A stretch of DNA of 64,000 bases. It comes from Candidatus Magasanikiibacteriota bacterium. GTDB taxonomy: Bacteria > Patescibacteriota > Patescibacteriia > Magasanikbacterales > GWA2-37-8. Made by a program: the position numbers and the translations under genes. The stretch spans positions 99,569 through 163,568 of the forward strand of contig JAPLWQ010000003.1 in the NCBI GenBank assembly GCA_026396515.1. The letters run 5' to 3'. This document shows, one piece after another, positions 1 to 64,000 of the stretch (the stretch's first letter is position 1; each line of letters starts with the position of its first letter). The notes below the pieces were generated by a model. The model had not been told where the DNA came from. It worked only from the letters and a program-made list of their open reading frames with translations, and searched no databases.

Positions 1-923
1 AAAATATACGAGAAATTGAGCACAATGGCCTATTGTGGGTTAACGTGGCAAGACAAACTGAAAAGGATTTGGTTCAAATTCAAAAACGATTTGGGCTGCT
101 TGAGCAGGATATTCAAGAAAGTTTGCCGCCGTTTCAGCGTGCGAAAATTGTAAAAAGAGATAATTATTATTTCATGGTTTTGCATTTTCCGGTTTATAAC
201 CGCAATACCATGCGCCTCGGCTTTACGGAGGTCGATTTCTTCCTTAGCGCAAATTACATAGTTACTGTTCACGACTCGCGTTTGCCGGTTTTGGATCAAT
301 TTTTTAATGAATGTAAGAAATATCCGGAGCACAGGCAAAATTATTTCAGCGGCACTGCCGTTCATACCCTATTTGAGCTTTTGACCCGGCTGCTCGACTC
401 GATTTTCCCGATTCTTTTGCATGTTAATGAAGACATAAACACAGTTGATAAAAAATTGTTCACAAAATTTACCGGCCGGCAAATGGCTGAAGAGATACTA
501 AGGTTAAAAACAAATATTGTAACTTTCCGGCGTACGATGCAGGGCCACCGTACCGTCCTTGAACGCCTTATTATGTATAGCGGCCGGGAGCTGGACCTGA
601 TGGCTTACCAGAACTATATTAATAATTTGCGGGAATTTACCAATGAAATTTGGCACATGCTGGAAAGTCAGAAAGAAAGCATTAATGCTTTACACGAAAC
701 AAATGAATCAATCGTCAGTTTGCGCACCAATGAGGTGATGAAGACACTGACCATTATTTCAGTTATTACTTTTCCATTAACGCTAATTGCTACAGTATTT
801 GCCATTGATGCCAACGGCCGGCCGTTTGTTGATATGCCGTATGGATTTTATCTTATTTGCGGGTTGATGGCCCTGGGCGTTATAATGATGGTGGGTATAT
901 TTAAAAAGAAAGATTGGTTGTAA
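1..923 (+). CDS. corA: CorA-family divalent cation transporter, 5' end cut by the window edge
   Basis: The frame is open to position 1. The C-terminus (two TM helices ending ...GVIMMVGIFKKKDWL) aligns by eye to CorA C-termini. The canonical GMN signature is not obvious. Confidence 0.75.
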   Translation, partial: NIREIEHNGLLWVNVARQTEKDLVQIQKRFGLLEQDIQESLPPFQRAKIVKRDNYYFMVLHFPVYNRNTMRLGFTEVDFFLSANYIVTVHDSRLPVLDQFFNECKKYPEHRQNYFSGTAVHTLFELLTRLLDSIFPILLHVNEDINTVDKKLFTKFTGRQMAEEILRLKTNIVTFRRTMQGHRTVLERLIMYSGRELDLMAYQNYINNLREFTNEIWHMLESQKESINALHETNESIVSLRTNEVMKTLTIISVITFPLTLIATVFAIDANGRPFVDMPYGFYLICGLMALGVIMMVGIFKKKDWL

Positions 924-984
924 AAAATCGCCCCGACATTGGTCGTGGCGATTTTTTGTCCGCTTCTTGCGGATTTTTTTATAG

Positions 985-3231
985 CTATTTTATTTTTATT
1001 TCGTAAATTTTATTTGAGTCCAACACATAGGCGGTACCCTTTGACTCTTCCACCGCAAAAGAGGACGGTCCGGTGAAATCTTCGGCGGTCATCTGCCGTA
1101 AAAGCTTTCCGGTTTTGTCATAAATTATTACCCGCTTGTTTTTTGCATCAAGCAGGTAGATATTGTTAAGATCTGTGTAAGTCCAAATTTCGTTTGCCGA
1201 ATCGAGTGGAGGTTCAGGCGGTTCCAAATTTAGCGGCTGGGGTTCTCCCTGGGTGAATTTATACAGCTCCCCGGTTGCTTTAAGAATGTACATATCTCCG
1301 TCTATAGCCATATCAACGCCATCGCGAATGTTCAAAGTTGAATTTGTCAGCCAGTCTTTTCCCTGCCCGAATCCGCCTTTAATATTATCGTGCCGGTAAA
1401 TTTGGTTTGCCGCCACGTCCAGCGTGTATAGGCGCCGGTTATAAACAATCAGCGATTTGATTTCCGGGGCTCCGGCATAGCTGATTTCGCCCTTCTTAAT
1501 ACTTGCGGTTTTTGGGTCAAATATGACAATTGTTTTTTTATCAGAGGAAAGAAGCACTGCATAGTCGTTTTCTTTTGGCACAGCACCGGCTATAAATCCG
1601 TTAAGTGCATTTTCTGACGCGATAATAAATTTATTTTCTTTTGTTAATAGATCGTAGACCGCCACAGTAGAAGTATTTGATGCAAAACCAATTAATTTAC
1701 TTTCAACCTTGACGATTTTTTCGACCGTGCCAAAACCAAGCGCGCCCCAATCAACCACCAGCGCGGCTGCAACCGTATCCATTCTTCTTAACTTTTGCGT
1801 TAAGGTTGCCAGGCGGCCGGATATTTCGCTGCAAATTTGCTTATCAGCCGGTTGACAAACAAAATTCGCCAGAAGATTTTTCGCCTCATTTGCCTGCTGT
1901 TTTGCGCTATTTTCGTCGCCATATATTAAGGCGCTCTCTGCCGCGTCCGTCTGGTTCTTTACCAATTGGAGCCCTTCGCGATAAGCCTGGTTTGCTTCTA
2001 TCCGATTTTTTTGCGTTTGAAGATATAGAACGCTGCCGATAAATACGACGGCCACAGTAATTGATGCGATCGCCAAAATTTTTGTGATCAATGGAAGCTC
2101 GTTCATGCGCCGCTTAAAAGCACGAATACTGTCCGCCCATGATTCAAGGATGGCCCGACGGCGGTTTTGCAAATTAGTGGCGACGAAAAAAAGCATGATA
2201 ATAAGCCGCCCCAGATTAACTATCAATTTTGCCAAAATGAAGAAAAAATAATAAACGCCGTAGCCAATATAGCGCAGGCCTTTTCCGATAATTTTTATGG
2301 CTGAAATAATTTTTGGGCCGATTGGTTCTGCCGTTTTTATCACCGGGCGCTGTTTAAGATGGGCGGAAGCTGTTTGAGGCACAATCTTTTCAGTGACCGG
2401 CGCAGCGTCATCATCATCTTCTTTATCATCCGTTCGCATCTTATTGTTTATATTGTCAAATAAAGAAGGGGACAAGGTGCGGGCGGTTTTTTGCTCAGCG
2501 TTAAAAATAGTATTTTCACTTGCCACTTTGGCGATTTTTTCAGTTTTTACAATGTCGGTTTCCGGGGAAAAATGGATTATTAGACCGCCGAAAGAGTAGC
2601 CGTTTTTAATGCCGGCGAGAACTTTTTCGAAATGTTCGGCGCTTTGTTCAGTGGTGCGGCCGCCCGCTATTATTTTTTGAAGACGGTCGTGGTTAAAACA
2701 GCTGGCAATGTGGGAAGTGCCGACAAAAAAATAGTCGCCCGGGCTGACGCGGCCTTGGATGATTTGCGAAAAAAGTTTGTCCTCACCGGCATCCTCTTCA
2801 TTGGCCGCCACTAAATCCATCTTTTGAAATTGGCCGGATTTGTTTTTGTAAAACAACAGCGCCTCCGGATGTCCGCAAAAGGAAAAAACCAGCTCATTTC
2901 CCCGCAGGGCGCCGACCAGGCAGTGTAAATCCGCCTCCGGCCTGGTTAAAGCGAAATTTTCATGATTGATTTTGTCCAATATTACTTCCAGTGCATCCTT
3001 ATTTGGTTCGTTAGGTATTTCGTAGTAATCATTTTCCACCTGGTCCATCAGTGCTTGGAGGTTGACCACGTCTTCCTTGTCTCCGTTGTTGATTTCACAG
3101 GCGACAAAAAAATAGCCCTTTTCCTTTTCTTCTTCCGGGGTAGAGGGCTGTATAATATGCAATAAAACGTGTGAAAGCTCTTGGTTATCGCCTTCAACAA
3201 AAAATTCGTTTAATTGAAGCACAGAGTTCAT
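985..3231 (-). CDS. Large membrane protein with an N-terminal cytoplasmic domain, central TM segments and a C-terminal beta-propeller-like repeat region (hypothetical)
   Basis: 748-aa ORF. It has a hydrophobic stretch (YGVYYFFFILAKLIVNLGRLIIMLFFV...ITVAVVFIGSVLYL) and a repeated ~40-aa periodicity in the C-terminal third. Confidence 0.5.
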   Translation of the reverse strand: MNSVLQLNEFFVEGDNQELSHVLLHIIQPSTPEEEKEKGYFFVACEINNGDKEDVVNLQALMDQVENDYYEIPNEPNKDALEVILDKINHENFALTRPEADLHCLVGALRGNELVFSFCGHPEALLFYKNKSGQFQKMDLVAANEEDAGEDKLFSQIIQGRVSPGDYFFVGTSHIASCFNHDRLQKIIAGGRTTEQSAEHFEKVLAGIKNGYSFGGLIIHFSPETDIVKTEKIAKVASENTIFNAEQKTARTLSPSLFDNINNKMRTDDKEDDDDAAPVTEKIVPQTASAHLKQRPVIKTAEPIGPKIISAIKIIGKGLRYIGYGVYYFFFILAKLIVNLGRLIIMLFFVATNLQNRRRAILESWADSIRAFKRRMNELPLITKILAIASITVAVVFIGSVLYLQTQKNRIEANQAYREGLQLVKNQTDAAESALIYGDENSAKQQANEAKNLLANFVCQPADKQICSEISGRLATLTQKLRRMDTVAAALVVDWGALGFGTVEKIVKVESKLIGFASNTSTVAVYDLLTKENKFIIASENALNGFIAGAVPKENDYAVLLSSDKKTIVIFDPKTASIKKGEISYAGAPEIKSLIVYNRRLYTLDVAANQIYRHDNIKGGFGQGKDWLTNSTLNIRDGVDMAIDGDMYILKATGELYKFTQGEPQPLNLEPPEPPLDSANEIWTYTDLNNIYLLDAKNKRVIIYDKTGKLLRQMTAEDFTGPSSFAVEESKGTAYVLDSNKIYEIKIK

Positions 3232-3362
3232 AAGGCCTCTTTGACTAAATACGTCTTTTATTATACTATATATGCGAAATGGCGTCCATTAAATAGTGGA
3301 TATTCAAGGCATCAGAATAATGGAAAAAAAACGTTAAATTATATCAAATCTGAAGCAAATGT

Positions 3363-3956
3363 ATGCTTGAACACATTTTTGGTTCAAGGACCAGGTTAAA
3401 AATGCTGCAGCTTTTTTTGGCGCACCCGGAAAAGGCTTATTTTGTGCGTGAATTATCCAGATTGATTGGAGTGCAATTAAATGCGGTCCGCCGCGAAATT
3501 GTCAATTTGGAGCATATTGGGCTTATCGCGCCTGTCACCCTGAAGTCGGATTATCCTGAAGGCGGGGGGCGCTGTAAATATTATCGCATGCAAAGCGACA
3601 GCATGCTGTATCCGGAATTCAAAGAATTAATTTCCAAAGTCCAGATTCTTGAAGAGAGAGAATTTGTGGAGCAGTTAAAAAAACGGGCGGGAAAGATTAA
3701 ATTCTTAATTCTGACCGGGTATTTTACCGGAGAAAAAGATGCTGAATCGGACATGCTTATTGTCGGTGAAGTTAAACCGGCCGTAGTAGCCAAATTGGTC
3801 CGCGAATTTGAAAAAAATATCAGCCGCGAGATGCGTTATACCGTAATGTCGCACAGCGAATTTACCGACCGCCGTGAAATTGGAGATAAGTTTCTTTATG
3901 GTTTGCTTGAAGCCAGACACATAACTGCTGTTGACGAATATCGTCTGGTGAATTGA
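3363..3956 (+). CDS. Winged-helix transcriptional regulator-like protein
   Basis: The N-terminus (FGSRTRLKMLQLFLAHPEKAYFVRELSRLIGVQLNAVRREIVNLEHIGLI) is wHTH-like. The 197-aa ORF has an upstream RBS. Confidence 0.5.
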   Translation: MLEHIFGSRTRLKMLQLFLAHPEKAYFVRELSRLIGVQLNAVRREIVNLEHIGLIAPVTLKSDYPEGGGRCKYYRMQSDSMLYPEFKELISKVQILEEREFVEQLKKRAGKIKFLILTGYFTGEKDAESDMLIVGEVKPAVVAKLVREFEKNISREMRYTVMSHSEFTDRREIGDKFLYGLLEARHITAVDEYRLVN

Positions 3957-3962
3957 TCTTAT

Positions 3963-4337
3963 ATGAAAGTAATTATTGACAATTCCGGGGACGGCCAAAC
4001 TGTTTTTTATCTGAAAGAAAAAAAGGTATGGATAAAAGAAGTCAGCAGTTGGGCAAAATCGTTATTGGCTTGTCTGGAGTTTGTTCTTAAAAAACACAGG
4101 AGAAAAATAAATGATCTTTCGGGAGTGGCCGTAGTGGTTGGCGTCGGCAGATTTACGGCTGAACGGATTGCCGCCACTGTGGCGAATACCCTGGCTTTTG
4201 CTCTGAATATTCCGGTTGTCGCACTGCCGAAGGCAAATACAGTTGTTGCCGACAAAAAGTTTTTATCGGCTCGGCGCGGTGTGTATATCAGCGCCAAATA
4301 CAGCGGCGAAGCTCATATTGGCGGAAAGAATAAATAA
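3963..4337 (+). CDS. tsaB: Short TsaB (YeaZ)-like t6A biosynthesis protein
   Basis: MKVIIDNSGD...VVVGVGRFTAERIAATVANTLAFALNIPVVALP matches the TsaB IDTS...GPGSFTGVRIG core. It is a truncated 124-aa form. Confidence 0.65.
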   Translation: MKVIIDNSGDGQTVFYLKEKKVWIKEVSSWAKSLLACLEFVLKKHRRKINDLSGVAVVVGVGRFTAERIAATVANTLAFALNIPVVALPKANTVVADKKFLSARRGVYISAKYSGEAHIGGKNK

Positions 4338-4343
4338 CCAAGT

Positions 4344-5837
4344 ATGCTTATATCCGATTATCATAAATACCGCTTGTGCGAAATACTTCCCGGATTAAGC
4401 ATCTGGCTCACTCTGGCGCTTGCGGTAATACTGTCCTTTGTCAAGCCGCTATGGATGATTTATTTCATTATCGTATTTGATGTTTATTGGGTGCTGCGTG
4501 TGGTCTACTTTTCTTTTTATCTTATTTTGTCCTGGCGGCGATTCCGTATGGCGTTAAGAACCGATTGGCTGAATAAACTAAGAAATGAATTTCCGAATTG
4601 GGAAGAGAAAAAAAATGTTATTTTTTTGCCGCTTTACAATGAGGAATTTATCGTGATACAGGCAACGCTCGAAGCAATACTCAAATCAACCTATCCGGCT
4701 GAAAAGATGACAATAGTATTTTCCGGAGAGGCGCGCAATTTGCCGCATTGGCAAAATATGCAGCCGCAAATAATGAAATTGTATCAGGAAAGATTCGCCG
4801 ATATTGTATATTACACTCATCCGGCCAATTTGCCGGGCGAGATAGCCGGAAAAGGATCGAACCTGCATTACATGGAGTATCAGTTTAAAAAATATGCCGA
4901 TGAACGCGGTTGGAATTATATGAACATTATTGTTTCGGCATTTGACGTGGATACGGTGGTGCACGAACAGTATTTTGCTCATTTAAATTATATGTATTGC
5001 CGGCACCCCAGGCCGGACCACAGTTCTTTCCAGCCAGTCACATTGTACAACAACAACCTCTGGGAATCGCCGTCGGTTTTGCGCATCATGGCGTTTGGCA
5101 CCACTTTCTGGACAATGTTTTCTCTGGCCCGGTTGGATAATATGGTCACTTTTTCTTCGCACAGCATGAGTTTTAAGGCGCTGATGGATTGCGGCGGCCA
5201 TGCCAAAGATATTGTCAGTGAGGATTCGCGAATTTTTTATCAATGCTGGTTCAGCAATCAGGGCGATTATGAAGTTACGCCGTTATATATTCCGGTTTCC
5301 ATGGACACGGCGCGCGATGATAAATTGCTTAAAAGTTTAAAAAATTTATATTATCAACAGAGGCGCTGGGCCTGGGGGGTGGAGCATGTTCCTTATCTGA
5401 TGTGGCAATGGGGAAAATTTCCGCAAATTGGCCGGTTAAAAAAACTGGCTATGATATTTCATGAGTGGGAAGGAAAATGGAGTTGGGCGCTTGTGGCCAT
5501 ACTTATCACTTTGCTCGGCCGTCTGCCTTTGTGGGTGGCGCAGGAAGAGGTAAGGCAAAGCGCGTTGTTTTTCAACACGCCGCATGTTCTGGAAATAATG
5601 ATGACGGTGGCCATGCTCGGGTTGTTTATTTCAGCCATTATGTCCATGCTTATTTTGCCGCGCCGGCCGATAGGACACTCGCGCTATATGTATCTGATAA
5701 TGATTTTACAATGGGCTTTGCTCCCGGTATCCCTGATAGTTTTTTCAGCCATTCCCTGCATCGATGCGGTTACCCATTTAATGTTCGGAAAATATCTTGG
5801 TTTCAACGTATCTGCTAAAAAAAGGGCAGCAGTATAA
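4344..5837 (+). CDS. Family-2 processive glycosyltransferase (cellulose/chitin-synthase-like) integral membrane protein
   Basis: It has a QQRRWAWG (QxxRW) motif, a D,D,D-type GT-A region and multiple TM helices at both ends. Confidence 0.65.
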   Translation: MLISDYHKYRLCEILPGLSIWLTLALAVILSFVKPLWMIYFIIVFDVYWVLRVVYFSFYLILSWRRFRMALRTDWLNKLRNEFPNWEEKKNVIFLPLYNEEFIVIQATLEAILKSTYPAEKMTIVFSGEARNLPHWQNMQPQIMKLYQERFADIVYYTHPANLPGEIAGKGSNLHYMEYQFKKYADERGWNYMNIIVSAFDVDTVVHEQYFAHLNYMYCRHPRPDHSSFQPVTLYNNNLWESPSVLRIMAFGTTFWTMFSLARLDNMVTFSSHSMSFKALMDCGGHAKDIVSEDSRIFYQCWFSNQGDYEVTPLYIPVSMDTARDDKLLKSLKNLYYQQRRWAWGVEHVPYLMWQWGKFPQIGRLKKLAMIFHEWEGKWSWALVAILITLLGRLPLWVAQEEVRQSALFFNTPHVLEIMMTVAMLGLFISAIMSMLILPRRPIGHSRYMYLIMILQWALLPVSLIVFSAIPCIDAVTHLMFGKYLGFNVSAKKRAAV

Positions 5838-5839
5838 AT

Positions 5840-7324
5840 ATGACTTTTAAAAGATTTGTAAAAATTTCATTTCTGACGATTCTCGCCCTGCTTGTCGCCG
5901 GCGGTACTTTTATATTTTTTTGGTATCGCTCCGGCGGTCTTCAGCAAACTGTAATTCAAAAAATCGGCAAGCAATTTTTGTCTATTGATGAAAATACGCC
6001 CCCGGAAAACGGACAGACGTCCATTGACGGGGCAGCCGCCACTAATTTTGTACAAGAATTTTTTGGCTTGAGGGAGCCGCAGACATATTTGATAATGTTT
6101 TTGAACAATACCGAACTTCGGCCCGGCGGAGGCTTCATCGGAACATACGCAGTGGTGACTATGGATAAGGCCAATCCGAATATTGCAAAAGTTGAGGGCA
6201 CGGAAGTTCTTGATAATTTAGCGCCAAAGAATTTTCCTTCTGAGCCGCCGGCGCCGATCCGCGAATATCTTGGGCTGGACCGCTGGTATTTCCGCGATTC
6301 AAATTGGTCGCCGGATTTTAAAATATCGGCCGCCAAATCTCTTGACCTTTATCGCAAAGAAAATGGCGTTTTGGCAGACGATATAGATGCCGTCATCGGG
6401 TTTACTCCCACGCTGGTTGAAGATTTACTGCGCATTTCCGGTCCGGTCACGGTAAACGAAGTGGAGTTTACCGCGGATAATTTTACCGAGAAATTGGAAT
6501 ATGAGGTGGAGTACGGATTTGCCAAGAAAAATGTTCCTTTTGAACAGCGTAAAAAAATGCTGGCCGATTTGGCAAAAACAGTGATCATAAGCACAGCCAA
6601 AAACGCATTTTTGCATTGGGGAGAATATAAGGATCTGGTGGAAAAAATGCTGGCGGAAAAACAGATGATGGTTTATTCGCCCAATCAGGATTTTCAGAAA
6701 ATTTTTGAGAGCAAAAATTGGGCCGGTGAAATGTCCGGTGTAAGCTATGACTATTTAATGTGGGTTGATGCCAATCTTGGCGCGCTTAAAACCGACTGGG
6801 CGATTGAGCGGGAATTGACCTATGGGCTCAACCAGATAAGCGACGGACGTTATGTGGCAAAAGCAAAAATGACTTTTAATCATCGTGGTAAATTTGACTG
6901 GCGCACCACCAGATATCGTGACTACGCCCGCGTTTATGTGCCGGTGGGCAGTAAATTAATCAGAGTGAACGGTTCTATGAAATCGGATAAAAGTTCGGAC
7001 CCCGGTGTTGTTGACCAGGGTATAGAAAATGGCCGTCAATGGTTCGGTGCTTTTATCTCTATTGAACCTGGACGCACCGGAGAGCTGTCCTTTGAATACT
7101 TTGTGTCGCCGGAAGTGGTGCAACGGCTTAAAGCCAATGACTATCGTCTGTTTGTTCAAAAACAACTCGGCACGAATAATGTAAAATTATCGTTTCAATT
7201 AAATTTATCCAATATTTTGGCGTTTGCCTCTCCGGGAGAACCGTCCGGAAGACATGGTGACAATAAATATGAAAATAGCATGATTCTTAAAAAAGATATT
7301 GAATTGGAGGTTAGAACTAAATAA
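5840..7324 (+). CDS. Membrane-anchored extracytoplasmic protein (possibly DUF4012-like), hypothetical
   Basis: 494-aa ORF with an N-terminal TM anchor, adjacent to the GT2 gene. No catalytic motif was recognised. Confidence 0.45.
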   Translation: MTFKRFVKISFLTILALLVAGGTFIFFWYRSGGLQQTVIQKIGKQFLSIDENTPPENGQTSIDGAAATNFVQEFFGLREPQTYLIMFLNNTELRPGGGFIGTYAVVTMDKANPNIAKVEGTEVLDNLAPKNFPSEPPAPIREYLGLDRWYFRDSNWSPDFKISAAKSLDLYRKENGVLADDIDAVIGFTPTLVEDLLRISGPVTVNEVEFTADNFTEKLEYEVEYGFAKKNVPFEQRKKMLADLAKTVIISTAKNAFLHWGEYKDLVEKMLAEKQMMVYSPNQDFQKIFESKNWAGEMSGVSYDYLMWVDANLGALKTDWAIERELTYGLNQISDGRYVAKAKMTFNHRGKFDWRTTRYRDYARVYVPVGSKLIRVNGSMKSDKSSDPGVVDQGIENGRQWFGAFISIEPGRTGELSFEYFVSPEVVQRLKANDYRLFVQKQLGTNNVKLSFQLNLSNILAFASPGEPSGRHGDNKYENSMILKKDIELEVRTK

Positions 7325-7325
7325 T

Positions 7326-8333
7326 ATGTTTATAAAAAAAGTCGGAGTTGATCTCGGCACAAATAATGTTCGCGTTTATGTGCCGAAAAAAGGAGTAGTA
7401 ATTAATGAACCGTCGGTAGTGGCAATTTCCAAAAATGATGGAAAAATTTTGGCTGTCGGTTTGGAAGCGAAAGATATGCTGGGCCGCACTCCGGACTCAA
7501 TTTCCGCCGAGCATCCGCTTAAAGAAGGGGTGATTGCCAATTACAAAACCACTGAAGCGATGCTGCGGTATTTTATTAATAAAGCTTTGGGCGGCGTGCA
7601 CCTATTCAGGCCGGAAGTAATGGTGGCGGTTCCGAGCGGTATTACTTCAACCGAACGCCGCGCTGTGATAGATGCGACCATTGCCGCCGGTGCGCGTGCC
7701 GCATATCTGATTAAAGCTCCACTGGTTGCCGCCATCGGCGCGGATATTCCCATTGGTGCCGCGTCAGGACATATGGTGATTGATGTTGGCGGCGGTACAT
7801 CTGAGATTGCCGTGATATCGCTGGGCGGCATTGTCGCCAGCGGTTCAGTTCGCATTGGCGGAAATAAATTTGACCAAGCCATCGCCGAGTATATCAGAAG
7901 AAAGTATAACCTGGCCGTAGGCGTACACACGGCGGAAGAAATAAAAACCAGCGTCGGCTCGGCCATGTTTATGGGCAAGCCGTTAACCGCAGAAATTAAA
8001 GGGCAGGATATGGTTTCCGGATTGCCGCGAATTGTCACCGTTACTTCCGATGATGTCACTGAAGCGCTTCAACATGATTTAGAATTATTAATGAAAGCGA
8101 TTAAAGATGTTTTGCACGATACTCCACCTGAACTTTCTGCCGACGTGATGGACAAGGGGATAGTACTAACGGGCGGTTCAGCGCAACTTCGCCATCTGTC
8201 GGATTTAGTTACTGAAACAACCGGTGTGCCGACCTATGTGGCTGAAGATCCGTTGTTTTGTGCTGTAAAAGGTACGGGTACGGCTTTGGAAAATATTGAC
8301 AGCTACAAGAGAAGTATTTTAGCGACAAGATAA
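7326..8333 (+). CDS. mreB: Rod-shape determining protein MreB
   Basis: The MFIKKVGVDLGTNNVRVYV... actin-fold phosphate-1 motif and the DVGGGTSEIAVISLGG phosphate-2 motif are present. The ATG at 7326 follows the upstream stop, and the ORF track gives an alternative start at 7299. Confidence 0.9.
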   Translation: MFIKKVGVDLGTNNVRVYVPKKGVVINEPSVVAISKNDGKILAVGLEAKDMLGRTPDSISAEHPLKEGVIANYKTTEAMLRYFINKALGGVHLFRPEVMVAVPSGITSTERRAVIDATIAAGARAAYLIKAPLVAAIGADIPIGAASGHMVIDVGGGTSEIAVISLGGIVASGSVRIGGNKFDQAIAEYIRRKYNLAVGVHTAEEIKTSVGSAMFMGKPLTAEIKGQDMVSGLPRIVTVTSDDVTEALQHDLELLMKAIKDVLHDTPPELSADVMDKGIVLTGGSAQLRHLSDLVTETTGVPTYVAEDPLFCAVKGTGTALENIDSYKRSILATR

Positions 8334-8353
8334 TAATCTAATATTTTTTATAT

Positions 8354-10609
8354 ATGCCAGAAGGACCATTTATGCGCGTCGAAGATGTTAATTTTGGTGA
8401 AGTGCCGATGGAAGCGCCGATGGAAAATGGAAAGGAAAAAAAAGGTGAGTTTATTGATATCCGCAAAGAAGAAGTAAAAGTGCTTGGTGTTTCTTTGGAG
8501 CGAAATGCGGAAGCCGGGCCTCGCGTGCCTAAAGCGGACAAGTTTGCCGATTTTTCTGAAGATACTTTTTCACTGGATGTTCTTCAGAGAGTAGCAAAAT
8601 CCGTTTCGCTTGACCATCCGCTTTTGCTTGAAGGCGAGGCGGCGGCGGGCAAATCGTACACGATAGAATACTTGGCGCATCTATGCAATCAGGAAGTATA
8701 TAGAATGTCGCTCAACGGGCAAACCGATACCACGGATTTAATCGGTAAATGGGTGCCGCGCAGTGCCACACTGCGAAAAAGAATTGAAGATTTACTGAAG
8801 CATCCGGAAAAATGCCAGAGTGATGTTGTCAGAAGAATTATCGAATCACGCGTCGGTATCACAAGCGCTGAAAAAATGGGCATGAAAGAAATAGCGCCGG
8901 AAAAATTTGAAGAAGAAAATGCTAAGTTCGGCTTGAACAGAGAAGAAATGGAAATGGTCGCTACGCTGGAAGGGGTAGATGTACCGGAAGGTGATTGGGC
9001 GTGGCAAGACGGTGATATTCCAAAACAAATGGAATCAGGAGCGTGGTCCGTGCTCGATGAGGTTAATACTTGCGAGCCGCAAATTTTAGTCCGCCTGAAT
9101 GCTCTGCTTGAGAAAAATGGACAACTTGTTCTATCAGAAGACGGGTCGCGCGTAGTAAATCGCCACCCTGGTTTTCGTTTGTTTGCCACAGTCAACCCGC
9201 CGGGCGGCAGATATAAGGGGCGTATACCACTTTCTCAGGAATGGATTTCCCGGTGGAATTATCAGAATATCGGCGTTCTCCCGATGGAAATTAGAGCCAA
9301 GCGTTTAATGAAAGCTGCCGGTGTTGAAGCTGAACCGGTAAACATCAAAGACAAACTTCGGGTAATCAGGCCGGAAAAATCGGCTGGTGTTCCGGCGGTT
9401 GAAGGCAATCGCTTAGCCGATTATTATGAGCCGTCGTGGGTGAAAGATTTGTTTACCAAATACGGCGTATTCGCCGAGAAAGCCGCGCAAATGCTGGAAA
9501 GCGCCGAATTTGCAAAAGATCAGCTGCAAAAATTTGATGTTGATTCGCGCGATGATTGGCGATTTTTTGAGTATCTTAACCGTTTCCGCGAATCCGGCAA
9601 AATGACGCAGGTAATAAAAGAAGCTTTGGAATATTGCATTGTCAATAAATGCCAGAAAGAAATTGACCGCAAAAAATTACGCGACCTGATAGCCCTAATT
9701 AAGGTGTCGGAGCCAAAAGAAATTTTGAAAAATAGAACAGCAGAAAATCAGATGCACCTGCAAGCGGCAAAGAACAAAGCTCTTCGGCAAAGCATACCGG
9801 AGGGACATAGAAAAATCATAACCGGTGAGACGGAAAAAAATCCGATGATTTCGGCTGAAAATCCTGACGGAGAAACGATTATGATTGATATAGCCGATAC
9901 GATCAGAAGTTTTAAGGAGAATTTTAGGGATGGATACTTATTGCCCGAGTTTAGTGATGGTTTGCCGGACGAAATTAGCATGAGTGAAAAAGTGAAAAGT
10001 TTATGCCAGGATGTGATTGCCATGGGGCTAGACCAGGTAGCGGTTATGCCGGGTTTAAAAGTGCAGAATAAAGTTAAACGAAGCCGGTTGATGCAGAGTT
10101 TCGGTGAGCCGGTCACAAAAATTCTTACGCCTCTCGGTCTCGGAGACGGCGAAATGTATGGAGAAAAGCCGTTTATGGACCCCAAGTTTGGCAGTAAGGA
10201 GATACTTGTTCAGGAAAACCCTGACAATCCGTCTCGGAATAATTCTGATGGTTATTTAGTTTTTTATTCAAACAAGCCGTTGTTTAAACAGAGTAAAAAT
10301 CTCAACATCTCAGAAGCGAGAAAATATTTGTTTGAAATTGGCCAGTGCGGTTTAACAATGAACGATTATTTAGTGATTCAGCGTGCGGAGCTTGAGAAGA
10401 ACGGCGACCATCGGTTTGATACATTTTCAAAAAAGGCCGAAGATTCGCAGGAGACATATTTGGCAGATATGACGACAGGGGATGGTTCGGCGGTAAGCGC
10501 ACGATGGAACCCCAGAGACAAACGTATTGGTTTTTATGCCCACAAAGTCACGGAAAAAAATGAGGCTTGTGGAACGCTGGGCGTGGTAATAATACCGCTA
10601 AATACTTAA
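8354..10609 (+). CDS. Large AAA+ ATPase of the AAA_5/MoxR-CbbQ-like clade
   Basis: Walker A LLEGEAAAGKS, Walker B VLDEVN and sensor FATVNPP are present. The 751-aa protein has a ~420-aa C-terminal extension. Confidence 0.75.
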   Translation: MPEGPFMRVEDVNFGEVPMEAPMENGKEKKGEFIDIRKEEVKVLGVSLERNAEAGPRVPKADKFADFSEDTFSLDVLQRVAKSVSLDHPLLLEGEAAAGKSYTIEYLAHLCNQEVYRMSLNGQTDTTDLIGKWVPRSATLRKRIEDLLKHPEKCQSDVVRRIIESRVGITSAEKMGMKEIAPEKFEEENAKFGLNREEMEMVATLEGVDVPEGDWAWQDGDIPKQMESGAWSVLDEVNTCEPQILVRLNALLEKNGQLVLSEDGSRVVNRHPGFRLFATVNPPGGRYKGRIPLSQEWISRWNYQNIGVLPMEIRAKRLMKAAGVEAEPVNIKDKLRVIRPEKSAGVPAVEGNRLADYYEPSWVKDLFTKYGVFAEKAAQMLESAEFAKDQLQKFDVDSRDDWRFFEYLNRFRESGKMTQVIKEALEYCIVNKCQKEIDRKKLRDLIALIKVSEPKEILKNRTAENQMHLQAAKNKALRQSIPEGHRKIITGETEKNPMISAENPDGETIMIDIADTIRSFKENFRDGYLLPEFSDGLPDEISMSEKVKSLCQDVIAMGLDQVAVMPGLKVQNKVKRSRLMQSFGEPVTKILTPLGLGDGEMYGEKPFMDPKFGSKEILVQENPDNPSRNNSDGYLVFYSNKPLFKQSKNLNISEARKYLFEIGQCGLTMNDYLVIQRAELEKNGDHRFDTFSKKAEDSQETYLADMTTGDGSAVSARWNPRDKRIGFYAHKVTEKNEACGTLGVVIIPLNT

Positions 10610-10612
10610 ATT

Positions 10613-12625
10613 ATGGCCCGGTTTGTCGAGTCGTTTTCAGGCCGACAATTCAGCAAGTCAGATTCTTCCGATACTGGCGCTTCCGTAAATGAAGAAGCGG
10701 GTGTTGGTGTAAAAGAAATCGAAGAAACAAAGCCGGAGATAACCGCGGAAGAATATGCCGAGCGCGTGGAGCGTTTGCGGTCACTCGGCCGGGTAATTGG
10801 TTCTGATTTTGCCATGCGCGTGGAAGTCGGCAAAGAGCGCGGCTGGCGTTATAAATTCAAACCGGTGAATACAATTGAAGCCGATCCGGTAGATATTGCC
10901 GAAAAAAGCGTTGAATACTGTCTTGGCATTATAGCGCATGAGGGCGCGCACCGGGCTATATCCCGCACTGATTTTATTCCAAAAAAAGTCTGGCAAGAAA
11001 GCGGCTTTTCTTTTTTAATGAATGCGGTTGAAGATCCGAGAGTGAATAATTGGGTTGGTGAAAAATATGAAGGAGCGAAGGACTGGTTGAAGATGTCTTA
11101 TGATGAAGATATGGCGCCGGAAGATATGGTGGACAAACGAGCAAAAGAAAAGCTTGGTTACACGCCAAAGCACATTCGGTTTGGTCTGGAAATTATCAGG
11201 CGCTGGCACACCGGCGAGTTTTCTGCAGATGTGCCGGAAGATATACGGGAAGTACTGGATACCACGTTTAATTACGCCAAAGCCGCGTACAATTCATTGC
11301 CGGCGAGTAAAGCGGAAGAAAATGAAATAACCGACAAGGCGAAGATGGTCTACCGCATTGTTTATTCAAAGATTTGGCCGGAATACAAGAAGCTGGTTGA
11401 TAAATCAATTGATGAAGAAACATTACGCCAGATTTTGAAAGATATGATGGAAGGCGGGCAGATGGAGGGTGGTGAGCCGGGAGAGAAAGGGTCCGGCGAT
11501 GAATTAAGCGAAGAAATAAAAAAGAAAATTAAAGAAATACTTGACTCAATGACCGAAGAGGAAAAAAGGAAGTTGCTTGAAGGAGCGAAAGCGAAAGCGA
11601 AAGCAATACTCGATGAACTGGATACCGAGCTTGGAAAAGAGCTGCGCGGCCATATGGCTGATCAGCCTGAGACAAGTACTGAAGAGAGCAAGCGAATGGA
11701 GGCGGAAGACGCGGAAAGAAGAGCTCGTGCAAAAATTGAGGCGGAGGCCGGGGCACTTAGAGAACAGTTGGAACAGGCAAGGGAGAAAAATAAGAATGCT
11801 TATGACCGGGCTTTTGAGGAGGTAAAACCTTATATTGATAAGGTGGCTGAGGATATCATGAATATATTTATCGCCAAGAGGCATCCGCAGTTTAAGAAGA
11901 GCTTTCCCGGGCAAAAACTCCGCCTTAAGGGTGCTATGGCCTATGAATCAAGCGACAACTATCGTGATTTATTTGAACGGCGGTTGAATGCGGAAAGAAA
12001 AAGTTTATCGTTTTTTCTTTTGGTAGATTTGTCAGGCTCTATGTCAGGTGAAAAGATTGCCGAAACATTTAAAGGGGCCGTATTATTTGCTGAGGCGCTT
12101 AACAGAGTGAGTGAAACAATGGGCTCGGTTAAGGTCGCCATATATGGTTTTCAGGATACACTAATAAAATATAAAGAATTTGGCGAAAAAATGGATGATG
12201 ATTTGCGTCAGGCAATGAGCGTGATGCCGCGTGAAACGGAGAATCGCGGAGTACACAATGGCGCATCATACAATAGCGACGGATATTGTGTAGAAAAATC
12301 GGCCGAAATTTTAAATCAGCAACAAACAACCGGTAAGTTCTTGTTTGTCTTATCCGACGGCCAGCCTGCGCCCGACGGCGCACATCGTGCAGTCAAAGTA
12401 CAATATAATGAGTATGATCCCTCTGCCGAGCTTAGGGCAGTTGTTGCTCAAATATCCAAAGAAGGAAATATACACGTATTGGGCGTAGGCCTTGGCCCGC
12501 ATACCGAACATGTGAGTGATTATTATAGGTCGGATTTGGCACACGTAGATAATATTCCGAGTGTTGACGTAGACAAGCTGTCCCGGGTTCTCGGTGATAA
12601 ATTGGAACAATTGGTAATCAAATAA
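10613..12625 (+). CDS. vWA (MIDAS) domain protein with an HExxH motif and a K/E-rich coiled-coil linker
   Basis: The C-terminal LLVDLSGSMSGEK is a DxSxS MIDAS motif. GIIAHEGAHRAI is an HExxH motif. The gene lies 3 nt after the ATPase gene. Confidence 0.75.
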   Translation: MARFVESFSGRQFSKSDSSDTGASVNEEAGVGVKEIEETKPEITAEEYAERVERLRSLGRVIGSDFAMRVEVGKERGWRYKFKPVNTIEADPVDIAEKSVEYCLGIIAHEGAHRAISRTDFIPKKVWQESGFSFLMNAVEDPRVNNWVGEKYEGAKDWLKMSYDEDMAPEDMVDKRAKEKLGYTPKHIRFGLEIIRRWHTGEFSADVPEDIREVLDTTFNYAKAAYNSLPASKAEENEITDKAKMVYRIVYSKIWPEYKKLVDKSIDEETLRQILKDMMEGGQMEGGEPGEKGSGDELSEEIKKKIKEILDSMTEEEKRKLLEGAKAKAKAILDELDTELGKELRGHMADQPETSTEESKRMEAEDAERRARAKIEAEAGALREQLEQAREKNKNAYDRAFEEVKPYIDKVAEDIMNIFIAKRHPQFKKSFPGQKLRLKGAMAYESSDNYRDLFERRLNAERKSLSFFLLVDLSGSMSGEKIAETFKGAVLFAEALNRVSETMGSVKVAIYGFQDTLIKYKEFGEKMDDDLRQAMSVMPRETENRGVHNGASYNSDGYCVEKSAEILNQQQTTGKFLFVLSDGQPAPDGAHRAVKVQYNEYDPSAELRAVVAQISKEGNIHVLGVGLGPHTEHVSDYYRSDLAHVDNIPSVDVDKLSRVLGDKLEQLVIK

Positions 12626-12641
12626 TTATTAATAAATATTT

Positions 12642-13094
12642 ATGATATCAGAAAAAAATATTGCCAAGGTGAAGAAATTTATCGACGTTGTCTCTGATAT
12701 GCAATTTGGGCCGGGTAAGCAAATCGGTTTGTTGATATTGAAGAAGGAAGAGACGAAAGATATCAGTATTCTCGCGCCCAACAGCAATATTACGACTGTC
12801 CTGGAACTCTCTAAAGATGGCGACGCTGATGAGGTGATTGGATATTTAGCCGACGCAGTGAAAAGCGGCCGTCTTATTTTTATCCGGCTCCATGATTATC
12901 TTGACCCGAAAATATACAACCAGTTATTTCTCTTATCAAAGAATAGCCGGATGGAATATCCGAAGCTGGAAGAGAGAATTTTTGTGGACGCCGCCCCCGA
13001 AACAACGATAATTGTCATAACTACCGACAATGAACTGAATAAATTGAATTACACAAATATTCTCGATTTGTCCGGCTTGGTGGAGCGCCTCTAA
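12642..13094 (+). CDS. Hypothetical protein
   Basis: 150-aa ORF, co-directional and tightly spaced with its neighbours. Confidence 0.45.
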   Translation: MISEKNIAKVKKFIDVVSDMQFGPGKQIGLLILKKEETKDISILAPNSNITTVLELSKDGDADEVIGYLADAVKSGRLIFIRLHDYLDPKIYNQLFLLSKNSRMEYPKLEERIFVDAAPETTIIVITTDNELNKLNYTNILDLSGLVERL

Positions 13095-13098
13095 TAAT

Positions 13099-14214
13099 AT
13101 GACGATTGGCATTGAAGCATCGCACGCGAACAAAGATAAGCGAACCGGAGTTGACGAGTACTCATGGCAGATTATTAATCATCTTAAAAAAATCATTCCC
13201 GCCGAAGTGCGGGTGATTTTATATAGCCAGACGCCGCTCATCGGGGAACTCGCCGACTTGCCGCCGAACTGGCAATCGCGTGTTTTGCCCTGGCCATGGA
13301 AGCTATGGAGCCAAATTTGTCTGTCTCATGAACTTTGGCGGAATATGCCGGATGTATTTTTTGCTCCGGGACAATTGGTACCGGCGATTACGCCGAAAAA
13401 TACGGTGACCACCGTGCATGACAGCGCTTTTAAGGTTTACCCCAAAGCATACCGCTTTTTTAGCCGTTTATATTTGTGTCTGATGAATAAAATGGTACTA
13501 AGGAAATCCCGGATTATTTTGACTCCGTCCGACTTCAGTCGGCGCGAACTCAAACGTCTATATGATTTTGATACGAACCGCGTCTCGGTTACGCCACTCG
13601 GATATAACCGCGCTATTTACCGTAAGATACAAATAAATTTTGAAGAAAAGAATAAGGTGTTAAAAAATATTGGTATTACCAAGCCGTTTTTTATTTTTGT
13701 CGGCCGGCTTGAACAAAAAAAGAACGTGGCGAACATTGTCCGCGCATTTGATGTAATAAAAAAGCAGTATGATTGCGCGCTGGTAATGGTTGGTACGCCC
13801 GGCTGTGGTTACAAAGAAGTGGAAAAGACGATCGAGGAAAGTCAGAACAAAAGCGATATTATTTTGACCGGCTGGCTAGATTCAGAGACAGTCGCCAAGT
13901 TGTACAACCTGGCTGAAGCCATGATTTTTACCACTAATTATGAAGGGTTCGGTTTGCCGGCGCTTGAAGCAATGGCTTCGTGCTGTCCGGTTGTTGTTTC
14001 AAAAGGGAACAGCCTGGAAGAAGTGGTGGGCGATGCCGCCTTGGTAGCCGATCCGAAGTCTCCGGATGATATCGCATCCGCCGCATTGTTGCTAATCTCA
14101 AATCGTGATTTGCGAAACAGTAAAATTTTGGCCGGTATGGCCAGAACAGAGCTATTTTCCTGGGAAAACACAGCTAAACTTACTTGGCAGGCCTTGCGGG
14201 AAGCGGGGATATAA
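13099..14214 (+). CDS. GT4-family glycosyltransferase
   Basis: The FVGRLEQKKN...EGFGLPALEAMASCCPVVVS block is an E-x7-E-type GT-B C-terminal domain. Confidence 0.8.
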   Translation: MTIGIEASHANKDKRTGVDEYSWQIINHLKKIIPAEVRVILYSQTPLIGELADLPPNWQSRVLPWPWKLWSQICLSHELWRNMPDVFFAPGQLVPAITPKNTVTTVHDSAFKVYPKAYRFFSRLYLCLMNKMVLRKSRIILTPSDFSRRELKRLYDFDTNRVSVTPLGYNRAIYRKIQINFEEKNKVLKNIGITKPFFIFVGRLEQKKNVANIVRAFDVIKKQYDCALVMVGTPGCGYKEVEKTIEESQNKSDIILTGWLDSETVAKLYNLAEAMIFTTNYEGFGLPALEAMASCCPVVVSKGNSLEEVVGDAALVADPKSPDDIASAALLLISNRDLRNSKILAGMARTELFSWENTAKLTWQALREAGI

Positions 14215-14271
14215 GCTAATATAATGAAAGCAAACGCGTAAGGGGGGACTATTTTATATTACCCATTATTC

Positions 14272-15183
14272 ATGATTATCGGCCACCAAAAAAATCTGCA
14301 GTTTCTGACCTGCGCGCTTGAAAATGAAAAGTTAGCTCATGCTTATTGTTTTTCCGGTCCTGACCAGGTGGGGAAACGTACAGTGGCAAAATATATTGCC
14401 GCGAAAGCATTGAATACGGAGTCGGAAAAACTGGGGGTCCACGCCGATTATTTGTATATTGAACGCGCCGTAGAAGAAAAGACTGGTAAATTAAAGAAAG
14501 ATATTATCGTTAGTCAGGCGAAAATAATAGGTAATTTTCTTCAAAACAGATCCTGGCTGGGCGGGAAAAAGATTGTCATAATTGATGAAGCGGAGAAAAT
14601 AAATATTGAAGCGGCCAATGCCCTTTTAAAAACTCTGGAGGAATCAGCGGAAAACAGCCTGATAATATTACTTACGGAAAATGACAGGAATTTGCCGGCG
14701 ACTGTTCTTTCCCGTTGTCAGCAGCTAAATTTTTCTCTTGTTCCGGAAGCTGAAATTGCCGAAGCATTAATACAATCCGGAAATGTTCCGGAAACAGTTA
14801 AACTTGCGGCCGAGGCATCATGGGGTAGGCCGGGCCGGGCAGTGGAGCTTTTAAATGATAAGGAAAAAATGAGTGAATACGTTTCAGAGATCGACCGCTT
14901 GGAAAAAATTATCGGTCGGCCATTTTTCGAAAAAATATCGGCGACCGAAGATCTTTTTGGAGACAAGGAAGATGCTGTGCGCGGACGTGATAAATTAAAA
15001 AATATTTTGGATCTTTGGACAATGCTTTGGCGTGGCGTTTTCTCCGGCAACACCGTAGCGGGCAAATATTTTTCACCGGGTCAGACGTTGAAAATCATCG
15101 ATGAAATAAAAAACGCGCGGGAACTGCTTACCCGCAATATCCACCCGCGCTTATTAATTGAAAGAATTTTATTAATAATTTAA
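14272..15183 (+). CDS. holB: DNA polymerase III delta' subunit
   Basis: AHAYCFSGPDQVGKRT, IIDEAEKIN, AANALLKTLEE and SRCQ motifs are present. Confidence 0.75.
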   Translation: MIIGHQKNLQFLTCALENEKLAHAYCFSGPDQVGKRTVAKYIAAKALNTESEKLGVHADYLYIERAVEEKTGKLKKDIIVSQAKIIGNFLQNRSWLGGKKIVIIDEAEKINIEAANALLKTLEESAENSLIILLTENDRNLPATVLSRCQQLNFSLVPEAEIAEALIQSGNVPETVKLAAEASWGRPGRAVELLNDKEKMSEYVSEIDRLEKIIGRPFFEKISATEDLFGDKEDAVRGRDKLKNILDLWTMLWRGVFSGNTVAGKYFSPGQTLKIIDEIKNARELLTRNIHPRLLIERILLII

Positions 15184-15186
15184 TTT

Positions 15187-16266
15187 ATGTCTAAAAAAAT
15201 TCTCGTTTTCCTGTTGCTCGCGGTTTTTGTTTTCACCGGTGCCAGCTGTATCACCACCAAAAAAGCCACCGAAACCGGGCCGATGGGCGTATTTAAGTCA
15301 ATCGATCGCGGGGAGAAATGGACTCCGGCCATGGCAGTGCCCACGGCACAGGGGGTAAAAAGCCTTAGCACAGTGAAGGTCTATCGCATGTTTGATGACC
15401 CGAGCGACCCGAATGCCTATTATCTGGCCAGCCGCGGGCAGGGTCTATATTATACTTATGATAATGGCGATTCATGGGCGGCTGTTCCGTTTTTCAGCGG
15501 AAAATTTGTTTATACTGCCGCTGTTGATCCGGCCGATAAATGTACTATCTACGCGAGTGATGGCGCTCACATATATAAATCAGAGGATTGCGCACGCACC
15601 TGGAACTTAATGTTTACAGAAGAGCGTTCAGGAGAAAGATTATCTTCAATAGATATTGATTCGTCAGACGGTTCAATTTATGGCGCTGAAATAGGCGGTG
15701 ATCTTTTGGTAAGCCGAGATGCCGGCCGCAGCTGGCAGGTTATCAAGCGTTTTACTTTTGCGTTGCAAGATGTTTTTGTTGACAAGCAGGTGCCCGGCCG
15801 CATATACGTCGCTTCACAGCGAACTCATCTGTATCGATCCGATGATGCCGCCGCCACCTGGACCGATTTGCGCGAGGGCTTCAAAAAGTTCAATGACAGC
15901 AAAGTGTATTATCGCTTGTCTGTCAGCAAAAGCCAAAAAGATACAATTTATTGGATCAGCAAGTACGGCATATTACGTTCCGTCGATGCCGGAGCCACTT
16001 GGACGGAATTAAAATTATTAACGCCTCCAGGAGCCGTCACGATTTACGGTTTCGCCGTGAATGAAAAAAACCCGAATGAAATCTATTATACCGGCACGAT
16101 TCTTGGAGAAGGCAGCAGCCATGTGCGTTCAACCTTTTATAAAAGCGTCGACGGCGGCGCCACTTGGGTGACGCAAAAATTGCCGACTAATACCATCCCG
16201 GTCGTAATCAAAATTCATCCGGTGGATGACGCTACGCTGCTAATGGGTTTTGCCCTGCTGAATTAA
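15187..16266 (+). CDS. Lipoprotein with BNR/Asp-box repeats (beta-propeller, Ycf48/sialidase-like fold)
   Basis: It has a lipobox (FTGASC) and seven S-x-D-x-G-x-T-W Asp-box repeats. Confidence 0.7.
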   Translation: MSKKILVFLLLAVFVFTGASCITTKKATETGPMGVFKSIDRGEKWTPAMAVPTAQGVKSLSTVKVYRMFDDPSDPNAYYLASRGQGLYYTYDNGDSWAAVPFFSGKFVYTAAVDPADKCTIYASDGAHIYKSEDCARTWNLMFTEERSGERLSSIDIDSSDGSIYGAEIGGDLLVSRDAGRSWQVIKRFTFALQDVFVDKQVPGRIYVASQRTHLYRSDDAAATWTDLREGFKKFNDSKVYYRLSVSKSQKDTIYWISKYGILRSVDAGATWTELKLLTPPGAVTIYGFAVNEKNPNEIYYTGTILGEGSSHVRSTFYKSVDGGATWVTQKLPTNTIPVVIKIHPVDDATLLMGFALLN

Positions 16267-16302
16267 TTTCTCTATTAAATTCCGCAAAAATTAATCTTTA
16301 CT

Positions 16303-16851
16303 ATGAATATTAATGAGCACAAAGAAGATTTTAACAAGGCAATTGATTTTTTGAAGCAGGATATTGCCGGGCTGCGCACTGGCCGCGCTTCCACCGCCAT
16401 GGTTGAAGATATTCATGTTGAGGCCTATGGCACGCGCCAGCCGTTGAAAGCGGTGGCCAGTATTTCCGTGGCTGATCCAAAAACATTAAATGTTGAGCCG
16501 TGGGACAAGAGCCTAATGTCGGCGGTAGAGAAAGGCATCCGCGATTCTGGTTTAGGAATAAATCCGGTAAATGACGGCCGGCTTATCCGGTTAAGCATGC
16601 CTGAATTGACTGTTGAACGCCGGGCGGAACTGACAAAAATATTGCATCAAAAATTGGAAAACGCCCGTATTTCCATCCGTCAGGTGCGTGAAGATGTGCG
16701 GGGGATAATAAATGACGGCGAAACAGAGGGGACAATCACTGAAGACGAAAAATACCGCCTGCAGGAAGAGTTGGATAAATTGGTTAAAGAATTCAACGAG
16801 CAGATTAAAATGGTGGGAGAAAAGAAAGAAGCGGAAATTAGCGGGATATAA
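16303..16851 (+). CDS. frr: Ribosome recycling factor
   Basis: It matches RRF along its full length by eye (DFLKQDIAGLRTGRAS...VEPWDKSLM...RRAELTK). Confidence 0.9.
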   Translation: MNINEHKEDFNKAIDFLKQDIAGLRTGRASTAMVEDIHVEAYGTRQPLKAVASISVADPKTLNVEPWDKSLMSAVEKGIRDSGLGINPVNDGRLIRLSMPELTVERRAELTKILHQKLENARISIRQVREDVRGIINDGETEGTITEDEKYRLQEELDKLVKEFNEQIKMVGEKKEAEISGI

Positions 16852-16853
16852 AT

Positions 16854-17501
16854 ATGCAATCAAGGCCTTATAAATTATTATTTGCCGGCGGCGCATGCTT
16901 GTGTCTTGCACTTTTTGTATTTGCGGGCTGCGGTATGCAGAAAAAGATTTCAAAAAATAACGAAGATATATTAAATACGGTTGAACCGCTTAAAGCCGGC
17001 GAGTATATTGAATATGGCAACCCCCAGTATCAGTTCAGCATAAAATATATAGCTTCACTTATTTCCGATTTTTCCAGTCCGGAGTCAAAGCTGATATTAG
17101 GCTTTCCCGAAAGTTTTACCACCGGTACCAATCTGGGAACGGCGCAGATACGCCTGGATATAAACAAAAGAACATGTGCGAATTTTTCCAGCGGCGAAGA
17201 CCAAGCGGTTGGATGGCATTATACCAAAACAACGGCGATCGGCACCGATTTTCCGGAAAAGATTACCGTGAACGGCGCTGAGTTTAGGCGTCTGAAATGC
17301 AGTGATGCGGCCATGTCGCATGTGGCAGATTCGCTTATCTACATTACGGAAAAAGACAGCAACGCTTTTTCGCTCAATCTGTATTTGCTCTCAGCCAATC
17401 CCGAAGTGTATGATGAGAGCATCCGACCTTTAACTTATGACCCGGCTGGAATGGAAAAAATATTTCTGCAGGTCTTATCAAGTTTTAAATTTAAAGAATA
17501 A
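16854..17501 (+). CDS. Hypothetical lipoprotein
   Basis: Signal peptide plus lipobox (VFAGC). Confidence 0.5.
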   Translation: MQSRPYKLLFAGGACLCLALFVFAGCGMQKKISKNNEDILNTVEPLKAGEYIEYGNPQYQFSIKYIASLISDFSSPESKLILGFPESFTTGTNLGTAQIRLDINKRTCANFSSGEDQAVGWHYTKTTAIGTDFPEKITVNGAEFRRLKCSDAAMSHVADSLIYITEKDSNAFSLNLYLLSANPEVYDESIRPLTYDPAGMEKIFLQVLSSFKFKE

Positions 17502-17502
17502 T

Positions 17503-18870
17503 ATGCCCGACCTTGATACAATAGTTTCGCTTTGCAAAAGGAGGGGGTTTGTTTTTCCTGGCTCGGAAATTTACGGCGGCCTGGCAAACAGCTGGGATTA
17601 CGGACCGCTGGGTCATTTGCTCAAACAAAATATTAAAAAAGCCTGGTGGAAATTTTTTGTCGCCGAACGCGATGACATGGTGCCGCTTGATTCGGCGATT
17701 ATTATGAACCCGAAAATTTGGGAAGCGTCCGGCCATTTGGAAAATTTTAGTGATGAACTGGTGGAGTGCAAAGAATGCCACCATCGTTTCCGCGTTGACC
17801 ACCTGCTTGAAGCAAAAGGAATTACCCCAAAGTTTGATAAAGAAGTGGTAAAAAAACCGGTGAAATTATCCTGTCCGGATTGTGATGGCGCGCTTACCGA
17901 ACCAAAGGCCTTCAATCTAATGTTTAAGACATTTCTGGGCACCACCGAAGACAATTCCACCGTGGCCTATCTGCGTCCGGAAACAGCCGGCGGCATGTTT
18001 ACCAATTTTAAAAATATTCAAAACGTTACGCGCCGCAGATTGCCGTTTGGTATCGCCCAAATAGGCAAGTGCTTCCGCAATGAAATTACGCCCGGCAATT
18101 TTATTTTTCGCACCCGCGAATTTGAAATAGGGGAGTTTGAGTATTTTATCAACCCTAAAGGATGGGAAAAGGTTTTTGAGATGTGGCTTAGTGAAATAAA
18201 GCGCTGGTGGAAAGATATTATGCAGGTGAATATGGACAATCTCGTTTGGCATGAAATTCCGGACAGCGAGCTCGCGCACTACAGCAAACGAACAGTGGAT
18301 GTTGAATATAAATATCCGTTTGGTGTTAAGGAGCTGCACGGCATTGCCTATCGCACCGATTTTGATCTGGCGCGCCATGAAAAAGTGAGCGGCCAGGATT
18401 TGCACTACACGGATCCGGAAACGAACGAGAAATTTTTGCCGCATGTGATTGAACCGACTTTTGGAATTGATAGGATGCTGCTTGTCGCTTTGCTTGAAGC
18501 GTATCACGAAGAAGAGGCGCCGACTGCTGAAGAAGGGGAGACGGATAAGCGCGTGGTGATGAAATTTCCCAAACATTTGGCGCCCTACCAGGTGGCCGTT
18601 TTACCGCTTTCTAAGAAGGAAGATCTGGCAAAAGTTTCAAAACCTTTAGCCACTGATTTGCGCAAGCATTTTTCCGTTGATTATGACGAAACGCAAAGCA
18701 TCGGCAAACGCTATCGCCGCGAAGACGAGATCGGCACGCCGTATTGTGTTACGGTTGATTTCGAATCGCTTGAAGACAAAAAAGTGACCGTACGCGACCG
18801 CGATACGATGAAACAAGACAGGGTGGCGATTGAAGAATTAATAAATTATTTAAAAGAAAAATTTATTTAA
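17503..18870 (+). CDS. glyQS: Glycine--tRNA ligase, single-chain class II type
   Basis: FVFPGSEIYGGLANSWDYGPLG and class II motifs are present. The start at ATG 17503 follows the upstream stop at 17501, and the ORF-track start at 17437 is an extension. Confidence 0.9.
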   Translation: MPDLDTIVSLCKRRGFVFPGSEIYGGLANSWDYGPLGHLLKQNIKKAWWKFFVAERDDMVPLDSAIIMNPKIWEASGHLENFSDELVECKECHHRFRVDHLLEAKGITPKFDKEVVKKPVKLSCPDCDGALTEPKAFNLMFKTFLGTTEDNSTVAYLRPETAGGMFTNFKNIQNVTRRRLPFGIAQIGKCFRNEITPGNFIFRTREFEIGEFEYFINPKGWEKVFEMWLSEIKRWWKDIMQVNMDNLVWHEIPDSELAHYSKRTVDVEYKYPFGVKELHGIAYRTDFDLARHEKVSGQDLHYTDPETNEKFLPHVIEPTFGIDRMLLVALLEAYHEEEAPTAEEGETDKRVVMKFPKHLAPYQVAVLPLSKKEDLAKVSKPLATDLRKHFSVDYDETQSIGKRYRREDEIGTPYCVTVDFESLEDKKVTVRDRDTMKQDRVAIEELINYLKEKFI

Positions 18871-18877
18871 TAAATAT

Positions 18878-19111
18878 ATGAATACTGAAAAAAATCTCGG
18901 CGGAGAGCTTAGTGGAACTTTGTCAAACGAAGTTGATCCGGCTGTGAAGTCGCTCGATCTGTTGAAGAAACAAATTTTGGCCAGCGAGGCTCTTGTTGAA
19001 AATATGACTCGCTCCGGTGAAAATGTCAGTCCCGATGAACTGCAGGAAGCGCGTGATTATCTTGCTGAACTCAGGAAAGATCTAAAAAACCGCGAGGATT
19101 TGGTTAAGTAA
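18878..19111 (+). CDS. Small hypothetical protein
   Basis: 77-aa ORF sitting in an operon gap. Confidence 0.35.
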   Translation: MNTEKNLGGELSGTLSNEVDPAVKSLDLLKKQILASEALVENMTRSGENVSPDELQEARDYLAELRKDLKNREDLVK

Positions 19112-19114
19112 TTT

Positions 19115-20386
19115 ATGCATCGCCAAACAAAGTTAAAAAATGGTCTGGCCAGTATTTTTGTTCCGATATCCGGCACCAAGGCGGTCACTATTATGATACT
19201 CTTGTCTGTCGGGTCGCGCTATGAAAATTCGCGCAATAATGGCGTCTCCCATTTTGTTGAACATCTGATGTTTAAGGGAACGAAGAAGCGCCCGACCACG
19301 CAGCATATCTCCCGCGAGCTGGATTCAGTCGGGGCCCAGTTTAATGCTTTTACAGGAAAGGAATACACCGGCTATTATGTAAAAATTGGAGGGGCCAAAC
19401 AGGAATTGGCAATGGATGTTCTTTCCGATATGCTGTACAACTCCAAATTTGATGAAGCGGAAATAAAAAGAGAAAAAGGGGTGATTATGGAGGAGATAAA
19501 GATGTATAAAGATGACCCGATGTCGGCGGTGGAGGATGTGATTGAGAAATTGATGTTTGGCGGGCACGCCTTAGGCCGTAATATTGCCGGAACTATTCAG
19601 GGGATAAAACAAATGAGCCGGGCAGACCTTTGGGATTATTATCGCGGGGCTTACGCGCCAAAAAATATGGTTTTGGTAGCGGCAGGAGCTATAAATACGA
19701 AAACAAAAAAATTGGCTGAAAAATATTTTGGAAATTATTCGGCGCCGGTTAAGATTAGGAAAGACGATTATGACCCGTTTAAAAAATTTATCAATGCCTC
19801 TTTTTCAAAAAGGGTTGGCGTGGAAAAAAGGAAAATTGATCAGGCGCATGTAATTTTAGCTTATCCTGGTTTAAAAAAAGACGACCCCAAGAGATATGCC
19901 CTGGCCGTTCTAACCAATATTTTGGGCGGGGGAATGAGCTCGCGGCTTTTTGTCGAGGTGCGTGAAAGACGCGGTTTGGCCTACCGGATTCGAGCCGAAG
20001 TAATTAATTATCGTGATACCGGTGCCGTGTTCATTTCCACCGGGCTGGACCAAAATCGCCTGAAGGAGGCATTTGTGACAATTGAAGCTCAAGTGAAGCG
20101 TATCGCCACCGAACTTGTCAGCAGTAAAGAATTGGCGGATGCAAAAAGCAATATTGCCGGCCATCTGACTTTGGCCATGGAAAATTCACATAATCAGGCG
20201 CAATGGTTTGCCGAGAATTTTTTGTTTTTTAAGAAATTGGAATCATACGAAGAAGCCGTCGCTAAAATAAAAAAAGTAACGGCAAAAGACGTGCTAAATT
20301 TGGCAAAAATAATTTTTAAGCCGCAGGCTAAGCGCGTTGCCGTAATCAGCGCAAAGAAAAAAAGCCAAATAATAAAATCATTATGA
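19115..20386 (+). CDS. M16-family (pitrilysin/insulinase-like) zinc peptidase
   Basis: It has the inverted zincin motif HFVEH (HxxEH). Confidence 0.8.
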   Translation: MHRQTKLKNGLASIFVPISGTKAVTIMILLSVGSRYENSRNNGVSHFVEHLMFKGTKKRPTTQHISRELDSVGAQFNAFTGKEYTGYYVKIGGAKQELAMDVLSDMLYNSKFDEAEIKREKGVIMEEIKMYKDDPMSAVEDVIEKLMFGGHALGRNIAGTIQGIKQMSRADLWDYYRGAYAPKNMVLVAAGAINTKTKKLAEKYFGNYSAPVKIRKDDYDPFKKFINASFSKRVGVEKRKIDQAHVILAYPGLKKDDPKRYALAVLTNILGGGMSSRLFVEVRERRGLAYRIRAEVINYRDTGAVFISTGLDQNRLKEAFVTIEAQVKRIATELVSSKELADAKSNIAGHLTLAMENSHNQAQWFAENFLFFKKLESYEEAVAKIKKVTAKDVLNLAKIIFKPQAKRVAVISAKKKSQIIKSL

Positions 20387-21147
20387 AAACAATACATTTA
20401 TTTGCCAACTGGAAAATGTATCTCGGCTATGACGAAAGCAATATTTTAGCCAACGCTTTAATTGGCGAGGTAAGAAAGATGCCGCCGGCTATAAATATAG
20501 CTTTGTTTCCCAGTGCTTTATCTCTATATTCAATCGCGTTGAATCTTAAAGAAACAGATATCGCCGTGGGGGCGCAGAATGCGTATTGGCTTGATAAGGG
20601 CGGTTATACCGGAGAAGTATCTGTTGGTATGTTTAAGGAGGTTGGTTGCAGGTATGTGCTTATTGGACACTCTGAGAGACGGCACGTTTTTCACGAGACC
20701 AACCTTGAAGTTAGGAAAAAAGTTGAAGCGGCTTTTGCCGAAAAGATAATGCCGGTGGTTTGTGTTGGTGAAACAAAAGAAGAGCGTAACGCCGGAAAGA
20801 CAGAGGAAGTTGTGGAAGTTCAGTTAAGAGCCGCGTTTGAAGATTTAAATTTACCAAGCGACACCAGATTTATCATTGCCTATGAACCGGTTTGGGCAAT
20901 CGGCACCGGCGATGCTTGCGATCCGAAAGAGGCCGAACGGATACATAAAGAAATCGCAAAAATTACCAAGTCGCTTTTGTCTGATGTGAATTTCAGTATT
21001 CTTTACGGCGGCAGCGTGCGCGCGGAAAATGTGGCCGACTATTTGGCCGGTTCGCACACGGACGGCGTTCTTATTGGTAATGCGTCGGCAAAATTGGATA
21101 CGTTTAAAGGTATTATGGATAAGGCTGCTCAATTCGCCGCAAAGTAA
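20383..21147 (+). CDS. tpiA: Triosephosphate isomerase
   Basis: ANWKMY, IGHSERR and YEPVWAIGTG are present. Confidence 0.9.
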   Translation: MKTIHLFANWKMYLGYDESNILANALIGEVRKMPPAINIALFPSALSLYSIALNLKETDIAVGAQNAYWLDKGGYTGEVSVGMFKEVGCRYVLIGHSERRHVFHETNLEVRKKVEAAFAEKIMPVVCVGETKEERNAGKTEEVVEVQLRAAFEDLNLPSDTRFIIAYEPVWAIGTGDACDPKEAERIHKEIAKITKSLLSDVNFSILYGGSVRAENVADYLAGSHTDGVLIGNASAKLDTFKGIMDKAAQFAAK

Positions 21148-21153
21148 ACTATT

Positions 21154-22062
21154 ATGACCAACATTATCTTTATCTCACTCATAACTTTGGCACTGGTCGT
21201 TATCGCCGTTATTGTCGTGCGTAAGTTTCCGGTTGTTGCCAATCTTGATTTGGAACATCTGGCCGAAGAACAGGAAATAAAGAAAAAAAATGCGATTTTG
21301 GAAAAGCGCCTTTCGGAGAAAAGCAACCAGGCGCAAAAACAATTTCAGGAAAAATTGAATCCGTTAAAACGGCTGTGGGCGCTTGTGCAATACAAATTTA
21401 GAGTGTATGTCGGCAAGATTGAAAAATTATTGCACTATGAAGATTTGATAAAAAATAGGCTAAAAAATCGCGAGCTTTCCTCAATTGACCGCGAAAAGCA
21501 GATTAGCACATTACTTCAGCAAGGCGAGAGCCAATTTCATGAAGGCAATTATGATAAGGCCGAAGAATTTTTTATTGCCGCGATAAAGTTTGATAAGAAA
21601 TTGGCGCCGGCATACCGCGGGTTGGCGGACACCTATATGGCCAAAGGCGCCGCCGAAGAAGCGATGCAAACCTATGATTATCTAAGCCGGCTTACACCCG
21701 CTGATGATGCTTTATTGGTAAAATTATCCGAGCTTTCCGAGGAACGCGGTAAAATTAATGAAGCAATTCATTATCTCGAAAAGGCTGTTTCCATCAATGA
21801 TTCGCTTTCTCCGCGTTTTTATCATTTGGCTGAATTACTGCAGAAGGTGGACCAGCCGGAAGTGGCTATTGAGGCGGTCTCTCAAGCAGTTGAACTCGAA
21901 TCAAAAAACCCTAAATATCTTGACTTATTGATAGAAATTGCTATAATATGTGGCAATCGGAAGGTAGCCGATAAGGGATTTGAAGAATTGCGGCTGGTAA
22001 ACCCGGATAATCAAAAATTGGCCGAGTTTAAGGAGAGGATTGAAAAAATTGAGCAGATGTGA
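21154..22062 (+). CDS. TPR-repeat protein with an N-terminal TM anchor
   Basis: An N-terminal hydrophobic helix is followed by repeated ~34-aa A/Y/L-patterned units. Confidence 0.6.
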   Translation: MTNIIFISLITLALVVIAVIVVRKFPVVANLDLEHLAEEQEIKKKNAILEKRLSEKSNQAQKQFQEKLNPLKRLWALVQYKFRVYVGKIEKLLHYEDLIKNRLKNRELSSIDREKQISTLLQQGESQFHEGNYDKAEEFFIAAIKFDKKLAPAYRGLADTYMAKGAAEEAMQTYDYLSRLTPADDALLVKLSELSEERGKINEAIHYLEKAVSINDSLSPRFYHLAELLQKVDQPEVAIEAVSQAVELESKNPKYLDLLIEIAIICGNRKVADKGFEELRLVNPDNQKLAEFKERIEKIEQM

Positions 22063-22086
22063 TATAATTGCCCGACTTTTGAGGAT

Positions 22087-22159
22087 GCCGTTGTAGCTCA
22101 GTTGGTAGAGCAACTCCATGGTAAGGAGTAGGTCCGCGGTTCAAATCCGCGCAACGGCT
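22087..22159 (+). tRNA. tRNA-Thr (anticodon GGT)
   Basis: Manual cloverleaf: acceptor GCCGTTG/CAACGGC, D-loop AGTTGGTA, anticodon loop ATGGTAA, T-loop TTCAAAT. Confidence 0.8.
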
Positions 22160-22188
22160 CTGGGTTTACAAATAGTATCGCCTTGTAC

Positions 22189-22261
22189 GCCACCTTAGCT
22201 CAGCTGGTAGAGCAACGGTTTTGTAAACCGTAGGTCGTCGGTCCGAGCCCGACAGGTGGCT
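22189..22261 (+). tRNA. tRNA-Thr (anticodon TGT)
   Basis: Manual cloverleaf: acceptor GCCACCT/AGGTGGC, anticodon loop TTTGTAA. Confidence 0.8.
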
Positions 22262-22277
22262 CGCAGATCATTTAATC

Positions 22278-22359
22278 GGATGGGTTCCCGAGCGGTCAAA
22301 GGGGACAGACTGTAAATCTGTTGGCTCCGCCTTCGAAGGTTCGAATCCTTCCCCATCCA
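22278..22359 (+). tRNA. tRNA-Tyr (anticodon GTA) with a long variable arm
   Basis: Acceptor GGATGGG/CCCATCC, anticodon stem ACAGA/TCTGT, loop CTGTAAA, a 13-nt variable arm and T-arm GAAGG-TTCGAAT-CCTTC. Confidence 0.8.
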
Positions 22360-22386
22360 CATTGTAAATTAATAATATTGAAAAAT

Positions 22387-22551
22387 ATGTCGTCCAAAGA
22401 AAGAGAAAACATGATAAAGATGGAGTGTTCTGAATGTAAGCGCGTTAATTACTTCAGCAGAAAGAATAAAAAACTTCTGAAGAACCGCTTGGAGATAAAG
22501 AAATACTGCCGTCACTGCAAAAAGCACTTGGCACACAAGGAAACAAAGTAA
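22387..22551 (+). CDS. rpmG: 50S ribosomal protein L33
   Basis: [54 protein letters not shown] carries the L33 CxxC...CxxC zinc ribbon. The ORF-track extension back to 22321 would run through tRNA-Tyr. Confidence 0.85.
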
Positions 22552-22555
22552 TTTT

Positions 22556-22584
22556 AAGGGCAGGACTCTTGTCCTGCCTTTTAA
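22556..22584 (+). terminator. Intrinsic terminator after rpmG
   Basis: Hairpin AAGGGCAGGAC-TCTT-GTCCTGCCTT followed by TT. Confidence 0.55.
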
Positions 22585-22588
22585 ACAC

Positions 22589-22626
22589 GGGGGGGTTCGT
22601 ATAGTGGTAGTATTATGGTCTCCAAA
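22589..22626 (+). pseudogene. tRNA-like 5' fragment (Trp-like anticodon loop, no matching 3' half)
   Basis: GGGGGGTTCGTATAGTGGTAGTATTATGGTCTCCAAA has a classic D-loop AGTGGTAG. It shares GGTCTCCAAA with the tRNA-Trp 0.5 kb downstream. No complementary acceptor or anticodon 3' strands were found. Confidence 0.3.
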
Positions 22627-22668
22627 TTGCCTTGTTATTGGAGGAATGATGACGTATAATATAGACAT

Positions 22669-23112
22669 ATGGAAAGTAACATATGTCTAAAATGTCACAA
22701 GAGCAAGCTGATATCCGAATTCAGTATTAGAGATAAGGAATCAAGGCGTTTTCATAGCCTCTGCAAAGATTGCCATTCAAAATATAGGCGAGAGCACTAT
22801 TTGCGGAATAGAGAGAAATATTTAGTTAAGGCAAAACGATGGAACAAGAAACAGACGTTTTCTCTACGCGCATTTATCTTCGACTATCTCTCAAATCATC
22901 CATGTGTAGATTGTGGTTCGAAAGATGTTAGAGTTTTAGATTTCGACCATGAAAGAGATAAGAAAATGGGCATCGCTCAAATGATACGAAATTGTCATTC
23001 ATTGTCATCGGTAGAAAAAGAAATTAAAAAATGCAGAGTAAGATGTGCTAATTGCCATAGAATAAAAACATTTTCACGAGGAAATTTTTGGAAAAATAAA
23101 ATGGGTCCGTAG
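22669..23112 (+). CDS. HNH endonuclease with an N-terminal CxxC/CxxC zinc finger (homing-endonuclease-like)
   Basis: CVDCGSKDVRVLDFDHERDKK...CANCH is an HNH core. The stop codon lies inside the 5' end of tRNA-Trp. Confidence 0.7.
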   Translation: MESNICLKCHKSKLISEFSIRDKESRRFHSLCKDCHSKYRREHYLRNREKYLVKAKRWNKKQTFSLRAFIFDYLSNHPCVDCGSKDVRVLDFDHERDKKMGIAQMIRNCHSLSSVEKEIKKCRVRCANCHRIKTFSRGNFWKNKMGP

Positions 23113-23174
23113 TTTCAATGGTAAAACATCGGTCTCCAAAACCGAGGTTCCCCGTTCGAATCGGGGCGGGCCTG
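23103..23174 (+). tRNA. tRNA-Trp (anticodon CCA)
   Basis: Acceptor GGGTCCG/CGGGCCT (two G-U pairs), anticodon stem TCGGT/ACCGA, loop CTCCAAA, T-arm CCCCG-TTCGAAT-CGGGG. Confidence 0.8.
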
Positions 23175-23238
23175 CGATTTTTACCCCGCATAGGCGCGAA
23201 GCGCATTGTGCGGGGACTACACCCCCTGCGAAATAAAT

Positions 23239-23263
23239 GAATCCTGTAAGGGATTCTTTTATT
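23239..23263 (+). terminator. Putative intrinsic terminator downstream of tRNA-Trp
   Basis: Hairpin GAATCC-TGTAAG-GGATTC followed by TTTTATT. An upstream GC hairpin CCCCGCA...TGCGGGG is also present. Confidence 0.45.
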
Positions 23264-23351
23264 AAGCGTAATATAGCTATATTTTAGTATTTAGGCTAAA
23301 ATAGCAGGTAAAATTGAAATAATTATCATATTCCGATTGTATATATAACAT

Positions 23352-23918
23352 ATGCCTGTTCCCGAGAATTTAACCGATGAACAGCTGATTGTAGGCGTAA
23401 GAGAAATTGATAAGGAATTCTACAGTGAGATCATCCGGCGCTATCAAACAAAGCTGTCCCATTATTTGCGAAAATTTATTAAAAGCGGTGATGAACTTGA
23501 AGACGTGCTTCAAGATGTTTTTATAAAGGCATATCGTAACTTGTATGATTTTGACGTGGGTAAGAAATTTTCTCCCTGGATATACCGCATCGCGCATAAT
23601 GAAGCGCTGAATCATGTAAAAAAATATCGCAGGGAATCGGTATCACTCGACGACCAGGAGTTGGAAATATTTGATGAAGGTTTTGATATCAAGGAGACGG
23701 TTGATCGTACTATTGCCCGGGAAAGAATAGAGAGCGCGCTCTTGAAAATTAAAGACAGATATCGCGAACCTATTATATTGTATTTTTTTGAACAAAAGAC
23801 CTATGAAGAGATCGGCGATATTTTACGCTTGCCCCGTAATACTGTCGGCACGCTTGTATCACGTGGAAAAAAATTATTGAAACAATTATTAGCCACTGAA
23901 AAATATGATAGAAAATAA
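23352..23918 (+). CDS. ECF-type sigma-70 family RNA polymerase sigma factor
   Basis: Region 2 is DVLQDVFIKAYRNLYDF...FSPWIYRIAHNEALNHVKK. Region 4 is YEEIGDILRLPRNTVGTLVSRGKKLL. Confidence 0.8.
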   Translation: MPVPENLTDEQLIVGVREIDKEFYSEIIRRYQTKLSHYLRKFIKSGDELEDVLQDVFIKAYRNLYDFDVGKKFSPWIYRIAHNEALNHVKKYRRESVSLDDQELEIFDEGFDIKETVDRTIARERIESALLKIKDRYREPIILYFFEQKTYEEIGDILRLPRNTVGTLVSRGKKLLKQLLATEKYDRK

Positions 23919-24762
23919 TAAAAATAATCTGGAAGAGAAAGTGATGTCTCAGATAAAAACGGGACGCGTGAAATTGCGTTCAAAATACATTTTCCTTGCT
24001 GAAAAATTAGGACTGGGAAGCGCGGTGGCGCTCAGCGTCTTATTGGCCGTATTATTTTTTAATTTGGTGCTTTTTTATTTAAAAGCGTCTGATAATATCG
24101 GTTATCTAAGTTTTGGCAGCCGCGGTTTATATGCCTTTTTGGAATCGTTTCCGTTCGCGCTTGCCGCCGGTTTAGTCATTCTGGTGCTTGTCGCCGCCTT
24201 TATCATTAAACGAAGCGGCTTTCTTTATAATAAGCCATTTGGCAGGATAGCTGTCGGGCTCGTTATTTTTATCATGGCTCTCGGAATTATTCTAACCTAT
24301 ACCAGTCTTGCTGAGCAGTTAGAGCGCCATGCATACGGACCAAATCCTTCAGGCATGTTTTTTCGTCCGCTTTTCAATCACGGGCTTGATGAACGCGGGC
24401 GCGGTACTACCGGTAGAGTAGTGGAATTGAATGATAATATTATTAGTATTCAGACGCCGCACGGCATTGAAAAAATCGACATCAGTAAACTTAAAACCCT
24501 TCCGGAACAGGAGCTTAAGGTAGGATCGTTTGTTATGGCGATAGGAGAAAAGAAAGGTGATATTTTTGAACCGGAAAATATTCGCGTTGTAAACGAGGAT
24601 GAGATGCCGATGATACGGCGTGGTGTGCACCGTCGTTTTGGGTCGTTTGAGCCACCCATGCCTTTACCGCCGGGAATTGGTTATGAAGGATGCGCTATGA
24701 ACGATTGCCCGATGGGCGGCTCAACCTCAGCTCCCTGCGAAGCAGAATGTTTTTCTCAATAA
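23905..24762 (+). CDS. Membrane protein downstream of the ECF sigma factor (putative anti-sigma factor)
   Basis: It has 3-4 TM helices and overlaps the end of the sigma gene. A Cys-rich C-terminus is present. Confidence 0.45.
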   Translation: MIENNKNNLEEKVMSQIKTGRVKLRSKYIFLAEKLGLGSAVALSVLLAVLFFNLVLFYLKASDNIGYLSFGSRGLYAFLESFPFALAAGLVILVLVAAFIIKRSGFLYNKPFGRIAVGLVIFIMALGIILTYTSLAEQLERHAYGPNPSGMFFRPLFNHGLDERGRGTTGRVVELNDNIISIQTPHGIEKIDISKLKTLPEQELKVGSFVMAIGEKKGDIFEPENIRVVNEDEMPMIRRGVHRRFGSFEPPMPLPPGIGYEGCAMNDCPMGGSTSAPCEAECFSQ

Positions 24763-24781
24763 AATATTTTTAAATATATCT

Positions 24782-26533
24782 ATGAAAAAGTTTTTTGGTT
24801 TAATTTGGAAGCACAAAATATATACTTTAATCATTCTCGCCTTAGTCGGCGTTGGCGGTTATTTTGGCTATAAAAAGTGGTTTGTGCCGGACGCTGTCAC
24901 GCGCTATGTCACGGCAAAAGTTGAACGCGGCGTGCTGGTTTCGTCAATTAGCGGTTCCGGCCAGGTATCTGCTTCAAATCAGGTTGATATTCAGCCGAAA
25001 GCGTCGGGTGATGTTTTAAGCGTGTCCGTGAAGGCGGGACAGGAAGTCAAAGCAGGGGCTTTGTTGGTACAATTGAATGCCAGCGCAGCGCTCAAAGCGG
25101 TGCGCGACGCTTCATCCAATCTGGAGTCTACGAGATTGTCTTTGGAAAAACTTACAAAGTCAACAGACGCGCTGACGCTTCTTCAATACGAAAATTCTTT
25201 GGCTCAAGCTCAGGAATCAAAAACAAAAGCTGAAGATGATTTAGCAAAGGCCTACGAAGATGGGTTCAATAATGTCGCGAACGCTTTTTTGGATCTGCCG
25301 AGCATGGTATCCGGATTATATGATATTTTGTATGGCTATACGTTTGACTATAGCATTCCCAATCTTGAATACTACGCGAATAATGCGATGATCTTTGAAG
25401 ATGTGGAAAGGGCGGAAAATTATAGAAACAGCGTTTCTCTTTCATATAGCGCGGCAAAAAATGCTTATGATATCAACTTTGACAGTTATAAAGCAGCCGG
25501 CAGATTTTCAAGCACTTCCACGATTGAAGATCTTATTGATGAGACATATGAGACGACAAAATTAATTGCTGAAGCGATAAAAAACGCCAATAATTTAGTC
25601 CAGTACTATACGGATGTTTTAACAGAAAATAAAGCACGGGTACAGTCGCAGGCATCAAATCATTTGTCCACCCTAAATGGCTATACCGGAACAACTAATT
25701 CTCAGCTTATTACGCTTCTCGCTCAAAAAAGAACAATTCAGACGGATAAGGAATCGATAGTAAATTCTGAGCGCACCATAGCCGAGAAAACCGTATCACT
25801 CGCCGACCTGAAAGCCGGAACTGACCCGTTAGATATTCAAGCTCAGCAAATAACCTTAAGACAGCGGCAAAACTCATTGTCAGACGCCAGAGAAACCCTG
25901 TCTAATTATTCGGTGCGTGCCCCGTTTGACGGAGTGATTGCGGCGGTAAATGTAAAAAAGGGGGATGCTGCGTCCTCGGGTTCTGCCGTTTGCACTATTA
26001 TCACCAAACAACGCGTCGCTACGATTGCCCTGAATGAAGTGGATGTGGCAAAAGTAAAAGCCGGACAAAAAGCCGTTGTTACTTTTGACGCAGTTGAAGA
26101 CCTGAGTATTACCGGCGAGGTTGTTGAAGTAGATGCTATCGGCGCCGTGAGTCAGGGCGTGGTCAGCTATAATGTTAAAGTTGCTTTTGATATTCAGGAT
26201 GAGAGAGTGAAGCCGGGTATGAGCGTTAGTGTCAGTATCATTTTAAGCAGTAAGCCTGATGTGCTTCTGGTTTCAAGTTCTGCCATCAAAACTCAAAATG
26301 GTTCCAGTTATGCTGAAGTGATGGTGAGCGGTACTCCACAAAAAATGACTATAACTGTTGGTGACTCAAACGACACTATGACTGAGGTGGTGAGTGGTTT
26401 AAGCGAAGGCGATGAAGTTGTGACCCAGACGGTGACCGGTGCCGGCACTGCAAGTGCTGCGGCGGGAAGCGCGGGCAGTCAGTCAGCTAACCGCGGCGCC
26501 CCTGGCGGAATGATGTTTGGAGAGATGCACTAG
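24782..26533 (+). CDS. HlyD/MacA-like periplasmic adaptor (membrane fusion protein)
   Basis: It has an N-terminal TM segment, a long coiled-coil and lipoyl/beta-barrel segments. It lies upstream of MacB-like ABC genes. Confidence 0.75.
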   Translation: MKKFFGLIWKHKIYTLIILALVGVGGYFGYKKWFVPDAVTRYVTAKVERGVLVSSISGSGQVSASNQVDIQPKASGDVLSVSVKAGQEVKAGALLVQLNASAALKAVRDASSNLESTRLSLEKLTKSTDALTLLQYENSLAQAQESKTKAEDDLAKAYEDGFNNVANAFLDLPSMVSGLYDILYGYTFDYSIPNLEYYANNAMIFEDVERAENYRNSVSLSYSAAKNAYDINFDSYKAAGRFSSTSTIEDLIDETYETTKLIAEAIKNANNLVQYYTDVLTENKARVQSQASNHLSTLNGYTGTTNSQLITLLAQKRTIQTDKESIVNSERTIAEKTVSLADLKAGTDPLDIQAQQITLRQRQNSLSDARETLSNYSVRAPFDGVIAAVNVKKGDAASSGSAVCTIITKQRVATIALNEVDVAKVKAGQKAVVTFDAVEDLSITGEVVEVDAIGAVSQGVVSYNVKVAFDIQDERVKPGMSVSVSIILSSKPDVLLVSSSAIKTQNGSSYAEVMVSGTPQKMTITVGDSNDTMTEVVSGLSEGDEVVTQTVTGAGTASAAAGSAGSQSANRGAPGGMMFGEMH

Positions 26534-26547
26534 AAGGAATATCAACT

Positions 26548-27230
<683 letters not shown>

Positions 27231-27234
<4 letters not shown>

Positions 27235-28454
27235 TTTTTTCCGACCTATTTGAAGAGACAATATTTTCAATGTCATCAAACAAATCCCGTTCGGCTTTGA
27301 CTATTTTAGGTATTGTCATCGGCATCGCTTCGGTTATTGCACTAATTTCCGTCGGCCAGGGCACTTCAAAAGGAATTACCGATCGTATTGAATCGCTTGG
27401 CACAAATTTGCTCGTGGTTATGCCCGGCTCGCAAAGGCAAGCCGGCAATATTGTGCGCGGCGGTATGGGTTCATCACAAAGTTTAAATCTTGAAGATGCC
27501 GAAGCAATAAAAGCGACCGTTACAGATATCACCGCTGTAGCCTCCACAGTTAGTTCTCGTAAGCAAGTGACAGCCAAAGGACAAAATACCAATACCAGCA
27601 TTTATGGTATTGATACCAGTTATTTCGGCATAAAAAGTATTGAAATGGAGCTGGGCAATCAGATAACCGAACAGCAGATAAAGTCTAAGGCAAAAGTGGC
27701 GGTTCTTGGACCGACCACGCGCGACGACTTATTCGGTGTCGGCGCAAATCCGGTCGGACAGAGGATAAAAGTTAGCAGTCAGGAATTTACTGTTATTGGA
27801 GTCACTTTAACTAAAGGCGGTACCGGGATGGGCAGTTCCGATGATTTAATATATATACCTCTGACCACCGCCCAACAATATGTTACCGGCAATCAATCGG
27901 TAAGTAATATCAATATTCAGGTTTCATCGGCCGATCTGATGAGCTTTGTTCAGGCGCAGGTACAGGAGCTATTGCTGCAAAGACATCGTATAGCCGATTC
28001 CACACAAGCCGATTTTAGTATTATGAATCAGGCGGACATGTTAAGCGCCATGTCGTCGGTGGCCGATACCTTGACATTGCTTCTGGCCGCCATCGCCGGA
28101 ATTTCGTTGTTAGTCGGCGGCATCGGTATTATGAATATGATGTTGACCACTGTTACGGAGCGAACCAGAGAAATCGGTTTGCGTAAATCGCTCGGCGCAA
28201 CCAGTAACGATATCAGCAGCCAGTTTCTAGCTGAATCCGTATCACTGACATTTATTGGCGGAATTATTGGCATAGCCGTCGGTTGGGCGGCGGCCTTACT
28301 GATCGCCAAGCTTGGCAGCCTGACTACCGTGGTTACATCTTGGTCAATTTTTCTTTCTGTTGGAGTATCAACATTGGTCGGCATTGTTTTTGGTTTTTAT
28401 CCGTCTCGGCGGGCGGCTAAGCTGGATCCGATAGACGCTTTACGCTATCAATAA
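27231..28454 (+). CDS. MacB/FtsX-like ABC transporter permease
   Basis: It has an N-terminal TM segment, a large periplasmic domain and a C-terminal FtsX-type 3-TM bundle. The gene overlaps the ATPase gene by 4 nt. Confidence 0.85.
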
Positions 28455-28467
28455 ATAATATTTATAT

Positions 28468-29148
28468 ATGCGCAAATACATTATTATCTTCATAATTTTT
28501 TCCGCCATGGCGCTTATTGCCACCGGCTGTGCTGTAAAAAACAGCGCAAACCAAAAAAATGGCAATGCAGAGCCGAACGCCAGTCAGGGCGAAATGAATG
28601 CGTCCGGCACTGAACGAATGAATTTTGGTACTCCGGCCAGCATTCAAGATTTGGCAATTGGTAAAAAAATAACCGTGATGGGTACAACCAATTCAGATGG
28701 GACAATCAGCGCGACAAGAATCATGATAGGTGAGATGCCGGGGTTCGGTCAGGGTATGAGGTCAAGCACTGATCATTTTGCTACCGGTACTATGCCGGGT
28801 CAAAATAATGACGGGCAGCAAGATCTACAACCACCACAAGGCGAAGGCCAGATGCCGTCGGGCGGTGATGCGCCGCAAGGTGAGCAATTCCAGAGGCGCA
28901 GCGCCGGCGGTCAGTGGGGTGGCCAAAACGGTACCGGCGGACAAAGAATGGGTCGCACGCCCGGTCAGTCGCGTCTTTCCGGTGAAATTATGAAACTCGA
29001 CGAAACCAGTATAGTTCTCCAAATCACAGATAATGGTTCAAAAATTGTTTTTTATTCTCAAAAAACTGAAATATTTAATGTACCGACTTCAACCCCGCCA
29101 ATGCCGCCGCGAATTACGAGTACGACCGTATCAGGCAGCCAGCCATAA
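28468..29148 (+). CDS. Secreted lipoprotein with a G/Q/M-rich low-complexity region
   Basis: Lipobox IATGC with a GQ-rich repeat region. Confidence 0.5.
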   Translation: MRKYIIIFIIFSAMALIATGCAVKNSANQKNGNAEPNASQGEMNASGTERMNFGTPASIQDLAIGKKITVMGTTNSDGTISATRIMIGEMPGFGQGMRSSTDHFATGTMPGQNNDGQQDLQPPQGEGQMPSGGDAPQGEQFQRRSAGGQWGGQNGTGGQRMGRTPGQSRLSGEIMKLDETSIVLQITDNGSKIVFYSQKTEIFNVPTSTPPMPPRITSTTVSGSQP

Positions 29149-29238
29149 ATTTTAAATACTAAAGCCGCGCTATGCGCGGCTTTTTTTGTAAAGTAAAAAA
29201 TGTGTTATAATCAATACGTAATAATAATTTAAATACTT

Positions 29239-29613
29239 ATGACCGAATTAAAACAAGTGTACAAGTGTAGTGTTTGCGGCAATATCGTTGAGGTGTTGCA
29301 CACCGGCGTGGGGGAGTTGGTTTGCTGCGGCAAACCGATGGAACTCCAGGCGGAAAAAATGCAGGATGAAGGTGCGGAAAAGCATGTGCCGGTTGTAGAA
29401 AAAACAGAAACCGGATTAAAAATAAAAATCGGGTCGGTTTCACACCCGATGGCGGAAGAGCACTATATTGAATGGATTGAAGTGATCACCGGGTCGGGTG
29501 TATTCCGGGAAACGTTAAAACCCGGAGATGCGCCGGAAGTGGAATTCGCCGTTAAAGAAGAAATTATTGAAGTAAGGGCGCACTGCAATATTCATGGGTT
29601 GTGGAAAAAATGA
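29239..29613 (+). CDS. dfx: Desulfoferrodoxin (2Fe superoxide reductase)
   Basis: The N-terminal desulforedoxin motif is CSVCGN...CCGKPM. The SOR domain has EKHVPVV...H...H...CNIHGLW. Confidence 0.85.
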   Translation: MTELKQVYKCSVCGNIVEVLHTGVGELVCCGKPMELQAEKMQDEGAEKHVPVVEKTETGLKIKIGSVSHPMAEEHYIEWIEVITGSGVFRETLKPGDAPEVEFAVKEEIIEVRAHCNIHGLWKK

Positions 29614-29619
29614 TAAAAA

Positions 29620-29651
29620 AATGAAGCGGCTTAGGCCGCTTCATTTTTTTC
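29620..29651. terminator. Bidirectional intrinsic terminator between convergent genes
   Basis: Hairpin AATGAAGCGGC-TTAG-GCCGCTTCATT is flanked by an A-run and a T-run. It overlaps the stop codon of the minus-strand gene. Confidence 0.6.
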
Positions 29652-30956
29652 TTCAACTTGTTTCTTTAACCTCTCAAATAGGTTTGTTTTTTCCAGCGCC
29701 AGTGCAAATTGAAAAGAAAAGGTATTCAATATCTCCCTGTCTTCCGGCAAATAAATTTCACCAGTTTTCTTTTCACCGATCAAAATTTGCGCCAAATTGG
29801 CGCCGTCGTGTTCGGCATTTACAAATAGCTCATCATCATCGCCTTTCGGCAATATTTCAAACAGATCCTCCTCGCTAATTTTTATTGTGTTAGGACCGCC
29901 GTCTCTTTCAAACAGTAATTTTTCCCTGACCAAATAAATTTTTATGCCTGTCGGTTTGAATATTTTATAAAGTTCTTCCGCCGTGCTTTCAATCAGAGAA
30001 TTTAAATCGATATTCAGATTCAGCGCCAAGCTTAAATTATACATCGCTTCCGAATAGGAAATGTGGTCTTTAAAAAATATTTTATCCGTTTTTTTCTGCA
30101 GAAATTTATTTATCGGGGGAATGCCGATTGCGCCGACAAGCGCGGCTAAAAGCGAAGCGATAGGGTAGGATACGGATTGTGACAGGTCAAGCCAAATTAA
30201 CGCCGTGTTGATTATTAAAAGATAAAAGCCGATTATCGCACCGATGATAACGGAATAGATGATCGATTTTTGAATAACAACTTTAATGTTCAGCAGGCCA
30301 TGCTTAAGGATGGTGTAGGCGAGTGCGGCGCTTAGAAAAATTATACATTGTGGGCCAAGCGTAAAATAGGATATATTGCCGAACAGCGGCAGAATCGCGT
30401 TACAAAGCATTGTGCCGAGCGATGCCAGGCCAAAGCCAAGAAATATGTAGCTGATTTGCGCTCTTTGTACCACGGTTGCTTTCCGGCGCATTTCCACCAC
30501 TCTGATCAAACTGAAAATCCACAATATAATTGTATAGCCGAGCACGAAGAAATACAGCGGCCCGGTAGTTGACTCCGCCGCTTTGTTAAACGGAAAGTTT
30601 GTTCCGGTGATGCTGTATTTTGAATATGCAAAAAGAGATAAAACGATTGCCGGAACGTATATCAAAGCGAATTTAAGTATGGTGATTGAATGGCCGGTAA
30701 AAACTTCTATCAGGTTTGCATATATAGCCATGGCAAAAATTGCCGCGATCAGCGCTGTACCCGCCCAGAATATAAGTGATTTTTCCGTGTAAGATATGTC
30801 GGCCAACGCGTTGCCGACCAAACATATCGTGCTGGAAGCAAACAATGCCGCCAAGTATCTTGCCAGTTTGATTTCCCATTTTTTTACAATAAGAAAAGCC
30901 GCAAATCCCAGGTTGATGATTGCTAGAATTGCGGCTGAGTAGGTAAAGGCGAACAT
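29631..30956 (-). CDS. Polytopic membrane protein (~9-10 TM) with a C-terminal cytoplasmic GAF-like domain and no kinase or output domain
   Basis: A hydrophobic N-terminal ~330 aa is followed by a soluble ~150-aa C-terminal domain. The probable start is ATG 30956 (MFAFTYS...), and the ORF-track extension to 31154 overlaps the upstream gene. Confidence 0.55.
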   Translation of the reverse strand: MFAFTYSAAILAIINLGFAAFLIVKKWEIKLARYLAALFASSTICLVGNALADISYTEKSLIFWAGTALIAAIFAMAIYANLIEVFTGHSITILKFALIYVPAIVLSLFAYSKYSITGTNFPFNKAAESTTGPLYFFVLGYTIILWIFSLIRVVEMRRKATVVQRAQISYIFLGFGLASLGTMLCNAILPLFGNISYFTLGPQCIIFLSAALAYTILKHGLLNIKVVIQKSIIYSVIIGAIIGFYLLIINTALIWLDLSQSVSYPIASLLAALVGAIGIPPINKFLQKKTDKIFFKDHISYSEAMYNLSLALNLNIDLNSLIESTAEELYKIFKPTGIKIYLVREKLLFERDGGPNTIKISEEDLFEILPKGDDDELFVNAEHDGANLAQILIGEKKTGEIYLPEDREILNTFSFQFALALEKTNLFERLKKQVEEKNEAA

Positions 30957-30976
30957 AGGCGGGTTAAGTTGGTGTT

Positions 30977-31720
30977 TCAGGGAAAGCAGCACGGGCTGCG
31001 GTAAACGACAATGACCGAAAAATTTCGGCTCTGCGCGTCTTCCAGGAAATCCGGATATACCGAATGCATGGAAAGACCGTTCCCGGTATAGAAGCCGAGA
31101 ATGGGGTCGGATTTTCCCGGTGCCGGCAGGTCGAGTTCCGGTATGCGCGGACAAGTGCTGTCAAGTGTGCCGCGCGTGCGCTTCACGGTTTGCGCCGCAT
31201 ACCAAAGCGCGATCTTCATTACAGCATCTTTGTCTAAAAGATCCTTGTTAATTATACCAAGATTATGGATCTTTTCCAAGTAGGCGCTGAAACCGGAAAT
31301 GCGCGATGTGCCGACTGCGTACGGTTTGCCTCGGCTGGTGATGTGCTTGCCGAGATTCTTGATCAGAGTCAAACCGACGCCCGGTGAGAGTGAATCGAGA
31401 GTGATCATGCAGAAGGTGTTGCCGTCAGGTTTGTGAGTGGCGCGGGAGTAGCCGTGGTCGGTAAGTTCGTCGTAGGTACGGCAGGGAATCTGATCGGCCG
31501 GGTTAAAATCAATCAACTGGAGATAACAGAACGCTTTTACCGCGTCGTTTTTTTCAGCCACCAAGAACCCGTCGGGATGCGTATCCAGCCAGCATCTCAC
31601 GTGGTCTTCGATGAACGGCGTGCATCCGGTACCGTGGTAAACCTGTTGTTCAATCGACACGATTGCCGGAATGTCTGCTTCGGCGCCAAGCCGAATACTG
31701 ACCATTGACCTATCTGTCAT
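30977..31720 (-). CDS. Putative GNAT-family acetyltransferase (N-terminal), GC-rich gene
   Basis: The IRLGAEADIPAIVSIEQQVYHG...FLVAEKNDAVKAFCYLQL fold is GNAT-like. The function is low-confidence. Confidence 0.45.
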   Translation of the reverse strand: MTDRSMVSIRLGAEADIPAIVSIEQQVYHGTGCTPFIEDHVRCWLDTHPDGFLVAEKNDAVKAFCYLQLIDFNPADQIPCRTYDELTDHGYSRATHKPDGNTFCMITLDSLSPGVGLTLIKNLGKHITSRGKPYAVGTSRISGFSAYLEKIHNLGIINKDLLDKDAVMKIALWYAAQTVKRTRGTLDSTCPRIPELDLPAPGKSDPILGFYTGNGLSMHSVYPDFLEDAQSRNFSVIVVYRSPCCFP

Positions 31721-31936
31721 GCGTTTCCTCCAGTTGTGGTCGGTTGAGGATTTGTATTATTACGAATATGTCGCCTTTGAGTTGTGTAATGAACAATTTT
31801 TCGTCTGCATTCTTGTTTTCAGAACAAGGACGTACAAAATTTTACCACATTAATCATAAATAAGCAATATTCGGATGAATAAAAAAGCCCCGGCGCAAAT
31901 GAATACGTCGGGGCGGGTTGGGTTTGAACGAACGGG

Positions 31937-32407
31937 TCAGCTAATTTGTTCGCATTCCACTTCGAAGATGAGCGCGTTGAGCCAGAGGATGAACTTCCCG
32001 GCGGCCTTGAACGAAACGGTCATCAGGCGTTTGTGCGGGAAATGGTACTTGAAGGCCGGCGGGCAGGCATCTTCGCTCGTGATCGAGGCGATAATGCCGG
32101 GAAAGCCGTCTTCGCGCAACCACTCGGCGATCTTCGTGCCGGTGATCTTGTCCATATTCTCGTCGAGGAGAACGATGTCGTCGCGACCGCCCAGGATGTC
32201 CGGGTAGACGGCGCTTGACTGGATGATGGTAACCGAGAAGATGTTGTCCCAGTGCAGAAGCAGCGGAACGATTCCCTCCACGGCGTTTTCGTCACCGTCC
32301 ACCACGATCACGCGCAGTGGGCGCATTGGCCGACGCATCAGCTCCCTGAGTTTGGGCAAAGATTTGCCGAGTGAGAAAACGCGAATGGGCGGATCTTTCT
32401 TTTTCAT
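31937..32407 (-). CDS. Stand-alone receiver (REC/CheY-like) domain protein, copy 1
   Basis: RVIVVDGDE...DIVLLDENMDKITG is a phospho-acceptor Asp context. It has no output domain and is a paralog of 33089..33550. Confidence 0.6.
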   Translation of the reverse strand: MKKKDPPIRVFSLGKSLPKLRELMRRPMRPLRVIVVDGDENAVEGIVPLLLHWDNIFSVTIIQSSAVYPDILGGRDDIVLLDENMDKITGTKIAEWLREDGFPGIIASITSEDACPPAFKYHFPHKRLMTVSFKAAGKFILWLNALIFEVECEQIS

Positions 32408-32500
32408 GCTTTCACTTTGTCTCCTTCGGCCTTACCCCAAAAGGGCAGGTCATTTTTTGATTGAAAATGTGCGTAAACAATGTAGCAGTTTTTTCAGTGT

Positions 32501-32538
32501 TTGTCAATATTGACAAAGATATAGTTATCCGCTATTCT
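32501..32538 (+). promoter_or_regulatory. Sigma70-type promoter with a palindromic operator for the small-protein gene, copy 1
   Basis: The perfect palindrome TTGTCAATATTGACAA embeds a -35 TTGACA, followed by a 17-nt spacer and -10 TATTCT. The RBS AAAGGAGG lies at 32570. Confidence 0.6.
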
Positions 32539-32583
32539 ATCGGACGCGTGCTTTCATAAACCAACTCAAAAAGGAGGAAACGG

Positions 32584-32955
32584 ATGACGATACTAGTTAT
32601 CGCGAAAGCATGGTTTGAAAACGACGAGCGTTCGTTCGGCAGACCCTGCGGTGTCATTCGTGGGGCGAACATGATGAGCCAGCCGTTCTTTTCCAAGGAG
32701 GTCGGTCTGGCCACGGTTGAGGCAGTGAAGGCGCACTTGTCGCTTGCCGATGACGAATGTGACATTCTGCGCCGAGATATCCTCTCGTCCGATCTCGCCT
32801 ACACGCGCAATGTTTTTGACATGGCGGTCCACATCATCGCCGTGGAACTGTGCTTATCGGCGCTCTCCGAGCACAGCGATATTTCTCAACTCGACCTCGA
32901 TTTTCAAAAGAACGGAAACGAAAATCCGGGTGTGAACGGTACAACTGTTCACTAA
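32584..32955 (+). CDS. Small hypothetical protein (W-x-ENDE-x-SFGRPCGVIRG family), copy 1
   Basis: 123 aa with a strong RBS. It is a paralog of 33713..34141. Confidence 0.55.
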   Translation: MTILVIAKAWFENDERSFGRPCGVIRGANMMSQPFFSKEVGLATVEAVKAHLSLADDECDILRRDILSSDLAYTRNVFDMAVHIIAVELCLSALSEHSDISQLDLDFQKNGNENPGVNGTTVH

Positions 32956-32976
32956 CAACCATTCGATGTTCTTTCC

Positions 32977-33012
32977 CGCGCTGGCGATTCAATCGCCGGC
33001 GCTTTTTTTAAA
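32977..33012 (+). terminator. Intrinsic terminator, copy 1
   Basis: GCGCTGGCGATTCAATCGCCGGCGC followed by T7 and then A7. Confidence 0.6.
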
Positions 33013-33088
33013 AAAATACCCTCCCGACTATTGCCGGGAGGGTTGCGTAATGAGCGAGAGAGGAGAATGTGGAGGCGCGGCCTTGCGC

Positions 33089-33550
33089 TTACTCCATCCG
33101 GTCGCGCAGGACCGTTTCGATCAGGCCGTTCATGAACTTGATGAACCTTTCGGTTTCCTTGATGTCGCTGCCGACGCATGCTTTGTGGCCGAAGTGCGTT
33201 TTGAAATCGTTGGGTGACTCGTCGCCCTGTCCGATGGAAGCGATCATGCCGCAGTATGAACTGCTGCGCAGCTGCTCGGTGACCTGCGCCCCGGTGAGGC
33301 CGTCCAACTGCTCGTCGAGAAGCACGATGTCGCTCTCCAAATCGAGCGGAGGCATCTGGCCGTCGGACTGTATCACGGTGAGCAGGCCGAGGTTGTTCCA
33401 GTGTCCGAGAAGTGTGCGCATGCCGGCGACCGCAACTTCGCTGTCGTCGATTATGAGCACGCGAACCGGCCTTTTTGCAGGTATGCGCATCTGATTCTTC
33501 AAGCCCTGCATAAATTCCGCATAGAACACCGCCATGTCACGCAGGCTCAT
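33089..33550 (-). CDS. Stand-alone receiver (REC/CheY-like) domain protein, copy 2
   Basis: RVLIIDDSE...DIVLLDEQLDGLTG. It is a paralog of copy 1. Confidence 0.6.
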   Translation of the reverse strand: MSLRDMAVFYAEFMQGLKNQMRIPAKRPVRVLIIDDSEVAVAGMRTLLGHWNNLGLLTVIQSDGQMPPLDLESDIVLLDEQLDGLTGAQVTEQLRSSSYCGMIASIGQGDESPNDFKTHFGHKACVGSDIKETERFIKFMNGLIETVLRDRME

Positions 33551-33619
33551 CTTGCCCTCCTTTGTTTGATTAAAATTTTCCCCATTCCCGTTTGCATATT
33601 ACGCCTGATATAGTTTTGC

Positions 33620-33674
33620 TGTCAAGAAAATTCAGGCTTGAAGGATTGACAAAATCCGAAAAATCTGTTATTCT
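33620..33674 (+). promoter_or_regulatory. Sigma70-type promoter and operator, copy 2
   Basis: TGTCAA (33620) and TTGACA (33646, also the -35) form an inverted repeat. A 17-nt spacer precedes -10 TATTCT (33669). The RBS is AAAGGAGG. Confidence 0.55.
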
Positions 33675-33712
33675 GTCACAACGTTTAGTGAAAAACAAAA
33701 AGGAGGTGCGAT

Positions 33713-34141
33713 ATGGGGTTGTTCATCGCGCGCGTCTGGTTCATTTACGACGAGAATACCTTCCGGAAGCCCTGTGGATTTGTACGTGGAAATGGCTTTA
33801 TTAGCCAGCCGTTTTTTTCCAAACAAATCGGCAAGGTCGCTATCGCCATGGTAGGCAACATGTTCAATCTTAGTATCGAAGAGATGAAATTTCTGCGTTC
33901 GGCGCTGGTGATGTCCGGCTTGCAGGAGGCGGAAAACGCTTTGGATCGGGTCGTGACGCGTGTCAGAGTCGTATCAAGCATTACCGAAAAAATTTCCTCG
34001 GTGATACTCAAGACCACTAAGCAGACGCTTAGCGATGACGCAGTTGCTGCAATGTTCAAGCCGCTCAATGTGTACTTCGACTGCGTCGACATCTTGGATG
34101 CTTCCAATACGCCGACCACCAAGTACAGATTCATCCACTGA
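33713..34141 (+). CDS. Small hypothetical protein, copy 2
   Basis: It has W-x-x-DEN-x-FRKPCGFVRG. It is a paralog of 32584..32955. Confidence 0.55.
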   Translation: MGLFIARVWFIYDENTFRKPCGFVRGNGFISQPFFSKQIGKVAIAMVGNMFNLSIEEMKFLRSALVMSGLQEAENALDRVVTRVRVVSSITEKISSVILKTTKQTLSDDAVAAMFKPLNVYFDCVDILDASNTPTTKYRFIH

Positions 34142-34164
34142 CAATATCAACAAGTGCTCTTTCC

Positions 34165-34199
34165 CGCGTCGGCGATTCAATCGCCGGCGCATTTTTTTT
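34165..34199 (+). terminator. Intrinsic terminator, copy 2
   Basis: GCGTCGGCGATTCAATCGCCGGCGC followed by a T-run. It is near-identical to copy 1. Confidence 0.6.
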
Positions 34200-34206
34200 A
34201 TAAAAA

Positions 34207-34375
34207 TCTCCCTCTCCTTTACTAAAGAGAAGGTAGCGACGCTTTCCCTCTCCTTTTTAAGGAGAGGGTTAGGGTGAGGTAATTTACACTTCCTTTTTAA
34301 TTCCCTCTCCTTTCTAAGGAGAGGGTTAGGGTGAGGTAAAATTCCCCCTCTTTTGAAGAGGGGGTTAGGGGGAGT
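34207..34375. repeat. Four tandem REP-like palindromic units (hairpin plus TTAGGGTGAGG tail)
   Basis: The units lie at 34207-34240 (degenerate), 34247-34282, 34302-34338 and 34343-34375. The consensus is CCCTCTCC-N6-GGAGAGGG-TTAGGGTGAGG. The fourth unit has compensatory changes (CCCCCTC/GAGGGGG). Confidence 0.7.
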
Positions 34376-35674
34376 TTAAACCTCCGCGAACATCATCGGA
34401 ATGCCGAGCCGTTTGCGTTTAGTTTCACCAAAAAGTTTATCGTGATGGCGTTCCGGTATATCGCCGCGGTCGCCAAGATGTGCGCCAAAGCGCTGCGCTT
34501 CAAAACTGGAGCCCAAAAAAATAGCATGCTTGCCATATTTTTTTGCCAGCTCGTCCACGCTTTCATAAAGTTTCACCATTTTTTGCATCCGTGCGCCCGA
34601 GGTAAATAAATCAGGTTGAATCACCGCCGGATTCAAATTGGCGAGCACAATGCCGGTCGCGCGGTAGGGTACGCCGCGTTTTAGTAAAGTATAAAAAACA
34701 TCCCGCGCCGCCGCGATAATTTCCTGCGGGGTGGCGGTCGGCCGCGACAGCGCAAACTCGGCGCCGGCGTGACGGAAGTCCTGCGTGCGCAAAACTATTG
34801 CCACCGTGCCGGCGATCAATTTGTGCCGGCGCGCTTTGATGCAGGCGTTTTCAATATTTTTGGAAAGCTGGGAAAAAATAAAATCCGCGCTGTCTGATGG
34901 GGGAGTGAAGGTCTTAAATTTTTGAATAGAAAAATACGAAGATTTTTCTTCCAGTAGCAGTGGCATAACAGATGCGCCGTTTAATTCCTGCCAAATTTCC
35001 CAGAACGGACGCGCCAGATTGTTTTTCACCCACCACTCATTGGCCCGGGCAAAATCACCGGCCGTAAAAAAATTGTGGCGCTTTAAAAAAATAGTTGTAG
35101 CCGGGCCAATACCCCAGACCTTTTCCACCGGATACTTGTCCAGAAACCGCCAGCGGTCGCGCGTGGAGATAATAGTTAAGCCGGACGGCTTTTTCCATTT
35201 GGAACCCATCTTGGCCAACACCTTGCTCGGCGCGAGACCAACGGAGAAAGTGAACCCGAGTTCGCTGTCCAAATCGTGTTTAATTTTTTCCGCGAGCGCT
35301 ATATATCCCGAGCCATGGCGATTGCCATATCCCGTCAGGTCAGCAAAGCATTCATCTATCCCATATTCTTCCACGGCATGCGTGTAGCGCCGTACAATGG
35401 CGTACAAACGGCGCGAGAGCAGGGAATAGGTTTCATAGTCGGACGGCAGGATAACCGCGTCGGGGCAAATCCGGCGGATTTCAAACAAGGGCATGGCCCG
35501 GGTTACTCCGCGCGCTTTGGCTTCATAGCTCATGGATGAAGCGATTCCGCGCTCTTTGCCGGTCACCACCGGTTTGCCTTTCAGTTCGGGGTGGCGCGAT
35601 TGTTCGCAGGAAGCAAAAAACGCGTCGCCATCGACGTGCAGTATTGCTTTTGGAAAAGAAGAAATTGCGAACAT
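34376..35674 (-). CDS. dinB: Y-family translesion DNA polymerase (DinB/UmuC-like)
   Basis: HVDGDAFFASCE is the palm-domain catalytic motif. Little-finger domain. Confidence 0.85.
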   Translation of the reverse strand: MFAISSFPKAILHVDGDAFFASCEQSRHPELKGKPVVTGKERGIASSMSYEAKARGVTRAMPLFEIRRICPDAVILPSDYETYSLLSRRLYAIVRRYTHAVEEYGIDECFADLTGYGNRHGSGYIALAEKIKHDLDSELGFTFSVGLAPSKVLAKMGSKWKKPSGLTIISTRDRWRFLDKYPVEKVWGIGPATTIFLKRHNFFTAGDFARANEWWVKNNLARPFWEIWQELNGASVMPLLLEEKSSYFSIQKFKTFTPPSDSADFIFSQLSKNIENACIKARRHKLIAGTVAIVLRTQDFRHAGAEFALSRPTATPQEIIAAARDVFYTLLKRGVPYRATGIVLANLNPAVIQPDLFTSGARMQKMVKLYESVDELAKKYGKHAIFLGSSFEAQRFGAHLGDRGDIPERHHDKLFGETKRKRLGIPMMFAEV

Positions 35675-35733
35675 AATTTTTTACAACCCGGGTATATTAG
35701 TGTAAACTATAGCCAATTATTAAATTTCAATTT

Positions 35734-36441
35734 ATGCCCAAACAATATCCGCGCGTAAAATTTATCATTGACCGCAAGCGGGATATGTTCGCCTTAAAGT
35801 TAGGCGACGAATATATCAAGCATTGTTTTCCCAATAATATGCGCTTTGTCGGTGGCAAAGATTTTTCCAAAAAAGAAAGGTTAAAATTGGCGAAGAGCTT
35901 TGCCGAGAACAGATACGAGAAAGAACTGAACATATTCAGGAGCAATCTAAAAGTGACGGAACGGAAATGGCGCAAGCATGAAAAAATATTTTTCCGGCTG
36001 GTTGATAAAATTTTTAAGAATTATCCATGGCCGAAAGGCAACTATCGTGGCTATATCTCCGCTTTCTATCGTTTCCCGCGCAATATCAGCCAAAAGACAT
36101 TTGCTTTTCCCGCTCAGTATAATAATCCCAGATTTGTTAATTTTGATCTATTGGTAATCGCTCACGAGATGCTGCATTTCATCACCTATGATTATTTGCA
36201 GAAAAAATATCATTTGAAGCCAAGTGAGCATCATAATAAGGATAATTTTTTCTGGCAGTTTACGGAAAACTTGAATGTGCTGATTGAAAATTCTAAAATG
36301 TGGCGTCCATTTTCCGGTAAATTTGTTTCCGGGCCTTACGATAAGAAAGCGGCGGAGTTGCTTGCATCAATGGAAAAAATTTGGCGGAAAAATCATGATC
36401 TGGATAATTTGATTGTCAAAACTTTTAAACTTAAAAAATAG
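35734..36441 (+). CDS. Hypothetical protein with an HExxH motif
   Basis: IAHEMLHF. AT-rich relative to its neighbours. Confidence 0.45.
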   Translation: MPKQYPRVKFIIDRKRDMFALKLGDEYIKHCFPNNMRFVGGKDFSKKERLKLAKSFAENRYEKELNIFRSNLKVTERKWRKHEKIFFRLVDKIFKNYPWPKGNYRGYISAFYRFPRNISQKTFAFPAQYNNPRFVNFDLLVIAHEMLHFITYDYLQKKYHLKPSEHHNKDNFFWQFTENLNVLIENSKMWRPFSGKFVSGPYDKKAAELLASMEKIWRKNHDLDNLIVKTFKLKK

Positions 36442-36442
36442 T

Positions 36443-37015
36443 TTACACTTTATACTTGCGTACCGCTCCCACCACCACCGCGGCAATATTTAATTCATCC
36501 GTCGGCACGATTGGACGGTATTTGCGGTTGGCCGGCACAAGCGTAATATGCTCGCCGGTTTTTTTGTAATATTTCAGCGTCCAGGCGTGGTCCACTTCTG
36601 CCACCACCACGTCGCCGTCGCGCGGCTGGCGTCCGCGTTCCACCAAAACCAAATCACCCGGCATAATACCGGCTTCAATCATCGAGTCGCCGGAAACTTT
36701 GAGCATATAAGTGGCTTCTTTGTGTCCGATTAAATATTCGTCCAAGGTCATGGTGTCGCAAAGTTCTTCCTCGGCCGGAGTAGGGAAGCCGGCGGCAATG
36801 TTGCCCAAAACCGGTACACCAAGAAAGCGCGAACCCGGTGCCAATCGTCCACCATCATCACGGCGCAAAAAACCTTCCTCTTCCAGCTTGGCCACGATTT
36901 TGTGCACTGCGTTGGTGGATTTGAGCCCGGCCAGAGCCATAAACTCGCGGTAGCTCGGCAGGCGCCGTTTGGTTTTGTAGAATTTGTTGAAAAACGCCAG
37001 GTAGTTCTTTCCCAT
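36443..37015 (-). CDS. lexA: LexA repressor (S24 peptidase)
   Basis: N-terminal wHTH, Ser-Lys dyad context VSGDSM...K and an AG cleavage site. Confidence 0.9.
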   Translation of the reverse strand: MGKNYLAFFNKFYKTKRRLPSYREFMALAGLKSTNAVHKIVAKLEEEGFLRRDDGGRLAPGSRFLGVPVLGNIAAGFPTPAEEELCDTMTLDEYLIGHKEATYMLKVSGDSMIEAGIMPGDLVLVERGRQPRDGDVVVAEVDHAWTLKYYKKTGEHITLVPANRKYRPIVPTDELNIAAVVVGAVRKYKV

Positions 37016-37071
37016 ATAAGTAATAGTTGTGTATAATTAGCGTTGCTTGTTTATTTTCCTTATGGTAGTAT

Positions 37072-37087
37072 AGTGAACAAGTGTTCA
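37072..37087. promoter_or_regulatory. LexA (Cheo/SOS) box
   Basis: GTGAACAAGTGTTCAC contains GAAC-N4-GTTC (Gram-positive-type consensus CGAACRNRYGTTCG). It lies in the divergent lexA/helicase promoter region and overlaps a -10-like TATACT on the lexA strand. Confidence 0.7.
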
Positions 37088-37134
37088 CCTTGTCAATGTG
37101 GATAACTTTTCACCCCGTTAAACCCCGCCTAATT

Positions 37135-38523
37135 ATGTATTACAAAAAATCCGCCAAAAAGAAAACAAAGCAATACGCCAGCCGGCCGGTTAAAGAAGAC
37201 GCCAATCGTTTTGACCACCTGACAATCAACGACGAATGGCGCACCGTGCTCGACGCTCTGGAAAACAGTCCGGAAAATATTTTTGTCACCGGACGGGCCG
37301 GCACCGGCAAATCCACCCTGCTTGATTATTGGCGTGCTCAAACCAAACAAAACATTGTCGTGCTCGCGCCAACAGGCGTCGCCGCGCTCAATGTCCGCGG
37401 TCAAACCATTCATTCTTTTTTCGGTTTTCATCCGGGTATCACTCCGGCCGATGTCCGCCGCCACGGCACCAAAGAAGGCGCGGAAAATATGTATAAAAAA
37501 ATTGAGTCCATTGTGATTGACGAGGTCTCTATGGTGCGCGCCGACCTCTTGGACTGCGTGGATAAATTCATGCGCCTGAACGGCCGTGAACGCGGCCGGG
37601 CATTTGGCGGTGCGCGTCTCGTGGTATTCGGCGATATGTGTCAGCTCCCGCCGGTTATCACCAATGCCGAGCATGAGGCATTTTTTTCTCTTTACCGCAC
37701 GCCATATTTTTTCTCGGCCAATGTTTTGCGCGACCAGCAACTGGTCGGCCCATCCAATGATTTTTTGAAATTCGAACTCAACGAAGTTCACCGGCAGAAA
37801 GACGCCAATTTTATCCGTCTGTTAAATCGCGTGCGCGATAACGAAGCCACGGCCGAAGATTTGGCCGAACTCAACGAGCGTCACGATGAAAATTTTCAAA
37901 TGAGCGATGATGACTATCGCATTTATCTCACCGCCACCAATCAGGCGGCGGCGGAAATAAACGGGGCGCGCTTGAATCGCTTGTCCGGCAAACCGCAATC
38001 GTTCAAAGCCGATTCGTACGGCCATTTCGACGACCGCGCCTATCCCACCGACGAAGTATTACAACTTAAAGTCGGCGCGCAGGTGATGCTTATAAACAAC
38101 GACGCCACGAAACGCTGGGTCAATGGTTCAATCGGGCGCGTGGTTGATTTTAAAAAAAGTAACTATGGCTTGCCGGGTGTGAGCGTGAAATTGTCGGATG
38201 GGGAAGTGGTGGAAGTTGAACCGCACACCTGGAAGGCGCATCGCTATCATTTCAATGTCTCACAACAAAAAATCGAAGCCGAAGAAATTGGTGCCTTCAC
38301 TCAGCTGCCTCTCAAACTCGCCTGGGCGGTGACGATCCACAAAGCGCAAGGCAAAACCTTTGATCGCGTGGTGCTCGACATCGGGCGCGGGATGTTCGCC
38401 TCCGGCCAATTGTATGTCGCTCTGTCGCGCTGTACTTCACTCGAAGGAATTGTCCTCATCCAACCGCTTATGCCCCGGCACATCATCACCGATCCGGTCG
38501 TCTCCGAGTTTCTGCGCGGATAG
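37135..38523 (+). CDS. Pif1/RecD-family (AAA_30) ATP-dependent DNA helicase
   Basis: Walker A GRAGTGKST, Walker B IVIDEVSM and C-terminal SH3-like/2B domain motifs are present. The likely start is 37135, because the ORF-track start at 37081 overlaps the LexA box. Confidence 0.8.
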   Translation: MYYKKSAKKKTKQYASRPVKEDANRFDHLTINDEWRTVLDALENSPENIFVTGRAGTGKSTLLDYWRAQTKQNIVVLAPTGVAALNVRGQTIHSFFGFHPGITPADVRRHGTKEGAENMYKKIESIVIDEVSMVRADLLDCVDKFMRLNGRERGRAFGGARLVVFGDMCQLPPVITNAEHEAFFSLYRTPYFFSANVLRDQQLVGPSNDFLKFELNEVHRQKDANFIRLLNRVRDNEATAEDLAELNERHDENFQMSDDDYRIYLTATNQAAAEINGARLNRLSGKPQSFKADSYGHFDDRAYPTDEVLQLKVGAQVMLINNDATKRWVNGSIGRVVDFKKSNYGLPGVSVKLSDGEVVEVEPHTWKAHRYHFNVSQQKIEAEEIGAFTQLPLKLAWAVTIHKAQGKTFDRVVLDIGRGMFASGQLYVALSRCTSLEGIVLIQPLMPRHIITDPVVSEFLRG

Positions 38524-38536
38524 ATTATCATTTTCC

Positions 38537-38572
38537 TCCCTCTCCTTACCAAGGAGAGGGCTGGGGTGAGGT
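38537..38572. repeat. Fifth copy of the REP-like unit
   Basis: CCTCCCTCTCC-TTACCAA-GGAGAGGG-CTGGGGTGAGGT. Confidence 0.6.
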
Positions 38573-38585
38573 CACACACAAAAAC

Positions 38586-38616
38586 AAAAACCCCGCCTTT
38601 CGGCGGGGTTTTTTAA
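38586..38616. terminator. Bidirectional intrinsic terminator
   Basis: AAAAACCCCGCC-TTTC-GGCGGGGTTTTTT between convergent helicase and csp genes. Confidence 0.7.
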
Positions 38617-38626
38617 AAACAGATTG

Positions 38627-38830
38627 TTAGGCGCGAGCTACATTGATAGCGCGCGGGCCCTTGTCCGATTCCTCGGTTTCAAAGGTCACGGCATCGCCTT
38701 CGCGTAATTCGTCGAAGGTAACGCCCTGGAGGGATGTAGAGTGGAAGAATAAATCCTTCCCGGCAGTACCCCCTTCAGGAGCGATAAAGCCGAAACCCTT
38801 ATCTGTCAATCTTTGAATTTTTCCGTTCAT
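38627..38830 (-). CDS. cspA: Cold-shock protein (CspA family)
   Basis: GFGFI (RNP1) and VFFHST (RNP2-like) are present. 67 aa. Confidence 0.85.
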   Translation of the reverse strand: MNGKIQRLTDKGFGFIAPEGGTAGKDLFFHSTSLQGVTFDELREGDAVTFETEESDKGPRAINVARA

Positions 38831-39027
38831 AGATAGAAAATAGTGAATAAATCTGCAAAGTGGCCTCTGCAGAAATTCGACTAGTTTCTACGTGGAGACA
38901 TACTTTTTAGATATATAGTATAGCATAAAATAGAGGTTTTGTCAATAGCCTGTTGATAAAATAAGAAAAACCCCCAGCACTTGTCGCAAAAGTGGTGGGG
39001 GCGGGGTTGGCAAAGAGCGGTTTCGGG

Positions 39028-39237
39028 TCAGAACTCCACGACTGTGCCCGGCGAACCGTGAGCCAGGAAAACGGGGTTGGAACAGTCCACATGGCACTCC
39101 TTGAGGAAATTGGCGTGCATCTGCCGGACCATCTCCTTCATCTCTTCCTGGTTCTTCGCGTGAACGATGCCGGTTGCTGCGCATTTTTGGCAGGAAAAGA
39201 AATACTTTTTCTGGCCTGCGTCTTTCTCTATTCCCAT
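39028..39237 (-). CDS. Small Cys-rich hypothetical protein
   Basis: 69 aa with CQKC...C..C. GC-rich. Immediately downstream of the membrane-protein gene. Confidence 0.4.
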   Translation of the reverse strand: MGIEKDAGQKKYFFSCQKCAATGIVHAKNQEEMKEMVRQMHANFLKECHVDCSNPVFLAHGSPGTVVEF

Positions 39238-39240
39238 TTC

Positions 39241-39708
39241 TCACTCCTTCAGAGTCTGCTGCTCCGGATTCTCGTTCTCCAGATGCAGAAATTTGCACTC
39301 GAGGTGCAGATACAGGAAAGACACGATGACGGTCGCGAAAAGGGCGATGACGCTCGCCCTGACGCCGTAACCGGCCGAAATCGCGAGGTTCCCGCTGACC
39401 AGGCCGGCTCCGATCACCGTGAAGCATATCAGGCCGGACAAGATGCCGGCTTTGGCGCCTCTCGGGAATTTTCCCGCCGCGGACCTGAAAGCGGAATAGA
39501 ATCCCCGGTAGATGCCGACGATGACCCCCATGCTAACCGACGCCACGATGCAGGATGTGCCCCGCGGCACGGTATCCCTGGAAATGTAGTAGAAGATGGT
39601 TCCGATCGCAAGCAGGATAAAAGTGAACCACAAGGCCTTGAACAGCTCGTCGCTGACCAGTCTTGTCCAGCTGGCTTGTCCGGCAATACCTTTCGATTTT
39701 TCGCCCAT
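39241..39708 (-). CDS. Hypothetical membrane protein (4 TM)
   Basis: The start at 39708 follows the RBS GAGGAGG. GC-rich. The ORF-track extension to 39765 is unlikely. Confidence 0.5.
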   Translation of the reverse strand: MGEKSKGIAGQASWTRLVSDELFKALWFTFILLAIGTIFYYISRDTVPRGTSCIVASVSMGVIVGIYRGFYSAFRSAAGKFPRGAKAGILSGLICFTVIGAGLVSGNLAISAGYGVRASVIALFATVIVSFLYLHLECKFLHLENENPEQQTLKE

Positions 39709-39854
39709 GTTTGCCTCCTCAGTTGTTTGTTGAAAGGAACATTCTCTAACCGTGAACGTTAGCAATTCAGAGCGGAAAAGTCAAGGTTACGCGCCTGTTT
39801 TTCTTTTGACTTGGCGGGCCCGTAGGAGTAAAATATATACAATGTTATAGCGTT

Positions 39855-40775
39855 ATGGAAAGAGAATTCGTCCCATTAAGCCGCCTGAAACCGCGCGAAA
39901 AAATGAAAAGCCGGGAAAATCCCACTGAAAAGCTTACCGTCATGATGCGCCAAATTTCCGAGCGGGTGAACAAGGAAGCACTGGCAAAATATGGTTTGCG
40001 TGATTTTTTGCACTCCGACGGCTCGCTCAATATGGCGGGCTATGCCAATGAACTCTATTCAACTGAAGACATTGAGAGCGATAAGAACCGCGTCCGCGAT
40101 ATGGAGATAGAATTCAGCCGGGCCAAGATATCGCAGGTGCAGGCGTTCTACCGCGAGAAATACGGCGCCAAAACCCAGGAAGAAATAGTGGGACACTGGC
40201 GCAAAGAAAAAATCCAGAACAAAAACGGACAAATGGAAATGGCTGTCACCGGTTTGCTTCATAAAATTCTGAAAGACGATTTTTTGGTGGTGCGCGCTTC
40301 GGCCTATGATGATTACAAAAACGGCGTGGACAATATTATTTTAAACAAACGCACCGGCGAAGCCATCTGCGCCTTTGACGAAGTGCACGAAGGCGGGGCG
40401 GGCGAGCGCACCGGCGAGAAGATGGAGAAGATAAAAAAGGTGGCGAGCCGCGGCGGGGCGAGAGTGCGTTATGGCATTAAATTGGAGGAGGGGAAACTCA
40501 AGCGCGCGGAGATGGCGACCCTGCCCGTGTTTTATCTGGGTTTAAAAAGCGCCGAGCTCGAGAACCTGCTCGCCAAAATGGATTTTAATCCGGACAGCGC
40601 CGTTACGCCGGCGGAGTATGATGTGTTTGCTAAACTGACGGCTTCGCTTAAAGAACAAAAACAGATTTTGGACGGGACCGATGTTCCGCCTGCGGTTCGC
40701 AACAAACTGGAGACGTTTGAGAGTTTGTTGGAGGAGTTTGAAGAAAGAGGAGTTGAAATGAGAGAGGCGGCGTAG
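39855..40775 (+). CDS. Hypothetical protein
   Basis: 306-aa charged, helical ORF with no recognised motif. Confidence 0.45.
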   Translation: MEREFVPLSRLKPREKMKSRENPTEKLTVMMRQISERVNKEALAKYGLRDFLHSDGSLNMAGYANELYSTEDIESDKNRVRDMEIEFSRAKISQVQAFYREKYGAKTQEEIVGHWRKEKIQNKNGQMEMAVTGLLHKILKDDFLVVRASAYDDYKNGVDNIILNKRTGEAICAFDEVHEGGAGERTGEKMEKIKKVASRGGARVRYGIKLEEGKLKRAEMATLPVFYLGLKSAELENLLAKMDFNPDSAVTPAEYDVFAKLTASLKEQKQILDGTDVPPAVRNKLETFESLLEEFEERGVEMREAA

Positions 40776-40836
40776 ATGGAAATAAAGTATTTCGGTTTTA
40801 TGGGGGAAGTGGTAAACTATTATAGTTGTTACAATT

Positions 40837-41670
40837 ATGCCGAGAAAGGCAGGGTCCAAAATGGCTAAAGTTTTATCACATATTAAAGAAAAACCTTATT
40901 TCAATAAGGGTGATTTTGTTTTATATCATGGTGACTGCATAAACACCCTCGAGCAAATACCGGAAAATTCGGTTGATATGGTTTTTGCGGATCCACCCTA
41001 TCTTTTGTCGAATGGCGGTTTTACATGTGACGGCGGAAAAATGGTTAGCGTAAATAAAGGCAAGTGGGATGTGAGCAACGGTCTTAAACAGGACTTTGAA
41101 TTTCATTTATCATGGATCAATGCGTGCAAACGCGTTTTAAAACCCGGGGGCACTATTTGGATCAGTGGAACATATCATTCAATATACCAATGCGGCTTCG
41201 CGCTTCAAGTGGAAAAGTTTCATATATTAAACGATATTGCATGGTTCAAACCGAATGCTTCGCCGAACTTGAGTTGCCGTTTTTTTACTGCCAGCCATGA
41301 AACATTAATTTGGGCGAGGAAAGACAAAAAAGCAAAGCACATGTTTAATTATAAATTGATGAAAAACGGTGATTGGCCGGATGATTTTATTAAAAAGCCA
41401 AACTTACAAATGCGAAGCGTGTGGTCCATTTATCCACCAAAAAGAGACGAGAAGAAATTTGGAAAACATCCAACTCAGAAACCGATTGATTTGCTTGTTC
41501 GGATTGTTTTGGCTAGTACAGATAAGGGTGACGTGGTTTTGGACCCGTTTTCTGGGTCCGCCACAACTGGATTGGCCGCGATATTAAATAATCGTAAATT
41601 TATTGGTGTTGATTTAGATAGAAAGTATTTGGATTTATCGATAAAGCGTTTCAGAAATTTAAATGCATAG
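40837..41670 (+). CDS. Beta-class DNA methyltransferase (N6-adenine or N4-cytosine), DPPY then FxGxG order
   Basis: Motif IV is VFADPPYLL and motif I is LDPFSGSATTGLAA. An alternative start lies at 40861. Confidence 0.8.
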   Translation: MPRKAGSKMAKVLSHIKEKPYFNKGDFVLYHGDCINTLEQIPENSVDMVFADPPYLLSNGGFTCDGGKMVSVNKGKWDVSNGLKQDFEFHLSWINACKRVLKPGGTIWISGTYHSIYQCGFALQVEKFHILNDIAWFKPNASPNLSCRFFTASHETLIWARKDKKAKHMFNYKLMKNGDWPDDFIKKPNLQMRSVWSIYPPKRDEKKFGKHPTQKPIDLLVRIVLASTDKGDVVLDPFSGSATTGLAAILNNRKFIGVDLDRKYLDLSIKRFRNLNA

Positions 41671-41672
41671 CT

Positions 41673-42221
41673 ATGCCAGTAAAGAAACCGGCTCGTAAAA
41701 ATATCTACACACATACGATAGATTTGGCACCTCTTAATATTATTAATCATCCACGCGAGCAATTTCGTGAAATGTTGGAAAGAATGAAATATCGCGGTTA
41801 TGAAGTCGAAAGATTGGCCGACGGTAGAAAAATTATTGTTACCAAGCCGGGAGGAAAATTTGTTTTCGGCACAGTGAAGCGTGAAGATTTTATGGTATGG
41901 ATTTTTAATCCGCAAACTAATGAATTATGGTTGATATCACACAAGAATATTTTTGAAGACCTCGAAAATAAAGCCAATGTTGATAAACGGGCGACTTTAC
42001 AAATTATTGCTGCGCTTGAGCGCGTTTATTCTGGCGATGAGCCCGATGTCGTTCTCGCCGAAATGGATTTGTCTAATCCTACAGGCGAGGCACCGGAATT
42101 ATTGTTAAAAGCATATAAATGGATTTGGGGCCAAGAAGATTGCAATTATCCAACGGGTGAAGGTAGGGATATGTCAATGAATATTATCAGAGAATTAAAG
42201 ACGCGTATTATTGTTGAATAA
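41673..42221 (+). CDS. Hypothetical protein, candidate cognate Type II restriction endonuclease
   Basis: 182 aa, 2 nt downstream of the MTase. No clear nuclease motif was recognised. Confidence 0.35.
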   Translation: MPVKKPARKNIYTHTIDLAPLNIINHPREQFREMLERMKYRGYEVERLADGRKIIVTKPGGKFVFGTVKREDFMVWIFNPQTNELWLISHKNIFEDLENKANVDKRATLQIIAALERVYSGDEPDVVLAEMDLSNPTGEAPELLLKAYKWIWGQEDCNYPTGEGRDMSMNIIRELKTRIIVE

Positions 42222-42268
42222 TTTTTCTGGTAAAATGATAAAATATAGACGCTAAATTTAGCTAAAAT

Positions 42269-45200
42269 ATGCCTTTGGATAATCGAATCATCGATAATCA
42301 GAATAGCAACAATTTATACCGCGCGATATCAGAAGCCATTGGAGATGACACCCAAGGCATAGATATTGAAGTTGGATATTTTTATCTTTGCGGATTTGAA
42401 CTTTTATCAAAAAAACTTGATAAAATTAAAGTGCGAATCCTGGTTGGTTCTTATATTGATCCAGAAGCCATACCGACTTTAATAATGGAATCGATGAAAA
42501 AAACATCGGTAAATTTAGATCCGTTCCAACCCAGAAGTGTTCCGACTTCAAAACAGGAAAGAGTCAGAGCTCTTGGAGAAGGTATCAAGAAACTTGCAAA
42601 CCAAACATCAATATTTGACGCACCGGAATCTCAGGAATCATACTCAATTCTCGAAAGAAAACTCGAAGATGGTTCCCTTGAGATTAAAATGACCGAAACG
42701 CAAGCGCATGGAAAATGTTATGTAATCCATAATAAAAATGCCGGCAAAGTCTTTATGGGGTCGAGTAATTTTACTTATAATGGCCTAGTTGGACAGCAGG
42801 AAATAAACGAAACATTTGATACGGAAGAAAAATATAAGGAATATTCGAATAAATTTTCCGAGCGATGGGCCGATGCGCGCAATATCGTCATTCAAGAAAA
42901 AGGTAAATCAGACATGTTTTTGAGAAAATTTAAAGATGAACTTTGGATGAATGTGGTGCCGACTCCGTATCTTATGTATGTCCGGCTCCTTAATGAGATA
43001 TTTGGCGCTGAATACGAAGTTGATGTAACTAGCGCATCACAGGCTACACGAGGACAGTATTTGAACCTTTCATATCAGATGGATGCAGTAAAGATGGCAA
43101 TTGAAAGACTGAAAAATTATGATGGCGCTATCATAGCGGATGTTGTCGGTCTCGGGAAAAGTATTATAGCCACTACTATTGCTGTAAATTGTCCTGATTT
43201 AAAAACGATAATTATTGCCCCTCCGCATCTTGTTCCGATGTGGGAAGATTATGCCGAAGAGTTTAAACTTCGAGGGCCAAAGGTTTTTAGTGCTGGTAAA
43301 ATTGATGAGGTTTATGATAAATATAAAAATTCTACGGAGCCTATATTATTTATTCTCGATGAAGCGCATAGGTATAGAAATGAAGACACGCAAGACTATC
43401 AGTTGCTCCATCAGTTGACCCGCAGTAACGGTGAAAATAAGGTTTTAATACTATCAGCGACGCCCTTTAATAATGACCCGAGCGATATTTTTGCTTTGAT
43501 TAAACTTTTTCAAACTCCTGGCGCCGCCACACTTCGAACCGTAGAAAATTTATCAGCGAAGTTTGCAGATCTTGCGAATAGATATAAAACGCTTCGAAGA
43601 TTTCAAGCAAACGGTGCCATAACCACGGAACAGCGCAAAGAATTAGATAATAAACGCGATGCCATCGCCTCTGAGCTTCGACGATTACTTGAGCCTATTA
43701 TAATTAGACGTTCGAGGATAGACCTTGAAAAAATTACTCGTTACCGAGATGATTTGAAGGCTCAGAAAATTGAATTTTCAAAGATGAATGACCCAATTAT
43801 TCGGGAGTATAAATTAGGTAATTTCACTGACCTATATTTAGAAACCATAAACAAAATTGTGCCGGAAAAGAAAATTGTCGGCGGTTTAACCGGCGCACGA
43901 TACATGCCTACGACCTATGCTTTAGATATTGTAGATTTTACTAAAAAGTATCCGGATTTTGAAGATATTAGAACGGCTCAAATGAACGTAGCTTCCTTTA
44001 TGAGAAAACTTTTGGTAATGCGTTTTGAAAGTTCAAGAGCCGCATTCCAAAGTACTCTTCAAAAATTTATCGATTCACATCAAAGAATTCTCGATTGGGT
44101 AGAAAAAAAACAATTAGTACCAATTTCCAAGAAAGCCTATATTCCATCACCGGATGAGATGCCGGAAGAAGATGCGGAGGAAATTAATTCGGAAGAACAT
44201 GCAGAATTCGCAAACACTGAAGTCGCAAATAATAAAAAGATTGTTTTTGTTAAACTTGAGGATCTCAATGAAAAATTTGTACCTGAGCTTAAACATGATA
44301 TCAGCGTACTTACAGATATTTACGAAAAATGGTTTGGTTCGCAATCGCCGTTTTTATCGATGCCGGACCCCAAATTAAAACAACTCACTTTAGACATTCA
44401 AGAACGTCTAGCCAACGATCCGAATCGGAAAATTGTTATTTTTAGTATGTACGCAGATACAGTTGTTTATATAGGTGAAGAGCTCAAAAACGCTGGTATC
44501 CCAACCTTTGTATATACTGCTCAAAACAGCAATAGCGATCGCAAAATAATCAGAGAGAATTTTGACGCCGGAATCCCAACCGATAAACAGTCCGATGATT
44601 TCAGGGTTCTTGTTGCAACCGATGCTTTGAGCGAGGGTGTCAATCTGAATAGGGCAGGACGAGTTATTAATTATGATATTCCATATAATCCAACACGAGT
44701 CATACAGCGGGTAGGCCGGATAAACCGAATAGATAAAAAAATGTTTAAGGAGCTTTTTATTGATAACTATTTTCCTACCGAACATGGCGAGAAGGAAGTC
44801 AATATCAGGGGTGTGTCAACTTTAAAGATGCAGATATTTAATTCCGTGGTAGGTAATGATTCGCGCACCCTTACAGAAGATGAAACTCCGGAATCTTTTT
44901 TCATTGACGAATTTAGAAAGGCGACAACCGAAGAAGAGAGTTGGGATACTGTACACCGAGAAGCATACGAGCAAGCAAAACGAAATATACAAACAATGGA
45001 ATTAGCAAAAAAGATTCCGATGAGAGCGCGCATTGTGAGAACAAATAAGCCAGTTCAATTGGGGGTGGGGGTTGGTATTCGAGGGCAAAATAAAATATAT
45101 GCGCTCGAAACTAATGGACGGGCTGAGTTGGTTGATGCAGAAAAAGTATTAAATCATTTTGCTGCGAAACAGGACGAAGTTAGCGAGAAAGCCGATGACC

Positions 45201-45556
45201 AATTCGGGTTGGTTTTTGCCATATTGAAGGAAAAACTTTTTGAAAAGCCGCCCATGGGGCAAATGTCGAGAAACCGAACAGAGGTCGTGCGCATATTACG
45301 AAGTATTCGAGAAACTCAATATCAAAATTACCGCGATGATTTAATGAAAGTTGTCAGCGATCTTGACGACCTTTCAGAGGGGCAACTCAAAGCAATAATT
45401 AAGTTAGCAAAGAAGACTGATTTGTCTGAAGACCGATTAGTCGAAGCTATTATCGAAATAGCGCCGGAACAGCAGGTAAAGGTGAGCTTGGATAGACAAA
45501 ATAATGAAGCAAAATCGGCAAATCTTCTATTATTTACGCAAGAGCACCGCATATGA
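42269..45556 (+). CDS. PLD(HKD)-nuclease domain fused to an SNF2-family helicase
   Basis: The N-terminus has an HKD-like AHGKCYVIHNKNAGKVFMGSSNFT. The helicase has motifs I LGKS, II LDEAHRYRN, III LILSATPFNN and VI QRVGRINR. Confidence 0.8.
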   Translation: MPLDNRIIDNQNSNNLYRAISEAIGDDTQGIDIEVGYFYLCGFELLSKKLDKIKVRILVGSYIDPEAIPTLIMESMKKTSVNLDPFQPRSVPTSKQERVRALGEGIKKLANQTSIFDAPESQESYSILERKLEDGSLEIKMTETQAHGKCYVIHNKNAGKVFMGSSNFTYNGLVGQQEINETFDTEEKYKEYSNKFSERWADARNIVIQEKGKSDMFLRKFKDELWMNVVPTPYLMYVRLLNEIFGAEYEVDVTSASQATRGQYLNLSYQMDAVKMAIERLKNYDGAIIADVVGLGKSIIATTIAVNCPDLKTIIIAPPHLVPMWEDYAEEFKLRGPKVFSAGKIDEVYDKYKNSTEPILFILDEAHRYRNEDTQDYQLLHQLTRSNGENKVLILSATPFNNDPSDIFALIKLFQTPGAATLRTVENLSAKFADLANRYKTLRRFQANGAITTEQRKELDNKRDAIASELRRLLEPIIIRRSRIDLEKITRYRDDLKAQKIEFSKMNDPIIREYKLGNFTDLYLETINKIVPEKKIVGGLTGARYMPTTYALDIVDFTKKYPDFEDIRTAQMNVASFMRKLLVMRFESSRAAFQSTLQKFIDSHQRILDWVEKKQLVPISKKAYIPSPDEMPEEDAEEINSEEHAEFANTEVANNKKIVFVKLEDLNEKFVPELKHDISVLTDIYEKWFGSQSPFLSMPDPKLKQLTLDIQERLANDPNRKIVIFSMYADTVVYIGEELKNAGIPTFVYTAQNSNSDRKIIRENFDAGIPTDKQSDDFRVLVATDALSEGVNLNRAGRVINYDIPYNPTRVIQRVGRINRIDKKMFKELFIDNYFPTEHGEKEVNIRGVSTLKMQIFNSVVGNDSRTLTEDETPESFFIDEFRKATTEEESWDTVHREAYEQAKRNIQTMELAKKIPMRARIVRTNKPVQLGVGVGIRGQNKIYALETNGRAELVDAEKVLNHFAAKQDEVSEKADDQFGLVFAILKEKLFEKPPMGQMSRNRTEVVRILRSIRETQYQNYRDDLMKVVSDLDDLSEGQLKAIIKLAKKTDLSEDRLVEAIIEIAPEQQVKVSLDRQNNEAKSANLLLFTQEHRI

Positions 45557-48500
45557 TAAATCCTATTTTTTCAAATAAATATAACGAAGAAACATTTGCT
45601 GAATTTATACAAGGTATTATTCCGAGTCTTTCTTTAGATAAAAAACGAGCTGAGGTTCGCACCGGTTTCAAATCAATCCAACAAATTGCAGAAGCCAGTG
45701 AAAATAAACTCGATTTAGTCGTTTTTGTAGCCCAGCTAGATTCATCGCTTCATGCTCGTGTCGAAATTACAAAGAATACTTATGCCGTGCTCAAAAGTCA
45801 TGCTAGGTCTAATGCTTTGGTTGCCTATATTTCAGATGATTCTTCGGAATGGCGCCTCTCTCTCATCACCACCAAGGTTGCGAGGACAAAAGACGGAACA
45901 AAAGAATCAATATCAAACCCACGTCGTTTTTCTTATGTTTTGGGACCAAATGCAAAAGTGGCGACGCCTTCAAATATGCTACGAGGAACCATCGACTCAA
46001 TTATTGATCTGGAAAATAAGTTTTCTTTGGCGGTAGTTAGTAAGGAATTCTTTACTCAGATAGCGACACAATATTCTAAGCTTGTTGGAGGAACACGAGG
46101 AGAGGGACGAAAGGCAATGGTTTTTGAAAGGACGCTTAAGCTCGGAGATACAAATGATGCCGTCAATGCAAATTTTGCCATTCGTCTTATCGGTAGGTTA
46201 GTCTTTTGTTGGTTTCTGAAACAGAAAAAAGGACATCTAGGTAGTCCGCTCATACCGTCTGAGATACTATCTGTTTCTGCTGTAAAAACAATTGGCGATT
46301 ATTATCATTCAGTTTGTGTCCCACTTTTTTTCGAGGTTTTGAATAAACCACAACCCTCTCGACCAACAATTTTTTCTTATTCAGAATTATTCGATCAAGT
46401 TCCTTTTCTAAATGGTGGATTATTCCAAGACCATACAGAAGACAACCATAAATTTAATCGCGCTACCGGAATGAGCGAGCGGCGCGGTGTGGTTATTGTG
46501 CCCGACATTTGGTTTTCTGAATTGTTTCAAGTTTTTGAGGAATACAATTTTACAATTGATGAAAATACTTCGATAGATACGGAACTCTCGATTGATCCGG
46601 AAATGTTGGGTCGAATTTTTGAAAATCTTTTGGCGGAGGTGAACCCGGAAACTGGTGCCAGCGCACGGAAATCAACCGGAAGCTTCTATACCCCTCGTGA
46701 GATTGTTGACTTTATGGTAGAAGAATCACTTATTGCTCATCTCAAAACAAAAACCAATATATCCGAAGAAAAGCTACGGGCTCTTTCGTCTTACGATTTG
46801 GACGATGACACATCTCATCCAATTGATCAGCAAGAACAAAAACTGCTTGTTGAGGCTATACATAATACAACGGTTCTAGATCCCGCCTGTGGTTCCGGCG
46901 CTTTCCCGATCGGCGTTCTTCAGAGATTGGTGCACATGCTTGGCGTTCTTGATCCGGAATGTTCGATTTATTTGAGCAGGATTCCACCTGAAATGCGCAG
47001 GCAACTTCAAAAACATAGCCTTACATATGTCAGAAAACTCGGCGTAATTCGAGAGTGCATACACGGGGTGGATATACAGCCTGTTGCTATAGATATTTCT
47101 CGCTTAAGATGTTTTCTGACACTTGTCGTTGACCAACAAGTTGACGACGATGCCCCAAACAGGGGTATTGAGCCATTGCCAAACTTAGATTTTAAATTTG
47201 TTTGTGCCAACACGCTTATAAAACCGCCGGTCCATGAAGGCCCGCTATTCGGCGATGAATTTGCAGATGCATTAGGAGAACTTATTGACGAATATTTTGC
47301 GCCGGTCGATCAGTTGCACAAATTGGAGACAGCACGAAAATTACAACAGTTGATAAGCGAAAAAACAAACAAAGAACTCGAAAGCATCATTAAGTCATAT
47401 AGCTATCTGAAAGATGAAAAACATAAACAAGCGTTGGCTCAAATAAATGAAAAGTTAGATAGTGAAAGAATACGAATAAATTCACTCTGGAAAAGTTACG
47501 AAAATATCTTTCAAAATAAACCCGTTGGTTTTTTTGATACCAGATATTTTTTCCCCGTTGTATTTCGTGGCGGTGGTTTTGATATTGTGATAGGTAATCC
47601 GCCGTATGTTAGACAGGAAGAATTTTCAGGTATTAAGCCAGTTCTAAAAGAACAATACGGTGATTTTTTTAATGGACGTGCTGATCTATATACATACTTC
47701 ATCGCAAGAGGGACGACACTACTAAAAGAACGAGGAATTTTATCTTTTATAACATCAAATAAGTTTTTTGTTCGGGGTTATGGTGAAAACACAAGAGCAT
47801 TGCTTACAAAAGATATATCATTAAAAAAAGTGGTGAACTTCGGTGAGCTTCCTGTTTTTCAAGCATCTGTAGATTCAGCGATTGTGCTAGCGGAAAACAC
47901 AAAACCAAAAGAAAAAGACTCGCTTGATTTTGCTCAAGCAAAGACAGGGGCTGATATTAAAAACATCCATGAATTTTTTGAAACAAAAAAAGGAACTATA
48001 AAATTAACTTCTTTGGGATCGGGGGTATGGTCATTGCAGGATCCCGAAAAGTTAACAGTTTTAAATAAAATAAAGAGTCAAAAGAATACACTCGGGGCAT
48101 ATTACGATGGTAATATTTTTGCTGGACTTAAAACTGGGTTAGACGGCGTCTACGTAATCACAAGAAGCTTTCGGGACAAGTTGATTAATGCTGATAAAAA
48201 ATATGAAGTAGTTATTAAACCCTGGCTTAGAGGAAAAGATGTAAAAAAATGGAATCCTAACTTCCATGATTTGTGGGTAATAAATCTACGTTCTTCCTCG
48301 AACTTTACGTGGCCCTGGTCCGGGATGAGTAATGTTGTGGCTGAAACGATATTTCAATCGCAGTATCCTATTTTATATGACTATTTAATTCAGCACAAAA
48401 AAAAGATTTCAAAAAGAAGTGATCAGGGCGATTACTGGTGGGAACTGAGGTCTTGTGCTTACGATGACAAATTCAATACAAGAAAAATCATATATCCTGA

Positions 48501-48912
48501 CTGTGCAAAAGAGATGAGGGCCACATATGATGAAACGGGGCTATACGGAACACTTGCTATGTACATAGTGAGCTACGACCCCATAATTATGGGAATATTA
48601 AATAGTAAGCTTTTCGATTGGTATTCAAGAATGACATTTGCAACATTTGGCGATCCATGGAATGGTGGGAGAATAATTTTCAAAACAATTTATATGTCAA
48701 AAGTCCCAGTGCCTGATACTAAAAATAATACCGGTGTATTGATTAAGGGTGGTGTTGATAAAATTTTGGCAATTACCAAATCGAGCGATTATTTAGAAAA
48801 TTCTGCAAAAAAAGCAGAAGTCAAAAAATACGAAGAACAAATTGACAAGCTAGTTTATGAACTCTACGATCTGAAACCGGAAGAAATCGAAATTGTAGAA
48901 AATTTGAAATAA
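45553..48912 (+). CDS. MmeI/Eco57I/PglX/DrmMI-like gamma-class N6-adenine MTase, possible single-chain Type IIG/L RM enzyme
   Basis: Motif I is LDPACGSGAFP and motif IV is GNPPYV. The ~300-aa N-terminal domain contains D-x8-ExK (AQLDSSLHARVEITK). It overlaps the upstream gene by 4 nt (ATGA). Confidence 0.75.
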   Translation: MINPIFSNKYNEETFAEFIQGIIPSLSLDKKRAEVRTGFKSIQQIAEASENKLDLVVFVAQLDSSLHARVEITKNTYAVLKSHARSNALVAYISDDSSEWRLSLITTKVARTKDGTKESISNPRRFSYVLGPNAKVATPSNMLRGTIDSIIDLENKFSLAVVSKEFFTQIATQYSKLVGGTRGEGRKAMVFERTLKLGDTNDAVNANFAIRLIGRLVFCWFLKQKKGHLGSPLIPSEILSVSAVKTIGDYYHSVCVPLFFEVLNKPQPSRPTIFSYSELFDQVPFLNGGLFQDHTEDNHKFNRATGMSERRGVVIVPDIWFSELFQVFEEYNFTIDENTSIDTELSIDPEMLGRIFENLLAEVNPETGASARKSTGSFYTPREIVDFMVEESLIAHLKTKTNISEEKLRALSSYDLDDDTSHPIDQQEQKLLVEAIHNTTVLDPACGSGAFPIGVLQRLVHMLGVLDPECSIYLSRIPPEMRRQLQKHSLTYVRKLGVIRECIHGVDIQPVAIDISRLRCFLTLVVDQQVDDDAPNRGIEPLPNLDFKFVCANTLIKPPVHEGPLFGDEFADALGELIDEYFAPVDQLHKLETARKLQQLISEKTNKELESIIKSYSYLKDEKHKQALAQINEKLDSERIRINSLWKSYENIFQNKPVGFFDTRYFFPVVFRGGGFDIVIGNPPYVRQEEFSGIKPVLKEQYGDFFNGRADLYTYFIARGTTLLKERGILSFITSNKFFVRGYGENTRALLTKDISLKKVVNFGELPVFQASVDSAIVLAENTKPKEKDSLDFAQAKTGADIKNIHEFFETKKGTIKLTSLGSGVWSLQDPEKLTVLNKIKSQKNTLGAYYDGNIFAGLKTGLDGVYVITRSFRDKLINADKKYEVVIKPWLRGKDVKKWNPNFHDLWVINLRSSSNFTWPWSGMSNVVAETIFQSQYPILYDYLIQHKKKISKRSDQGDYWWELRSCAYDDKFNTRKIIYPDCAKEMRATYDETGLYGTLAMYIVSYDPIIMGILNSKLFDWYSRMTFATFGDPWNGGRIIFKTIYMSKVPVPDTKNNTGVLIKGGVDKILAITKSSDYLENSAKKAEVKKYEEQIDKLVYELYDLKPEEIEIVENLK

Positions 48913-48956
48913 AAAAATCTAAAAAATTTCTATATTAATAAATTTTACGCACTAAT

Positions 48957-50585
48957 ATGGGGTCAAAATTCCTTTCAGCTCTTTCTGAAGAGGCGTATCT
49001 TAAACTAACTGATAAGTTGTATGGGATACAAAGTGGGCAGTGTTTTATATGCCAAAAAAAGATTGATTTAGCGCTTCAAACCACTAATATAGATCACATC
49101 ATACCACTTAAAACTCGGGGTAAGGATTCGGAAGATAATTTCGCCTTAACACACGAGAGTTGCAATAAATCGAAACTAGATGCAAATTTAAATATTGCAA
49201 GAATTTTGTGTCACCTTAAAGAAATACAGGACCGAGTTTTCGTCGATAGTGGTCGGGCGGCATCCCTTAAGGATGTTTTGGCTTCCTTTGGTGGTTCGAA
49301 GTATGATTTTAAACATAAGATTAGTAATGATAAGATTGAATTTAGTTTTTCAGACGTTAGAGAAAATGATATACAAATCAAAGATATTTATGAAGATATT
49401 TTAACTGGTAATCAGACTGGTAAAATTGAAAAGACTTGTTTTACAGACGTCCCCATTGAATACATTTATCACGATGACGCAATAAATCCACGTGGCATAA
49501 ACACAAGCATAAGTCGACTAGTAAAGGAATTTTATAAAGGCAATCCCCAGCTGCACTTATGTTTAGCACGAATCGATGATAATAAGTTAAAAATTTTTGA
49601 TGGTCAGCATAAAGCAGTCGCGCAAATATTACTTGGGAACAAGAGGCTGCTGCTCCGTATCTTCATTGACCCAAACGTAGATAGACTGACTGAGACAAAT
49701 ACTAACGCGGGGAGTACTTTGAGGCAAATTGCGTTTGATAAATCAATAATGCGCCAATTGAATAATACGTTATACACTGAGAAGATAGATAAATTTCAAG
49801 CGGACCACCACTTGGCAGAGGACGATTTCTCGTTTTCAGAACAGCAACTCGTCGATTATTTTAAGGGTGAAAATGTAAATATGAAAAAATATATTTCTGA
49901 TAGTATAAAACACTCCATTACATATTCAAAAGAAAATAAACTAAAAGATTACATAGACTTTGAAGGTAAGGCGAAGGAGTTACCAATTTCTTATAGTGCT
50001 TTTAGCAAAGCAATTCTCGAGCAAGTTGTCGATTCTAAACAATTTTTGGATACACCTATTAATTACAAGTCCGAAGAAGGTCTGAATCCACGAGAAATGC
50101 AGATAAACCAAATTGTTGAATTGCTTAATATAATTGCTGAAGAGATATATATCGGTAAATTTAAACCAGAAATTGGAGTATACCGTATTGAACAAAAGAT
50201 TATTGACAAGAAAGATGTAGAAATTACTACCGAGCATTTGACTGCTTATCGTATGAGCAAAGAAGAAATAATTTTCAATTGGTTTATATATTTAAACAAA
50301 GTCATTGAAAGTTATTTTAATAATACGGGTAGGATTTACGAAGCCAACCAATTATTTATGGAGAAGTTTGACGATCAATTGTGGGCAAACATACGGAATT
50401 TTATTAACAATTTATCCATCCTTCCTCTCTGGAAAGATAAGTCTATGGCAAGCACAATTTTTGCAGGTAAGAAGAATTATGATTATTGGAAAGAAATTTT
50501 TGAAAAGGGAAAAAGTCCTGACGGGGCGCAAGTTCTTGCCACGCCATTAAATTTTATTGAAATGATAAGAAGCGAAAAACAATAA
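48957..50585 (+). CDS. N-terminal HNH nuclease fused to a DndB/ParB-like (DGQHR-type) domain
   Basis: The HNH core is CFICQKK...DHIIPLKTRGKDSEDNFALTHESCNKSK. FDGQHKAVAQIL is a DGQHR/DGQQR-like motif. Confidence 0.6.
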   Translation: MGSKFLSALSEEAYLKLTDKLYGIQSGQCFICQKKIDLALQTTNIDHIIPLKTRGKDSEDNFALTHESCNKSKLDANLNIARILCHLKEIQDRVFVDSGRAASLKDVLASFGGSKYDFKHKISNDKIEFSFSDVRENDIQIKDIYEDILTGNQTGKIEKTCFTDVPIEYIYHDDAINPRGINTSISRLVKEFYKGNPQLHLCLARIDDNKLKIFDGQHKAVAQILLGNKRLLLRIFIDPNVDRLTETNTNAGSTLRQIAFDKSIMRQLNNTLYTEKIDKFQADHHLAEDDFSFSEQQLVDYFKGENVNMKKYISDSIKHSITYSKENKLKDYIDFEGKAKELPISYSAFSKAILEQVVDSKQFLDTPINYKSEEGLNPREMQINQIVELLNIIAEEIYIGKFKPEIGVYRIEQKIIDKKDVEITTEHLTAYRMSKEEIIFNWFIYLNKVIESYFNNTGRIYEANQLFMEKFDDQLWANIRNFINNLSILPLWKDKSMASTIFAGKKNYDYWKEIFEKGKSPDGAQVLATPLNFIEMIRSEKQ

Positions 50586-50686
50586 TTTTTTAATGTCCTA
50601 TTTTTTGATGCCGGAAAGTACAAATATTGGGCAATGAATAATATTCTAAACAGAGCGAAGACACAGAAGAAGTGGCAGTGAAGTCC

Positions 50687-50715
50687 TTGACATCTTTCTC
50701 ATTTTGTGTTATGTT
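50687..50715 (+). promoter_or_regulatory. Sigma70 promoter with an extended -10
   Basis: -35 TTGACA (50687-50692), 17-nt spacer, TGTTATGTT extended -10 (50707-50715). Confidence 0.5.
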
Positions 50716-50721
50716 ATAAAT

Positions 50722-50942
50722 GTAGCCCATTAAATTCTATTAGCGCGAAACGCGCCGCATAATTCTGCCAAAAACAAGGCAACCAGGGAAATCTGCTGGG
50801 AGCCATATGGATTATGACGACTAACTGCTAAAGCGGTTGGGAGATTTCATTCTAAGAGGTAGCAACCCGCCTACGTTTCATTCGTGAAACTACGGACGGG
50901 CAAGTATCTTTTGATGAAATCTCTTAGCCGCTTTTTTGTTTT
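50722..50942 (+). ncRNA. Structured RNA of unknown family (~220 nt), an sRNA or a cis-regulatory leader
   Basis: A 21-bp helix (50830-50850 paired with 50914-50934) encloses a GTTTCA-TTCG-TGAAAC hairpin. GCGCG-AAA-CGCGC and CCAG-N9-CTGG hairpins are also present. It ends in GCCGC-T6 and GTTTT. Confidence 0.4.
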
Positions 50943-50986
50943 CTTAAAGGTCGAACCGCTACGGCGGAAAGGAAAGCAATTCGGCT

Positions 50987-51523
50987 ATGATTAATTCATT
51001 AACATATACACATATGAGAAGAACTAAGCAAAAGACACATAAAGCAAGTGTTCAAGTTGATAACCCGCCATTGTTTATTGGCTTTATCATGGAAGAGAAG
51101 GCCTTTTCGTTTGATGTTTATTTAATAAACAATTCGAACTGGAAATATAAAAGCGTAACCATTTTTACCGGCGCATTTATGACGGTTGACGACGACCTGC
51201 TGGAGACGAGTAAGGTCGTTAAAGTTAAGGGTCCTCTTGGAGCTTATTCAAGCATAAAAATCGATAGAAGTGATTGGAATGAATTGGATTTTGTGATCTG
51301 GTATCACCTTGATCTTGTTCGCGCGGATGATACGGTCGAGAAATATTGGTTTTGTTTACCTAAAGGTGGCGGTGATTACGACAATAAGGTGATTAAATTG
51401 CCAATAATTAACAGGAAAGGCATGAGCATAGAATTGGAGGCCAGAAATGGTGAATGTATCGCAGAGGAGACCAAAACTATTGAGATGAAATCAAAGTATC
51501 ACAAATTTAGTAAGGAATATTAA
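50987..51523 (+). CDS. Hypothetical protein
   Basis: 178 aa with the RBS GGAAAGGAAAG upstream. No motif recognised. Confidence 0.45.
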   Translation: MINSLTYTHMRRTKQKTHKASVQVDNPPLFIGFIMEEKAFSFDVYLINNSNWKYKSVTIFTGAFMTVDDDLLETSKVVKVKGPLGAYSSIKIDRSDWNELDFVIWYHLDLVRADDTVEKYWFCLPKGGGDYDNKVIKLPIINRKGMSIELEARNGECIAEETKTIEMKSKYHKFSKEY

Positions 51524-51548
51524 ATAATAAATATTAAATAATAAATAT

Positions 51549-51806
51549 ATGAGTATTAATGATCTAAAATATATTAATGATGATGAATTGGATGGGTACT
51601 CGTTACTCGGAAAGGGAACAGGCACTAGCTTGCAGCACTGCGCAAGTATGGGTGTACGCCATTGCAAAGATTTTCTGAATCGAGTACGCGGATACAGGAT
51701 TGAGCAAAGCGACACCAGTGAAATGATGTATAAGGCCTTAAAGGAAATAGGGGATAAAAGAGAGTGGCCGATGTATATCACAGTGTCATTTTACGAAAAA
51801 AAATGA
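51549..51806 (+). CDS. Small hypothetical protein
   Basis: 85 aa. Its stop codon lies inside a perfect inverted repeat. Confidence 0.4.
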   Translation: MSINDLKYINDDELDGYSLLGKGTGTSLQHCASMGVRHCKDFLNRVRGYRIEQSDTSEMMYKALKEIGDKREWPMYITVSFYEKK

Positions 51807-51817
51807 CACTGTGATAT
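51775..51817. repeat. Perfect 18-bp inverted repeat (hairpin)
   Basis: ATATCACAGTGTCATTTT-ACGAAAA-AAAATGACACTGTGATAT. No U-tract follows on either strand. Confidence 0.7.
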
Positions 51818-51886
51818 ACTTGTCCAAAACAGCGTAAAGTGGGATAATATGTACAGATTTAATCAAATTTTGAAATTTATAAATAT

Positions 51887-52414
51887 ATGAATTCTCAAAA
51901 TAGACAAAGAAACTCTTTTGTTGCTTTATGCGATTATGCTTCACGTTCCAATTGGTGTTGGAATATTGTTTGTACAACCTGCGGGCATGGTGCGTTTAAA
52001 GTTTCGTATGCAAAAATAATCAATGGTCAAAATCCTGATGATGAATCATTTTGGCCATATGGCAAGGAAAATGACGATTCACTTAAAGAAATGAATGTTA
52101 ATAGAGTTTTTCTTGGTGATGCGAGTGCCGATGCCCAAATTAAACTTGCGTCTGTTGTCGCAAAAGCCAAATTATCCGATATCCAATCTGTGGCGAAATT
52201 TCCTGATTGGTTAGGGTATATTGGTCTTGTTATCCATCATTGTCCTAACCAGGAAGCCAGGAAGATTATATCCGATTCGTTTCTTTCGCAATTTATCGAA
52301 TTATTGAAGGATAAAGCTGGAATTCGCGAATATTTAAGCCAGAAACAAGCGAAACAAGAATTATTAGATATTAATGATTTAAGTAGAATTGAAAATGAAA
52401 TTGTTAATCACTAA
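51887..52414 (+). CDS. Hypothetical Cys-containing protein
   Basis: 175 aa with CWNIVCTTCGHG. No family recognised. Confidence 0.45.
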   Translation: MNSQNRQRNSFVALCDYASRSNWCWNIVCTTCGHGAFKVSYAKIINGQNPDDESFWPYGKENDDSLKEMNVNRVFLGDASADAQIKLASVVAKAKLSDIQSVAKFPDWLGYIGLVIHHCPNQEARKIISDSFLSQFIELLKDKAGIREYLSQKQAKQELLDINDLSRIENEIVNH

Positions 52415-52447
52415 AAAGTTGATCCCATAAACGACGCTATTAAAAAT

Positions 52448-53215
52448 ATGCTCGGCGCCATAGCAGGGGATATTATCGGTTCAGTTTACGAATGGAATAA
52501 TATTAAAACAACGGATTTTCCGTTGTTTTCAGACCGTTCGCATTTTACGGATGATACGGTAATGACTGTCGCTGTGGCCGAATGTTTAATAAGCGGGAAA
52601 GATTATTTTTTAACCTTTAAAGAAATTGGCCAAAAATATCCTGATGCCGGGTACGGCGATGCTTTCAGGCAATGGCTTTTTTCACGGCAGACCGAACCGA
52701 ACAATAGTTTTGGAAATGGCGCTGCAATGCGGATTAGCCCGATTGGTTTTTTCTTTAATGATTTGGATTCGGTTTTATCCAAAGCAGTGAAATGTACGAA
52801 TATAACTCACGATCATCCTGAAGCGCGGAAAGGCGCGCAGGCGGTTGCGGCAGCCATATTTTTGGCACGAACCGGCAAAACAAAAGCGGAGATTAAGGAT
52901 TATGTTGAAAAAAGTTTTGGCTATGATTTGAGCAGGCGTTTGGATGATATCCGGCCAAATTATAAATTTGATGCCAGTTGCCAGGGCTCGGTGCCTGAAG
53001 CGATTATTGCTTTTCTGGAATCCACTGATTACGAAGACACCGTACGGAAGGCGGTTTCTCTTGGTGGCGATAGCGACACAATTGCCTGCATAACCGGCGG
53101 AATCGCCGAGGCGTTTTATAAAGGCGTGCCTAATGATATAATTACCAAGACCCGGGCGTTATTAACACCTGATTTATTGGATGTCGTTGATAAGTTTTAT
53201 GAACATATTAAATAA
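52448..53215 (+). CDS. ADP-ribosylglycohydrolase family protein (DraG/ARH3-like)
   Basis: LGAIAGDIIGSVYEW...FTDDTVMTVAVAE are the N-terminal Mg-binding motifs. GGDSDTIACITGGIAEAFY is the C-terminal motif. Confidence 0.8.
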   Translation: MLGAIAGDIIGSVYEWNNIKTTDFPLFSDRSHFTDDTVMTVAVAECLISGKDYFLTFKEIGQKYPDAGYGDAFRQWLFSRQTEPNNSFGNGAAMRISPIGFFFNDLDSVLSKAVKCTNITHDHPEARKGAQAVAAAIFLARTGKTKAEIKDYVEKSFGYDLSRRLDDIRPNYKFDASCQGSVPEAIIAFLESTDYEDTVRKAVSLGGDSDTIACITGGIAEAFYKGVPNDIITKTRALLTPDLLDVVDKFYEHIK

Positions 53216-53256
53216 TTTTTATAATTAGTTTTTTAATTCATTTTATTTTATTCGCT

Positions 53257-53790
53257 ATGAACAAACTCTCGGCGCTAAAAATCATTCTCGCGCTGCTCCC
53301 GGCCCTGATATTTACCCAGAGCTGGGCTTGGGTTACCGGCAAGCATTATACACTCTTTGCTTTGCTCGTTCTTTGGGCGGCGATGGTTTGGTTTGTTTTG
53401 GATTATGCAGATAAAAACAAGATTATATTCAAGCTGTTGCGCGCGCTTGAAATTGCCTTCTTTTTACTCCCGATTTCAGCATATGCAGCTGTATCTATCC
53501 TTAGTTCGCTCATGATGAGGGCTTCAAGCAGTGAATTTGAAAGAACGGGCGCGGCAATCGGTTCGGCAATCGGCGGTACGATCGTCGTTGTCATCGCGCT
53601 TGTTATCGGTTTGATTTTGGGTCTTATCACGCATATCATTGCCGGTAGCTTTCAGAAAAAGGTTGATAAAAATATCAAAGAAGAGCCGGGAAAAAATTTC
53701 TTTACCCAGAACAAAGCGCTTACTATTTTTATCGGCATGATTATTTTGGTGATTATCGTCGATCTAACCAGCAAGACATTCATTAAATAG
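53257..53790 (+). CDS. Hypothetical membrane protein
   Basis: 177 aa with several TM helices. Confidence 0.5.
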   Translation: MNKLSALKIILALLPALIFTQSWAWVTGKHYTLFALLVLWAAMVWFVLDYADKNKIIFKLLRALEIAFFLLPISAYAAVSILSSLMMRASSSEFERTGAAIGSAIGGTIVVVIALVIGLILGLITHIIAGSFQKKVDKNIKEEPGKNFFTQNKALTIFIGMIILVIIVDLTSKTFIK

Positions 53791-53802
53791 AGGCGCATAT
53801 TC

Positions 53803-55284
53803 ATGGCGGCATCAGTGTTAGATATGCTTACAAAATCCCAATTCATGAATTATGTTAAGTGCCCGGTGTATTTTTGGCTTGCCAAACACCGGCCTGATTT
53901 GATTCCGGAAGATACGGCGGCGACACAGCGGCTTTTTGCCATGGGCAAAGAGGTGGATTTGCTGTCCCGCCAGCTTTTTTCTGGTGGTGTTGAAACCGCC
54001 GGTTTTAACCAAGAGGGTTGGGAGAACACGCAGGCGCTACTTGCCGGCTCTGCCAAGGTCATTTTTCAGCCCACAGCGGTGGCTGAACCGCTGACCTGCC
54101 GGGCGGATATCCTGACGCGCAATGGCGCAAAGTGGGACCTTCACGAGGTGAAACAGTCAAACAGTGTCCAGCCGAAACATATTTTTGATGTTGGTTTCCA
54201 GCGTATTTGTTTTGAGAGTGCCGGCGTGAAAATTGGCCGGTCATATTTGGTGCATCTCAACCGCGAATATGTCCGCCAGGGTGCGATTGAGCCGGAAAAA
54301 TTGTTTATTTCGGAAGATATCACGGATGAGGTTCTGGAAAAGATGGATGAGATAAAAGAGGAGATTGCCAAGGCACTTGAAATATTGAAATGGACCAAAG
54401 AGCCGGACAAGCGTTTGATTAAACTCTGCAGTACGCCGAAAAACTGTGAATATTTGAAATATTATTGTGAGGGCGTGGCAGGCGTGCCGGAAATAGCGGC
54501 GGAAATCGGATCCAAACATTTGCTCGCGTTAATAAAGCGGGGGATTATCGCGCCGGAAAAATTATCCGCTGAAATACTTACGAAAGTTGGTTATGAGCCG
54601 GAAGAGCCGTTTACGAAAATTGACGCGCCGTCTATCCGCCGGGAACTGAAAAAGTTGGAATATCCTTTGTATTTTTTTGATTACGAAACATATGGCGAGG
54701 CTATTCCGCCTTTTGACGGCACGAGGCCACATCAGCAAATTCCTTTTCAATATTCCTTACATATTAAAGATTCACCGGATGCGGAAATCAGGCATCTGGA
54801 ATTTTTGGCCACGAAGTTTGAAAATCCTGTGTCCGAATTGCTGGCGCAATTAAAACGCGACATCGAGCCGAAGGGAAGCGTGATTGTATGGTTTGAATCA
54901 TTTGAAAAATCGCGCAACGAGGAAATGGCAAAAATGATGCCGGAGTATGCTGATCTTTTGGATGATTTGAACGAGCGAATTTTTGACCTGTATCTTATTT
55001 TTAAAATCAAGAGTGAGATGTACTCTGACAGTGAGTTTCAAGGAAGCGCGTCACTCAAGGCGGTCTTGCCGGTACTTTGTCCGGAACTTTCCTATGAATC
55101 ATTGGAAATACAGGAGGGCGGTACCGCTTCATCAAGCTGGCCTATTTTGACGAGCGACAAAACGCCGGTTGCGGAAAAAGAAAAATTGAAGAATAATATG
55201 CTGGAGTATTGTCAGCGGGATACGGAGGCGATGGTGGGGATTTTGAATAAAGTGTGCGAGGATATTGATTGTAAGATTCAATAA
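53803..55284 (+). CDS. Cas4/RecB-like PD-(D/E)xK nuclease (4-Cys cluster) fused to a DUF2779-like C-terminal domain
   Basis: There is an N-terminal Cys (VKCP) and CSTPKNCEYLKYYC. CRADIL...LHEVKQS is a D/E-x-K motif. The C-terminus has YFFDYETYG. Confidence 0.55.
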   Translation: MAASVLDMLTKSQFMNYVKCPVYFWLAKHRPDLIPEDTAATQRLFAMGKEVDLLSRQLFSGGVETAGFNQEGWENTQALLAGSAKVIFQPTAVAEPLTCRADILTRNGAKWDLHEVKQSNSVQPKHIFDVGFQRICFESAGVKIGRSYLVHLNREYVRQGAIEPEKLFISEDITDEVLEKMDEIKEEIAKALEILKWTKEPDKRLIKLCSTPKNCEYLKYYCEGVAGVPEIAAEIGSKHLLALIKRGIIAPEKLSAEILTKVGYEPEEPFTKIDAPSIRRELKKLEYPLYFFDYETYGEAIPPFDGTRPHQQIPFQYSLHIKDSPDAEIRHLEFLATKFENPVSELLAQLKRDIEPKGSVIVWFESFEKSRNEEMAKMMPEYADLLDDLNERIFDLYLIFKIKSEMYSDSEFQGSASLKAVLPVLCPELSYESLEIQEGGTASSSWPILTSDKTPVAEKEKLKNNMLEYCQRDTEAMVGILNKVCEDIDCKIQ

Positions 55285-55285
55285 T

Positions 55286-55681
55286 ATGTTGCGCGTCCCA
55301 CCCTCTGAACTCCGCGTCACATTTTCCCGATCATCCGGCGCGGGCGGGCAGAACGTGAACAAGACCTCAACCAAAGTAATCGTGCATTGGCCGGTGGGCC
55401 GTTCTCGGGTTTTGACGGCGGAAGAAAAGGCGCGGGTGCGGATAAAATTGGCGAGCCGGATAAATATTAATGATGAGGTGGCGGTGAAGTCAGAAGAGGA
55501 GCGGTCGCAGCCGCAGAATCGCGCGCTGGCCGTGGCTCGTTTACAGGCGTTGGTGGCGCGTGCATTGCAGGTGCCGAAGAAACGCCGGCCGACCAAGCCG
55601 ACCCGGGCGTCCAAATTGCGCCGACAGGAAGTTAAAATACACAGGTCGCGGGCAAAGGCATCCCGGAAAAATATCGAATAA
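55286..55681 (+). CDS. arfB: Alternative ribosome-rescue factor ArfB (peptidyl-tRNA hydrolase, GGQ)
   Basis: SSGAGGQNVNKTSTKV GGQ motif and a basic C-terminal tail. The start at 55286 follows the upstream stop. Confidence 0.8.
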   Translation: MLRVPPSELRVTFSRSSGAGGQNVNKTSTKVIVHWPVGRSRVLTAEEKARVRIKLASRININDEVAVKSEEERSQPQNRALAVARLQALVARALQVPKKRRPTKPTRASKLRRQEVKIHRSRAKASRKNIE

Positions 55682-55688
55682 AATATTT

Positions 55689-56378
55689 ATGAAAAAAACA
55701 GCTATATTTGACATAGACGGAACAATATTCCGTTCCAGCTTGCTCATAGAGATAACCGAAGCCCTGGTCCAGGAGGGTTTGTTTCCGGTTGCGGCGAGAA
55801 GCGGATACGCCAAGGCGTATAAAAAATGGTCGGACCGCAAGGGTTCTTATGAAAAATATATTGATGCGGTCATAGTGGTATATGTTAAATACATAAAAGG
55901 GGTGTCGCGTGTTGATTTTATGAAGGTGGCAAAAAAAGTCGGATATTTCCACAAGAACCGGGTTTACCGCTACACGCGTAAGCTAGTAAAGGATTTGAAG
56001 AATAAAAATTATTTTCTTTTGGCCATTTCCGGTTCGCCATATGAGATGGTGGAAGAGTTTTGCCGGGGATGGGGATTTGATAAAGTTTACGGCCGGGTTT
56101 TTGAAGTTGATAAGAAAGGAAAATTCACGGGTAAAGTGCTGCGTTCTGACCTGATTGCCGATAAGGAAAAAATATTAAAGCGGGCGGTGAAAAAAGAGGG
56201 TTTAAGTTTGGCCGGCTCTGTCGGCGTAGGGGATTCGGAAACGGATATCGCATTTTTGAAAATGGTGAAGCGTCCGGTTTGTTTTAATCCCAACGGAAAA
56301 CTTTACGCACACGCCAAGCGCGTTGGTTGGCCGGTGGTGGTGGAACGCAAGGACGTAGTGTACAATATAATTAAATGA
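55689..56378 (+). CDS. HAD-superfamily hydrolase (phosphoserine-phosphatase-like)
   Basis: Motif I is FDIDGTI and motif IV is GDSETD. The ORF-track start at 55560 overlaps arfB and is rejected. Confidence 0.75.
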   Translation: MKKTAIFDIDGTIFRSSLLIEITEALVQEGLFPVAARSGYAKAYKKWSDRKGSYEKYIDAVIVVYVKYIKGVSRVDFMKVAKKVGYFHKNRVYRYTRKLVKDLKNKNYFLLAISGSPYEMVEEFCRGWGFDKVYGRVFEVDKKGKFTGKVLRSDLIADKEKILKRAVKKEGLSLAGSVGVGDSETDIAFLKMVKRPVCFNPNGKLYAHAKRVGWPVVVERKDVVYNIIK

Positions 56379-56390
56379 TTTTTTTATCAT

Positions 56391-56582
56391 ATGACCACGG
56401 GAAAAAAGGTTCTGCTGGCAATAATAGTCGTGTTCGTCGTTTTAGTCGTCGGTTTTCTGGTTTTTTACCGGATGAAGGTAAACGAATTGAAGCGCGCGCA
56501 GGCAGAACTTAATCAACAGAGTGCGGAAGCTTTTAATATTTGGTGGGAACAGCAAGAGGCCCTGAAAGCAAAGAAGAAATAA
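56391..56582 (+). CDS. Small single-TM protein
   Basis: 63-aa ORF with a hydrophobic N-terminus. Confidence 0.4.
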   Translation: MTTGKKVLLAIIVVFVVLVVGFLVFYRMKVNELKRAQAELNQQSAEAFNIWWEQQEALKAKKK

Positions 56583-56643
56583 TTATTTTTCAACGCCATT
56601 AGATTCCCGCCTTCGCGAGAATGACAAATAATTTTTTAATCAT

Positions 56644-56865
56644 ATGTGTTTCAAGAAAAAATTAACGCCGATGTATCTCCTTAAAAATATTTCCACTGTT
56701 ATCGGCTTTGTGCTGGTCTGGCGAGGTGTTTGGTATGCCCTCGATTGGTTGGATTGGCGATTGCTTGGCGGCAGCCACATTTGGTCGACACTGGGCGGTA
56801 TTGTTCTCGGCCTTTTACTATTGTATTGGCCGGACAAAGATTTGAGGAAGATCGAGAATTTATGA
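56644..56865 (+). CDS. Small 2-TM membrane protein
   Basis: 73 aa. It overlaps the ABC ATPase start by 4 nt. Confidence 0.4.
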   Translation: MCFKKKLTPMYLLKNISTVIGFVLVWRGVWYALDWLDWRLLGGSHIWSTLGGIVLGLLLLYWPDKDLRKIENL

Positions 56866-57647
56866 TTGAAGTTAAAAATTTAACGAAAAAATTTGACGAT
56901 TTCGTGGCGGTGGATAATATCTCGTTTCAAGTTAAGGAAGGGGAGATATTTGCATTTCTTGGGCCCAATGGCGCGGGAAAATCTACCACCATCAAAATGT
57001 TGACCACACTTTTGGCACCGACTACCGGCACAATGACTTTGAACGGCCACGATCCGGTTCGCGAGCCGTCGGCCGTGCGTCGTTCGTTCGGCATCGTTTT
57101 TCAGGACCCGAGTCTGGACGACGAGCTGACCGCTTATGAAAACATGGAATTTCACGGCGTGCTTTATGATGTGCCGGATAAATTGCGCCGTGAAAGAATT
57201 GAATACTTGCTCAAATTCGTTGAGTTGTGGGACCGGCGTGATAATTTGGTAAAAGAATTTTCCGGCGGTATGAAGCGCCGGTTGGAAATCGCCCGCGGGC
57301 TTTTGCATCATCCCAAAATTTTCTTCTTGGACGAGCCGACTCTCGGACTCGACCCGCAAACCCGAAATTCTCTGTGGAATCATCTGAAAGAACTTAACAA
57401 AAACGAAAAGACAACAATATTTTTTACCACGCATTACATGGAAGAGGCAGAGCGCATTGCCGACCGTATCGCCATTATTGACCACGGCAAGATTATCGCT
57501 TCCGGCACGGCAGAGGAATTGAAACAAAAAACAAATACCGGTTCGCTTGAAGACGCGTTTTTATCTTTAACCGGTAAGAGTATTCGTGAAGAATCCGCCA
57601 GTCCAAACGACCACATGCGGACAATGCGCCGGGCGCATGGCCATTAA
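56862..57647 (+). CDS. ABC transporter ATP-binding protein (ABC-2/DrrA-like)
   Basis: GPNGAGKST, FSGGMKRRLEIARGLL and FLDEPT are present. The start is at 56862, and the ORF-track extension is rejected. Confidence 0.9.
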   Translation: MIEVKNLTKKFDDFVAVDNISFQVKEGEIFAFLGPNGAGKSTTIKMLTTLLAPTTGTMTLNGHDPVREPSAVRRSFGIVFQDPSLDDELTAYENMEFHGVLYDVPDKLRRERIEYLLKFVELWDRRDNLVKEFSGGMKRRLEIARGLLHHPKIFFLDEPTLGLDPQTRNSLWNHLKELNKNEKTTIFFTTHYMEEAERIADRIAIIDHGKIIASGTAEELKQKTNTGSLEDAFLSLTGKSIREESASPNDHMRTMRRAHGH

Positions 57648-58403
57648 TTGACCCCTATGAAAAAGATTTACATTCTGTGGCTCAGACAAATTAAAAGATA
57701 CTTGCGCTCCAAATCGCGCATCGTCGGTTCACTTGCCCAACCCCTGCTTTTTTTGCTTGCCCTGGGTTATGGTTTCGGTTCGGTGTATCAAAAGGCGGGC
57801 GAGGGGAATTATCTGAATTTTTTGGCGCCGGGCATTATCGGCATGAGTATCTTATTCACTTCTGTTTTTTCCGGTATGGAGGTTATCTGGGACAGGCAAT
57901 TCGGATTTCTGAAAGAAACGCTTGTCGCGCCGATGTCCCGATTTAGTATTATGATCGGCCGCACTTTGGGCGGGGCGACCGTGGCCACTTTGCAGGGCGT
58001 GTTGGTGATGCTTATCTCAATTCTTTTCGGCTTTCATCCGGCGAGCTGGTTTGCCCTTCTGCCGGCTGTTTTTATTATGTTTTTGACCGCCCTGCTTTTT
58101 ACTTCGCTCGGCACCATGATTGCCTCGTTTCTTGATGATATGCAGGGATTCCAGCTGATCATGAATTTTTTGGTGATGCCGTTGTTTTTTCTATCGGGCG
58201 CGCTATTCCCACTGCAGGGTTTGCCTACTGCATTGGGCATTATTGCGCGGATTGATCCGCTTTCTTATGGTATCGACGCTCTACGCGGTTTGCTTATCAA
58301 TGCCGGGCATTATGGTTTGGGGATGGATATTTTAGTGCTTGGCGCAGTTACTTTGCTGTTTTTGTCATTAGGCAGTTATTTTTTCAAGAAAGTTCAAATT
58401 TAA
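57648..58403 (+). CDS. ABC-2 type transporter permease
   Basis: Six TM helices, adjacent to the ATPase. Confidence 0.8.
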   Translation: MTPMKKIYILWLRQIKRYLRSKSRIVGSLAQPLLFLLALGYGFGSVYQKAGEGNYLNFLAPGIIGMSILFTSVFSGMEVIWDRQFGFLKETLVAPMSRFSIMIGRTLGGATVATLQGVLVMLISILFGFHPASWFALLPAVFIMFLTALLFTSLGTMIASFLDDMQGFQLIMNFLVMPLFFLSGALFPLQGLPTALGIIARIDPLSYGIDALRGLLINAGHYGLGMDILVLGAVTLLFLSLGSYFFKKVQI

Positions 58404-58407
58404 CCGT

Positions 58408-59064
58408 ATGAATGATAATTTGCCTTCTGAGACAACGCCGGGCAAAAAAATAATTTTTAAAGACATCACCCTTTCTATAGCGGCCGGGTTGGGTTTATTT
58501 TTTGTCAGTTTGTTTATCAACTACTGGGCCGGAACCTACGCCTCCTTGCGCGCGAGTAATGTGGTAAGTGACATAATACTTGATAATATTCCGGTGTTTG
58601 ATGTGGGCGGAATTTTTGTCTATGGCTTTGCGGCTTTTCTGATACTTCTCGGCTGGTTGATGGTACGAAAACCAGAGCGGGCGCCGTTTATGTTGAAAAG
58701 CTTGAGTATCTTTATTTTAATTCGTTCCTTTTTCATTATTCTAACGCACATTGGCCCGATACCGCAGACTGCAGCAGAATCGTTTAACGCGATTGTCAGT
58801 AAATTCACTTTTACCGGCGATTTATTTTTTTCCGCCCACACCGGACTGCCATTTTTAATGGCGCTTGTTTTTTGGAAGAATAAAATTCTGCGGAACGTCT
58901 TTATCGCCCTATCGATTTTTTTCGGCATTGTGGTTTTGCTGGGGCACCTTCATTATTCCATCGACGTATTCGCCGCCTTCTTTATCACTTTCGGCATATT
59001 TCATATTGCCGTCCGATTATTTAAAAAGGATTATGATTTACTGATTGGCCGTGATGTGGTATAA
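58408..59064 (+). CDS. Hypothetical membrane protein
   Basis: 218 aa with 5-6 TM helices. Confidence 0.5.
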   Translation: MNDNLPSETTPGKKIIFKDITLSIAAGLGLFFVSLFINYWAGTYASLRASNVVSDIILDNIPVFDVGGIFVYGFAAFLILLGWLMVRKPERAPFMLKSLSIFILIRSFFIILTHIGPIPQTAAESFNAIVSKFTFTGDLFFSAHTGLPFLMALVFWKNKILRNVFIALSIFFGIVVLLGHLHYSIDVFAAFFITFGIFHIAVRLFKKDYDLLIGRDVV

Positions 59065-59113
59065 TTAGTTTACGTTATTTAATTATTAGAATTTATTTTT
59101 TAACCATATTTAT

Positions 59114-59656
59114 ATGGAAAACAAGGGGGATAAAAAAATCGTCGGTCATAAGTGCGGTATGAATTGCTCGTGCGCCTGGACAAAATTGTCCTGGGGCCAC
59201 CTGTTGCTCAAGATTTTTTTGGCATTGGTGATGATCGCGCTCGCTTTAGCCATTTCAATGGCAGTATTCTACAAGCTCGGACACGGCGGGAAGAGCGAAA
59301 GCAAACGCCTTGGCGTGATGCGCGGACAAGTTAGTACTCAAGCTTGCTTTGGAGAAGAAAAGGGCGGGGGAGTAATAATGATGGGCGGCGGCAATATGGC
59401 TTTTAAGGCAGGTAAAGAGGTGCCAGCCATGCCGGAGAGGACTTATGGCAATATTACCAAAATAGAGGCAAATCAGATTACGGTTAAGAATAACGCGGCG
59501 CAAGATCAGATTATATTGTCTTTAGCGGATACGGTGATTGTTTCATCAACCGTTGAAGTGGGATTGGCTTCTTTGCAGGTCGGACAAAACATTATTGTTT
59601 ATGGCTCGCCTGATAAAGATAAAAAATTGGAGGCGAAATTGATACAGATACAGTAA
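59114..59656 (+). CDS. Hypothetical exported/membrane-anchored protein
   Basis: 180 aa with an N-terminal TM helix. Confidence 0.45.
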   Translation: MENKGDKKIVGHKCGMNCSCAWTKLSWGHLLLKIFLALVMIALALAISMAVFYKLGHGGKSESKRLGVMRGQVSTQACFGEEKGGGVIMMGGGNMAFKAGKEVPAMPERTYGNITKIEANQITVKNNAAQDQIILSLADTVIVSSTVEVGLASLQVGQNIIVYGSPDKDKKLEAKLIQIQ

Positions 59657-59671
59657 ATAATAATTGAGAAG

Positions 59672-59698
59672 TCCCCGGTGAATAACCGGGGATTTTTT
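59672..59698 (+). terminator. Intrinsic terminator
   Basis: TCCCCGG-TGAATAA-CCGGGGA followed by TTTTTT. Confidence 0.65.
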
Positions 59699-59804
59699 AT
59701 TGCCGACCTATTAATATTGATATTTTCCAATATTTGTGCTATGTTCTCCATGAGAGGGGTCCGACACTGACACAGCCGAACATTGACAAAGAAAGGATAA
59801 AACA

Positions 59805-60797
59805 ATGCGCGTAAAGTTCTATGGCACACGCGGTTCAACCGCGATTTGCCGAAAGGACGCCGTGGAATATGGTGGCAACACCACCTGCCTGCGGCTGCTC
59901 TCGGAGTTCCTGCCGGAGGGCTGGGCTTTGCTTATCGACACGGGCACCGGGTTCGTGGAGGCGAGCAAGGACTTGCTCAAGGAAGGCATCATGAAGGTTG
60001 CCGTGCTCTTCACGCACTGGCACCACGACCACACCGCAGGGCTCCTGCTCGCGCCCCATACCCACATCCCGTCCGCGGAGTTCAAGATCTGGGGTCCGGA
60101 AGAACACGGTCAGAATCCCGAGGACGTGATCTCTGGTCTCATGCGCGAGCCGGTCTTCCCGGTGAACTTCCAGAAGCTGCGCCACCGCTTCAAGCTGCAT
60201 TCGCTCAAGCACATCGGTACGCAGGTGCTGGTTATCCACCCGGAAGCCGGTTTCCACCTCCTGCCCGTGCACGTGTACGAGAAGGCGGCCAAGGAAGGCC
60301 TCAAGCTCGCGCTCGGTAAGGGCCGGTACGGCATCTTCGAGTGCCTGGTGGTGAAAATGCTCAAGACCGCCCACCCGGAGTACACGGTTTCGTACCGGTT
60401 CGAGGAATCGCCGCCCGACGGAGAAGTGTTCGTCTTCCTGACCGACCACGAGAACACGGATGGCATCCCGGCCGACCTGGTGCGCCACGTGCACAAAGCC
60501 GACCTCCTGGTGCAGGATTGCCAGTACACCCGCGAGGTGTACGACAAGAGGACAGCCGGGTTCGGTCACGGCACGCCCGACTACTGTGTGAAGCTCGCGC
60601 TCCGCGCCGAGGTGAAGTGGCTCGGGTTGACACACCATGATCCGGGCGCAAGCGACAAGGTCGTGGATGAGATCGTGGAAGAAGCGTTTGCGGAGCTGAC
60701 GAAGGGCAGGGCCGTGGACGACTACGACCCGCTTCCTTTCGACATCTTCGCCTGCGCCGACTACGAGGAGGTTGATGTCGTCCGTAGGGAAGACTAA
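59805..60797 (+). CDS. Metallo-beta-lactamase-fold hydrolase, GC-rich (likely horizontally acquired)
   Basis: THWHHDHTAG is an HxHxDH motif. GC content is roughly 60% or more, against about 40% in the flanks. Confidence 0.75.
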   Translation: MRVKFYGTRGSTAICRKDAVEYGGNTTCLRLLSEFLPEGWALLIDTGTGFVEASKDLLKEGIMKVAVLFTHWHHDHTAGLLLAPHTHIPSAEFKIWGPEEHGQNPEDVISGLMREPVFPVNFQKLRHRFKLHSLKHIGTQVLVIHPEAGFHLLPVHVYEKAAKEGLKLALGKGRYGIFECLVVKMLKTAHPEYTVSYRFEESPPDGEVFVFLTDHENTDGIPADLVRHVHKADLLVQDCQYTREVYDKRTAGFGHGTPDYCVKLALRAEVKWLGLTHHDPGASDKVVDEIVEEAFAELTKGRAVDDYDPLPFDIFACADYEEVDVVRRED

Positions 60798-60836
60798 ACC
60801 GTAGCGCACAAGAACATGTCAATTTAGGCTGAACAA

Positions 60837-60869
60837 GGAAAGGGCCCCTCTCACCCTTTCCTTTTTTTT
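60837..60869 (+). terminator. Intrinsic terminator after the MBL gene
   Basis: GGAAAGGG-N9-CCCTTTCC followed by T8. Confidence 0.65.
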
Positions 60870-60927
60870 GACTCTGACCTGCGCGAGGCGGTATAATTAT
60901 AAGGTGTTTATAAATTATTAAATAAAT

Positions 60928-61332
60928 ATGGCCAGTAACACTACCTTCACATGGTATCAATCGCTTATCAAGCCGTCATGGGCTCCGCCGTCGTGGCTGT
61001 TCGGTCCGGTTTGGACATTATTGTATGTTTTGATCGCTGTTTCTTTCGGTTCGGTGTTTTGGATGGCGTTTAATAAAAAAATTGCGCTGTTGGTTGCTCT
61101 ACCGTTTATTTTAAATCTTATTTTTAATTTGGTTTTTTCTCCGATTCAGTTCGGTCTGCAAAATAATTATCTGGCCGCTTTGGATATTTTGCTTATTCTC
61201 GGCACGCTTATTTGGGCGATGATTGCCATTTTTCCGCACGCCCACTGGATTACATATATTCAAATTCCTTATCTGCTCTGGGTATCTTTCGCCACAATTT
61301 TGCAACTGACGGTCACTTTTTTGAACCGATAA
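60928..61332 (+). CDS. tspO: TspO/MBR family tryptophan-rich sensory protein
   Basis: WYQSLIKPSWAPPSWLFGPVWTLLY with five TM helices. The promoter TTGACT/TATAAT lies upstream. Confidence 0.85.
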   Translation: MASNTTFTWYQSLIKPSWAPPSWLFGPVWTLLYVLIAVSFGSVFWMAFNKKIALLVALPFILNLIFNLVFSPIQFGLQNNYLAALDILLILGTLIWAMIAIFPHAHWITYIQIPYLLWVSFATILQLTVTFLNR

Positions 61333-61335
61333 AGC

Positions 61336-61575
61336 ATGTACTACGTCTATATCTTAAAATGCGCCGATAAAACTTTGTATACCGGCATCACGGTAGATTT
61401 GGTTCGGCGGGTGAGAGAGCACAACTCATCAAAGCTCGGCGCGAAATATACCCGGGCGCGCCGTCCGGTAAAATTGGTTTATTCAAAAAAGTATCGCAAC
61501 CGGTCGTTGGCTTCAAAAGCGGAGAGCAGAATAAAAAATTTAACAAGAACAGAAAAATTAAAACTTATTAAATAA
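61336..61575 (+). CDS. GIY-YIG nuclease superfamily protein (UPF0213/YhbQ-like)
   Basis: MYYVYILKCADKTLYTGIT...RRVREHN. Confidence 0.8.
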   Translation: MYYVYILKCADKTLYTGITVDLVRRVREHNSSKLGAKYTRARRPVKLVYSKKYRNRSLASKAESRIKNLTRTEKLKLIK

Positions 61576-61580
61576 TTTTT

Positions 61581-62153
61581 ATGCCCAAGAGGATTCTTTT
61601 TGGAGCGGTGGCCCTCATGATGGCCATGACATTTGCCGGTGCCGGGTGCGGTGGCCCGGGTGGTGCAGGCCCGGACGCGGATAAGCCGTCCGGCAAGAGT
61701 GGGAAGTCGGAAATGCAGGAGGTATGTAAATATTTCCCCAAGGAGTTGGTGGAAGAGGCAATCGGCCGGCCGATTGTGAAAGTGGAGGATAACAGCATCG
61801 CGGAGGATTTTATCTGCAATTATTACACCGTTTGGAGCGAAACATATGACCATACTCCGTACGGCGACAAACCGGGAGGCGCTCCGGTTGTGGTGGTGCT
61901 CGAAGAGGACACCAGCGTGACGGCAAACAAGGCGGATCTTGATAAATACGGATATACCTACAAAAAAGATGACAGTTTGCCGGTTGATAATCTGATGTTT
62001 TATTCCCGGGGTGCTAAAACGCCTTATCGTGTGGATTTGATTGTGAATGAAACCAGATTTTTCCGGATAAATACGGTGCACTCCGCAGTGACCGATGAAG
62101 AAATAGTAAAAATCGGCAAGCGTTTTGCCGAGAGAATGGCAAATGGAAAATAA
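61581..62153 (+). CDS. Hypothetical lipoprotein
   Basis: Signal peptide plus lipobox (FAGAGC). Confidence 0.5.
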   Translation: MPKRILFGAVALMMAMTFAGAGCGGPGGAGPDADKPSGKSGKSEMQEVCKYFPKELVEEAIGRPIVKVEDNSIAEDFICNYYTVWSETYDHTPYGDKPGGAPVVVVLEEDTSVTANKADLDKYGYTYKKDDSLPVDNLMFYSRGAKTPYRVDLIVNETRFFRINTVHSAVTDEEIVKIGKRFAERMANGK

Positions 62154-62223
62154 TAAATGAAAAAAATAACCCCCGGTTTTTGGCCGGGGGTTGGATGCTG
62201 ACAGAGGAAAAAAGGGGGGCTGA

Positions 62224-63315
62224 CTAGCGGTGATGCAGAGCGTCGATGTAGACGGTTTGCATGTACTGCGTTTTTAACGCATGCAGCATCGGTCCGCTGG
62301 AGCCGGGATTCTGTTTTTCTAACAGCCGGAAGATAGCGTCGATCCCTAAGCAGGTCTGCCGGAATGAAGCCTCGTGCTTTGATATCGGCGTTGACTTGTA
62401 GGCACCATCGAGCGCGGTGTTGTAAGTATTGTCTATCTCGATCATCTGATTTGTGCCTTCACCCCGCAACGAATTGCCAAGTTTCTGAACTTCGGCGTCA
62501 AGAATTTTTTGATATTCCTGGCCGCCGATTTTTTGTGTCAGACGGTTCTGAAATTCGTGCACATCGACTTCGCGGCTGGCGTATATGGCGGGGTTCGACG
62601 CGTCGTATCGATTTTCACCATAGACCTTGGCGTGCATTCCCTCGTGTAAAAACACCAGACCGCGCGAAATCTTGCCCAACAGTTCAGGGTAGATGACCAT
62701 CACCCGGATTTCGGGTATATATTGGGCGCCAGCCGAGACGCTGTGAATCTTTTGGTCCAGGCCGGGAATTTTTTTGATGTCGTCCTCGGTGATGATGTCC
62801 AGGCCGGTGGGAGTTGTTTTCCCCTCGGCCGTTTCCAGAATCCGCATAGTGGAAGCGCTTTCCGGCCTCATCAGATAGGTGTTGGCGCGCAAGAAATCGA
62901 TAATCTCCCGAGCTTGCGGATCGCCGGTAATCTTTGCAACTTCCTCGGCGCTTTCCATCCACTCGGTTCTCAGCTTATCGCGTTCCCGCCGGTCGGCTTC
63001 AAGTTGTTTCGGATCGGTCTCCGGGCTGTCCTTTGTCGGCGAGAACCAGCGCGGAGCGACCTGCTTCATGCCTTTCAGGGCGGCTTTGTCGTGGTCGCTC
63101 AGCTCCTGAGGCGAGGCGGCAGCGGTCCTTTTCGTGGCCGCGGGCTGTTCCCGCTTGGTGCTGATTGCTGCGGCTATCAGGACCAAAGCAATGATTGTGA
63201 TGAGGATGTAGGGCAGTTTTGAGCGCCTTCGATCTCTAAGCGATGATTCCAGAGTTCGCCTGGACGGGCGGAAAGCGGTTTTCCTTTTTGCGACCTTGTT
63301 CTTTTTCGGTTTCAT
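62224..63315 (-). CDS. Membrane-anchored hypothetical protein with an HExxH motif
   Basis: A basic N-terminus and TM helix, then FLHEGMHAKV. Confidence 0.5.
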   Translation of the reverse strand: MKPKKNKVAKRKTAFRPSRRTLESSLRDRRRSKLPYILITIIALVLIAAAISTKREQPAATKRTAAASPQELSDHDKAALKGMKQVAPRWFSPTKDSPETDPKQLEADRRERDKLRTEWMESAEEVAKITGDPQAREIIDFLRANTYLMRPESASTMRILETAEGKTTPTGLDIITEDDIKKIPGLDQKIHSVSAGAQYIPEIRVMVIYPELLGKISRGLVFLHEGMHAKVYGENRYDASNPAIYASREVDVHEFQNRLTQKIGGQEYQKILDAEVQKLGNSLRGEGTNQMIEIDNTYNTALDGAYKSTPISKHEASFRQTCLGIDAIFRLLEKQNPGSSGPMLHALKTQYMQTVYIDALHHR

Positions 63316-63706
63316 TTCGGCCTCTTTTCTCTGTCTATGCTGTCAAGGTACGGCTTCGTTTTTGTGACCAATTAAATTAGCACATCTGATGGGATGTGTC
63401 AATACAAAACACCCCGATTTAAGGGGTGTTTGAGCTCCGGTGTTTTTATTTCAATCCAATTTTTTTGCGGATTTTGTCCATTTTGAATTCGTCAGTTTTT
63501 TTCTTCATTTTAATGTGGTATTTTTTTACGCGTTTATTTAGCTCAGCTATTTCTTTGTTGAGCTTCTTGGCGTCTTCCAGAAGTAATTTATATGAATCTT
63601 TCGGCATAATTAGTCAATTGATTATGGATGAAATTATTATAGCAGATAATTGACTGGGCGGCAATCGAATGTTAATATATGTGTAATAAACTACTAATAT
63701 TTTCTT

Positions 63707-64000
63707 ATGAATGGCGAAAGTGCAAAAGATAAATTCGCGCGAATTAAAGCCGAACAAGAAGCTAAAAAGAAAGAGGCCGCTGCCGAAACGGCAAGAATGG
63801 CGGCTGAAAAAATGGAAGCGGCGAAAACAGATGTGGAAAAGGTCAGAGCTGAGTTTTTGGAGAATGCTGAAAAGGCGGAGGCTTTAAGAGTTGATATTGA
63901 GGGGTGTGAGACGGAGGATACTTCAAGTTGGGATGAAGAGGCTAAAGCCTCAGCTAAGGAGATTGTTGACGGTATGAAGGCGGAAGAGATGGCTCTGCTT
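63707..64000 (+). CDS. Partial ORF (3' end beyond the window), A/E/K-rich coiled-coil protein
   Basis: The frame is open from ATG 63707 to the window end. Low complexity. Confidence 0.3.
   Translation, partial: MNGESAKDKFARIKAEQEAKKKEAAAETARMAAEKMEAAKTDVEKVRAEFLENAEKAEALRVDIEGCETEDTSSWDEEAKASAKEIVDGMKAEEMALL

Follow-up and report, generated by a model that had tools for sequence, protein, structure and literature searches.

The closest characterised relatives of the genes discussed here are CobS/CobT and Midasin, and not RavA/ViaA or CbbQ/CbbO, with which a comparison had been proposed in an original prediction made for this DNA. In CobS/CobT (CobSTN; PDB 9uj*/9uk*; bioRxiv 10.64898/2026.07.21.739949), the gene of an AAA_5 ATPase adjoins that of an adaptor of ~630–670 aa. 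CobT begins with an M48-like domain, which is followed by a disordered linker rich in charged residues, the pre-vWA helices and a vWA domain with a MIDAS. Its N-domain, formed by a helix, a three-stranded sheet and eight helices, is M48C-like, and in the structures of CobST and CobSTN it is bound to CobN and to the small domain of CobS (bioRxiv 10.64898/2026.07.21.739949). Midasin (Rea1), a eukaryotic AAA+ protein of ribosome assembly, combines six AAA modules, not all of them active, in one chain that continues with an acidic linker and a MIDAS domain. NorQ/NorD and CbbQ/CbbO consist of an AAA_5 hexamer and a single vWA adaptor, which remodel a client.

Two further groups are of interest. The vWA-MoxR ternary conflict systems (Kaur et al. 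2020, PMC7159879; Dore et al. 2024, PMC10907252) combine a MoxR-clade ATPase, a vWA protein and a third component, with an attached lectin-type (FGS/CLec) sensor diversified by diversity-generating retroelements (DGRs), and peptidase domains are common in them. Moreover, according to PMC10907252, which cites Paul et al. 2017, AAA-CLec fusions are the commonest DGR target in Patescibacteria (CPR). The 'UVR4' DGR targets match a Midasin domain; Wu et al. left UVR4 unclassified (PMC5758913). On balance, we favour the reading that the locus described below holds a three-gene module found widely among Patescibacteria, here in a copy without a DGR, and that the module comprises a motor, a zincin-vWA adaptor and a non-catalytic AAA core.

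The locus and its gene layout

The window, i.e., the whole 64-kb stretch of DNA that was analysed, comes from a genome of Candidatus Magasanikbacteria (Patescibacteria/CPR). Gene A (8354–10609, + strand) encodes an AAA_5 ATPase of 751 aa that ends in a tail domain, assigned from its ORF, Pfam AAA_5, a phmmer search of the PDB and homologues. It is followed after 3 nt by gene B (10613–12625, +), which encodes a 670-aa CobT-type adaptor with a zincin-like N-domain, a charged linker and a vWA domain. After another 16 nt comes the co-directional gene C (12642–13094, +) for a 150-aa stand-alone degenerate AAA+ core, identified by linkage, HHalign, AF2 modelling and Foldseek. Protein A has 211 homologues and protein B has 108, and therefore genes A and B are real. 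The original prediction was right about these two co-directional genes, their products of 751 and 670 aa, their 3-nt spacing and the motifs GEAAAGKS, VLDEVN, FATVNP, HEGAH and DLSGS. The pairing of an AAA_5/MoxR-clade ATPase with a MIDAS vWA protein, also predicted, agrees with the Pfam AAA_5 and CobT_C matches. Gene C, as well as the fact that the ~260-residue tail of protein A is a DGR target in relatives, had been overlooked.

The linkage of the three genes is kept across two subfamilies of unlike gene order. The module is found in at least 204 species-level genomes, its hosts have very small genomes, and some genomes hold two paralogous modules. The other large ORFs of the window encode only a PLD-helicase and an Eco57I-type methylase, and none of the PADLOC defence models matched A, B or C.

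The ATPase and its tail domain

Protein A matches Pfam AAA_5 with E = 1.5e-15 (57.9 bits, cut-off 22). Among solved structures, a phmmer search of the PDB returned the AAA modules of Midasin, all six of which match, CobS (3e-10), CbbQ (7e-6) and NorQ (4e-5). NCBIfam CobS (TIGR01650) is the best named match, yet with 36.2 bits it stays far below its cut-off of 558.55. The AAA+ core spans residues ~75–300 (8576–9253, +) and includes the Walker A motif GEAAAGKS, identified by motif conservation (residues 94–101, nt 8633–8656, +), the Walker B residues D235/E236 in VLDEVN, the sensor-1 residue N281 in FATVNP, and the arginines R290 and R300. K100 is conserved in 99% of 119 homologues, and D235, E236, N281, R290 and R300 in 100%. 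Between Walker A and Walker B there is an insert of ~70 residues (~135–210), across which Midasin AAA4 aligns. From these sequence features, it is well supported that protein A is a catalytically competent motor of the AAA_5/MoxR clade (helix-2-insert), closest to CobS and Midasin.

The C-terminal extension of ~420 aa that had been predicted does exist, but not as a single unit. A helical region (residues ~301–490; 9254–9823, +) is common to all orthologues, and BLAST coverage of orthologues stops at residue ~455–494. By its position, this region would be a lid with extra helices, and by analogy it may act as the small domain of CobS does in docking the N-domain of CobT. The rest is the tail domain (residues 491–751; 9824–10606, +), which is missing or of another form in many orthologues, with tails lost or swapped even between close orthologues. 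Its homologues include the C-terminal domain that DGRs diversify in related ATPases, and its last ~40 codons (10487–10606, +) are equivalent to the variable region (VR) of that domain, as found by alignment to relatives.

In ~26 related loci, the 3' end of the ATPase gene is a VR with a template repeat (TR) partner, adjoining Avd and RT genes, and the mismatches between both repeats fall almost entirely on TR adenines (16/16 in locus L002, 19/19 in L029, 17/17 in L041, 17/17 in L054 and 17/18 in L036). The RT and Avd of these DGR-bearing relatives were confirmed by Pfam. About half of the tail-bearing copies have no adjacent DGR. The tail of protein A is similar to that of the L040 ATPase (BLASTP 3e-15 over 255 aa) and is of the same subtype as the tails of L036 and L037, which carry adenine-specific TR/VR pairs. 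With the general tail family it is linked indirectly, through L040, and with moderate strength (HHalign 81%, E = 1e-5), the direct comparison not being significant. The tail has no Pfam family, its profile matched no solved structure, C-type lectins included, and in the window copy a degenerate G-V-V stands in place of the terminal G-F-R motif. No RT or Avd gene was found in the 64-kb window, nor any template repeat for the VR-equivalent segment, also with an adenine-permissive scan; therefore, this copy looks fixed, without a DGR, and the relevance of DGRs to it comes via homology only.

The CobT-type adaptor

Protein B matches Pfam CobT_C with E = 5.4e-10, and the profile of its family retrieves from the PDB CobT (1.2e-30, linker plus vWA), the Midasin MIDAS (1.9e-16) and NorD (2.5e-7). 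The A/B pair also contains a match to a PHROG 'porphyrin biosynthesis' profile. The vWA domain (11825–12622, +; Pfam CobT_C) has a complete MIDAS formed by D472, S474 and S476 (nt 12026–12040, within DLSGS, residues 472–476), N554 and D582. All five residues are conserved and correspond to D422/S424/S426/N518/D546 of CobT. The preceding charged linker (residues ~266–400; 11408–11812, +) is 47% K/E/D/R. This region, previously taken for a K/E-rich coiled coil, aligns with the disordered linker and pre-vWA helices of CobT and with the stretch preceding the MIDAS domain of Midasin. Neither is the protein a novel oversized architecture, as had been thought, since the solved CobT has 637 aa and NorD 638–646 aa.

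The N-domain (residues 40–290; 10730–11482, +) is modelled by AF2 with pLDDT 88.5 as a helix, a three-stranded sheet and ~9 helices, a topology that agrees with that described for the CobT N-domain. With Foldseek, the model matches phage CobT proteins (E = 4e-5, probability 1.0). It is thus well supported, by sequence and by the predicted structure, that protein B has the complete architecture of a CobT-type adaptor, in which a charged linker joins an M48-like N-domain to a MIDAS vWA domain.

The N-domain also carries the conserved HExxH motif HEGAH (residues 109–113, nt 10937–10951, +) and a second set of conserved columns, N137-x2-E140-D141-P-R-x-N145 (nt 11021–11047, +). Loss of the HExxH in homologues had been set beforehand as an observation that would speak against the zincin proposal. 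Instead, it is kept in 106 of 108 homologues, with identity down to 25%; E110 and H113 are invariant, and conservation is at least 90% for H109, E140 and D141. The HExxH of zincins and a downstream acidic residue, the predicted third ligand, are therefore both conserved family-wide, and the motif is absent from the CobT of S. meliloti and of phage nickie. From this pattern, protein B may be a peptidase. Profile searches, as had been proposed, matched AAA_5 and CobT_C; no Pfam zincin or peptidase model matched the N-domain in 42 members. Among PDB folds nothing was significant (best E = 0.39), with minigluzincins ranking best by probability.

It may also be argued that the HExxH domain is not a peptidase but docks the ATPase and a client as in CobT, its motif being a structural metal site or an interface. 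In genuine CobT the same domain serves as a docking surface, so that the HExxH might hold a structural metal, and the lack of significant matches to active peptidase structures or Pfam peptidase models goes in the same direction. However, genuine CobT and phage CobT dock without any HExxH, the protein B family holds H109, E110, H113 and E140/D141 near-invariant at such low identities, and an invariant general-base glutamate is unneeded at a purely structural site. We consider a docking-only role somewhat unlikely.

A third gene for a dead AAA+ core

Gene C is present in 50 of the 58 loci with a full ATPase, and its versions in the two subfamilies are related according to HHalign (97.6%, 4e-12). 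The AF2 model of protein C (pLDDT 93) matches RuvB, ClpC1, MCM, NorQ, CbbQ and dynein in the PDB (Foldseek probability 1.0, TM ~0.65). Its alignment to the AAA core of protein A is in register but weak (E = 0.007). No GK[ST] follows strand 1, and 'HD' replaces the DE of Walker B, the same being true of the family consensus. Judging from model and sequence, protein C has the AAA+ core fold but no P-loop, and it is non-catalytic.

Possible function of the module

We think that the role of the module is probably to recognise foreign or host molecules, and not housekeeping. By analogy with the solved CobS-CobT complex, protein A would form a ring, the N-domain of protein B would dock on the helical small domain of protein A, and the pre-vWA helices of protein B would enter the pore. 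ATP hydrolysis might then shift the vWA/MIDAS head and possibly gate the zincin site, and in this way act on a bound client. The tail on each A subunit would recognise a particular cytoplasmic ligand, with a specificity that a DGR, if present, could reprogramme and that would be fixed in the window copy. Protein C would probably join or cap the ring as a regulatory pseudo-subunit.

The closest characterised relatives of proteins A and B are all assembly or metal-insertion chaperones. The module might thus be a housekeeping factor of the CobST, NorQD, CbbQO or CoxDE type that matures one conserved enzyme or complex, with the tail and the HExxH as accessories. Its presence in so many tiny genomes, which suggests an important function, and the tail-bearing copies without an adjacent DGR would suit this explanation. 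Nevertheless, no conserved client gene lies beside the module in 80 related loci, and the motor tail is hypermutated in roughly half of the relatives, which fits a variable ligand and not a fixed client. The paralogous module pairs and the loss or swapping of tails among close orthologues also argue against such a chaperone, which seems unlikely to us.

Recognition of variable ligands, the role that we prefer, could go as far as a programmable AAA+ protease or remodeller, although we regard this as quite doubtful. The motor tail would catch a chosen cytoplasmic protein of phage, host or competitor, and the zincin would cleave it or free an effector. The ring would pull via a CobT-like shaft, and the pseudo-AAA subunit would set the asymmetry of the ring. 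The tail would be hypervariable where a DGR is present, and the window copy would keep a 'hard-wired' specificity after loss of the retroelement. If true, adaptive, antibody-like targeting would be joined to an FtsH-like chemistry divided among three proteins. The AAA-CLec fusion is already known as a CPR DGR target. Of the obligatory zincin-vWA adaptor and the pseudo-AAA partner, no description was found in the literature searched, Paul et al. 2017 being outside that search.

An envelope or cell-shape remodelling factor had been proposed from the adjoining genes, which are mreB upstream (7299–8333) and a GT4 glycosyltransferase downstream (13099–14214), with gaps of 4–20 nt. However, tightly packed genes are normal in CPR genomes, and proteins A, B and C are all without membrane or secretion signals. 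The flanking genes differ at each related locus looked at (hydrogenase/HypA in L001, infB-rbfA and rpsP-trmD in L002, urease and HSP90 in L004), and neither mreB nor any GT family recurs as a neighbour across the 80 related loci. Since the adjacency is not conserved, an envelope role is unsupported and very improbable. A genuine aerobic cobaltochelatase CobS/CobT pair, in spite of the CobT_C, CobS and PHROG matches, is refuted for practical purposes: the CobS score is far under its cut-off, protein A is twice the size of CobS and has a tail, protein B keeps an HExxH missing in CobT, and there is no CobN-sized gene in the 64-kb window and no such family recurring in the 80 related loci, so that the module is not a cobaltochelatase.

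Comparison with known systems

The CPR DGR 'AAA ATPase-CLec' variable proteins share their ATPase family with protein A, its C-terminus being the VR of an Avd-TR-RT cassette in the ~26 loci mentioned, and differ from the window copy, which has neither DGR nor TR. Because the relatives are DGR targets, an NTP-dependent, diversifying 'conflict-like' link, as originally suggested, is reasonable, but membership of the vWA-MoxR ternary class is rejected: besides the missing PADLOC match, a dead AAA core takes the place of a VMAP, iSTAND or beta-propeller protein as third component. In a relative, the bpMoxR model scored only 17 bits, its cut-off being 27. Moreover, the ternary systems have their variable domain fused to the vWA protein, whereas the module carries it on the ATPase and has the peptidase-like domain in its vWA partner. 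The hosts also differ, multicellular bacteria in one case and ultra-small CPR bacteria in the other.

NorQ/NorD and CbbQ/CbbO resemble the module in their AAA_5 motor and vWA adaptor, with much weaker similarity (NorD 2.5e-7, NorQ ~1e-5, CbbQ ~1e-5) and with a client, for which the module has no gene. Midasin shares the order of AAA_5, acidic linker and MIDAS, and its pre-MIDAS and MIDAS regions match protein B (1.9e-16). In the module, by contrast, one active AAA protein, a dead AAA core and a vWA protein are encoded by three genes. Identity with Midasin was rejected, since protein A has one AAA module and the MIDAS is on another protein. Midasin is not known to have a zincin domain.

The likeness to CobS/CobT lies in the adjacency of both genes and in the domain order of the adaptor. 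CobT is the best solved sequence match of protein B (1.2e-30), and CobS comes next after Midasin for protein A (3e-10). The module differs from CobS/CobT in having no CobN and no cobalamin pathway, and protein A differs from CobS in its ~70-residue insert, longer helical region and 260-aa tail. In addition, the module brings in a pseudo-AAA gene, and its adaptor, unlike CobT, keeps an HExxH...E.

The ATPase and the vWA Adaptor

The original prediction described two genes running in the same direction, 8354–10609 (751 aa) and 10613–12625 (670 aa), separated by a gap of 3 nt, and both are present as described. Pfam supports an AAA_5 ATPase for the first (1.5e-15) and a vWA protein for the second, through a match to the vWA family CobT_C (5.4e-10). 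Homologue searches returned 211 hits for the ATPase and 108 for the vWA protein. A protein identical to the latter is on record from a 394-kb contig of a Candidatus Magasanikbacteria MAG, which puts the window in a Patescibacteria/CPR genome. Since 119 ATPase homologues show almost no variation at the catalytic residues (K100 in 99%; D235, E236, N281, R290, and R300 in 100% each), the ATPase is an active motor. When compared with solved structures, it matches all six Midasin AAA modules, followed by CobS (3e-10), CbbQ, and NorQ, and the alignment with Midasin AAA4 spans the insert of ~70 residues that separates Walker A from Walker B. It is not CobS itself, because its score with the NCBIfam CobS model is only 36 bits where the cut-off is 558. 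Orthologue coverage places the conserved core at residues ~19–490. Most orthologues are just 460–490 aa in length and, therefore, the final ~260 residues can be regarded as a separable tail.

The HExxH motif noticed in the N-domain of the vWA protein turned out to be well conserved: 106 of the 108 homologues, with identities down to 25%, carry it at the corresponding position. The exceptions are P0090, a 400-aa sequence truncated at its N-terminus, and P0105, from which the motif is absent. In an alignment of 42 sequences, E110 and H113 are invariant, and H109, the block N137-x2-E140-D141-P-R-x-N145, and the complete MIDAS (D472, S474, S476, N554, D582) are at least 90% conserved. With the threshold relaxed to E ≤ 1, Pfam peptidase models still gave zero matches to the N-domain in these 42 sequences. 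The AlphaFold model of residues 40–290 (pLDDT 88.5, pTM 0.82) shows a helix, a three-stranded sheet, the HExxH helix, a helix carrying the N/E/D block, and further helices. A Foldseek search of this model against the PDB gave no significant match; the only matches of appreciable probability were the minigluzincins jannalysin and selecase. Projannalysin was the second-best match of the N-domain sequence profile (E = 0.05), aligned at the HExxH helix.

A Third Gene Completes the Module

A gene of ~135–150 aa accompanies the ATPase–vWA pair in homologue neighbourhoods despite changes in gene order. Two module subfamilies, with an identity of ~30% between them, were distinguished among 80 loci drawn from species-representative genomes. 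The order is ATPase–vWA–small in the subfamily of the window and vWA–small–ATPase in the commoner one. The small proteins of both subfamilies are homologous (HHalign 97.6%, 4e-12), and the gene was found in 50 of the 58 loci having a full ATPase. Its copy in the window lies at 12642–13094. The model of its product, protein C (pLDDT 93), matches the AAA+ alpha/beta core, including those of NorQ, CbbQ, dynein, and BchI (probability 1.0, TM ~0.65). In this family, strand 1 is not followed by a P-loop, and 'HD' stands at the position of the Walker B 'DE'; in a weak, in-register profile alignment, LHDYLDPKIYNQL of protein C lies over 'LDEVNxxEPQILVRL' of the ATPase. We read protein C as an AAA+ subunit that stands alone and is catalytically dead. 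One candidate relative, P0249 (924 aa), was discarded as an Ig-repeat protein matched via a repeated short motif. A scan for promoters and terminators found sites no more numerous than in shuffled sequence.

Variations of this arrangement were also observed. At the homologous locus L023, two full-length tail-bearing ATPase genes (8465–10519 and 11032–13218) stand in tandem behind one vWA gene. Both subfamilies occur within single MAGs, at L005 and L015 in JAHIUG01 (vWA proteins with 56% and 33% identity to that of the window) and at L027 and L070 in JBAXGH01, which points to paralogous systems inside one genome. In distant non-CPR relatives (L004 5078–9809, L076, L079, and L069, from a Myxococcota MAG, a Competibacteraceae MAG, and others), the HExxH-vWA protein is partnered by ATPases of 920–1120 aa, in which an N-terminal extension of ~500–600 aa replaces the C-terminal tail.

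The ATPase Tail and Diversity-Generating Retroelements

Two more gene families, bAvd and a reverse transcriptase, recur in ~30 of the 80 loci. In ~26 loci the ATPase gene ends in 105–125 nt that match a repeat lying immediately upstream of avd, with mismatches almost only at adenines of that upstream repeat (16/16 in L002, 19/19 in L029, 17/17 in both L041 and L054, and 9/10 in L006). Such a bias towards adenines is the signature of a diversity-generating retroelement (DGR). In the commoner subfamily, ATPases usually have long tails. Within the available locus sequence, a DGR accompanies 23 of 49 tail-bearing loci, or 8 of the 15 with at least 2.5 kb of flank on both sides, against only one of nine tail-less loci.

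Many loci also encode free-standing tail paralogues of 325–350 aa that have their own variable regions. Individual cases of 325–390 aa lie at 11264–12301 in L002, 8446–9618 in L006, and 10640–11701 in L035, and L010 holds three (1425–2402, 6848–7825, and 9232–10209). Since the variable region of most of these matches the same template repeat, one DGR serves two or three targets.

The tail of the window ATPase is less easily placed. It shows no relation to the tail common to 11 close orthologues (HHalign, HMMER), and no significant similarity emerged when it was compared directly with the general tail profile. Its relation to the tail family emerged only via three other loci: it is homologous to the L040 ATPase tail (3e-15 over 255 aa), and its subtype is shared with the tails of L036 and L037, both DGR-diversified. 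The link between this subtype and the general family is moderate (HHalign 81%, 1e-5). The tail profile has no match among PDB sequences. Reverse transcriptase, Avd, and a template repeat are all missing from the window, the last also in an adenine-permissive scan, and the terminal motif of the tail is degenerate (G-V-V vs. G-F-R). The window copy must be fixed, or else be supplied from another part of the genome. The locus is a DGR-less member of a known CPR family of DGR-target ATPases.

Other Readings and Genomic Surroundings

A phage-borne module was rejected on its distribution: only three full-length relatives occur in 2.9 million viral contigs, compared with at least 204 genomes at species level. 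Those three IMG/VR contigs (L087, L088, and L089) are the only ones in the viral collection with full-length HExxH-vWA relatives, at 33–35% identity, and represent either CPR phages or prophages with the module or misclassified CPR fragments. In Pseudomonas phage nickie (L085 2723–6124), cobT–cobS is flanked by dnaE and a DNA ligase gene, within the replication module and with no cobN. PADLOC finds no match to a recognised defence system. A cobaltochelatase was rejected, with no CobN within the window and none recurring among relatives. The original prediction was confirmed in what it observed, the ATPase–vWA pair and its HExxH, and partly supported in its interpretation; the envelope-remodelling role was rejected, as neighbouring genes differ at every related locus examined and none of the three proteins has membrane or secretion signals.

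Elsewhere in the window, two overlapping large genes at 42269–48912 lie within a low-GC island (GC 0.35–0.41 vs. ~0.45 elsewhere). They encode a PLD-nuclease + SNF2/DEAD helicase protein (1095 aa) and an Eco57I-type N6 methylase (1119 aa) bearing a TaqI_C specificity domain, and look like an acquired restriction/defence island. Four tRNA genes cluster at 22087–23174, with a Cys-rich 147-aa ORF of CxxC/HNH-like pattern (22669–23112) between the third and the fourth.

Comparison with Known Systems

The vWA protein has the same domain plan as CobT of the CobSTN chelatase. The N-domain of genuine CobT, which resembles peptidase M48C, is built from a single helix, a three-stranded sheet, and eight more helices, and docks on the CobS small domain; it is followed by a disordered linker of ~90 residues, then by the 'shaft' (two pre-vWA helices), and finally by a MIDAS vWA (2026 preprint, bioRxiv 10.64898/2026.07.21.739949). 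The full-length family profile matches solved CobT across linker, shaft, and vWA (1.2e-30), followed by the Midasin MIDAS region (1.9e-16) and NorD (2.5e-7). In BFVD, Foldseek matches the N-domain model to phage 'CobT' and vWA proteins, in their N-terminal parts (top match E = 4e-5, probability 1.0, 274 columns). The N-domain profile does not match the S. meliloti CobT N-terminus significantly (E = 0.13, in a sensible register), so that homology in this domain rests on structure and architecture. Unlike the window family, the genuine CobT of S. meliloti, whose gene lies beside cobS, has no HExxH, but it does retain 'DAVEQARVE' at the place of 'NAVEDPRVN'; HExxH is likewise missing from nickie CobT. 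Because of this shared plan, together with the profile and model matches, the vWA protein is a CobT-type adaptor, and one that has kept, under clear purifying selection, a zincin motif lost from characterised CobTs. This suggests an active zincin as the ancestor of the 'M48C-like' N-domain of CobT.

By analogy with the solved CobS–CobT complex, the ATPase would make a ring, with the adaptor N-domain docking on its helical region and the pre-vWA helices entering the pore. ATP hydrolysis could then shift the MIDAS head, perhaps gating the zincin site. Tails round the ring may give ligand specificity, programmable with a DGR and fixed in the window copy, and protein C is probably a non-catalytic ring partner. 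Given a cytoplasmic machine whose recognition domain relatives deliberately diversify, we think it more likely that its putative role is to recognise foreign or host-derived molecules than to mature one housekeeping client.

DGRs are unusually abundant in CPR bacteria. Their commonest target there is an AAA ATPase whose C-terminal domain varies (Doré et al., 2024; PMC10907252, citing Paul et al.). A 'Midasin domain' match was reported for one CPR target class by Wu et al. (2018; PMC5758913), and recognisable domains are usually missing from CPR DGR targets (Roux et al., 2021); these accounts give the targets no recognisable partner domains and leave their role undetermined. Paul et al. (2017) aside, no account of a CobT-type zincin-vWA adaptor or a dead AAA subunit as partners was found in the literature, and both the adaptor with an intact zincin motif and the pseudo-AAA subunit appear to be undescribed. 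The commonest CPR DGR target, previously without functional context, is now tied to a CobT-type MIDAS adaptor with a predicted peptidase-like metal site and to a dead AAA+ subunit. This three-gene linkage makes it a concrete, testable machine, for which the solved CobS–CobT complex can be used as a structural template of motor–adaptor engagement. In the vWA–MoxR ternary systems of Kaur et al. (2020; PMC7159879), the vWA component carries a DGR-diversified FGS/CLec domain as a fusion. The locus described here is set in a conserved three-gene CobST/Midasin-like module, which places in a deep bacterial lineage a split, prokaryotic form of the Midasin plan: AAA_5, then an acidic linker, then MIDAS, with AAA units both active and inactive.

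Follow-up and report, generated by a model that had tools for sequence, protein, structure and literature searches.

An HNH endonuclease gene and the tRNA-Trp gene that it overlaps form a probable homing cassette next to a tRNA-Trp relic in a Patescibacteria genome

The DNA analysed here, referred to as the window, is a stretch of 64,000 nucleotides from a Candidatus Magasanikiibacteriota bacterium, and all features described below lie on its forward strand between positions 22387 and 23264. The upstream host gene is rpmG, encoding ribosomal protein L33 (22387..22551; Pfam Ribosomal_L33, E=2e-16), followed by a terminator-like inverted repeat, TTTTAAGGGCAGGAC / GTCCTGCCTTTTAAA, with 15-nt arms that are 87% complementary (22552..22585); the T run of this repeat is too short and it was not flagged in the terminator scan. 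Next comes a 37-nt segment, recognisable from the sequence itself as the relic 5′ half of a tRNA-Trp gene (22590..22626), and its final stretch, GGTCTCCAAA (22617-22626), recurs with 100% identity at 23131-23140, within the intact tRNA. Partly overlapping the relic is the inverted repeat CTCCAA (22620-25)-N12-TTGGAG (22638-43), spanning 22620..22643, which brackets the -35 hexamer of a sigma-70-like promoter, TTGTTA-17-TATAAT (22632..22660; promoter scan, 10/12 matches). The gene that follows encodes a 147-aa HNH (His-Me finger) endonuclease with an N-terminal zinc ribbon (22669..23112; PHROG 2255), and its start codon lies within a perfect 10-bp inverted repeat, TAGACATATG / CATATGTCTA (22662..22689), which was found by repeat search, is specific to the window and may limit translation.

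The HNH reading frame runs directly into an intact tRNA-Trp(CCA), here called type A (23103..23174; ARAGORN; Rfam 55.9 bits). The last four HNH codons (K-M-G-P) and the stop extend into the tRNA, with the stop TAG (23110-23112) forming tRNA U8-A9-G10, so that the overlap amounts to 10 nt, as the preliminary description of this locus had placed it. Beyond the tRNA lie a hairpin, CCCCGCA...TGCGGGG (23184..23215), which is unique within the window where none would be expected by chance and may be part of the right end of the inserted unit discussed below, and an intrinsic-terminator-like hairpin with a T run, detected by the terminator scan (23239..23264), which is probably the end of the HNH-tRNA transcription unit. 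A hairpin comparable to that at 23184..23215 also follows tRNA-Trp at the related locus L177. The genes downstream of the tRNA encode a sigma-70 r2/r4 factor, an unknown protein, a membrane-fusion-like protein and a MacB-type ABC transporter, with neither secE nor nusG among them, in agreement with the sigma factor and the missing pair reported previously. A dip in GC content (0.36-0.39 against 0.40-0.47) reaches into the sigma gene and was set aside as not diagnostic.

Assignment of the 147-aa product to the HNH endonucleases was based on PHROG 2255, ‘HNH endonuclease’ (E=3.3e-30), with further matches to PHROGs 3106 (1.3e-15) and 4234 (8e-9), while the Pfam HNH profile PF01844 fell below the cut-off (E=0.071). 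Residues D93-H94, N128, H130 and the cysteines C79, C82, C126 and C129, which make up both CxxC pairs, are invariant in 25 homologues, and in the AF2 model (pLDDT 93) strands 90-94 and 122-126 are followed by a helix at 127-137. The protein therefore has the residue pattern of the HNH superfamily (Asp-His, Asn, metal-binding His/Asn and two CxxC pairs on a beta-beta-alpha core), and a Foldseek comparison to the PDB gave no significant match. Among 94 HNH homologues collected, 25 are 58-73% identical to the window protein. The family as a whole comprises 22,087 representative clusters at E<=1e-10, distributed over phages and many bacterial phyla; two of the loci, L021 and L069, contain degenerate copies with one in-frame stop apiece.

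The relic reads GGGGGGT TC GTAT AGTGGTA GTAT T ATGGT CTCCAAA, with a D stem that can pair, and consists of the acceptor strand, the D arm, the 5′ strand of the anticodon stem and the loop CTCCAAA, ending at tRNA position 38. The preliminary description had pointed to this tRNA-like 5′ half and its missing 3′ half, and both observations stand: no partner lies next to the relic, where TTGCC is found in place of the required ACCAT, and neither ARAGORN nor Rfam, even at E<=10, called it as a tRNA. The relic and the hairpin that follows it were judged real since both recur in orthologous loci. The window relic is identical to that of L003 at 31/37 positions, while the HNH proteins of these two loci share only 65%. 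At about 13 loci the relics stop at tRNA positions 38-42 and lie 25-43 nt (mostly 35-43) upstream of the ATG, and their length ranges from 37 nt down to ~12 nt or none (L006, L178). Typing the window relic by similarity was attempted and rejected, as its 28/37 matches to the tRNA-Trp of L169, a locus lacking the HNH gene, compared to 26 to the tRNA type now linked to the HNH gene, do not discriminate, and the L003 relic is no closer to L169.

A relic of this kind could in principle also arise by tandem duplication of tRNA-Trp, followed by decay of the upstream copy to a 5′ half and, later, by the arrival of an unrelated HNH gene between the two copies; no tRNA gene would then have been the site of an insertion. 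In favour of duplication, tRNA genes often occur in tandem, the window retains only a 5′ half with no evident old 3′ half, and the relic at L001 resembles the present tRNA there (30/38 matches). Decay of a duplicate does not, however, account for a single breakpoint, at tRNA positions 38-42, across independent lineages and tRNA types, nor for the differences between the window relic and the present tRNA in acceptor arm, D arm and D-loop length. Already disfavoured on these grounds, duplication and decay is in our view highly unlikely.

The arrangement of CTCCAA, 12 nucleotides and TTGGAG after the fragment was confirmed, and as a structure it is weak (-3.8 kcal/mol as DNA, z = -1.5) and alone not significant. 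Across loci, however, the repeat tracks the linked tRNA: in 25/76 loci, 11 of them exactly, the right arm matches the anticodon loop of its own tRNA as reverse complement, as opposed to a mean of 8.3 matches and 0.23 exact matches when loops of other anticodon classes were used. Matched repeats are present for Trp, Arg-TCG, Arg-ACG, Lys-TTT and Tyr-GTA, and the actinobacterial tRNA-Gly(TCC) group has the repeat in only 1/13 loci. The HNH ATG lies 8 nt past the -10 box, a gap from which the HNH mRNA is expected to have little or no leader, and the combination of a -10-like hexamer, a short spacer (mostly 6-9 nt) and a start codon recurs at loci from Patescibacteria, Acidobacteriota and Actinomycetota. 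Taken most simply, the position of the anticodon-loop repeat around the -35 hexamer suggests an operator through which the nuclease would repress its own synthesis.

A second reading of the same elements is that the 5′ half and the hairpin form a functional RNA, either a working element, such as a tRNA mimic or a T-box-like sensor offering the Trp codon UGG to the tRNA, or the 5′ exon of a split or intron-containing tRNA. In its favour, the cognate codon is part of the right arm, which changes together with the anticodon, and in L006, L055, L056 and L059 the anticodon-loop copy is retained despite decay of the remaining relic. Against it, no tRNA, intron or T-box match was obtained even at E<=10, the relic is reduced to ~12 nt or absent in some relatives, as noted above, the putative intron would contain a complete tRNA, and the predicted promoter lies inside the hairpin, which places the right arm outside the HNH transcript. 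With this evidence, a functional RNA is barely credible.

The preliminary description had also entertained a decayed tRNA intron, and this was not borne out. ARAGORN and Rfam found no intron-containing or split tRNA that uses the fragment, no 3′ half and no intron family, and an Rfam search of 22350-23400 at E<=10 returned only the intact tRNA and chance matches, with no group I/II intron or other ribozyme. The HNH reading frame is not intronic in its layout: a promoter-like site of its own precedes it, and it is flanked by a tRNA relic on one side and a complete tRNA on the other. An integrase-mediated tRNA island was likewise rejected, since the HNH gene is the sole reading frame between the repeats and the repeated part is the 5′ side of the tRNA, ending at the anticodon loop.

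Related genomes were compared at the corresponding position. Eight orthologous Patescibacteria loci (L001, L003, L006, L173, L177, L178, L008, and L009) contain the window's unit in a shared order of relic or loop, TTTGGAG, -10 box, ATG, HNH and tRNA-Trp, with rpmG likewise upstream in L001, L003, L006, L173, L178 and L008 and with flanking genes that vary among the eight. The preliminary description had regarded relatives with the HNH gene at this place and no fragment as evidence against an insertion footprint; the gene is indeed there in relatives, but most of them retain a full or truncated fragment, and the footprint idea is not refuted by this check. The empty site that it had proposed to look for was found twice. 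L169 has the order TPR-Thr-Thr-Tyr-rpmG-tRNA-Trp without an HNH gene and is the closest host to the HNH-bearing L001 (TPR protein 65% identical), and the HNH gene present in L006 and L178 is missing at the corresponding place in L172. The locus is thus polymorphic for presence and absence, with L169 and L172 empty and L001, L003, L173, L006 and the window occupied. At L168, a 218-aa ORF with a weak HTH_23 match and no PHROG match occupies the HNH position. A metagenome scan with the TPR neighbour returned only five loci.

The linked tRNA does not follow the other tRNAs of its hosts, as expected if it is co-converted with the HNH gene. Type-A tRNA-Trp genes are 86-97% identical among the HNH-bearing loci and L172, compared to 58-69% identity to those of the HNH-free syntenic relatives L168 and L169. 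Between L001 and L169, the tRNA-Thr and tRNA-Tyr genes are 88-96% identical and tRNA-Trp 62%; between the window and L001 the relation is reversed, with 96% identity in tRNA-Trp and 76-86% in tRNA-Thr and tRNA-Tyr. This result suggests that, contrary to the earlier proposal that the intact tRNA was regenerated from the old gene, it is probably a different allele that travels with the HNH gene.

These comparisons also bear on whether the unit is still mobile. It might be a fossil or a domesticated element, stemming from one ancient insertion that was inherited vertically with some loss, with an HNH protein that no longer homes and has a host function or none, and a relic and hairpin kept solely as the promoter of an essential tRNA. 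The Trp-type HNH proteins are mutually 60-70% identical, have kept their length and their catalytic residues, and show no sign of very recent transfer within this bacterial clade; the unit is always beside rpmG, where tRNA-Trp was located ancestrally; L172, with the same tRNA type and no HNH gene, looks as it would after loss; and dependence of the tRNA on the cassette promoter would hold the upstream part under selection. Part of the patchy distribution could indeed have come about through loss. Vertical inheritance is, however, difficult to reconcile with HNH-bearing hosts that form no clade, L001 being nearest to the empty L169, with a similarity of tRNA-Trp among HNH-bearing hosts that far exceeds that of their remaining tRNAs, and with the unrelated tRNA-Trp of L168 and L169. 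The same design also occurs at 19 anticodons, phages included, with one presence/absence pair in 99.5% identical flanks, and we consider the fossil or domesticated state unlikely.

In the wider family, the link between nuclease and tRNA is general. At 50/80 genome loci and 19/80 viral loci, the end of the ORF falls within -40 to +60 nt of the start of a same-strand tRNA, with preferred tRNA-start offsets from the ORF end of -9, -14, -20, and -23, corresponding to overlaps of 10, 15, 21, and 24 nt. Nineteen anticodons are represented at the family loci, and the nearest HNH neighbour shares the tRNA type in 57/76 cases, compared to 11.6 expected. Four loci (L032, L051, L045, and L094) retain nested scars, in which the old 5′ part lies upstream of the HNH gene and new tRNA, and the T arm and acceptor strand of the old gene follow 10-25 nt 3′ of the new tRNA. 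This downstream acceptor strand is complementary to its upstream counterpart, perfectly in L045, L051 and L094, and old halves that flank the new tRNA in this way indicate nesting and argue further against tandem duplication.

The phages PegLeg and Bongo provide the presence/absence pair. Their flanks are 99.5% identical, and in PegLeg 553 nt, containing a promoter, an HNH gene and a different tRNA-Met, replace 76 nt of Bongo that consist of 4 nt and the resident tRNA-Met; Bongo and ~14 further near-identical records are empty and PegLeg is occupied. The HNH-adjacent tRNA is again a different allele, as co-conversion predicts. Together with the empty sites L169 and L172 and the recurrence of the unit at other tRNAs, this pair bears out the earlier suggestion that the locus is the footprint of a mobile free-standing HNH gene.

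Given this anatomy, its recurrence, the presence/absence polymorphism, the nested scars, the discordant tRNA and the covariation of the repeat with the anticodon, all of them observed, we consider it likely that the segment from ~22627 to 23174 is a free-standing homing-endonuclease cassette carrying a rescue tRNA. The cassette would comprise a short leaderless promoter, the HNH gene and a complete tRNA-Trp overlapped by the ORF, and would at one time have inserted itself into a resident copy of tRNA-Trp, at the 3′ side of its anticodon loop, so that the target was probably the tRNA-Trp gene itself and not, as initially thought, the junction between rpmG and the tRNA. The resident 5′ half (22590-22626) would then persist upstream as a decaying scar, while the cassette's own tRNA would supply the cell with tRNA-Trp. 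No convincing old tRNA 3′ half was found in the window, and the present tRNA may or may not owe its 3′ half to the cassette; the sequence ACCCCCT-G at 23221-23228 could pair with the acceptor strand of the relic and has no T arm before it.

By analogy with intronless homing, the HNH enzyme would cut or nick cassette-free tRNA genes of the same anticodon between the anticodon arm and the variable loop, and the break would be repaired off the cassette-bearing copy. Where homologous flanks are available, the entire resident tRNA may be replaced; where homology is limited to the tRNA itself, with the anticodon loop serving at the left end and the T arm and acceptor at the right, insertion would leave the cassette nested in the old gene. 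The cargo tRNA, with stems that differ from those of the resident, may serve both as a rescue copy and as a resistant allele. Since cargo and target share the anticodon loop, immunity must on this assumption rest on determinants outside the loop. The nuclease would read the anticodon-loop sequence in its target and, with the same sequence placed at -35, repress its own promoter. Because the HNH stop codon lies within the tRNA, processing by RNase P would remove it and may limit the enzyme further. A bolder version, in which such cassettes make up a very large class of natural cleave-and-rescue elements, each HNH lineage with the anticodon-loop region of one tRNA gene as DNA target, a resistant cargo tRNA, insertion through tRNA-internal homology and a two-copy anticodon-loop operator at -35, is tentative and on balance somewhat doubtful.

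On the best reading, the cassette is of the same general kind as T4 SegB and the HNH genes found in phage tRNA arrays. It resembles the intronless homing systems of T4 (SegB, SegF, SegG, and MobE) in having a free-standing nuclease gene, and SegB in particular is located among tRNA genes, cleaves the tRNA genes of relatives without it and so promotes inheritance of the tRNA region (PMC2330249), dragging adjacent tRNAs along by gene conversion. The authors of that work proposed that tRNA-Arg maturation severs the stop codon of segB from the last codon in the transcript (PMC2330249), a limit on expression similar to that suggested here. SegB differs in belonging to another nuclease family (GIY-YIG), in recognising a conserved T-loop motif of many tRNAs instead of one anticodon, and in being known only from phage, with no promoter of its own nearby and no nested scars or anticodon-matched promoter repeat described.

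The same HNH superfamily in a tRNA setting is found in T5 F-TflI/II/IV, cluster M mycobacteriophages and mycobacterial and cyanobacterial arrays, and PegLeg gp102 and Patelgo gp131 are ~38-40% identical homologues whose ORFs run 10 and 7 nt into the tRNA that follows. In mycobacterial tRNA arrays, HNH genes are the most frequent type of CDS (PMC5966550), and they have been suspected of helping to spread tRNA arrays (PMC5966550, PMC6582537, PMC8421152). These reports describe an association only, and not a unit of promoter, HNH and one tRNA, split relics or an anticodon-matched repeat; the arrays contain many tRNAs and reside on phages, plasmids and islands, whereas the window has a single chromosomal tRNA-Trp in a reduced genome. 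In the literature searched, to which Pope et al. 2014 did not belong, nested scars or relics, a rescue tRNA, an anticodon-matched repeat and a chromosomal single-copy tRNA-Trp setting were not found.

For the suggested operator, the closest parallel is I-TevI, which, in work attributed to Edgell et al. 2004, reportedly binds a homing-site-like operator over its own promoter and represses without cutting. I-TevI is intron-encoded and of the GIY-YIG type, unlike the cassette, for which the role of the repeat is suggested by its position at -35 and its covariation with the anticodon. Integrase-borne tRNA islands also target tRNA genes, restore a functional tRNA and leave a partial copy as a repeat. 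They use a tyrosine integrase and duplicate the 3′ end of the tRNA, whereas the cassette is ~0.55 kb, has no integrase, leaves a 5′ half over and supplies a whole, different tRNA allele. In cleave-and-rescue drives, said to have been described by Oberhofer, Ivy and Hay 2019, a nuclease acts against an essential gene and is linked to a resistant functional copy. Those drives are engineered, Cas9-based and designed for diploid inheritance, whereas the cassette is presumably propagated by repair-mediated copying; the resemblance is functional only.

Being essential, tRNA genes are also short and present almost everywhere, and an element that comes with its own tRNA copy can invade them without costing the host much. 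This would account for horizontal replacement of tRNAs and for a tRNA-Trp that departs from the phylogeny of its neighbours in these reduced genomes, and, given a large family spanning many phyla and phages, the effect on tRNA gene evolution and on the dynamics of tRNA arrays could be general. The anticodon-matched repeat suggests a route by which the nuclease recognises its target and restrains itself, and new site-specific enzymes might be obtained from the matched sets of nuclease, target and operator. If the more tentative cleave-and-rescue view were true, essential single-copy tRNA genes would be overwritten in bacterial chromosomes and phages, horizontal moves between unrelated genomes would be possible through tRNA-internal homology, and the family would offer a natural series of nucleases in which specificity and operator change together.

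At the window locus, two tRNA-Thr genes and a tRNA-Tyr gene (22087-22360) lie upstream of rpmG (22387-22551), which is followed by a terminator-like hairpin, a 37-nt tRNA-Trp 5' half (22590-22626), an HNH open-reading frame of 147 aa (22669-23112) and, 3' of it, an intact tRNA-Trp gene (23103-23174). The 5' half consists of the acceptor strand, the D arm, the 5' strand of the anticodon stem and the loop CTCCAAA. Upstream of the HNH frame, CTCCAA-N12-TTGGAG is followed by TATAAT and, 8 nt on, by the ATG, and the TAG stop codon is formed by U8-A9-G10 of the intact tRNA-Trp. The preliminary description had reported the HNH frame between rpmG and tRNA-Trp, its stop within the first 10 nt of the tRNA, and the tRNA-like half with the inverted repeat upstream, and all of its sequence statements were correct. 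The encoded protein is an HNH nuclease (PHROG 2255, E=3.3e-30) with a confident structure model (pLDDT 93), weak matches in Pfam and PDB comparisons, and two CxxC pairs, D93-H94, N128 and H130 that are invariant in 25 homologues. A decayed tRNA intron, offered earlier as an alternative origin, was not borne out, as neither ARAGORN nor Rfam called the 37-nt half and no Rfam intron family matched the locus. The CTCCAA/TTGGAG hairpin taken alone is weak. A perfect 10-bp inverted repeat (TAGACATATG / CATATGTCTA, 8 nt apart) surrounds the HNH start codon at 22662-22689 and could hide it in the mRNA; none was seen in the orthologous loci examined. Downstream of tRNA-Trp, a hairpin CCCCGCA...TGCGGGG followed by ACTAC...CCC (23184-23228) occurs once in the window, with 0 copies expected by chance, and has a counterpart directly after tRNA-Trp in the related locus L177 and none at L001, L003, L006 or L173.

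Twenty-five proteins, most of them 145-154 aa long, share 58-73% identity with the window HNH protein. Orthologous loci were compared on the contigs of the homologues P0002, P0004, P0005, P0006, P0016 and P0022, plus L008 and L009 from the genome scan, and at all of them tRNA-Trp adjoins the HNH frame. The overlap is exactly 10 nt in L001, L003, L006, L008 and L178, 15 nt in L009 and 2 nt in L173, and the L177 frame ends 6 nt before the tRNA. TTTGGAG, a -10-like box and the ATG follow one another upstream of HNH in every case, with CTCCAAA 10-14 nt 5' of TTTGGAG in nearly all. The window and L003 retain the whole tRNA half; it is decayed yet recognisable in L001 and L008, about 12 nt long in L006 and absent in L178. 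The genes downstream of the unit differ at each locus. In L008 (3490-3680), the last ~22 nt of tRNA-Trp and its 3' flank (ATTCCTTGTGCCCCCGCAAATA) recur ~160 nt downstream, past a terminator hairpin, which has the appearance of an att-type scar left by a separate, small insertion at the 3' end of the tRNA.

Syntenic contigs, located with the neighbouring TPR protein as probe, supplied the empty sites that the preliminary description had proposed to look for in relatives. L169 has the order TPR-Thr-Thr-Tyr-rpmG-tRNA-Trp, with rpmG directly before tRNA-Trp, and L172 has rpmG-DUF1189-tRNA-Trp without an HNH gene at the place where L006 and L178 have one. Hosts with an HNH gene are not a clade when compared by TPR and TIM identity, L001 being nearest to the empty L169 (65%). 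In another syntenic relative, L168, a different 218-aa frame (5192-5848) lies between rpmG and tRNA-Trp (5834-5907) and overlaps that tRNA by 15 nt. This frame has an HTH-like stretch at its N-terminus, no HNH and no PHROG match, and may represent a second, unrelated gene family using the same landing place and layout.

The tRNA-Trp genes are discordant with their neighbours. Between L001 and L169, identity is 96% for tRNA-Thr(GGT), 88% for tRNA-Thr(TGT), 92% for tRNA-Tyr and 62% for tRNA-Trp, whereas between the window and L001 tRNA-Trp is 96% identical and the same three tRNAs 86, 82 and 76%. The window-type tRNA-Trp is 86-97% identical among its carriers, the HNH-bearing loci of the group and L172. 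These identities fit a tRNA carried as cargo with the nuclease gene, and loss of HNH in L172. The Trp-type HNH proteins are only 60-70% identical to each other, which argues that spread within the clade is old, and some absences may be losses. One in-frame stop each in the L021 and L069 HNH copies is as expected of elements decaying after fixation. A G1-U72 wobble tops the tRNA-Trp acceptor stem in the window, L001, L003, L006, L169 and L172, in the cargo type and the L169 type alike, and L173, L168 and L009 have A1-U72; the window tRNA-Trp also has U4-G69, and its CCA is not encoded.

The link to tRNA genes extends across the family. Scanning one genome per species returned more than 543 HNH relatives in Patescibacteria, Chloroflexota, Actinomycetota, Acidobacteriota and other phyla, viral contigs returned more than 547, and a profile search matched 22,087 representative clusters at E<=1e-10. 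The frame ends -40 to +60 nt from a same-strand tRNA start in 50 of the 80 loci from genomes and 19 of the 80 from viral contigs, proportions that are not unbiased since loci were picked by similarity to one query, and MAG labels may be wrong for some. Favoured offsets of the tRNA start from the frame end are -9, -14, -20 and -23 nt (overlaps of 10, 15, 21 and 24 nt). Nineteen anticodons are represented, most commonly Arg-TCG, Gly-TCC and Trp-CCA, and in 57 of 76 cases, where 11.6 would be expected, the closest HNH relative is linked to a tRNA of the same type, a figure to which shared host ancestry contributes. The HNH unit often occurs in tandem copies or as fused double or multiple units (L016:2505-3450; P0027 and P0031, 237 aa; the profile-search list). 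Several matched stretches (2-5) occur in many representatives, and in Ktedonosporobacter two copies stand side by side after tRNA-Ser and tRNA-Trp. In Actinomycetota (L030, L039-L043, L047-L049, L052, L053, L057, L061), the HNH gene lies between divergent tRNA-Pro(GGG) and tRNA-Gly(TCC) genes in three layouts, 5' of tRNA-Gly with a 21-nt overlap, 3' of it, or facing an inverted tRNA-Gly; neither a relic nor a repeat was recognisable in any of these loci.

Among cultured phages, a comparison of PegLeg with Bongo and ~14 further near-identical phage records, whose flanks are 99.5-99.8% identical, is direct evidence that nuclease gene and tRNA travel together and displace a resident tRNA with the same anticodon. 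PegLeg has 553 nt, made up of a promoter region of 37 nt, an HNH gene and tRNA-Met, where Bongo-type phages have 4 nt and a quite different tRNA-Met. Elsewhere in the PegLeg array, the 85-aa hypothetical frame gp107 (L181:2147-2469) overlaps the next tRNA, tRNA-Leu, by 10 nt, so this layout is not confined to HNH genes there.

Insertion into tRNA genes has left scars. In ~13 loci, the ATG is preceded at 25-43 nt (mostly 35-43) by a copy of the tRNA 5' part that breaks off at positions 38-42. Both old halves are present in L032 and L051 (Arg-TCG, Pyrinomonadaceae), L045 (Arg-ACG, Micromonospora) and L094 (Arg-ACG, viral), where 10-25 nt separate the new tRNA from the old T arm and acceptor strand that follow it, and the acceptor strand pairs with that of the upstream relic, exactly in L045, L051 and L094. 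The order is therefore old 5' part, promoter-HNH-new tRNA, old 3' part, an arrangement that is nested and differs from a tandem duplication. In the window, the 5' scar alone is convincing, and it may be the lineage's own old tRNA-Trp gene or have been brought in with the cassette. The short loop relic of PegLeg travels with the cassette.

A promoter scan placed TTGTTA-17-TATAAT at 22632-22660, and since the ATG lies 8 nt past the -10 box, the HNH mRNA is predicted to have little or no leader. In loci of several phyla, a -10-like hexamer again precedes the start codon by a short distance, mostly 6-9 nt. The relic's anticodon loop forms the left arm of the repeat and the -35 box falls within the spacer; the right arm, which begins directly after that box, is the reverse complement of the linked tRNA's anticodon loop: TTTGGAG for Trp, TCCGAAG or TTCGAAG for Arg-TCG, TTAAAAG for Lys-TTT, TTACAG for Tyr-GTA and TTCGTAG for Arg-ACG. 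Right arms matched their own class in 25 of 76 loci against a mean of 8.3 (maximum 18) with other-class loops, and exactly in 11 against 0.23 (maximum 2), in 1000 permutations; in this test the actinobacterial Gly-TCC group lacked the anticodon-matched repeat (1 of 13 loci matching). Against a shuffle control, which predicted 0.65 loci with both arms, 12 of 54 loci had both. The loop copy is retained where the remaining relic has decayed, and in L056 pairing reaches past the tRNA-derived bases, which argues that the repeat is selected as a unit. Upstream of HNH gp131 in phage Patelgo (L182:1140-1200), an 8-bp inverted repeat (CTGAACTA / TAGTTCAG) surrounds a consensus TTGACA -35 box in window-like geometry, and there is no match between this repeat and the anticodon loop of the linked tRNA-Cys.

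Promoter, HNH gene and tRNA form a compact, polymorphic unit bearing an anticodon-matched repeat; resident tRNA genes with the same anticodon are either replaced or split by this unit. The kind of element is known, since free-standing homing endonucleases occur among tRNA genes (T4 SegB, PMC2330249) and HNH genes are the commonest coding sequences in tRNA arrays of mycobacteria, their phages and cyanobacteria (PMC5966550, PMC6582537, PMC8421152). A full-text literature search of incomplete coverage did not find a unit of one nuclease and one tRNA as a general rule, tRNA scars in nested form, a tRNA acting as rescue copy, a leaderless promoter with an anticodon-matched repeat, or such an element occupying the only chromosomal tRNA-Trp, beside rpmG, in Patescibacteria.

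We consider the reading as a cassette that leaves scars probable. The HNH enzyme would cut or nick tRNA genes that lack the cassette in the vicinity of the anticodon arm or variable loop, the region in which the scars break, and break repair would then copy the cassette. Long flanking homology would exchange the entire resident tRNA gene, as in PegLeg versus Bongo, and tRNA-internal homology alone would nest the cassette. The repeat around the -35 box would most simply be an operator bound by the nuclease, as is reportedly the case for I-TevI, a role that we propose tentatively and hold to be somewhat doubtful. By cleaving at the 5' end of the tRNA, RNase P would remove the HNH stop codon and restrain synthesis, in line with the proposal made for tRNA maturation in segB (PMC2330249). 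The relics would act as portable homology arms until decayed, and the cargo tRNA, because its stems differ, could serve as both rescue copy and resistant allele.

What the first reader, a model, noticed from the sequence alone, without database searches (positions are those of the whole stretch)
31937..34200. Tandemly duplicated two-gene cassette: orphan receiver-domain protein and a divergent small protein, each with the same promoter/operator and terminator
Unit 1 (31937-33012) and unit 2 (33089-34199) each contain a minus-strand stand-alone REC-like protein (…VIVVDGDE…DIVLLDENMDKITG / …VLIIDDSE…DIVLLDEQLDGLTG). Each also has a plus-strand 120-140-aa protein with a shared N-terminus (W-x-ENDE-x-SFGRPCG-V/F-I/V-RG…SQPFFSK). 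Each carries a TTGACA-N17-TATTCT promoter, an AAAGGAGG RBS and a GCG-(C/T)-GGCGATTCAATCGCCGGCGC-T7 terminator. The proteins have diverged (by eye about 40-50% identity) while the regulatory DNA stayed nearly identical. That points to an old duplication under selection on the regulatory elements. The small-protein family is unknown to me. The cassette sits in a GC-elevated patch beside a kinase-less membrane sensor-like protein.
Basis: seen in the sequence. Interest (0 to 1): 0.65.

Follow-up and report, generated by a model that had tools for sequence, protein, structure and literature searches.

The report
Duplicated receiver-plus-unknown-protein gene pair
A tiny uncultured bacterium (Candidatus Magasanikbacteria) carries two neighbouring copies of a gene pair, each made of a stripped-down signalling "receiver" protein and a small protein from an extremely rare family with no known function. 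The pair is real and recurs in relatives, but what it does is unknown and its wider importance is modest.

Summary
Window 31937-34200 contains two head-to-tail units. Each has a minus-strand 153-156 aa receiver-like protein and a plus-strand 123-142 aa protein, transcribed divergently. The receivers are 42% identical (E 1e-33). The small proteins are 39% identical over their N-terminal 76 aa (E 2e-20).

"Nearly identical regulatory DNA" is true only for the terminator hairpin (91% identical). The promoters share little beyond their hexamers. The supposed operator palindrome is two back-to-back -35 boxes, one for each divergent gene.

The receivers have the CheY-like fold and keep Asp, Asp, Ser, Phe and Lys at the active-site positions. 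The model lacks helices alpha2 and alpha4, and both proteins score below Pfam's cut-off.

The small protein belongs to an unannotated domain family with a QPFFSK motif. I found no Pfam, NCBIfam, PHROG or PADLOC match and no PDB or BFVD fold match. An exhaustive search of 1.84 billion proteins gave about nine real hits. Every hit whose genomic context I could recover lies at one variable locus next to IMS-LexA-PIF1.

The receiver duplication is old, because both types occur in several lineages. Copy number ranges from 0 to 2 among relatives. One relative looks like a recombinant joined at the shared -35 core.

Best guess: a single-domain response regulator and its protein partner. That function is inferred, not shown.

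The parts
31881..31915 (-). Terminator-like hairpin plus T-run downstream of REC1. On the minus strand it reads GCCCCGACG..CGCCGGGGC TTTTTT.
   Evidence: Read directly from the sequence. The consensus scan did not list it because the loop is longer than 8 nt.
31937..32407 (-). REC1 (type A), a 156-aa stand-alone receiver-like protein.
   Evidence: Pfam Response_reg 21.8 bits, below the 30.2 cut-off. 42% identical to REC2. Orthologues P0004 (64%) and P0006 (57%).
32479..32507 (-). Promoter-like site for REC1: TTGACA-N17-TACATT, with TG before the -10.
   Evidence: Consensus scan, 10 of 12 positions. The -35 box is conserved in L005.
32510..32538 (+). Promoter-like site for small1: TTGACA-N17-TATTCT. 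Its -35 lies 2 bp from the REC1 -35, and the two together form the palindrome.
   Evidence: ATTGACAAA is invariant in 5 aligned intergenic regions.
32570..32577 (+). Shine-Dalgarno sequence AAAGGAGG for small1.
   Evidence: Sequence.
32584..32955 (+). small1, 123 aa. A divergent, acidic (pI 4.8) member of the QPFFSK-domain family that lacks the C-terminal MFKPLNxYFD helix.
   Evidence: The only database match is itself.
32978..33009 (+). Intrinsic terminator of small1: 11-bp stem, 3-nt loop, T7.
   Evidence: -20.8 kcal/mol. 91% identical to the unit 2 copy.
33010..33043 (-). Intrinsic terminator of REC2 on the minus strand: ACCCTCCCGGCAATAGTCGGGAGGGT plus a T-run.
33089..33550 (-). REC2 (type B), a 153-aa stand-alone receiver-like protein.
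   Evidence: Pfam 23.2 bits, below the 30.2 cut-off. AF2 model pLDDT 89. Foldseek matches to EvgA, PhoP and NarL receivers. The family profile matches the EvgA REC at E 2.7e-8.
33596..33625 (-). Promoter-like site for REC2: TTGACA-N18-TAATAT.
   Evidence: The -35 is conserved in L001.
33646..33674 (+). Promoter-like site for small2: TTGACA-N17-TATTCT.
33699..33706 (+). Shine-Dalgarno sequence AAAGGAGG for small2.
   Evidence: Sequence.
33713..34141 (+). small2, 142 aa. The conserved type of QPFFSK-domain protein: a beta-hairpin, four helices, and a disordered tail ending in FIH.
   Evidence: Orthologues are 76-77% identical with dN/dS 0.13-0.21. AF2 model pLDDT 80. No fold match.
34166..34198 (+). 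Intrinsic terminator of small2.
   Evidence: -20.4 kcal/mol. Conserved in L001 and L005; L002 has a different stem that still pairs.

Best explanation
Shown:
- The locus is an array of two divergently transcribed gene pairs in a Candidatus Magasanikbacteria genome.
- Each pair encodes a stand-alone receiver-domain protein with no output domain. It keeps the phospho-acceptor pocket: Asp at the end of beta1, Asp at the end of beta3, Ser on beta4, and Phe and Lys on beta5.
- The structure model lacks helices alpha2 and alpha4. It adds an N-terminal helix and a long alpha5.
- Each pair also encodes a small cytoplasmic protein from an unannotated 'QPFFSK' domain family.
- Both genes in a pair start from back-to-back sigma70-type promoters, and each ends at its own intrinsic terminator.

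Inferred:
- Like other single-domain response regulators, the receiver probably acts by binding another protein. The divergently transcribed QPFFSK protein is the most likely partner or target. The state of the receiver (phosphorylated or otherwise switched) would then control what the small protein does.
- The back-to-back promoters would keep the two proteins co-expressed.
- The small protein's conserved C-terminal hydrophobic-His tail, on a disordered linker, could be a tethering peptide.
- The phosphodonor is unknown. No histidine kinase was seen among the annotated or scanned neighbours, so acetyl phosphate, a distant kinase, or phosphorylation-independent action are all possible.

The two receiver types (A and B) are old paralogues. 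The number of units changes among relatives, probably through recombination between the repeated promoter or terminator cores.
For: Receiver identity:
- Sub-threshold Pfam hits and many weak NCBIfam response-regulator hits.
- The family profile matches the EvgA receiver at E 2.7e-8. DIVLLD aligns to the EvgA stretch DIVIID, the beta3 position expected for the phospho-acceptor Asp.
- The AF2 model has pLDDT 89, with 63 Foldseek PDB matches at E <= 0.001; the top-listed ones are receiver domains at probability ~1.0.
- D35, S105, F120 and K123 are invariant. D79 is present in 7 of the 8 aligned sequences and also in the L012 copy.

Pair conservation:
- A divergent small gene sits next to a REC gene in the window (twice), L001, L002/L003, L004/L005 and L012.
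- Orthologues are under purifying selection: dN/dS is 0.13-0.21 for small and 0.19-0.36 for REC.
- Both promoters are conserved across loci.

Single-domain response regulators acting through protein partners is established (PMC12802240, PMC8995066, PMC9923393).

Copy-number change:
- L018 has no unit. L001 has one. L002 has one small gene and two RECs. The window has two units.
- The L005 intergenic region is chimeric. Its REC side is 79% identical to unit 1, and its small side is 82% identical to unit 2. The junction lies at the shared -35 core.
Against: - There is no direct evidence that the two proteins interact. No multimer model, no co-variation analysis (too few sequences) and no expression data are available.
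- More distant family members are not next to a recognisable receiver. P0014 and P0015 sit beside an HD-domain protein, a Zn-ribbon protein, or an unrelated 142-aa protein (hhalign probability 0.4%).
- The two- and three-domain paralogues in L007 and L018 have no REC nearby.
- One REC-A orthologue (L002) has Ser in place of the acceptor Asp, so phosphorylation cannot be universal.
- All loci come from one narrow clade with shared synteny, so neighbourhood conservation is weak evidence for functional linkage.
- Divergent transcription with separate terminators is a looser coupling than an operon.
Confidence: 0.4

Rival explanations
1. The genes are neighbours but not partners. The QPFFSK protein works independently of the receiver, for example with the HD-domain phosphohydrolase or the Zn-ribbon/HTH-like protein seen beside distant members. 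REC adjacency would then reflect only shared residence in one variable genomic slot of a narrow clade.
For: - P0014 and P0015 are followed by an HD protein (PF01966 at 43.6 bits, HD_5 at 36.9 bits). P0014 and the L007 paralogues lie beside a Zn-ribbon protein.
- The multi-domain paralogues have no REC within 9-13 kb.
- All loci are syntenic at MacB..IMS-LexA-PIF1.
Against: - Within the small2, small1 and P0013 subgroup, every locus with enough flank has a divergent REC. That is six loci in all, including the distant L012.
- The back-to-back promoter architecture is conserved across them.
Confidence: 0.25
2. The cassette is an accessory module, such as a defence, addiction or stress module, in a variable island. 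It would be gained, lost and amplified by recombination rather than being a housekeeping signalling pair.
For: - The cassette is present, absent or variable in copy number among close relatives (0, 1 or 2 units).
- GC content is raised over this patch.
- In L018 the three-domain paralogue sits near Fic, NERD and a type ISP restriction enzyme. In the window a DNA methylase lies at 40837-41670.
- The family is extremely rare.
Against: - No PADLOC or PHROG match and none on viral contigs.
- No integrase, transposase or tRNA lies at the borders.
- No toxin-like domain is present.
- The genes are not co-transcribed as toxin-antitoxin pairs are.
- The flanking backbone is syntenic and not obviously mobile.
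Confidence: 0.15
3. The small protein is a DNA-binding autoregulator of the divergent promoter region, and the receiver modulates it.
For: - The genes are divergently arranged around a conserved core (ATTGACAAA plus the upstream TGTCAA).
- small2 and its close orthologues are mildly basic (pI 8.6-9.2).
Against: - The conserved DNA is fully explained by the two -35 boxes.
- The family's pI ranges from 4.6 to 9.2, and small1 has a net charge of -8.
- No HTH or other DNA-binding family or fold was detected.
- Tandem two- and three-domain versions are atypical for such regulators.
Confidence: 0.08
4. small1 is a degenerating or neofunctionalised extra copy, and only the small2-type gene carries the family's function. 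This can be true alongside any of the explanations above.
For: - small1 is 27-33% identical to every other member and sits on a long branch.
- It has lost the C-terminal helix.
- Its net charge has switched from +3.6 to -8.2.
- No orthologue was found in 5.8 billion or 1.84 billion sequences.
Against: - The ORF is intact, with a consensus promoter, RBS and strong terminator.
- It keeps every family-invariant residue: W, F, PC, G, QPFFSK, G, E, S, L and D.
- P0013 has a similar short, acidic form ending in TVH.
Confidence: 0.12

Closest known systems
Single-domain (stand-alone) response regulators of the CheY / Spo0F / DivK / CpdR kind
   Same: A receiver fold with no output domain. It keeps the acidic pocket Asp, the acceptor Asp, a Ser/Thr, the aromatic switch residue three positions before the Lys, and the Lys itself. 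It is expected to act through protein-protein contacts.
   Different: It scores below Pfam's gathering cut-off. The model lacks alpha2 and alpha4 and has an extra N-terminal helix and a long alpha5. No kinase, HPt or chemotaxis genes were seen among the neighbours. One orthologue has Ser at the acceptor position.
Receiver domain of NarL/EvgA-type response regulators (best sequence and structure matches)
   Same: Best profile hit is the EvgA REC at E 2.7e-8. Best Foldseek hits are 8zwn/5f64 (EvgA), 1mvo (PhoP) and 1rnl (NarL).
   Different: There is no HTH output domain. The alignment covers only beta1 to beta4 (about 85-90 residues) for EvgA. Identity is 29%.
Receivers with a degenerate alpha4, such as the HWE-kinase-associated Sma0114/SdrG 'FATGUY' type (from my own recollection, not tested here)
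   Same: A stand-alone receiver in which the alpha4 region is not a regular helix.
   Different: No PFxFATGY motif is visible in the alignment. There is no partner HWE kinase. The phylum is different.
RpfG-type REC + HD-GYP signalling (a loose analogy only)
   Same: In distant relatives the QPFFSK gene is followed by an HD/HD_5 protein. The locus family therefore brings together receiver-like and HD proteins.
   Different: In the window there is no HD protein (tblastn). The domains are on separate proteins. The HD protein has HHILEG, not the HHExxDGxGYP signature.

Membership tests
Response regulator receiver domain (Pfam PF00072, CheY-like) | Scores at or above the Pfam gathering threshold (30.2 bits). 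| tested here: not met
   REC1 scores 21.8, REC2 23.2 and L012 REC 22.0 bits.
Response regulator receiver domain (Pfam PF00072, CheY-like) | A (beta-alpha)5 flavodoxin-like fold. | tested here: inconclusive
   The AF2 model (pLDDT 89) gives 63 PDB matches at E <= 0.001. The top-listed ones are receiver domains at probability ~1.0, with TM 0.44-0.61. DSSP shows no alpha2 or alpha4 helix.
Response regulator receiver domain (Pfam PF00072, CheY-like) | Acidic residue(s) at the end of beta1 (CheY D12/D13). | tested here: met
   The first Asp (REC2 D35) is invariant in 8 sequences. The second position varies among D, G and N.
Response regulator receiver domain (Pfam PF00072, CheY-like) | Phospho-acceptor Asp at the end of beta3 (CheY D57). 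| tested here: met
   DIVLLD: Asp is present in 7 of 8 aligned sequences and in L012. It is Ser in the L002 REC-A. The motif aligns to the EvgA stretch DIVIID, the beta3 position expected for the acceptor Asp.
Response regulator receiver domain (Pfam PF00072, CheY-like) | Thr/Ser on beta4, an aromatic switch residue, and Lys on beta5 (CheY T87, Y106, K109). | tested here: met
   S105, F120 and K123 are invariant. The F-to-K spacing of 3 matches CheY. The CheY numbering is from my own knowledge.
Response regulator receiver domain (Pfam PF00072, CheY-like) | Is phosphorylated on the Asp. | not testable with these tools
   This needs an acetyl-phosphate or phosphoramidate assay.
Classical two-component system | A cognate histidine kinase (HisKA + HATPase_c) encoded nearby. 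| tested here: not met
   The neighbouring 7TM protein has only HisKA_7TM. None of the neighbours scanned at 23-42 kb has a kinase domain. The precomputed Pfam annotation of L001 lists none.
Histidine phosphotransfer (HPt) protein, considered for the small protein | A conserved phospho-accepting His on a four-helix bundle. | tested here: not met
   No His is conserved in the domain. small2 has one His, its C-terminal residue, and that residue is absent in L001 and L005.
Known receiver phosphatases or partners (CheZ, CheX, Spo0E, Rap), considered for the small protein | Sequence or fold similarity to a family member. | tested here: not met
   No Pfam or NCBIfam hit. The family profile against PDB gives best E 0.017, to an unrelated protein. 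Foldseek against PDB gives best E 1.7 with TM below 0.3.
Known anti-phage systems, including receiver-containing ones | A match to PADLOC models. | tested here: not met
   No hit at E <= 0.1 for either REC or either small protein.
Type II toxin-antitoxin pair | Two small genes co-transcribed in one operon, one with a toxin fold. | tested here: not met
   The genes are divergent with separate promoters and terminators. No toxin or antitoxin family hit was found.
Intrinsic (Rho-independent) terminator | A GC-rich hairpin followed directly by a U-tract at the gene's 3' end. | tested here: met
   11-bp stems with 8 GC pairs and T7-T8 runs. Folding energy about -20 kcal/mol, z-scores -3.7 and -4.8.
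LexA (SOS) regulon | A LexA box in the promoter region. | tested here: not met
   GAACN4GTTC occurs only inside the IMS gene (35252) and upstream of lexA (37075). None lies in the cassette.

The most novel reading that the evidence does not exclude
QPFFSK-domain proteins are a previously undescribed class of partner or effector for minimal receiver domains that lack alpha2 and alpha4. The family also occurs as tandem two- and three-domain proteins and beside HD phosphohydrolases. Together they would form a lineage-specific signalling or stress module in CPR bacteria that works without a conventional histidine kinase. Its unit number would be tuned by recombination between the repeated promoter and terminator cores.
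Probability: 0.25. Interest if true: 0.55.

Novelty: new variant of a known kind. Interest (0 to 1): 0.4.

Why it matters
CPR/Patescibacteria have very small genomes and few recognisable signalling systems. How they sense and respond to their environment is largely unknown. This locus offers a compact and experimentally tractable candidate: two roughly 150-aa proteins, clear promoters, and natural variants with 0, 1 or 2 units.

It also defines a protein domain with no annotation and no structural neighbour in PDB or BFVD, and a receiver variant that Pfam's cut-off misses.

The family is extremely rare, and where its source could be traced it is confined to one narrow clade. The impact outside CPR biology and response-regulator evolution is therefore limited.

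Tried and rejected
- A word-indexed search with small1 alone found only itself.
- The exhaustive profile search gave 11 hits. Two of them (P0008, 5975 aa; P0011, 1447 aa) are long repeat proteins whose score is summed over repeats, so I treat them as spurious.
- Scans of genome contigs and metagenome contigs each returned only one locus that I already had.
- Viral contigs hold neither family.
- Rfam found nothing above gathering scores around the terminators or UTRs. The REC 5'UTRs are not unusually structured.
- I rejected SOS control because there is no LexA box in the cassette. In L007 the box lies about 150 nt upstream of the paralogue's own promoter.
- I rejected the idea that P0013 is a small1 orthologue. 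P0013 is no closer to small1 (53.5 bits) than to small2 (63.2 bits), and the grouping has only 26% bootstrap support.
- The 142-aa gene in L015, which sits where REC would be, could not be shown to be receiver-like (hhalign probability 0.4%).
- The 247-aa and 7TM neighbours gave no informative PDB or family matches.
I reran it with the 6 permitted rows.
Full report
**Source.** The window comes from a Candidatus Magasanikbacteria (CPR/Patescibacteria) metagenome-assembled genome. small1, REC2 and small2 are the NCBI proteins NTW66_02790, NTW66_02795 and NTW66_02800, all annotated as hypothetical.

**Observation check.**
- REC1 31937-32407(-), 156 aa
- small1 32584-32955(+), 123 aa
- REC2 33089-33550(-), 153 aa
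- small2 33713-34141(+), 142 aa

REC1 and REC2 are 42% identical (E 1e-33). small1 and small2 are 39% identical over the first 76 residues (E 2e-20). After that point small1 diverges and lacks the C-terminal helix.

I scored DNA identity between the units segment by segment (on the alignment):

| Segment | Identity |
|---|---|
| REC coding region | 50% |
| Intergenic region | 41% |
| -35 to -10 stretch | 53% |
| Small gene, N-terminal half | 47% |
| Small gene, C-terminal half | 32% |
| Terminator hairpin plus T-run | 91% (29/32) |

So "nearly identical regulatory DNA" is true for the terminator only. The hairpin motif occurs nowhere else in the window. It folds at -20.8 and -20.4 kcal/mol.

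**Promoters.** The consensus scan finds four sigma70-like sites in this region, two in each intergenic region:
- TTGACA-N17-TATTCT on the + strand for each small gene.
- TTGACA-N17/18-TACATT or TAATAT on the - strand for each REC gene.

In unit 1 the two -35 hexamers are 2 bp apart. Together they form the perfect palindrome TTTGTCAATATTGACAAA. This looks like an operator, but back-to-back divergent promoters explain it fully.

Alignment with the orthologous intergenic regions of four relatives shows ATTGACAAA and TATTYT to be conserved. Each gene also has its own terminator. No LexA box lies in the cassette, and Rfam finds nothing significant.

**The receiver-like proteins.**
- Pfam Response_reg hits are below threshold: 21.8 and 23.2 bits against a cut-off of 30.2.
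- NCBIfam gives many weak hits to the receiver halves of NarL, EvgA and MtrA-type regulators.
- A profile built from eight family members matches the EvgA receiver at E 2.7e-8. DIVLLD aligns to the EvgA stretch DIVIID, the beta3 position expected for the acceptor Asp.
- The AF2 model of REC2 (pLDDT 89, pTM 0.86) retrieves receiver domains from the PDB at probability ~1.0.
- DSSP on the model shows beta1-alpha1-beta2-loop-beta3-alpha3-beta4-loop-beta5-alpha5. There is no alpha2 or alpha4 helix. There is an extra N-terminal helix (residues 3-18) and a long alpha5 (130-150).
- D35, S105, F120 and K123 are invariant. The acceptor Asp (D79) is present in seven of the eight aligned sequences and in L012. 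The L002 REC-A copy has Ser there.

These are therefore divergent, minimal, stand-alone receivers. Most of them keep a competent-looking phosphorylation site. No histidine kinase is encoded among the annotated or scanned neighbours. The neighbouring 7TM protein has only the HisKA_7TM membrane region.

**The small proteins.**
- No Pfam, NCBIfam, PHROG or PADLOC family matches them.
- An exhaustive HMMER search of 1.84 billion cluster representatives returned 11 hits. Two are repeat-protein artefacts.
- The real members are single-domain proteins of 129-148 aa, plus proteins with two or three tandem copies of the same domain (P0010, P0012, P0016, P0017).
- The domain signature is W-x-F...F-x-x-P-C...R-G...Q-P-F-F-S-K-x-x-G...S-x-L-P...D.
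- The AF2 model of small2 (pLDDT 80; residues 10-80 above 90) has an N-terminal beta-hairpin, four helices, and a disordered tail from residue 125.
- In most single-domain members the tail ends in a conserved hydrophobic-His motif: FIH, YLH or TVH.
- Foldseek against PDB and BFVD finds nothing (best E 1.7 and 0.41; TM-scores mostly below 0.35, the few higher values being short-target normalisations). The larger fold libraries were unavailable.
- The family has no conserved His and no consistent charge (pI 4.6-9.2). This argues against an HPt role and against family-wide DNA binding.

**Genome context in relatives.**

| Locus | Arrangement |
|---|---|
| L001 (255-kb Magasanikbacteria contig) | Collinear with the window from MacB to PIF1, but with one unit: small2-type divergent from REC-B |
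| L002/L003 | IMS, small, REC-A, REC-B |
| L004/L005 | small2-type divergent from REC-A |
| L006 | REC-B directly followed by REC-A |
| L012 | The distant P0013 divergent from a REC-B-like gene |
| L018 | Same backbone (7TM, 244 aa, IMS, LexA, PIF1) with no unit; a three-domain paralogue lies a few genes beyond PIF1, near Fic, NERD and a type ISP restriction enzyme |
| L007 | Three two-domain paralogues next to lexA, no REC within 9 kb |
| L013, L015 | P0014 and P0015 are followed by an HD-domain protein and lack a recognisable receiver |

Within the closer subgroup, the small gene and the REC gene are always divergent neighbours (six loci). Across the whole domain family the partner varies.

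**Evolution.**
- Neighbour-joining trees put the receivers into two clades, A and B. Each clade has members from several lineages, so the REC duplication predates those splits.
- Orthologues are under purifying selection. dN/dS is 0.19-0.36 for REC and 0.13-0.21 for small2 against L001 and L005.
- small1 is an outlier. It is 27-33% identical to all other members, has no orthologue in any database searched, has lost the C-terminal helix, and carries a net charge of -8.2 against +3.6 for small2.
- small1 nonetheless keeps every family-invariant residue and has intact expression signals.
- Synonymous sites between the paralogues are saturated (pS about 0.7). Recent origin therefore cannot explain the near-identical terminators.
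- The same hairpin is about 90% conserved in L001 and L005 despite dS of 0.6-1.0. L002 has a different stem that still pairs. This points to selection on the hairpin. Local gene conversion is not excluded.
- The L005 intergenic region is chimeric. Its REC side is 79% identical to unit 1 (50% to unit 2). Its small side is 82% identical to unit 2 (62% to unit 1). The switch occurs at the shared -35 core.
- This is the product expected if recombination between the two promoter cores of a two-unit array deleted small1 and REC-B. It suggests that the two-unit state is older than the window lineage and that unit number changes by such events.

**Interpretation.** I rate as most likely (about 0.4) that each unit encodes a single-domain response regulator and its protein partner, co-expressed from back-to-back promoters. 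This follows the way other output-less receivers work (PMC12802240, PMC8995066, PMC9923393). The interaction, the phosphodonor and the output are all inferred.

The rivals are:
- Neighbours without functional coupling (0.25).
- An accessory or defence-like module in a variable island (0.15).
- A DNA-binding autoregulator (0.08).

Separately, small1 may be a decaying or neofunctionalised copy.

**Verdict.** This is a genuine and carefully observed feature. It is a new variant of a known theme (an orphan receiver with a partner) that involves an unannotated domain family. Interest is moderate because the family is tiny, clade-restricted and functionally opaque.

Noticed in passing
window 34205-34380 and 38551-38571: REP-like hairpin repeats (CCCTCTCC..GGAGAGGG followed by TTAGGGTGAGG). 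Three copies lie between the small2 terminator and the end of the IMS gene. Another lies just after the PIF1 helicase gene. They may be stacked terminators or a small intergenic repeat family.
   Followed up: partly
window 37073-37088: A Cheo-type LexA box, GTGAACAAGTGTTCAC, sits between lexA(-) and the PIF1-like helicase(+). It is conserved at the same place in L001 and L007. This suggests SOS control of lexA and the helicase in this CPR lineage.
   Followed up: partly
window 35734-36441 (+): A 235-aa ORF with an HEMLH (HExxH-like) motif lies between the Y-family polymerase (IMS) gene and lexA. It has no significant Pfam or NCBIfam match. It is conserved in L007 (237 aa) but absent in L001 and L018. 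It could be a metalloprotease linked to the SOS locus.
   Followed up: no
window 29631-31154 (-): The 7TM protein has only the HisKA_7TM membrane region and a C-terminal part of roughly 150 aa with no HisKA or HATPase_c domain. The listed 507-aa ORF (TTG start) is probably over-extended. The L001 orthologue begins at the Met that gives 442 aa, about position 30959.
   Followed up: partly
window 30977-31720 (-): A conserved 247-aa protein lies between REC1 and the 7TM gene, with orthologues in L001 and L018. It matches no Pfam, NCBIfam or PDB sequence. It stays beside the 7TM gene even where the REC/small cassette is absent.
   Followed up: partly
L013 1149-2000; L015 5519-6373: In the distant family members P0014 and P0015, the QPFFSK gene is followed by a 283-284 aa HD-domain protein (PF01966 and HD_5). 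No homologue of it is in the window.
   Followed up: partly
L007 3018-3683; L013 29-568: A Zn-ribbon protein with an HTH-like C-terminus lies next to QPFFSK-family genes in two loci. The two copies are 46% identical.
   Followed up: no
L007 1863-5400; L018 6001-7185: QPFFSK domains also occur as two- and three-domain proteins. Three such paralogues lie next to lexA in L007. In L018 the three-domain protein lies near Fic, NERD and type ISP restriction-modification genes.
   Followed up: partly
L002 1543-2025: This REC-A orthologue has Ser in place of the phospho-acceptor Asp (DIVLLSEE) and Asn at the second acidic position. It is likely a pseudo-receiver.
   Followed up: no
window 23352-23918 (+) and 40837-41670 (+): An ECF-type sigma factor (Sigma70_r2/r4) and an N6/N4 DNA methylase flank the wider GC-elevated region. 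A tRNA cluster (Thr, Thr, Tyr, Trp) lies at 22087-23175.
   Followed up: no
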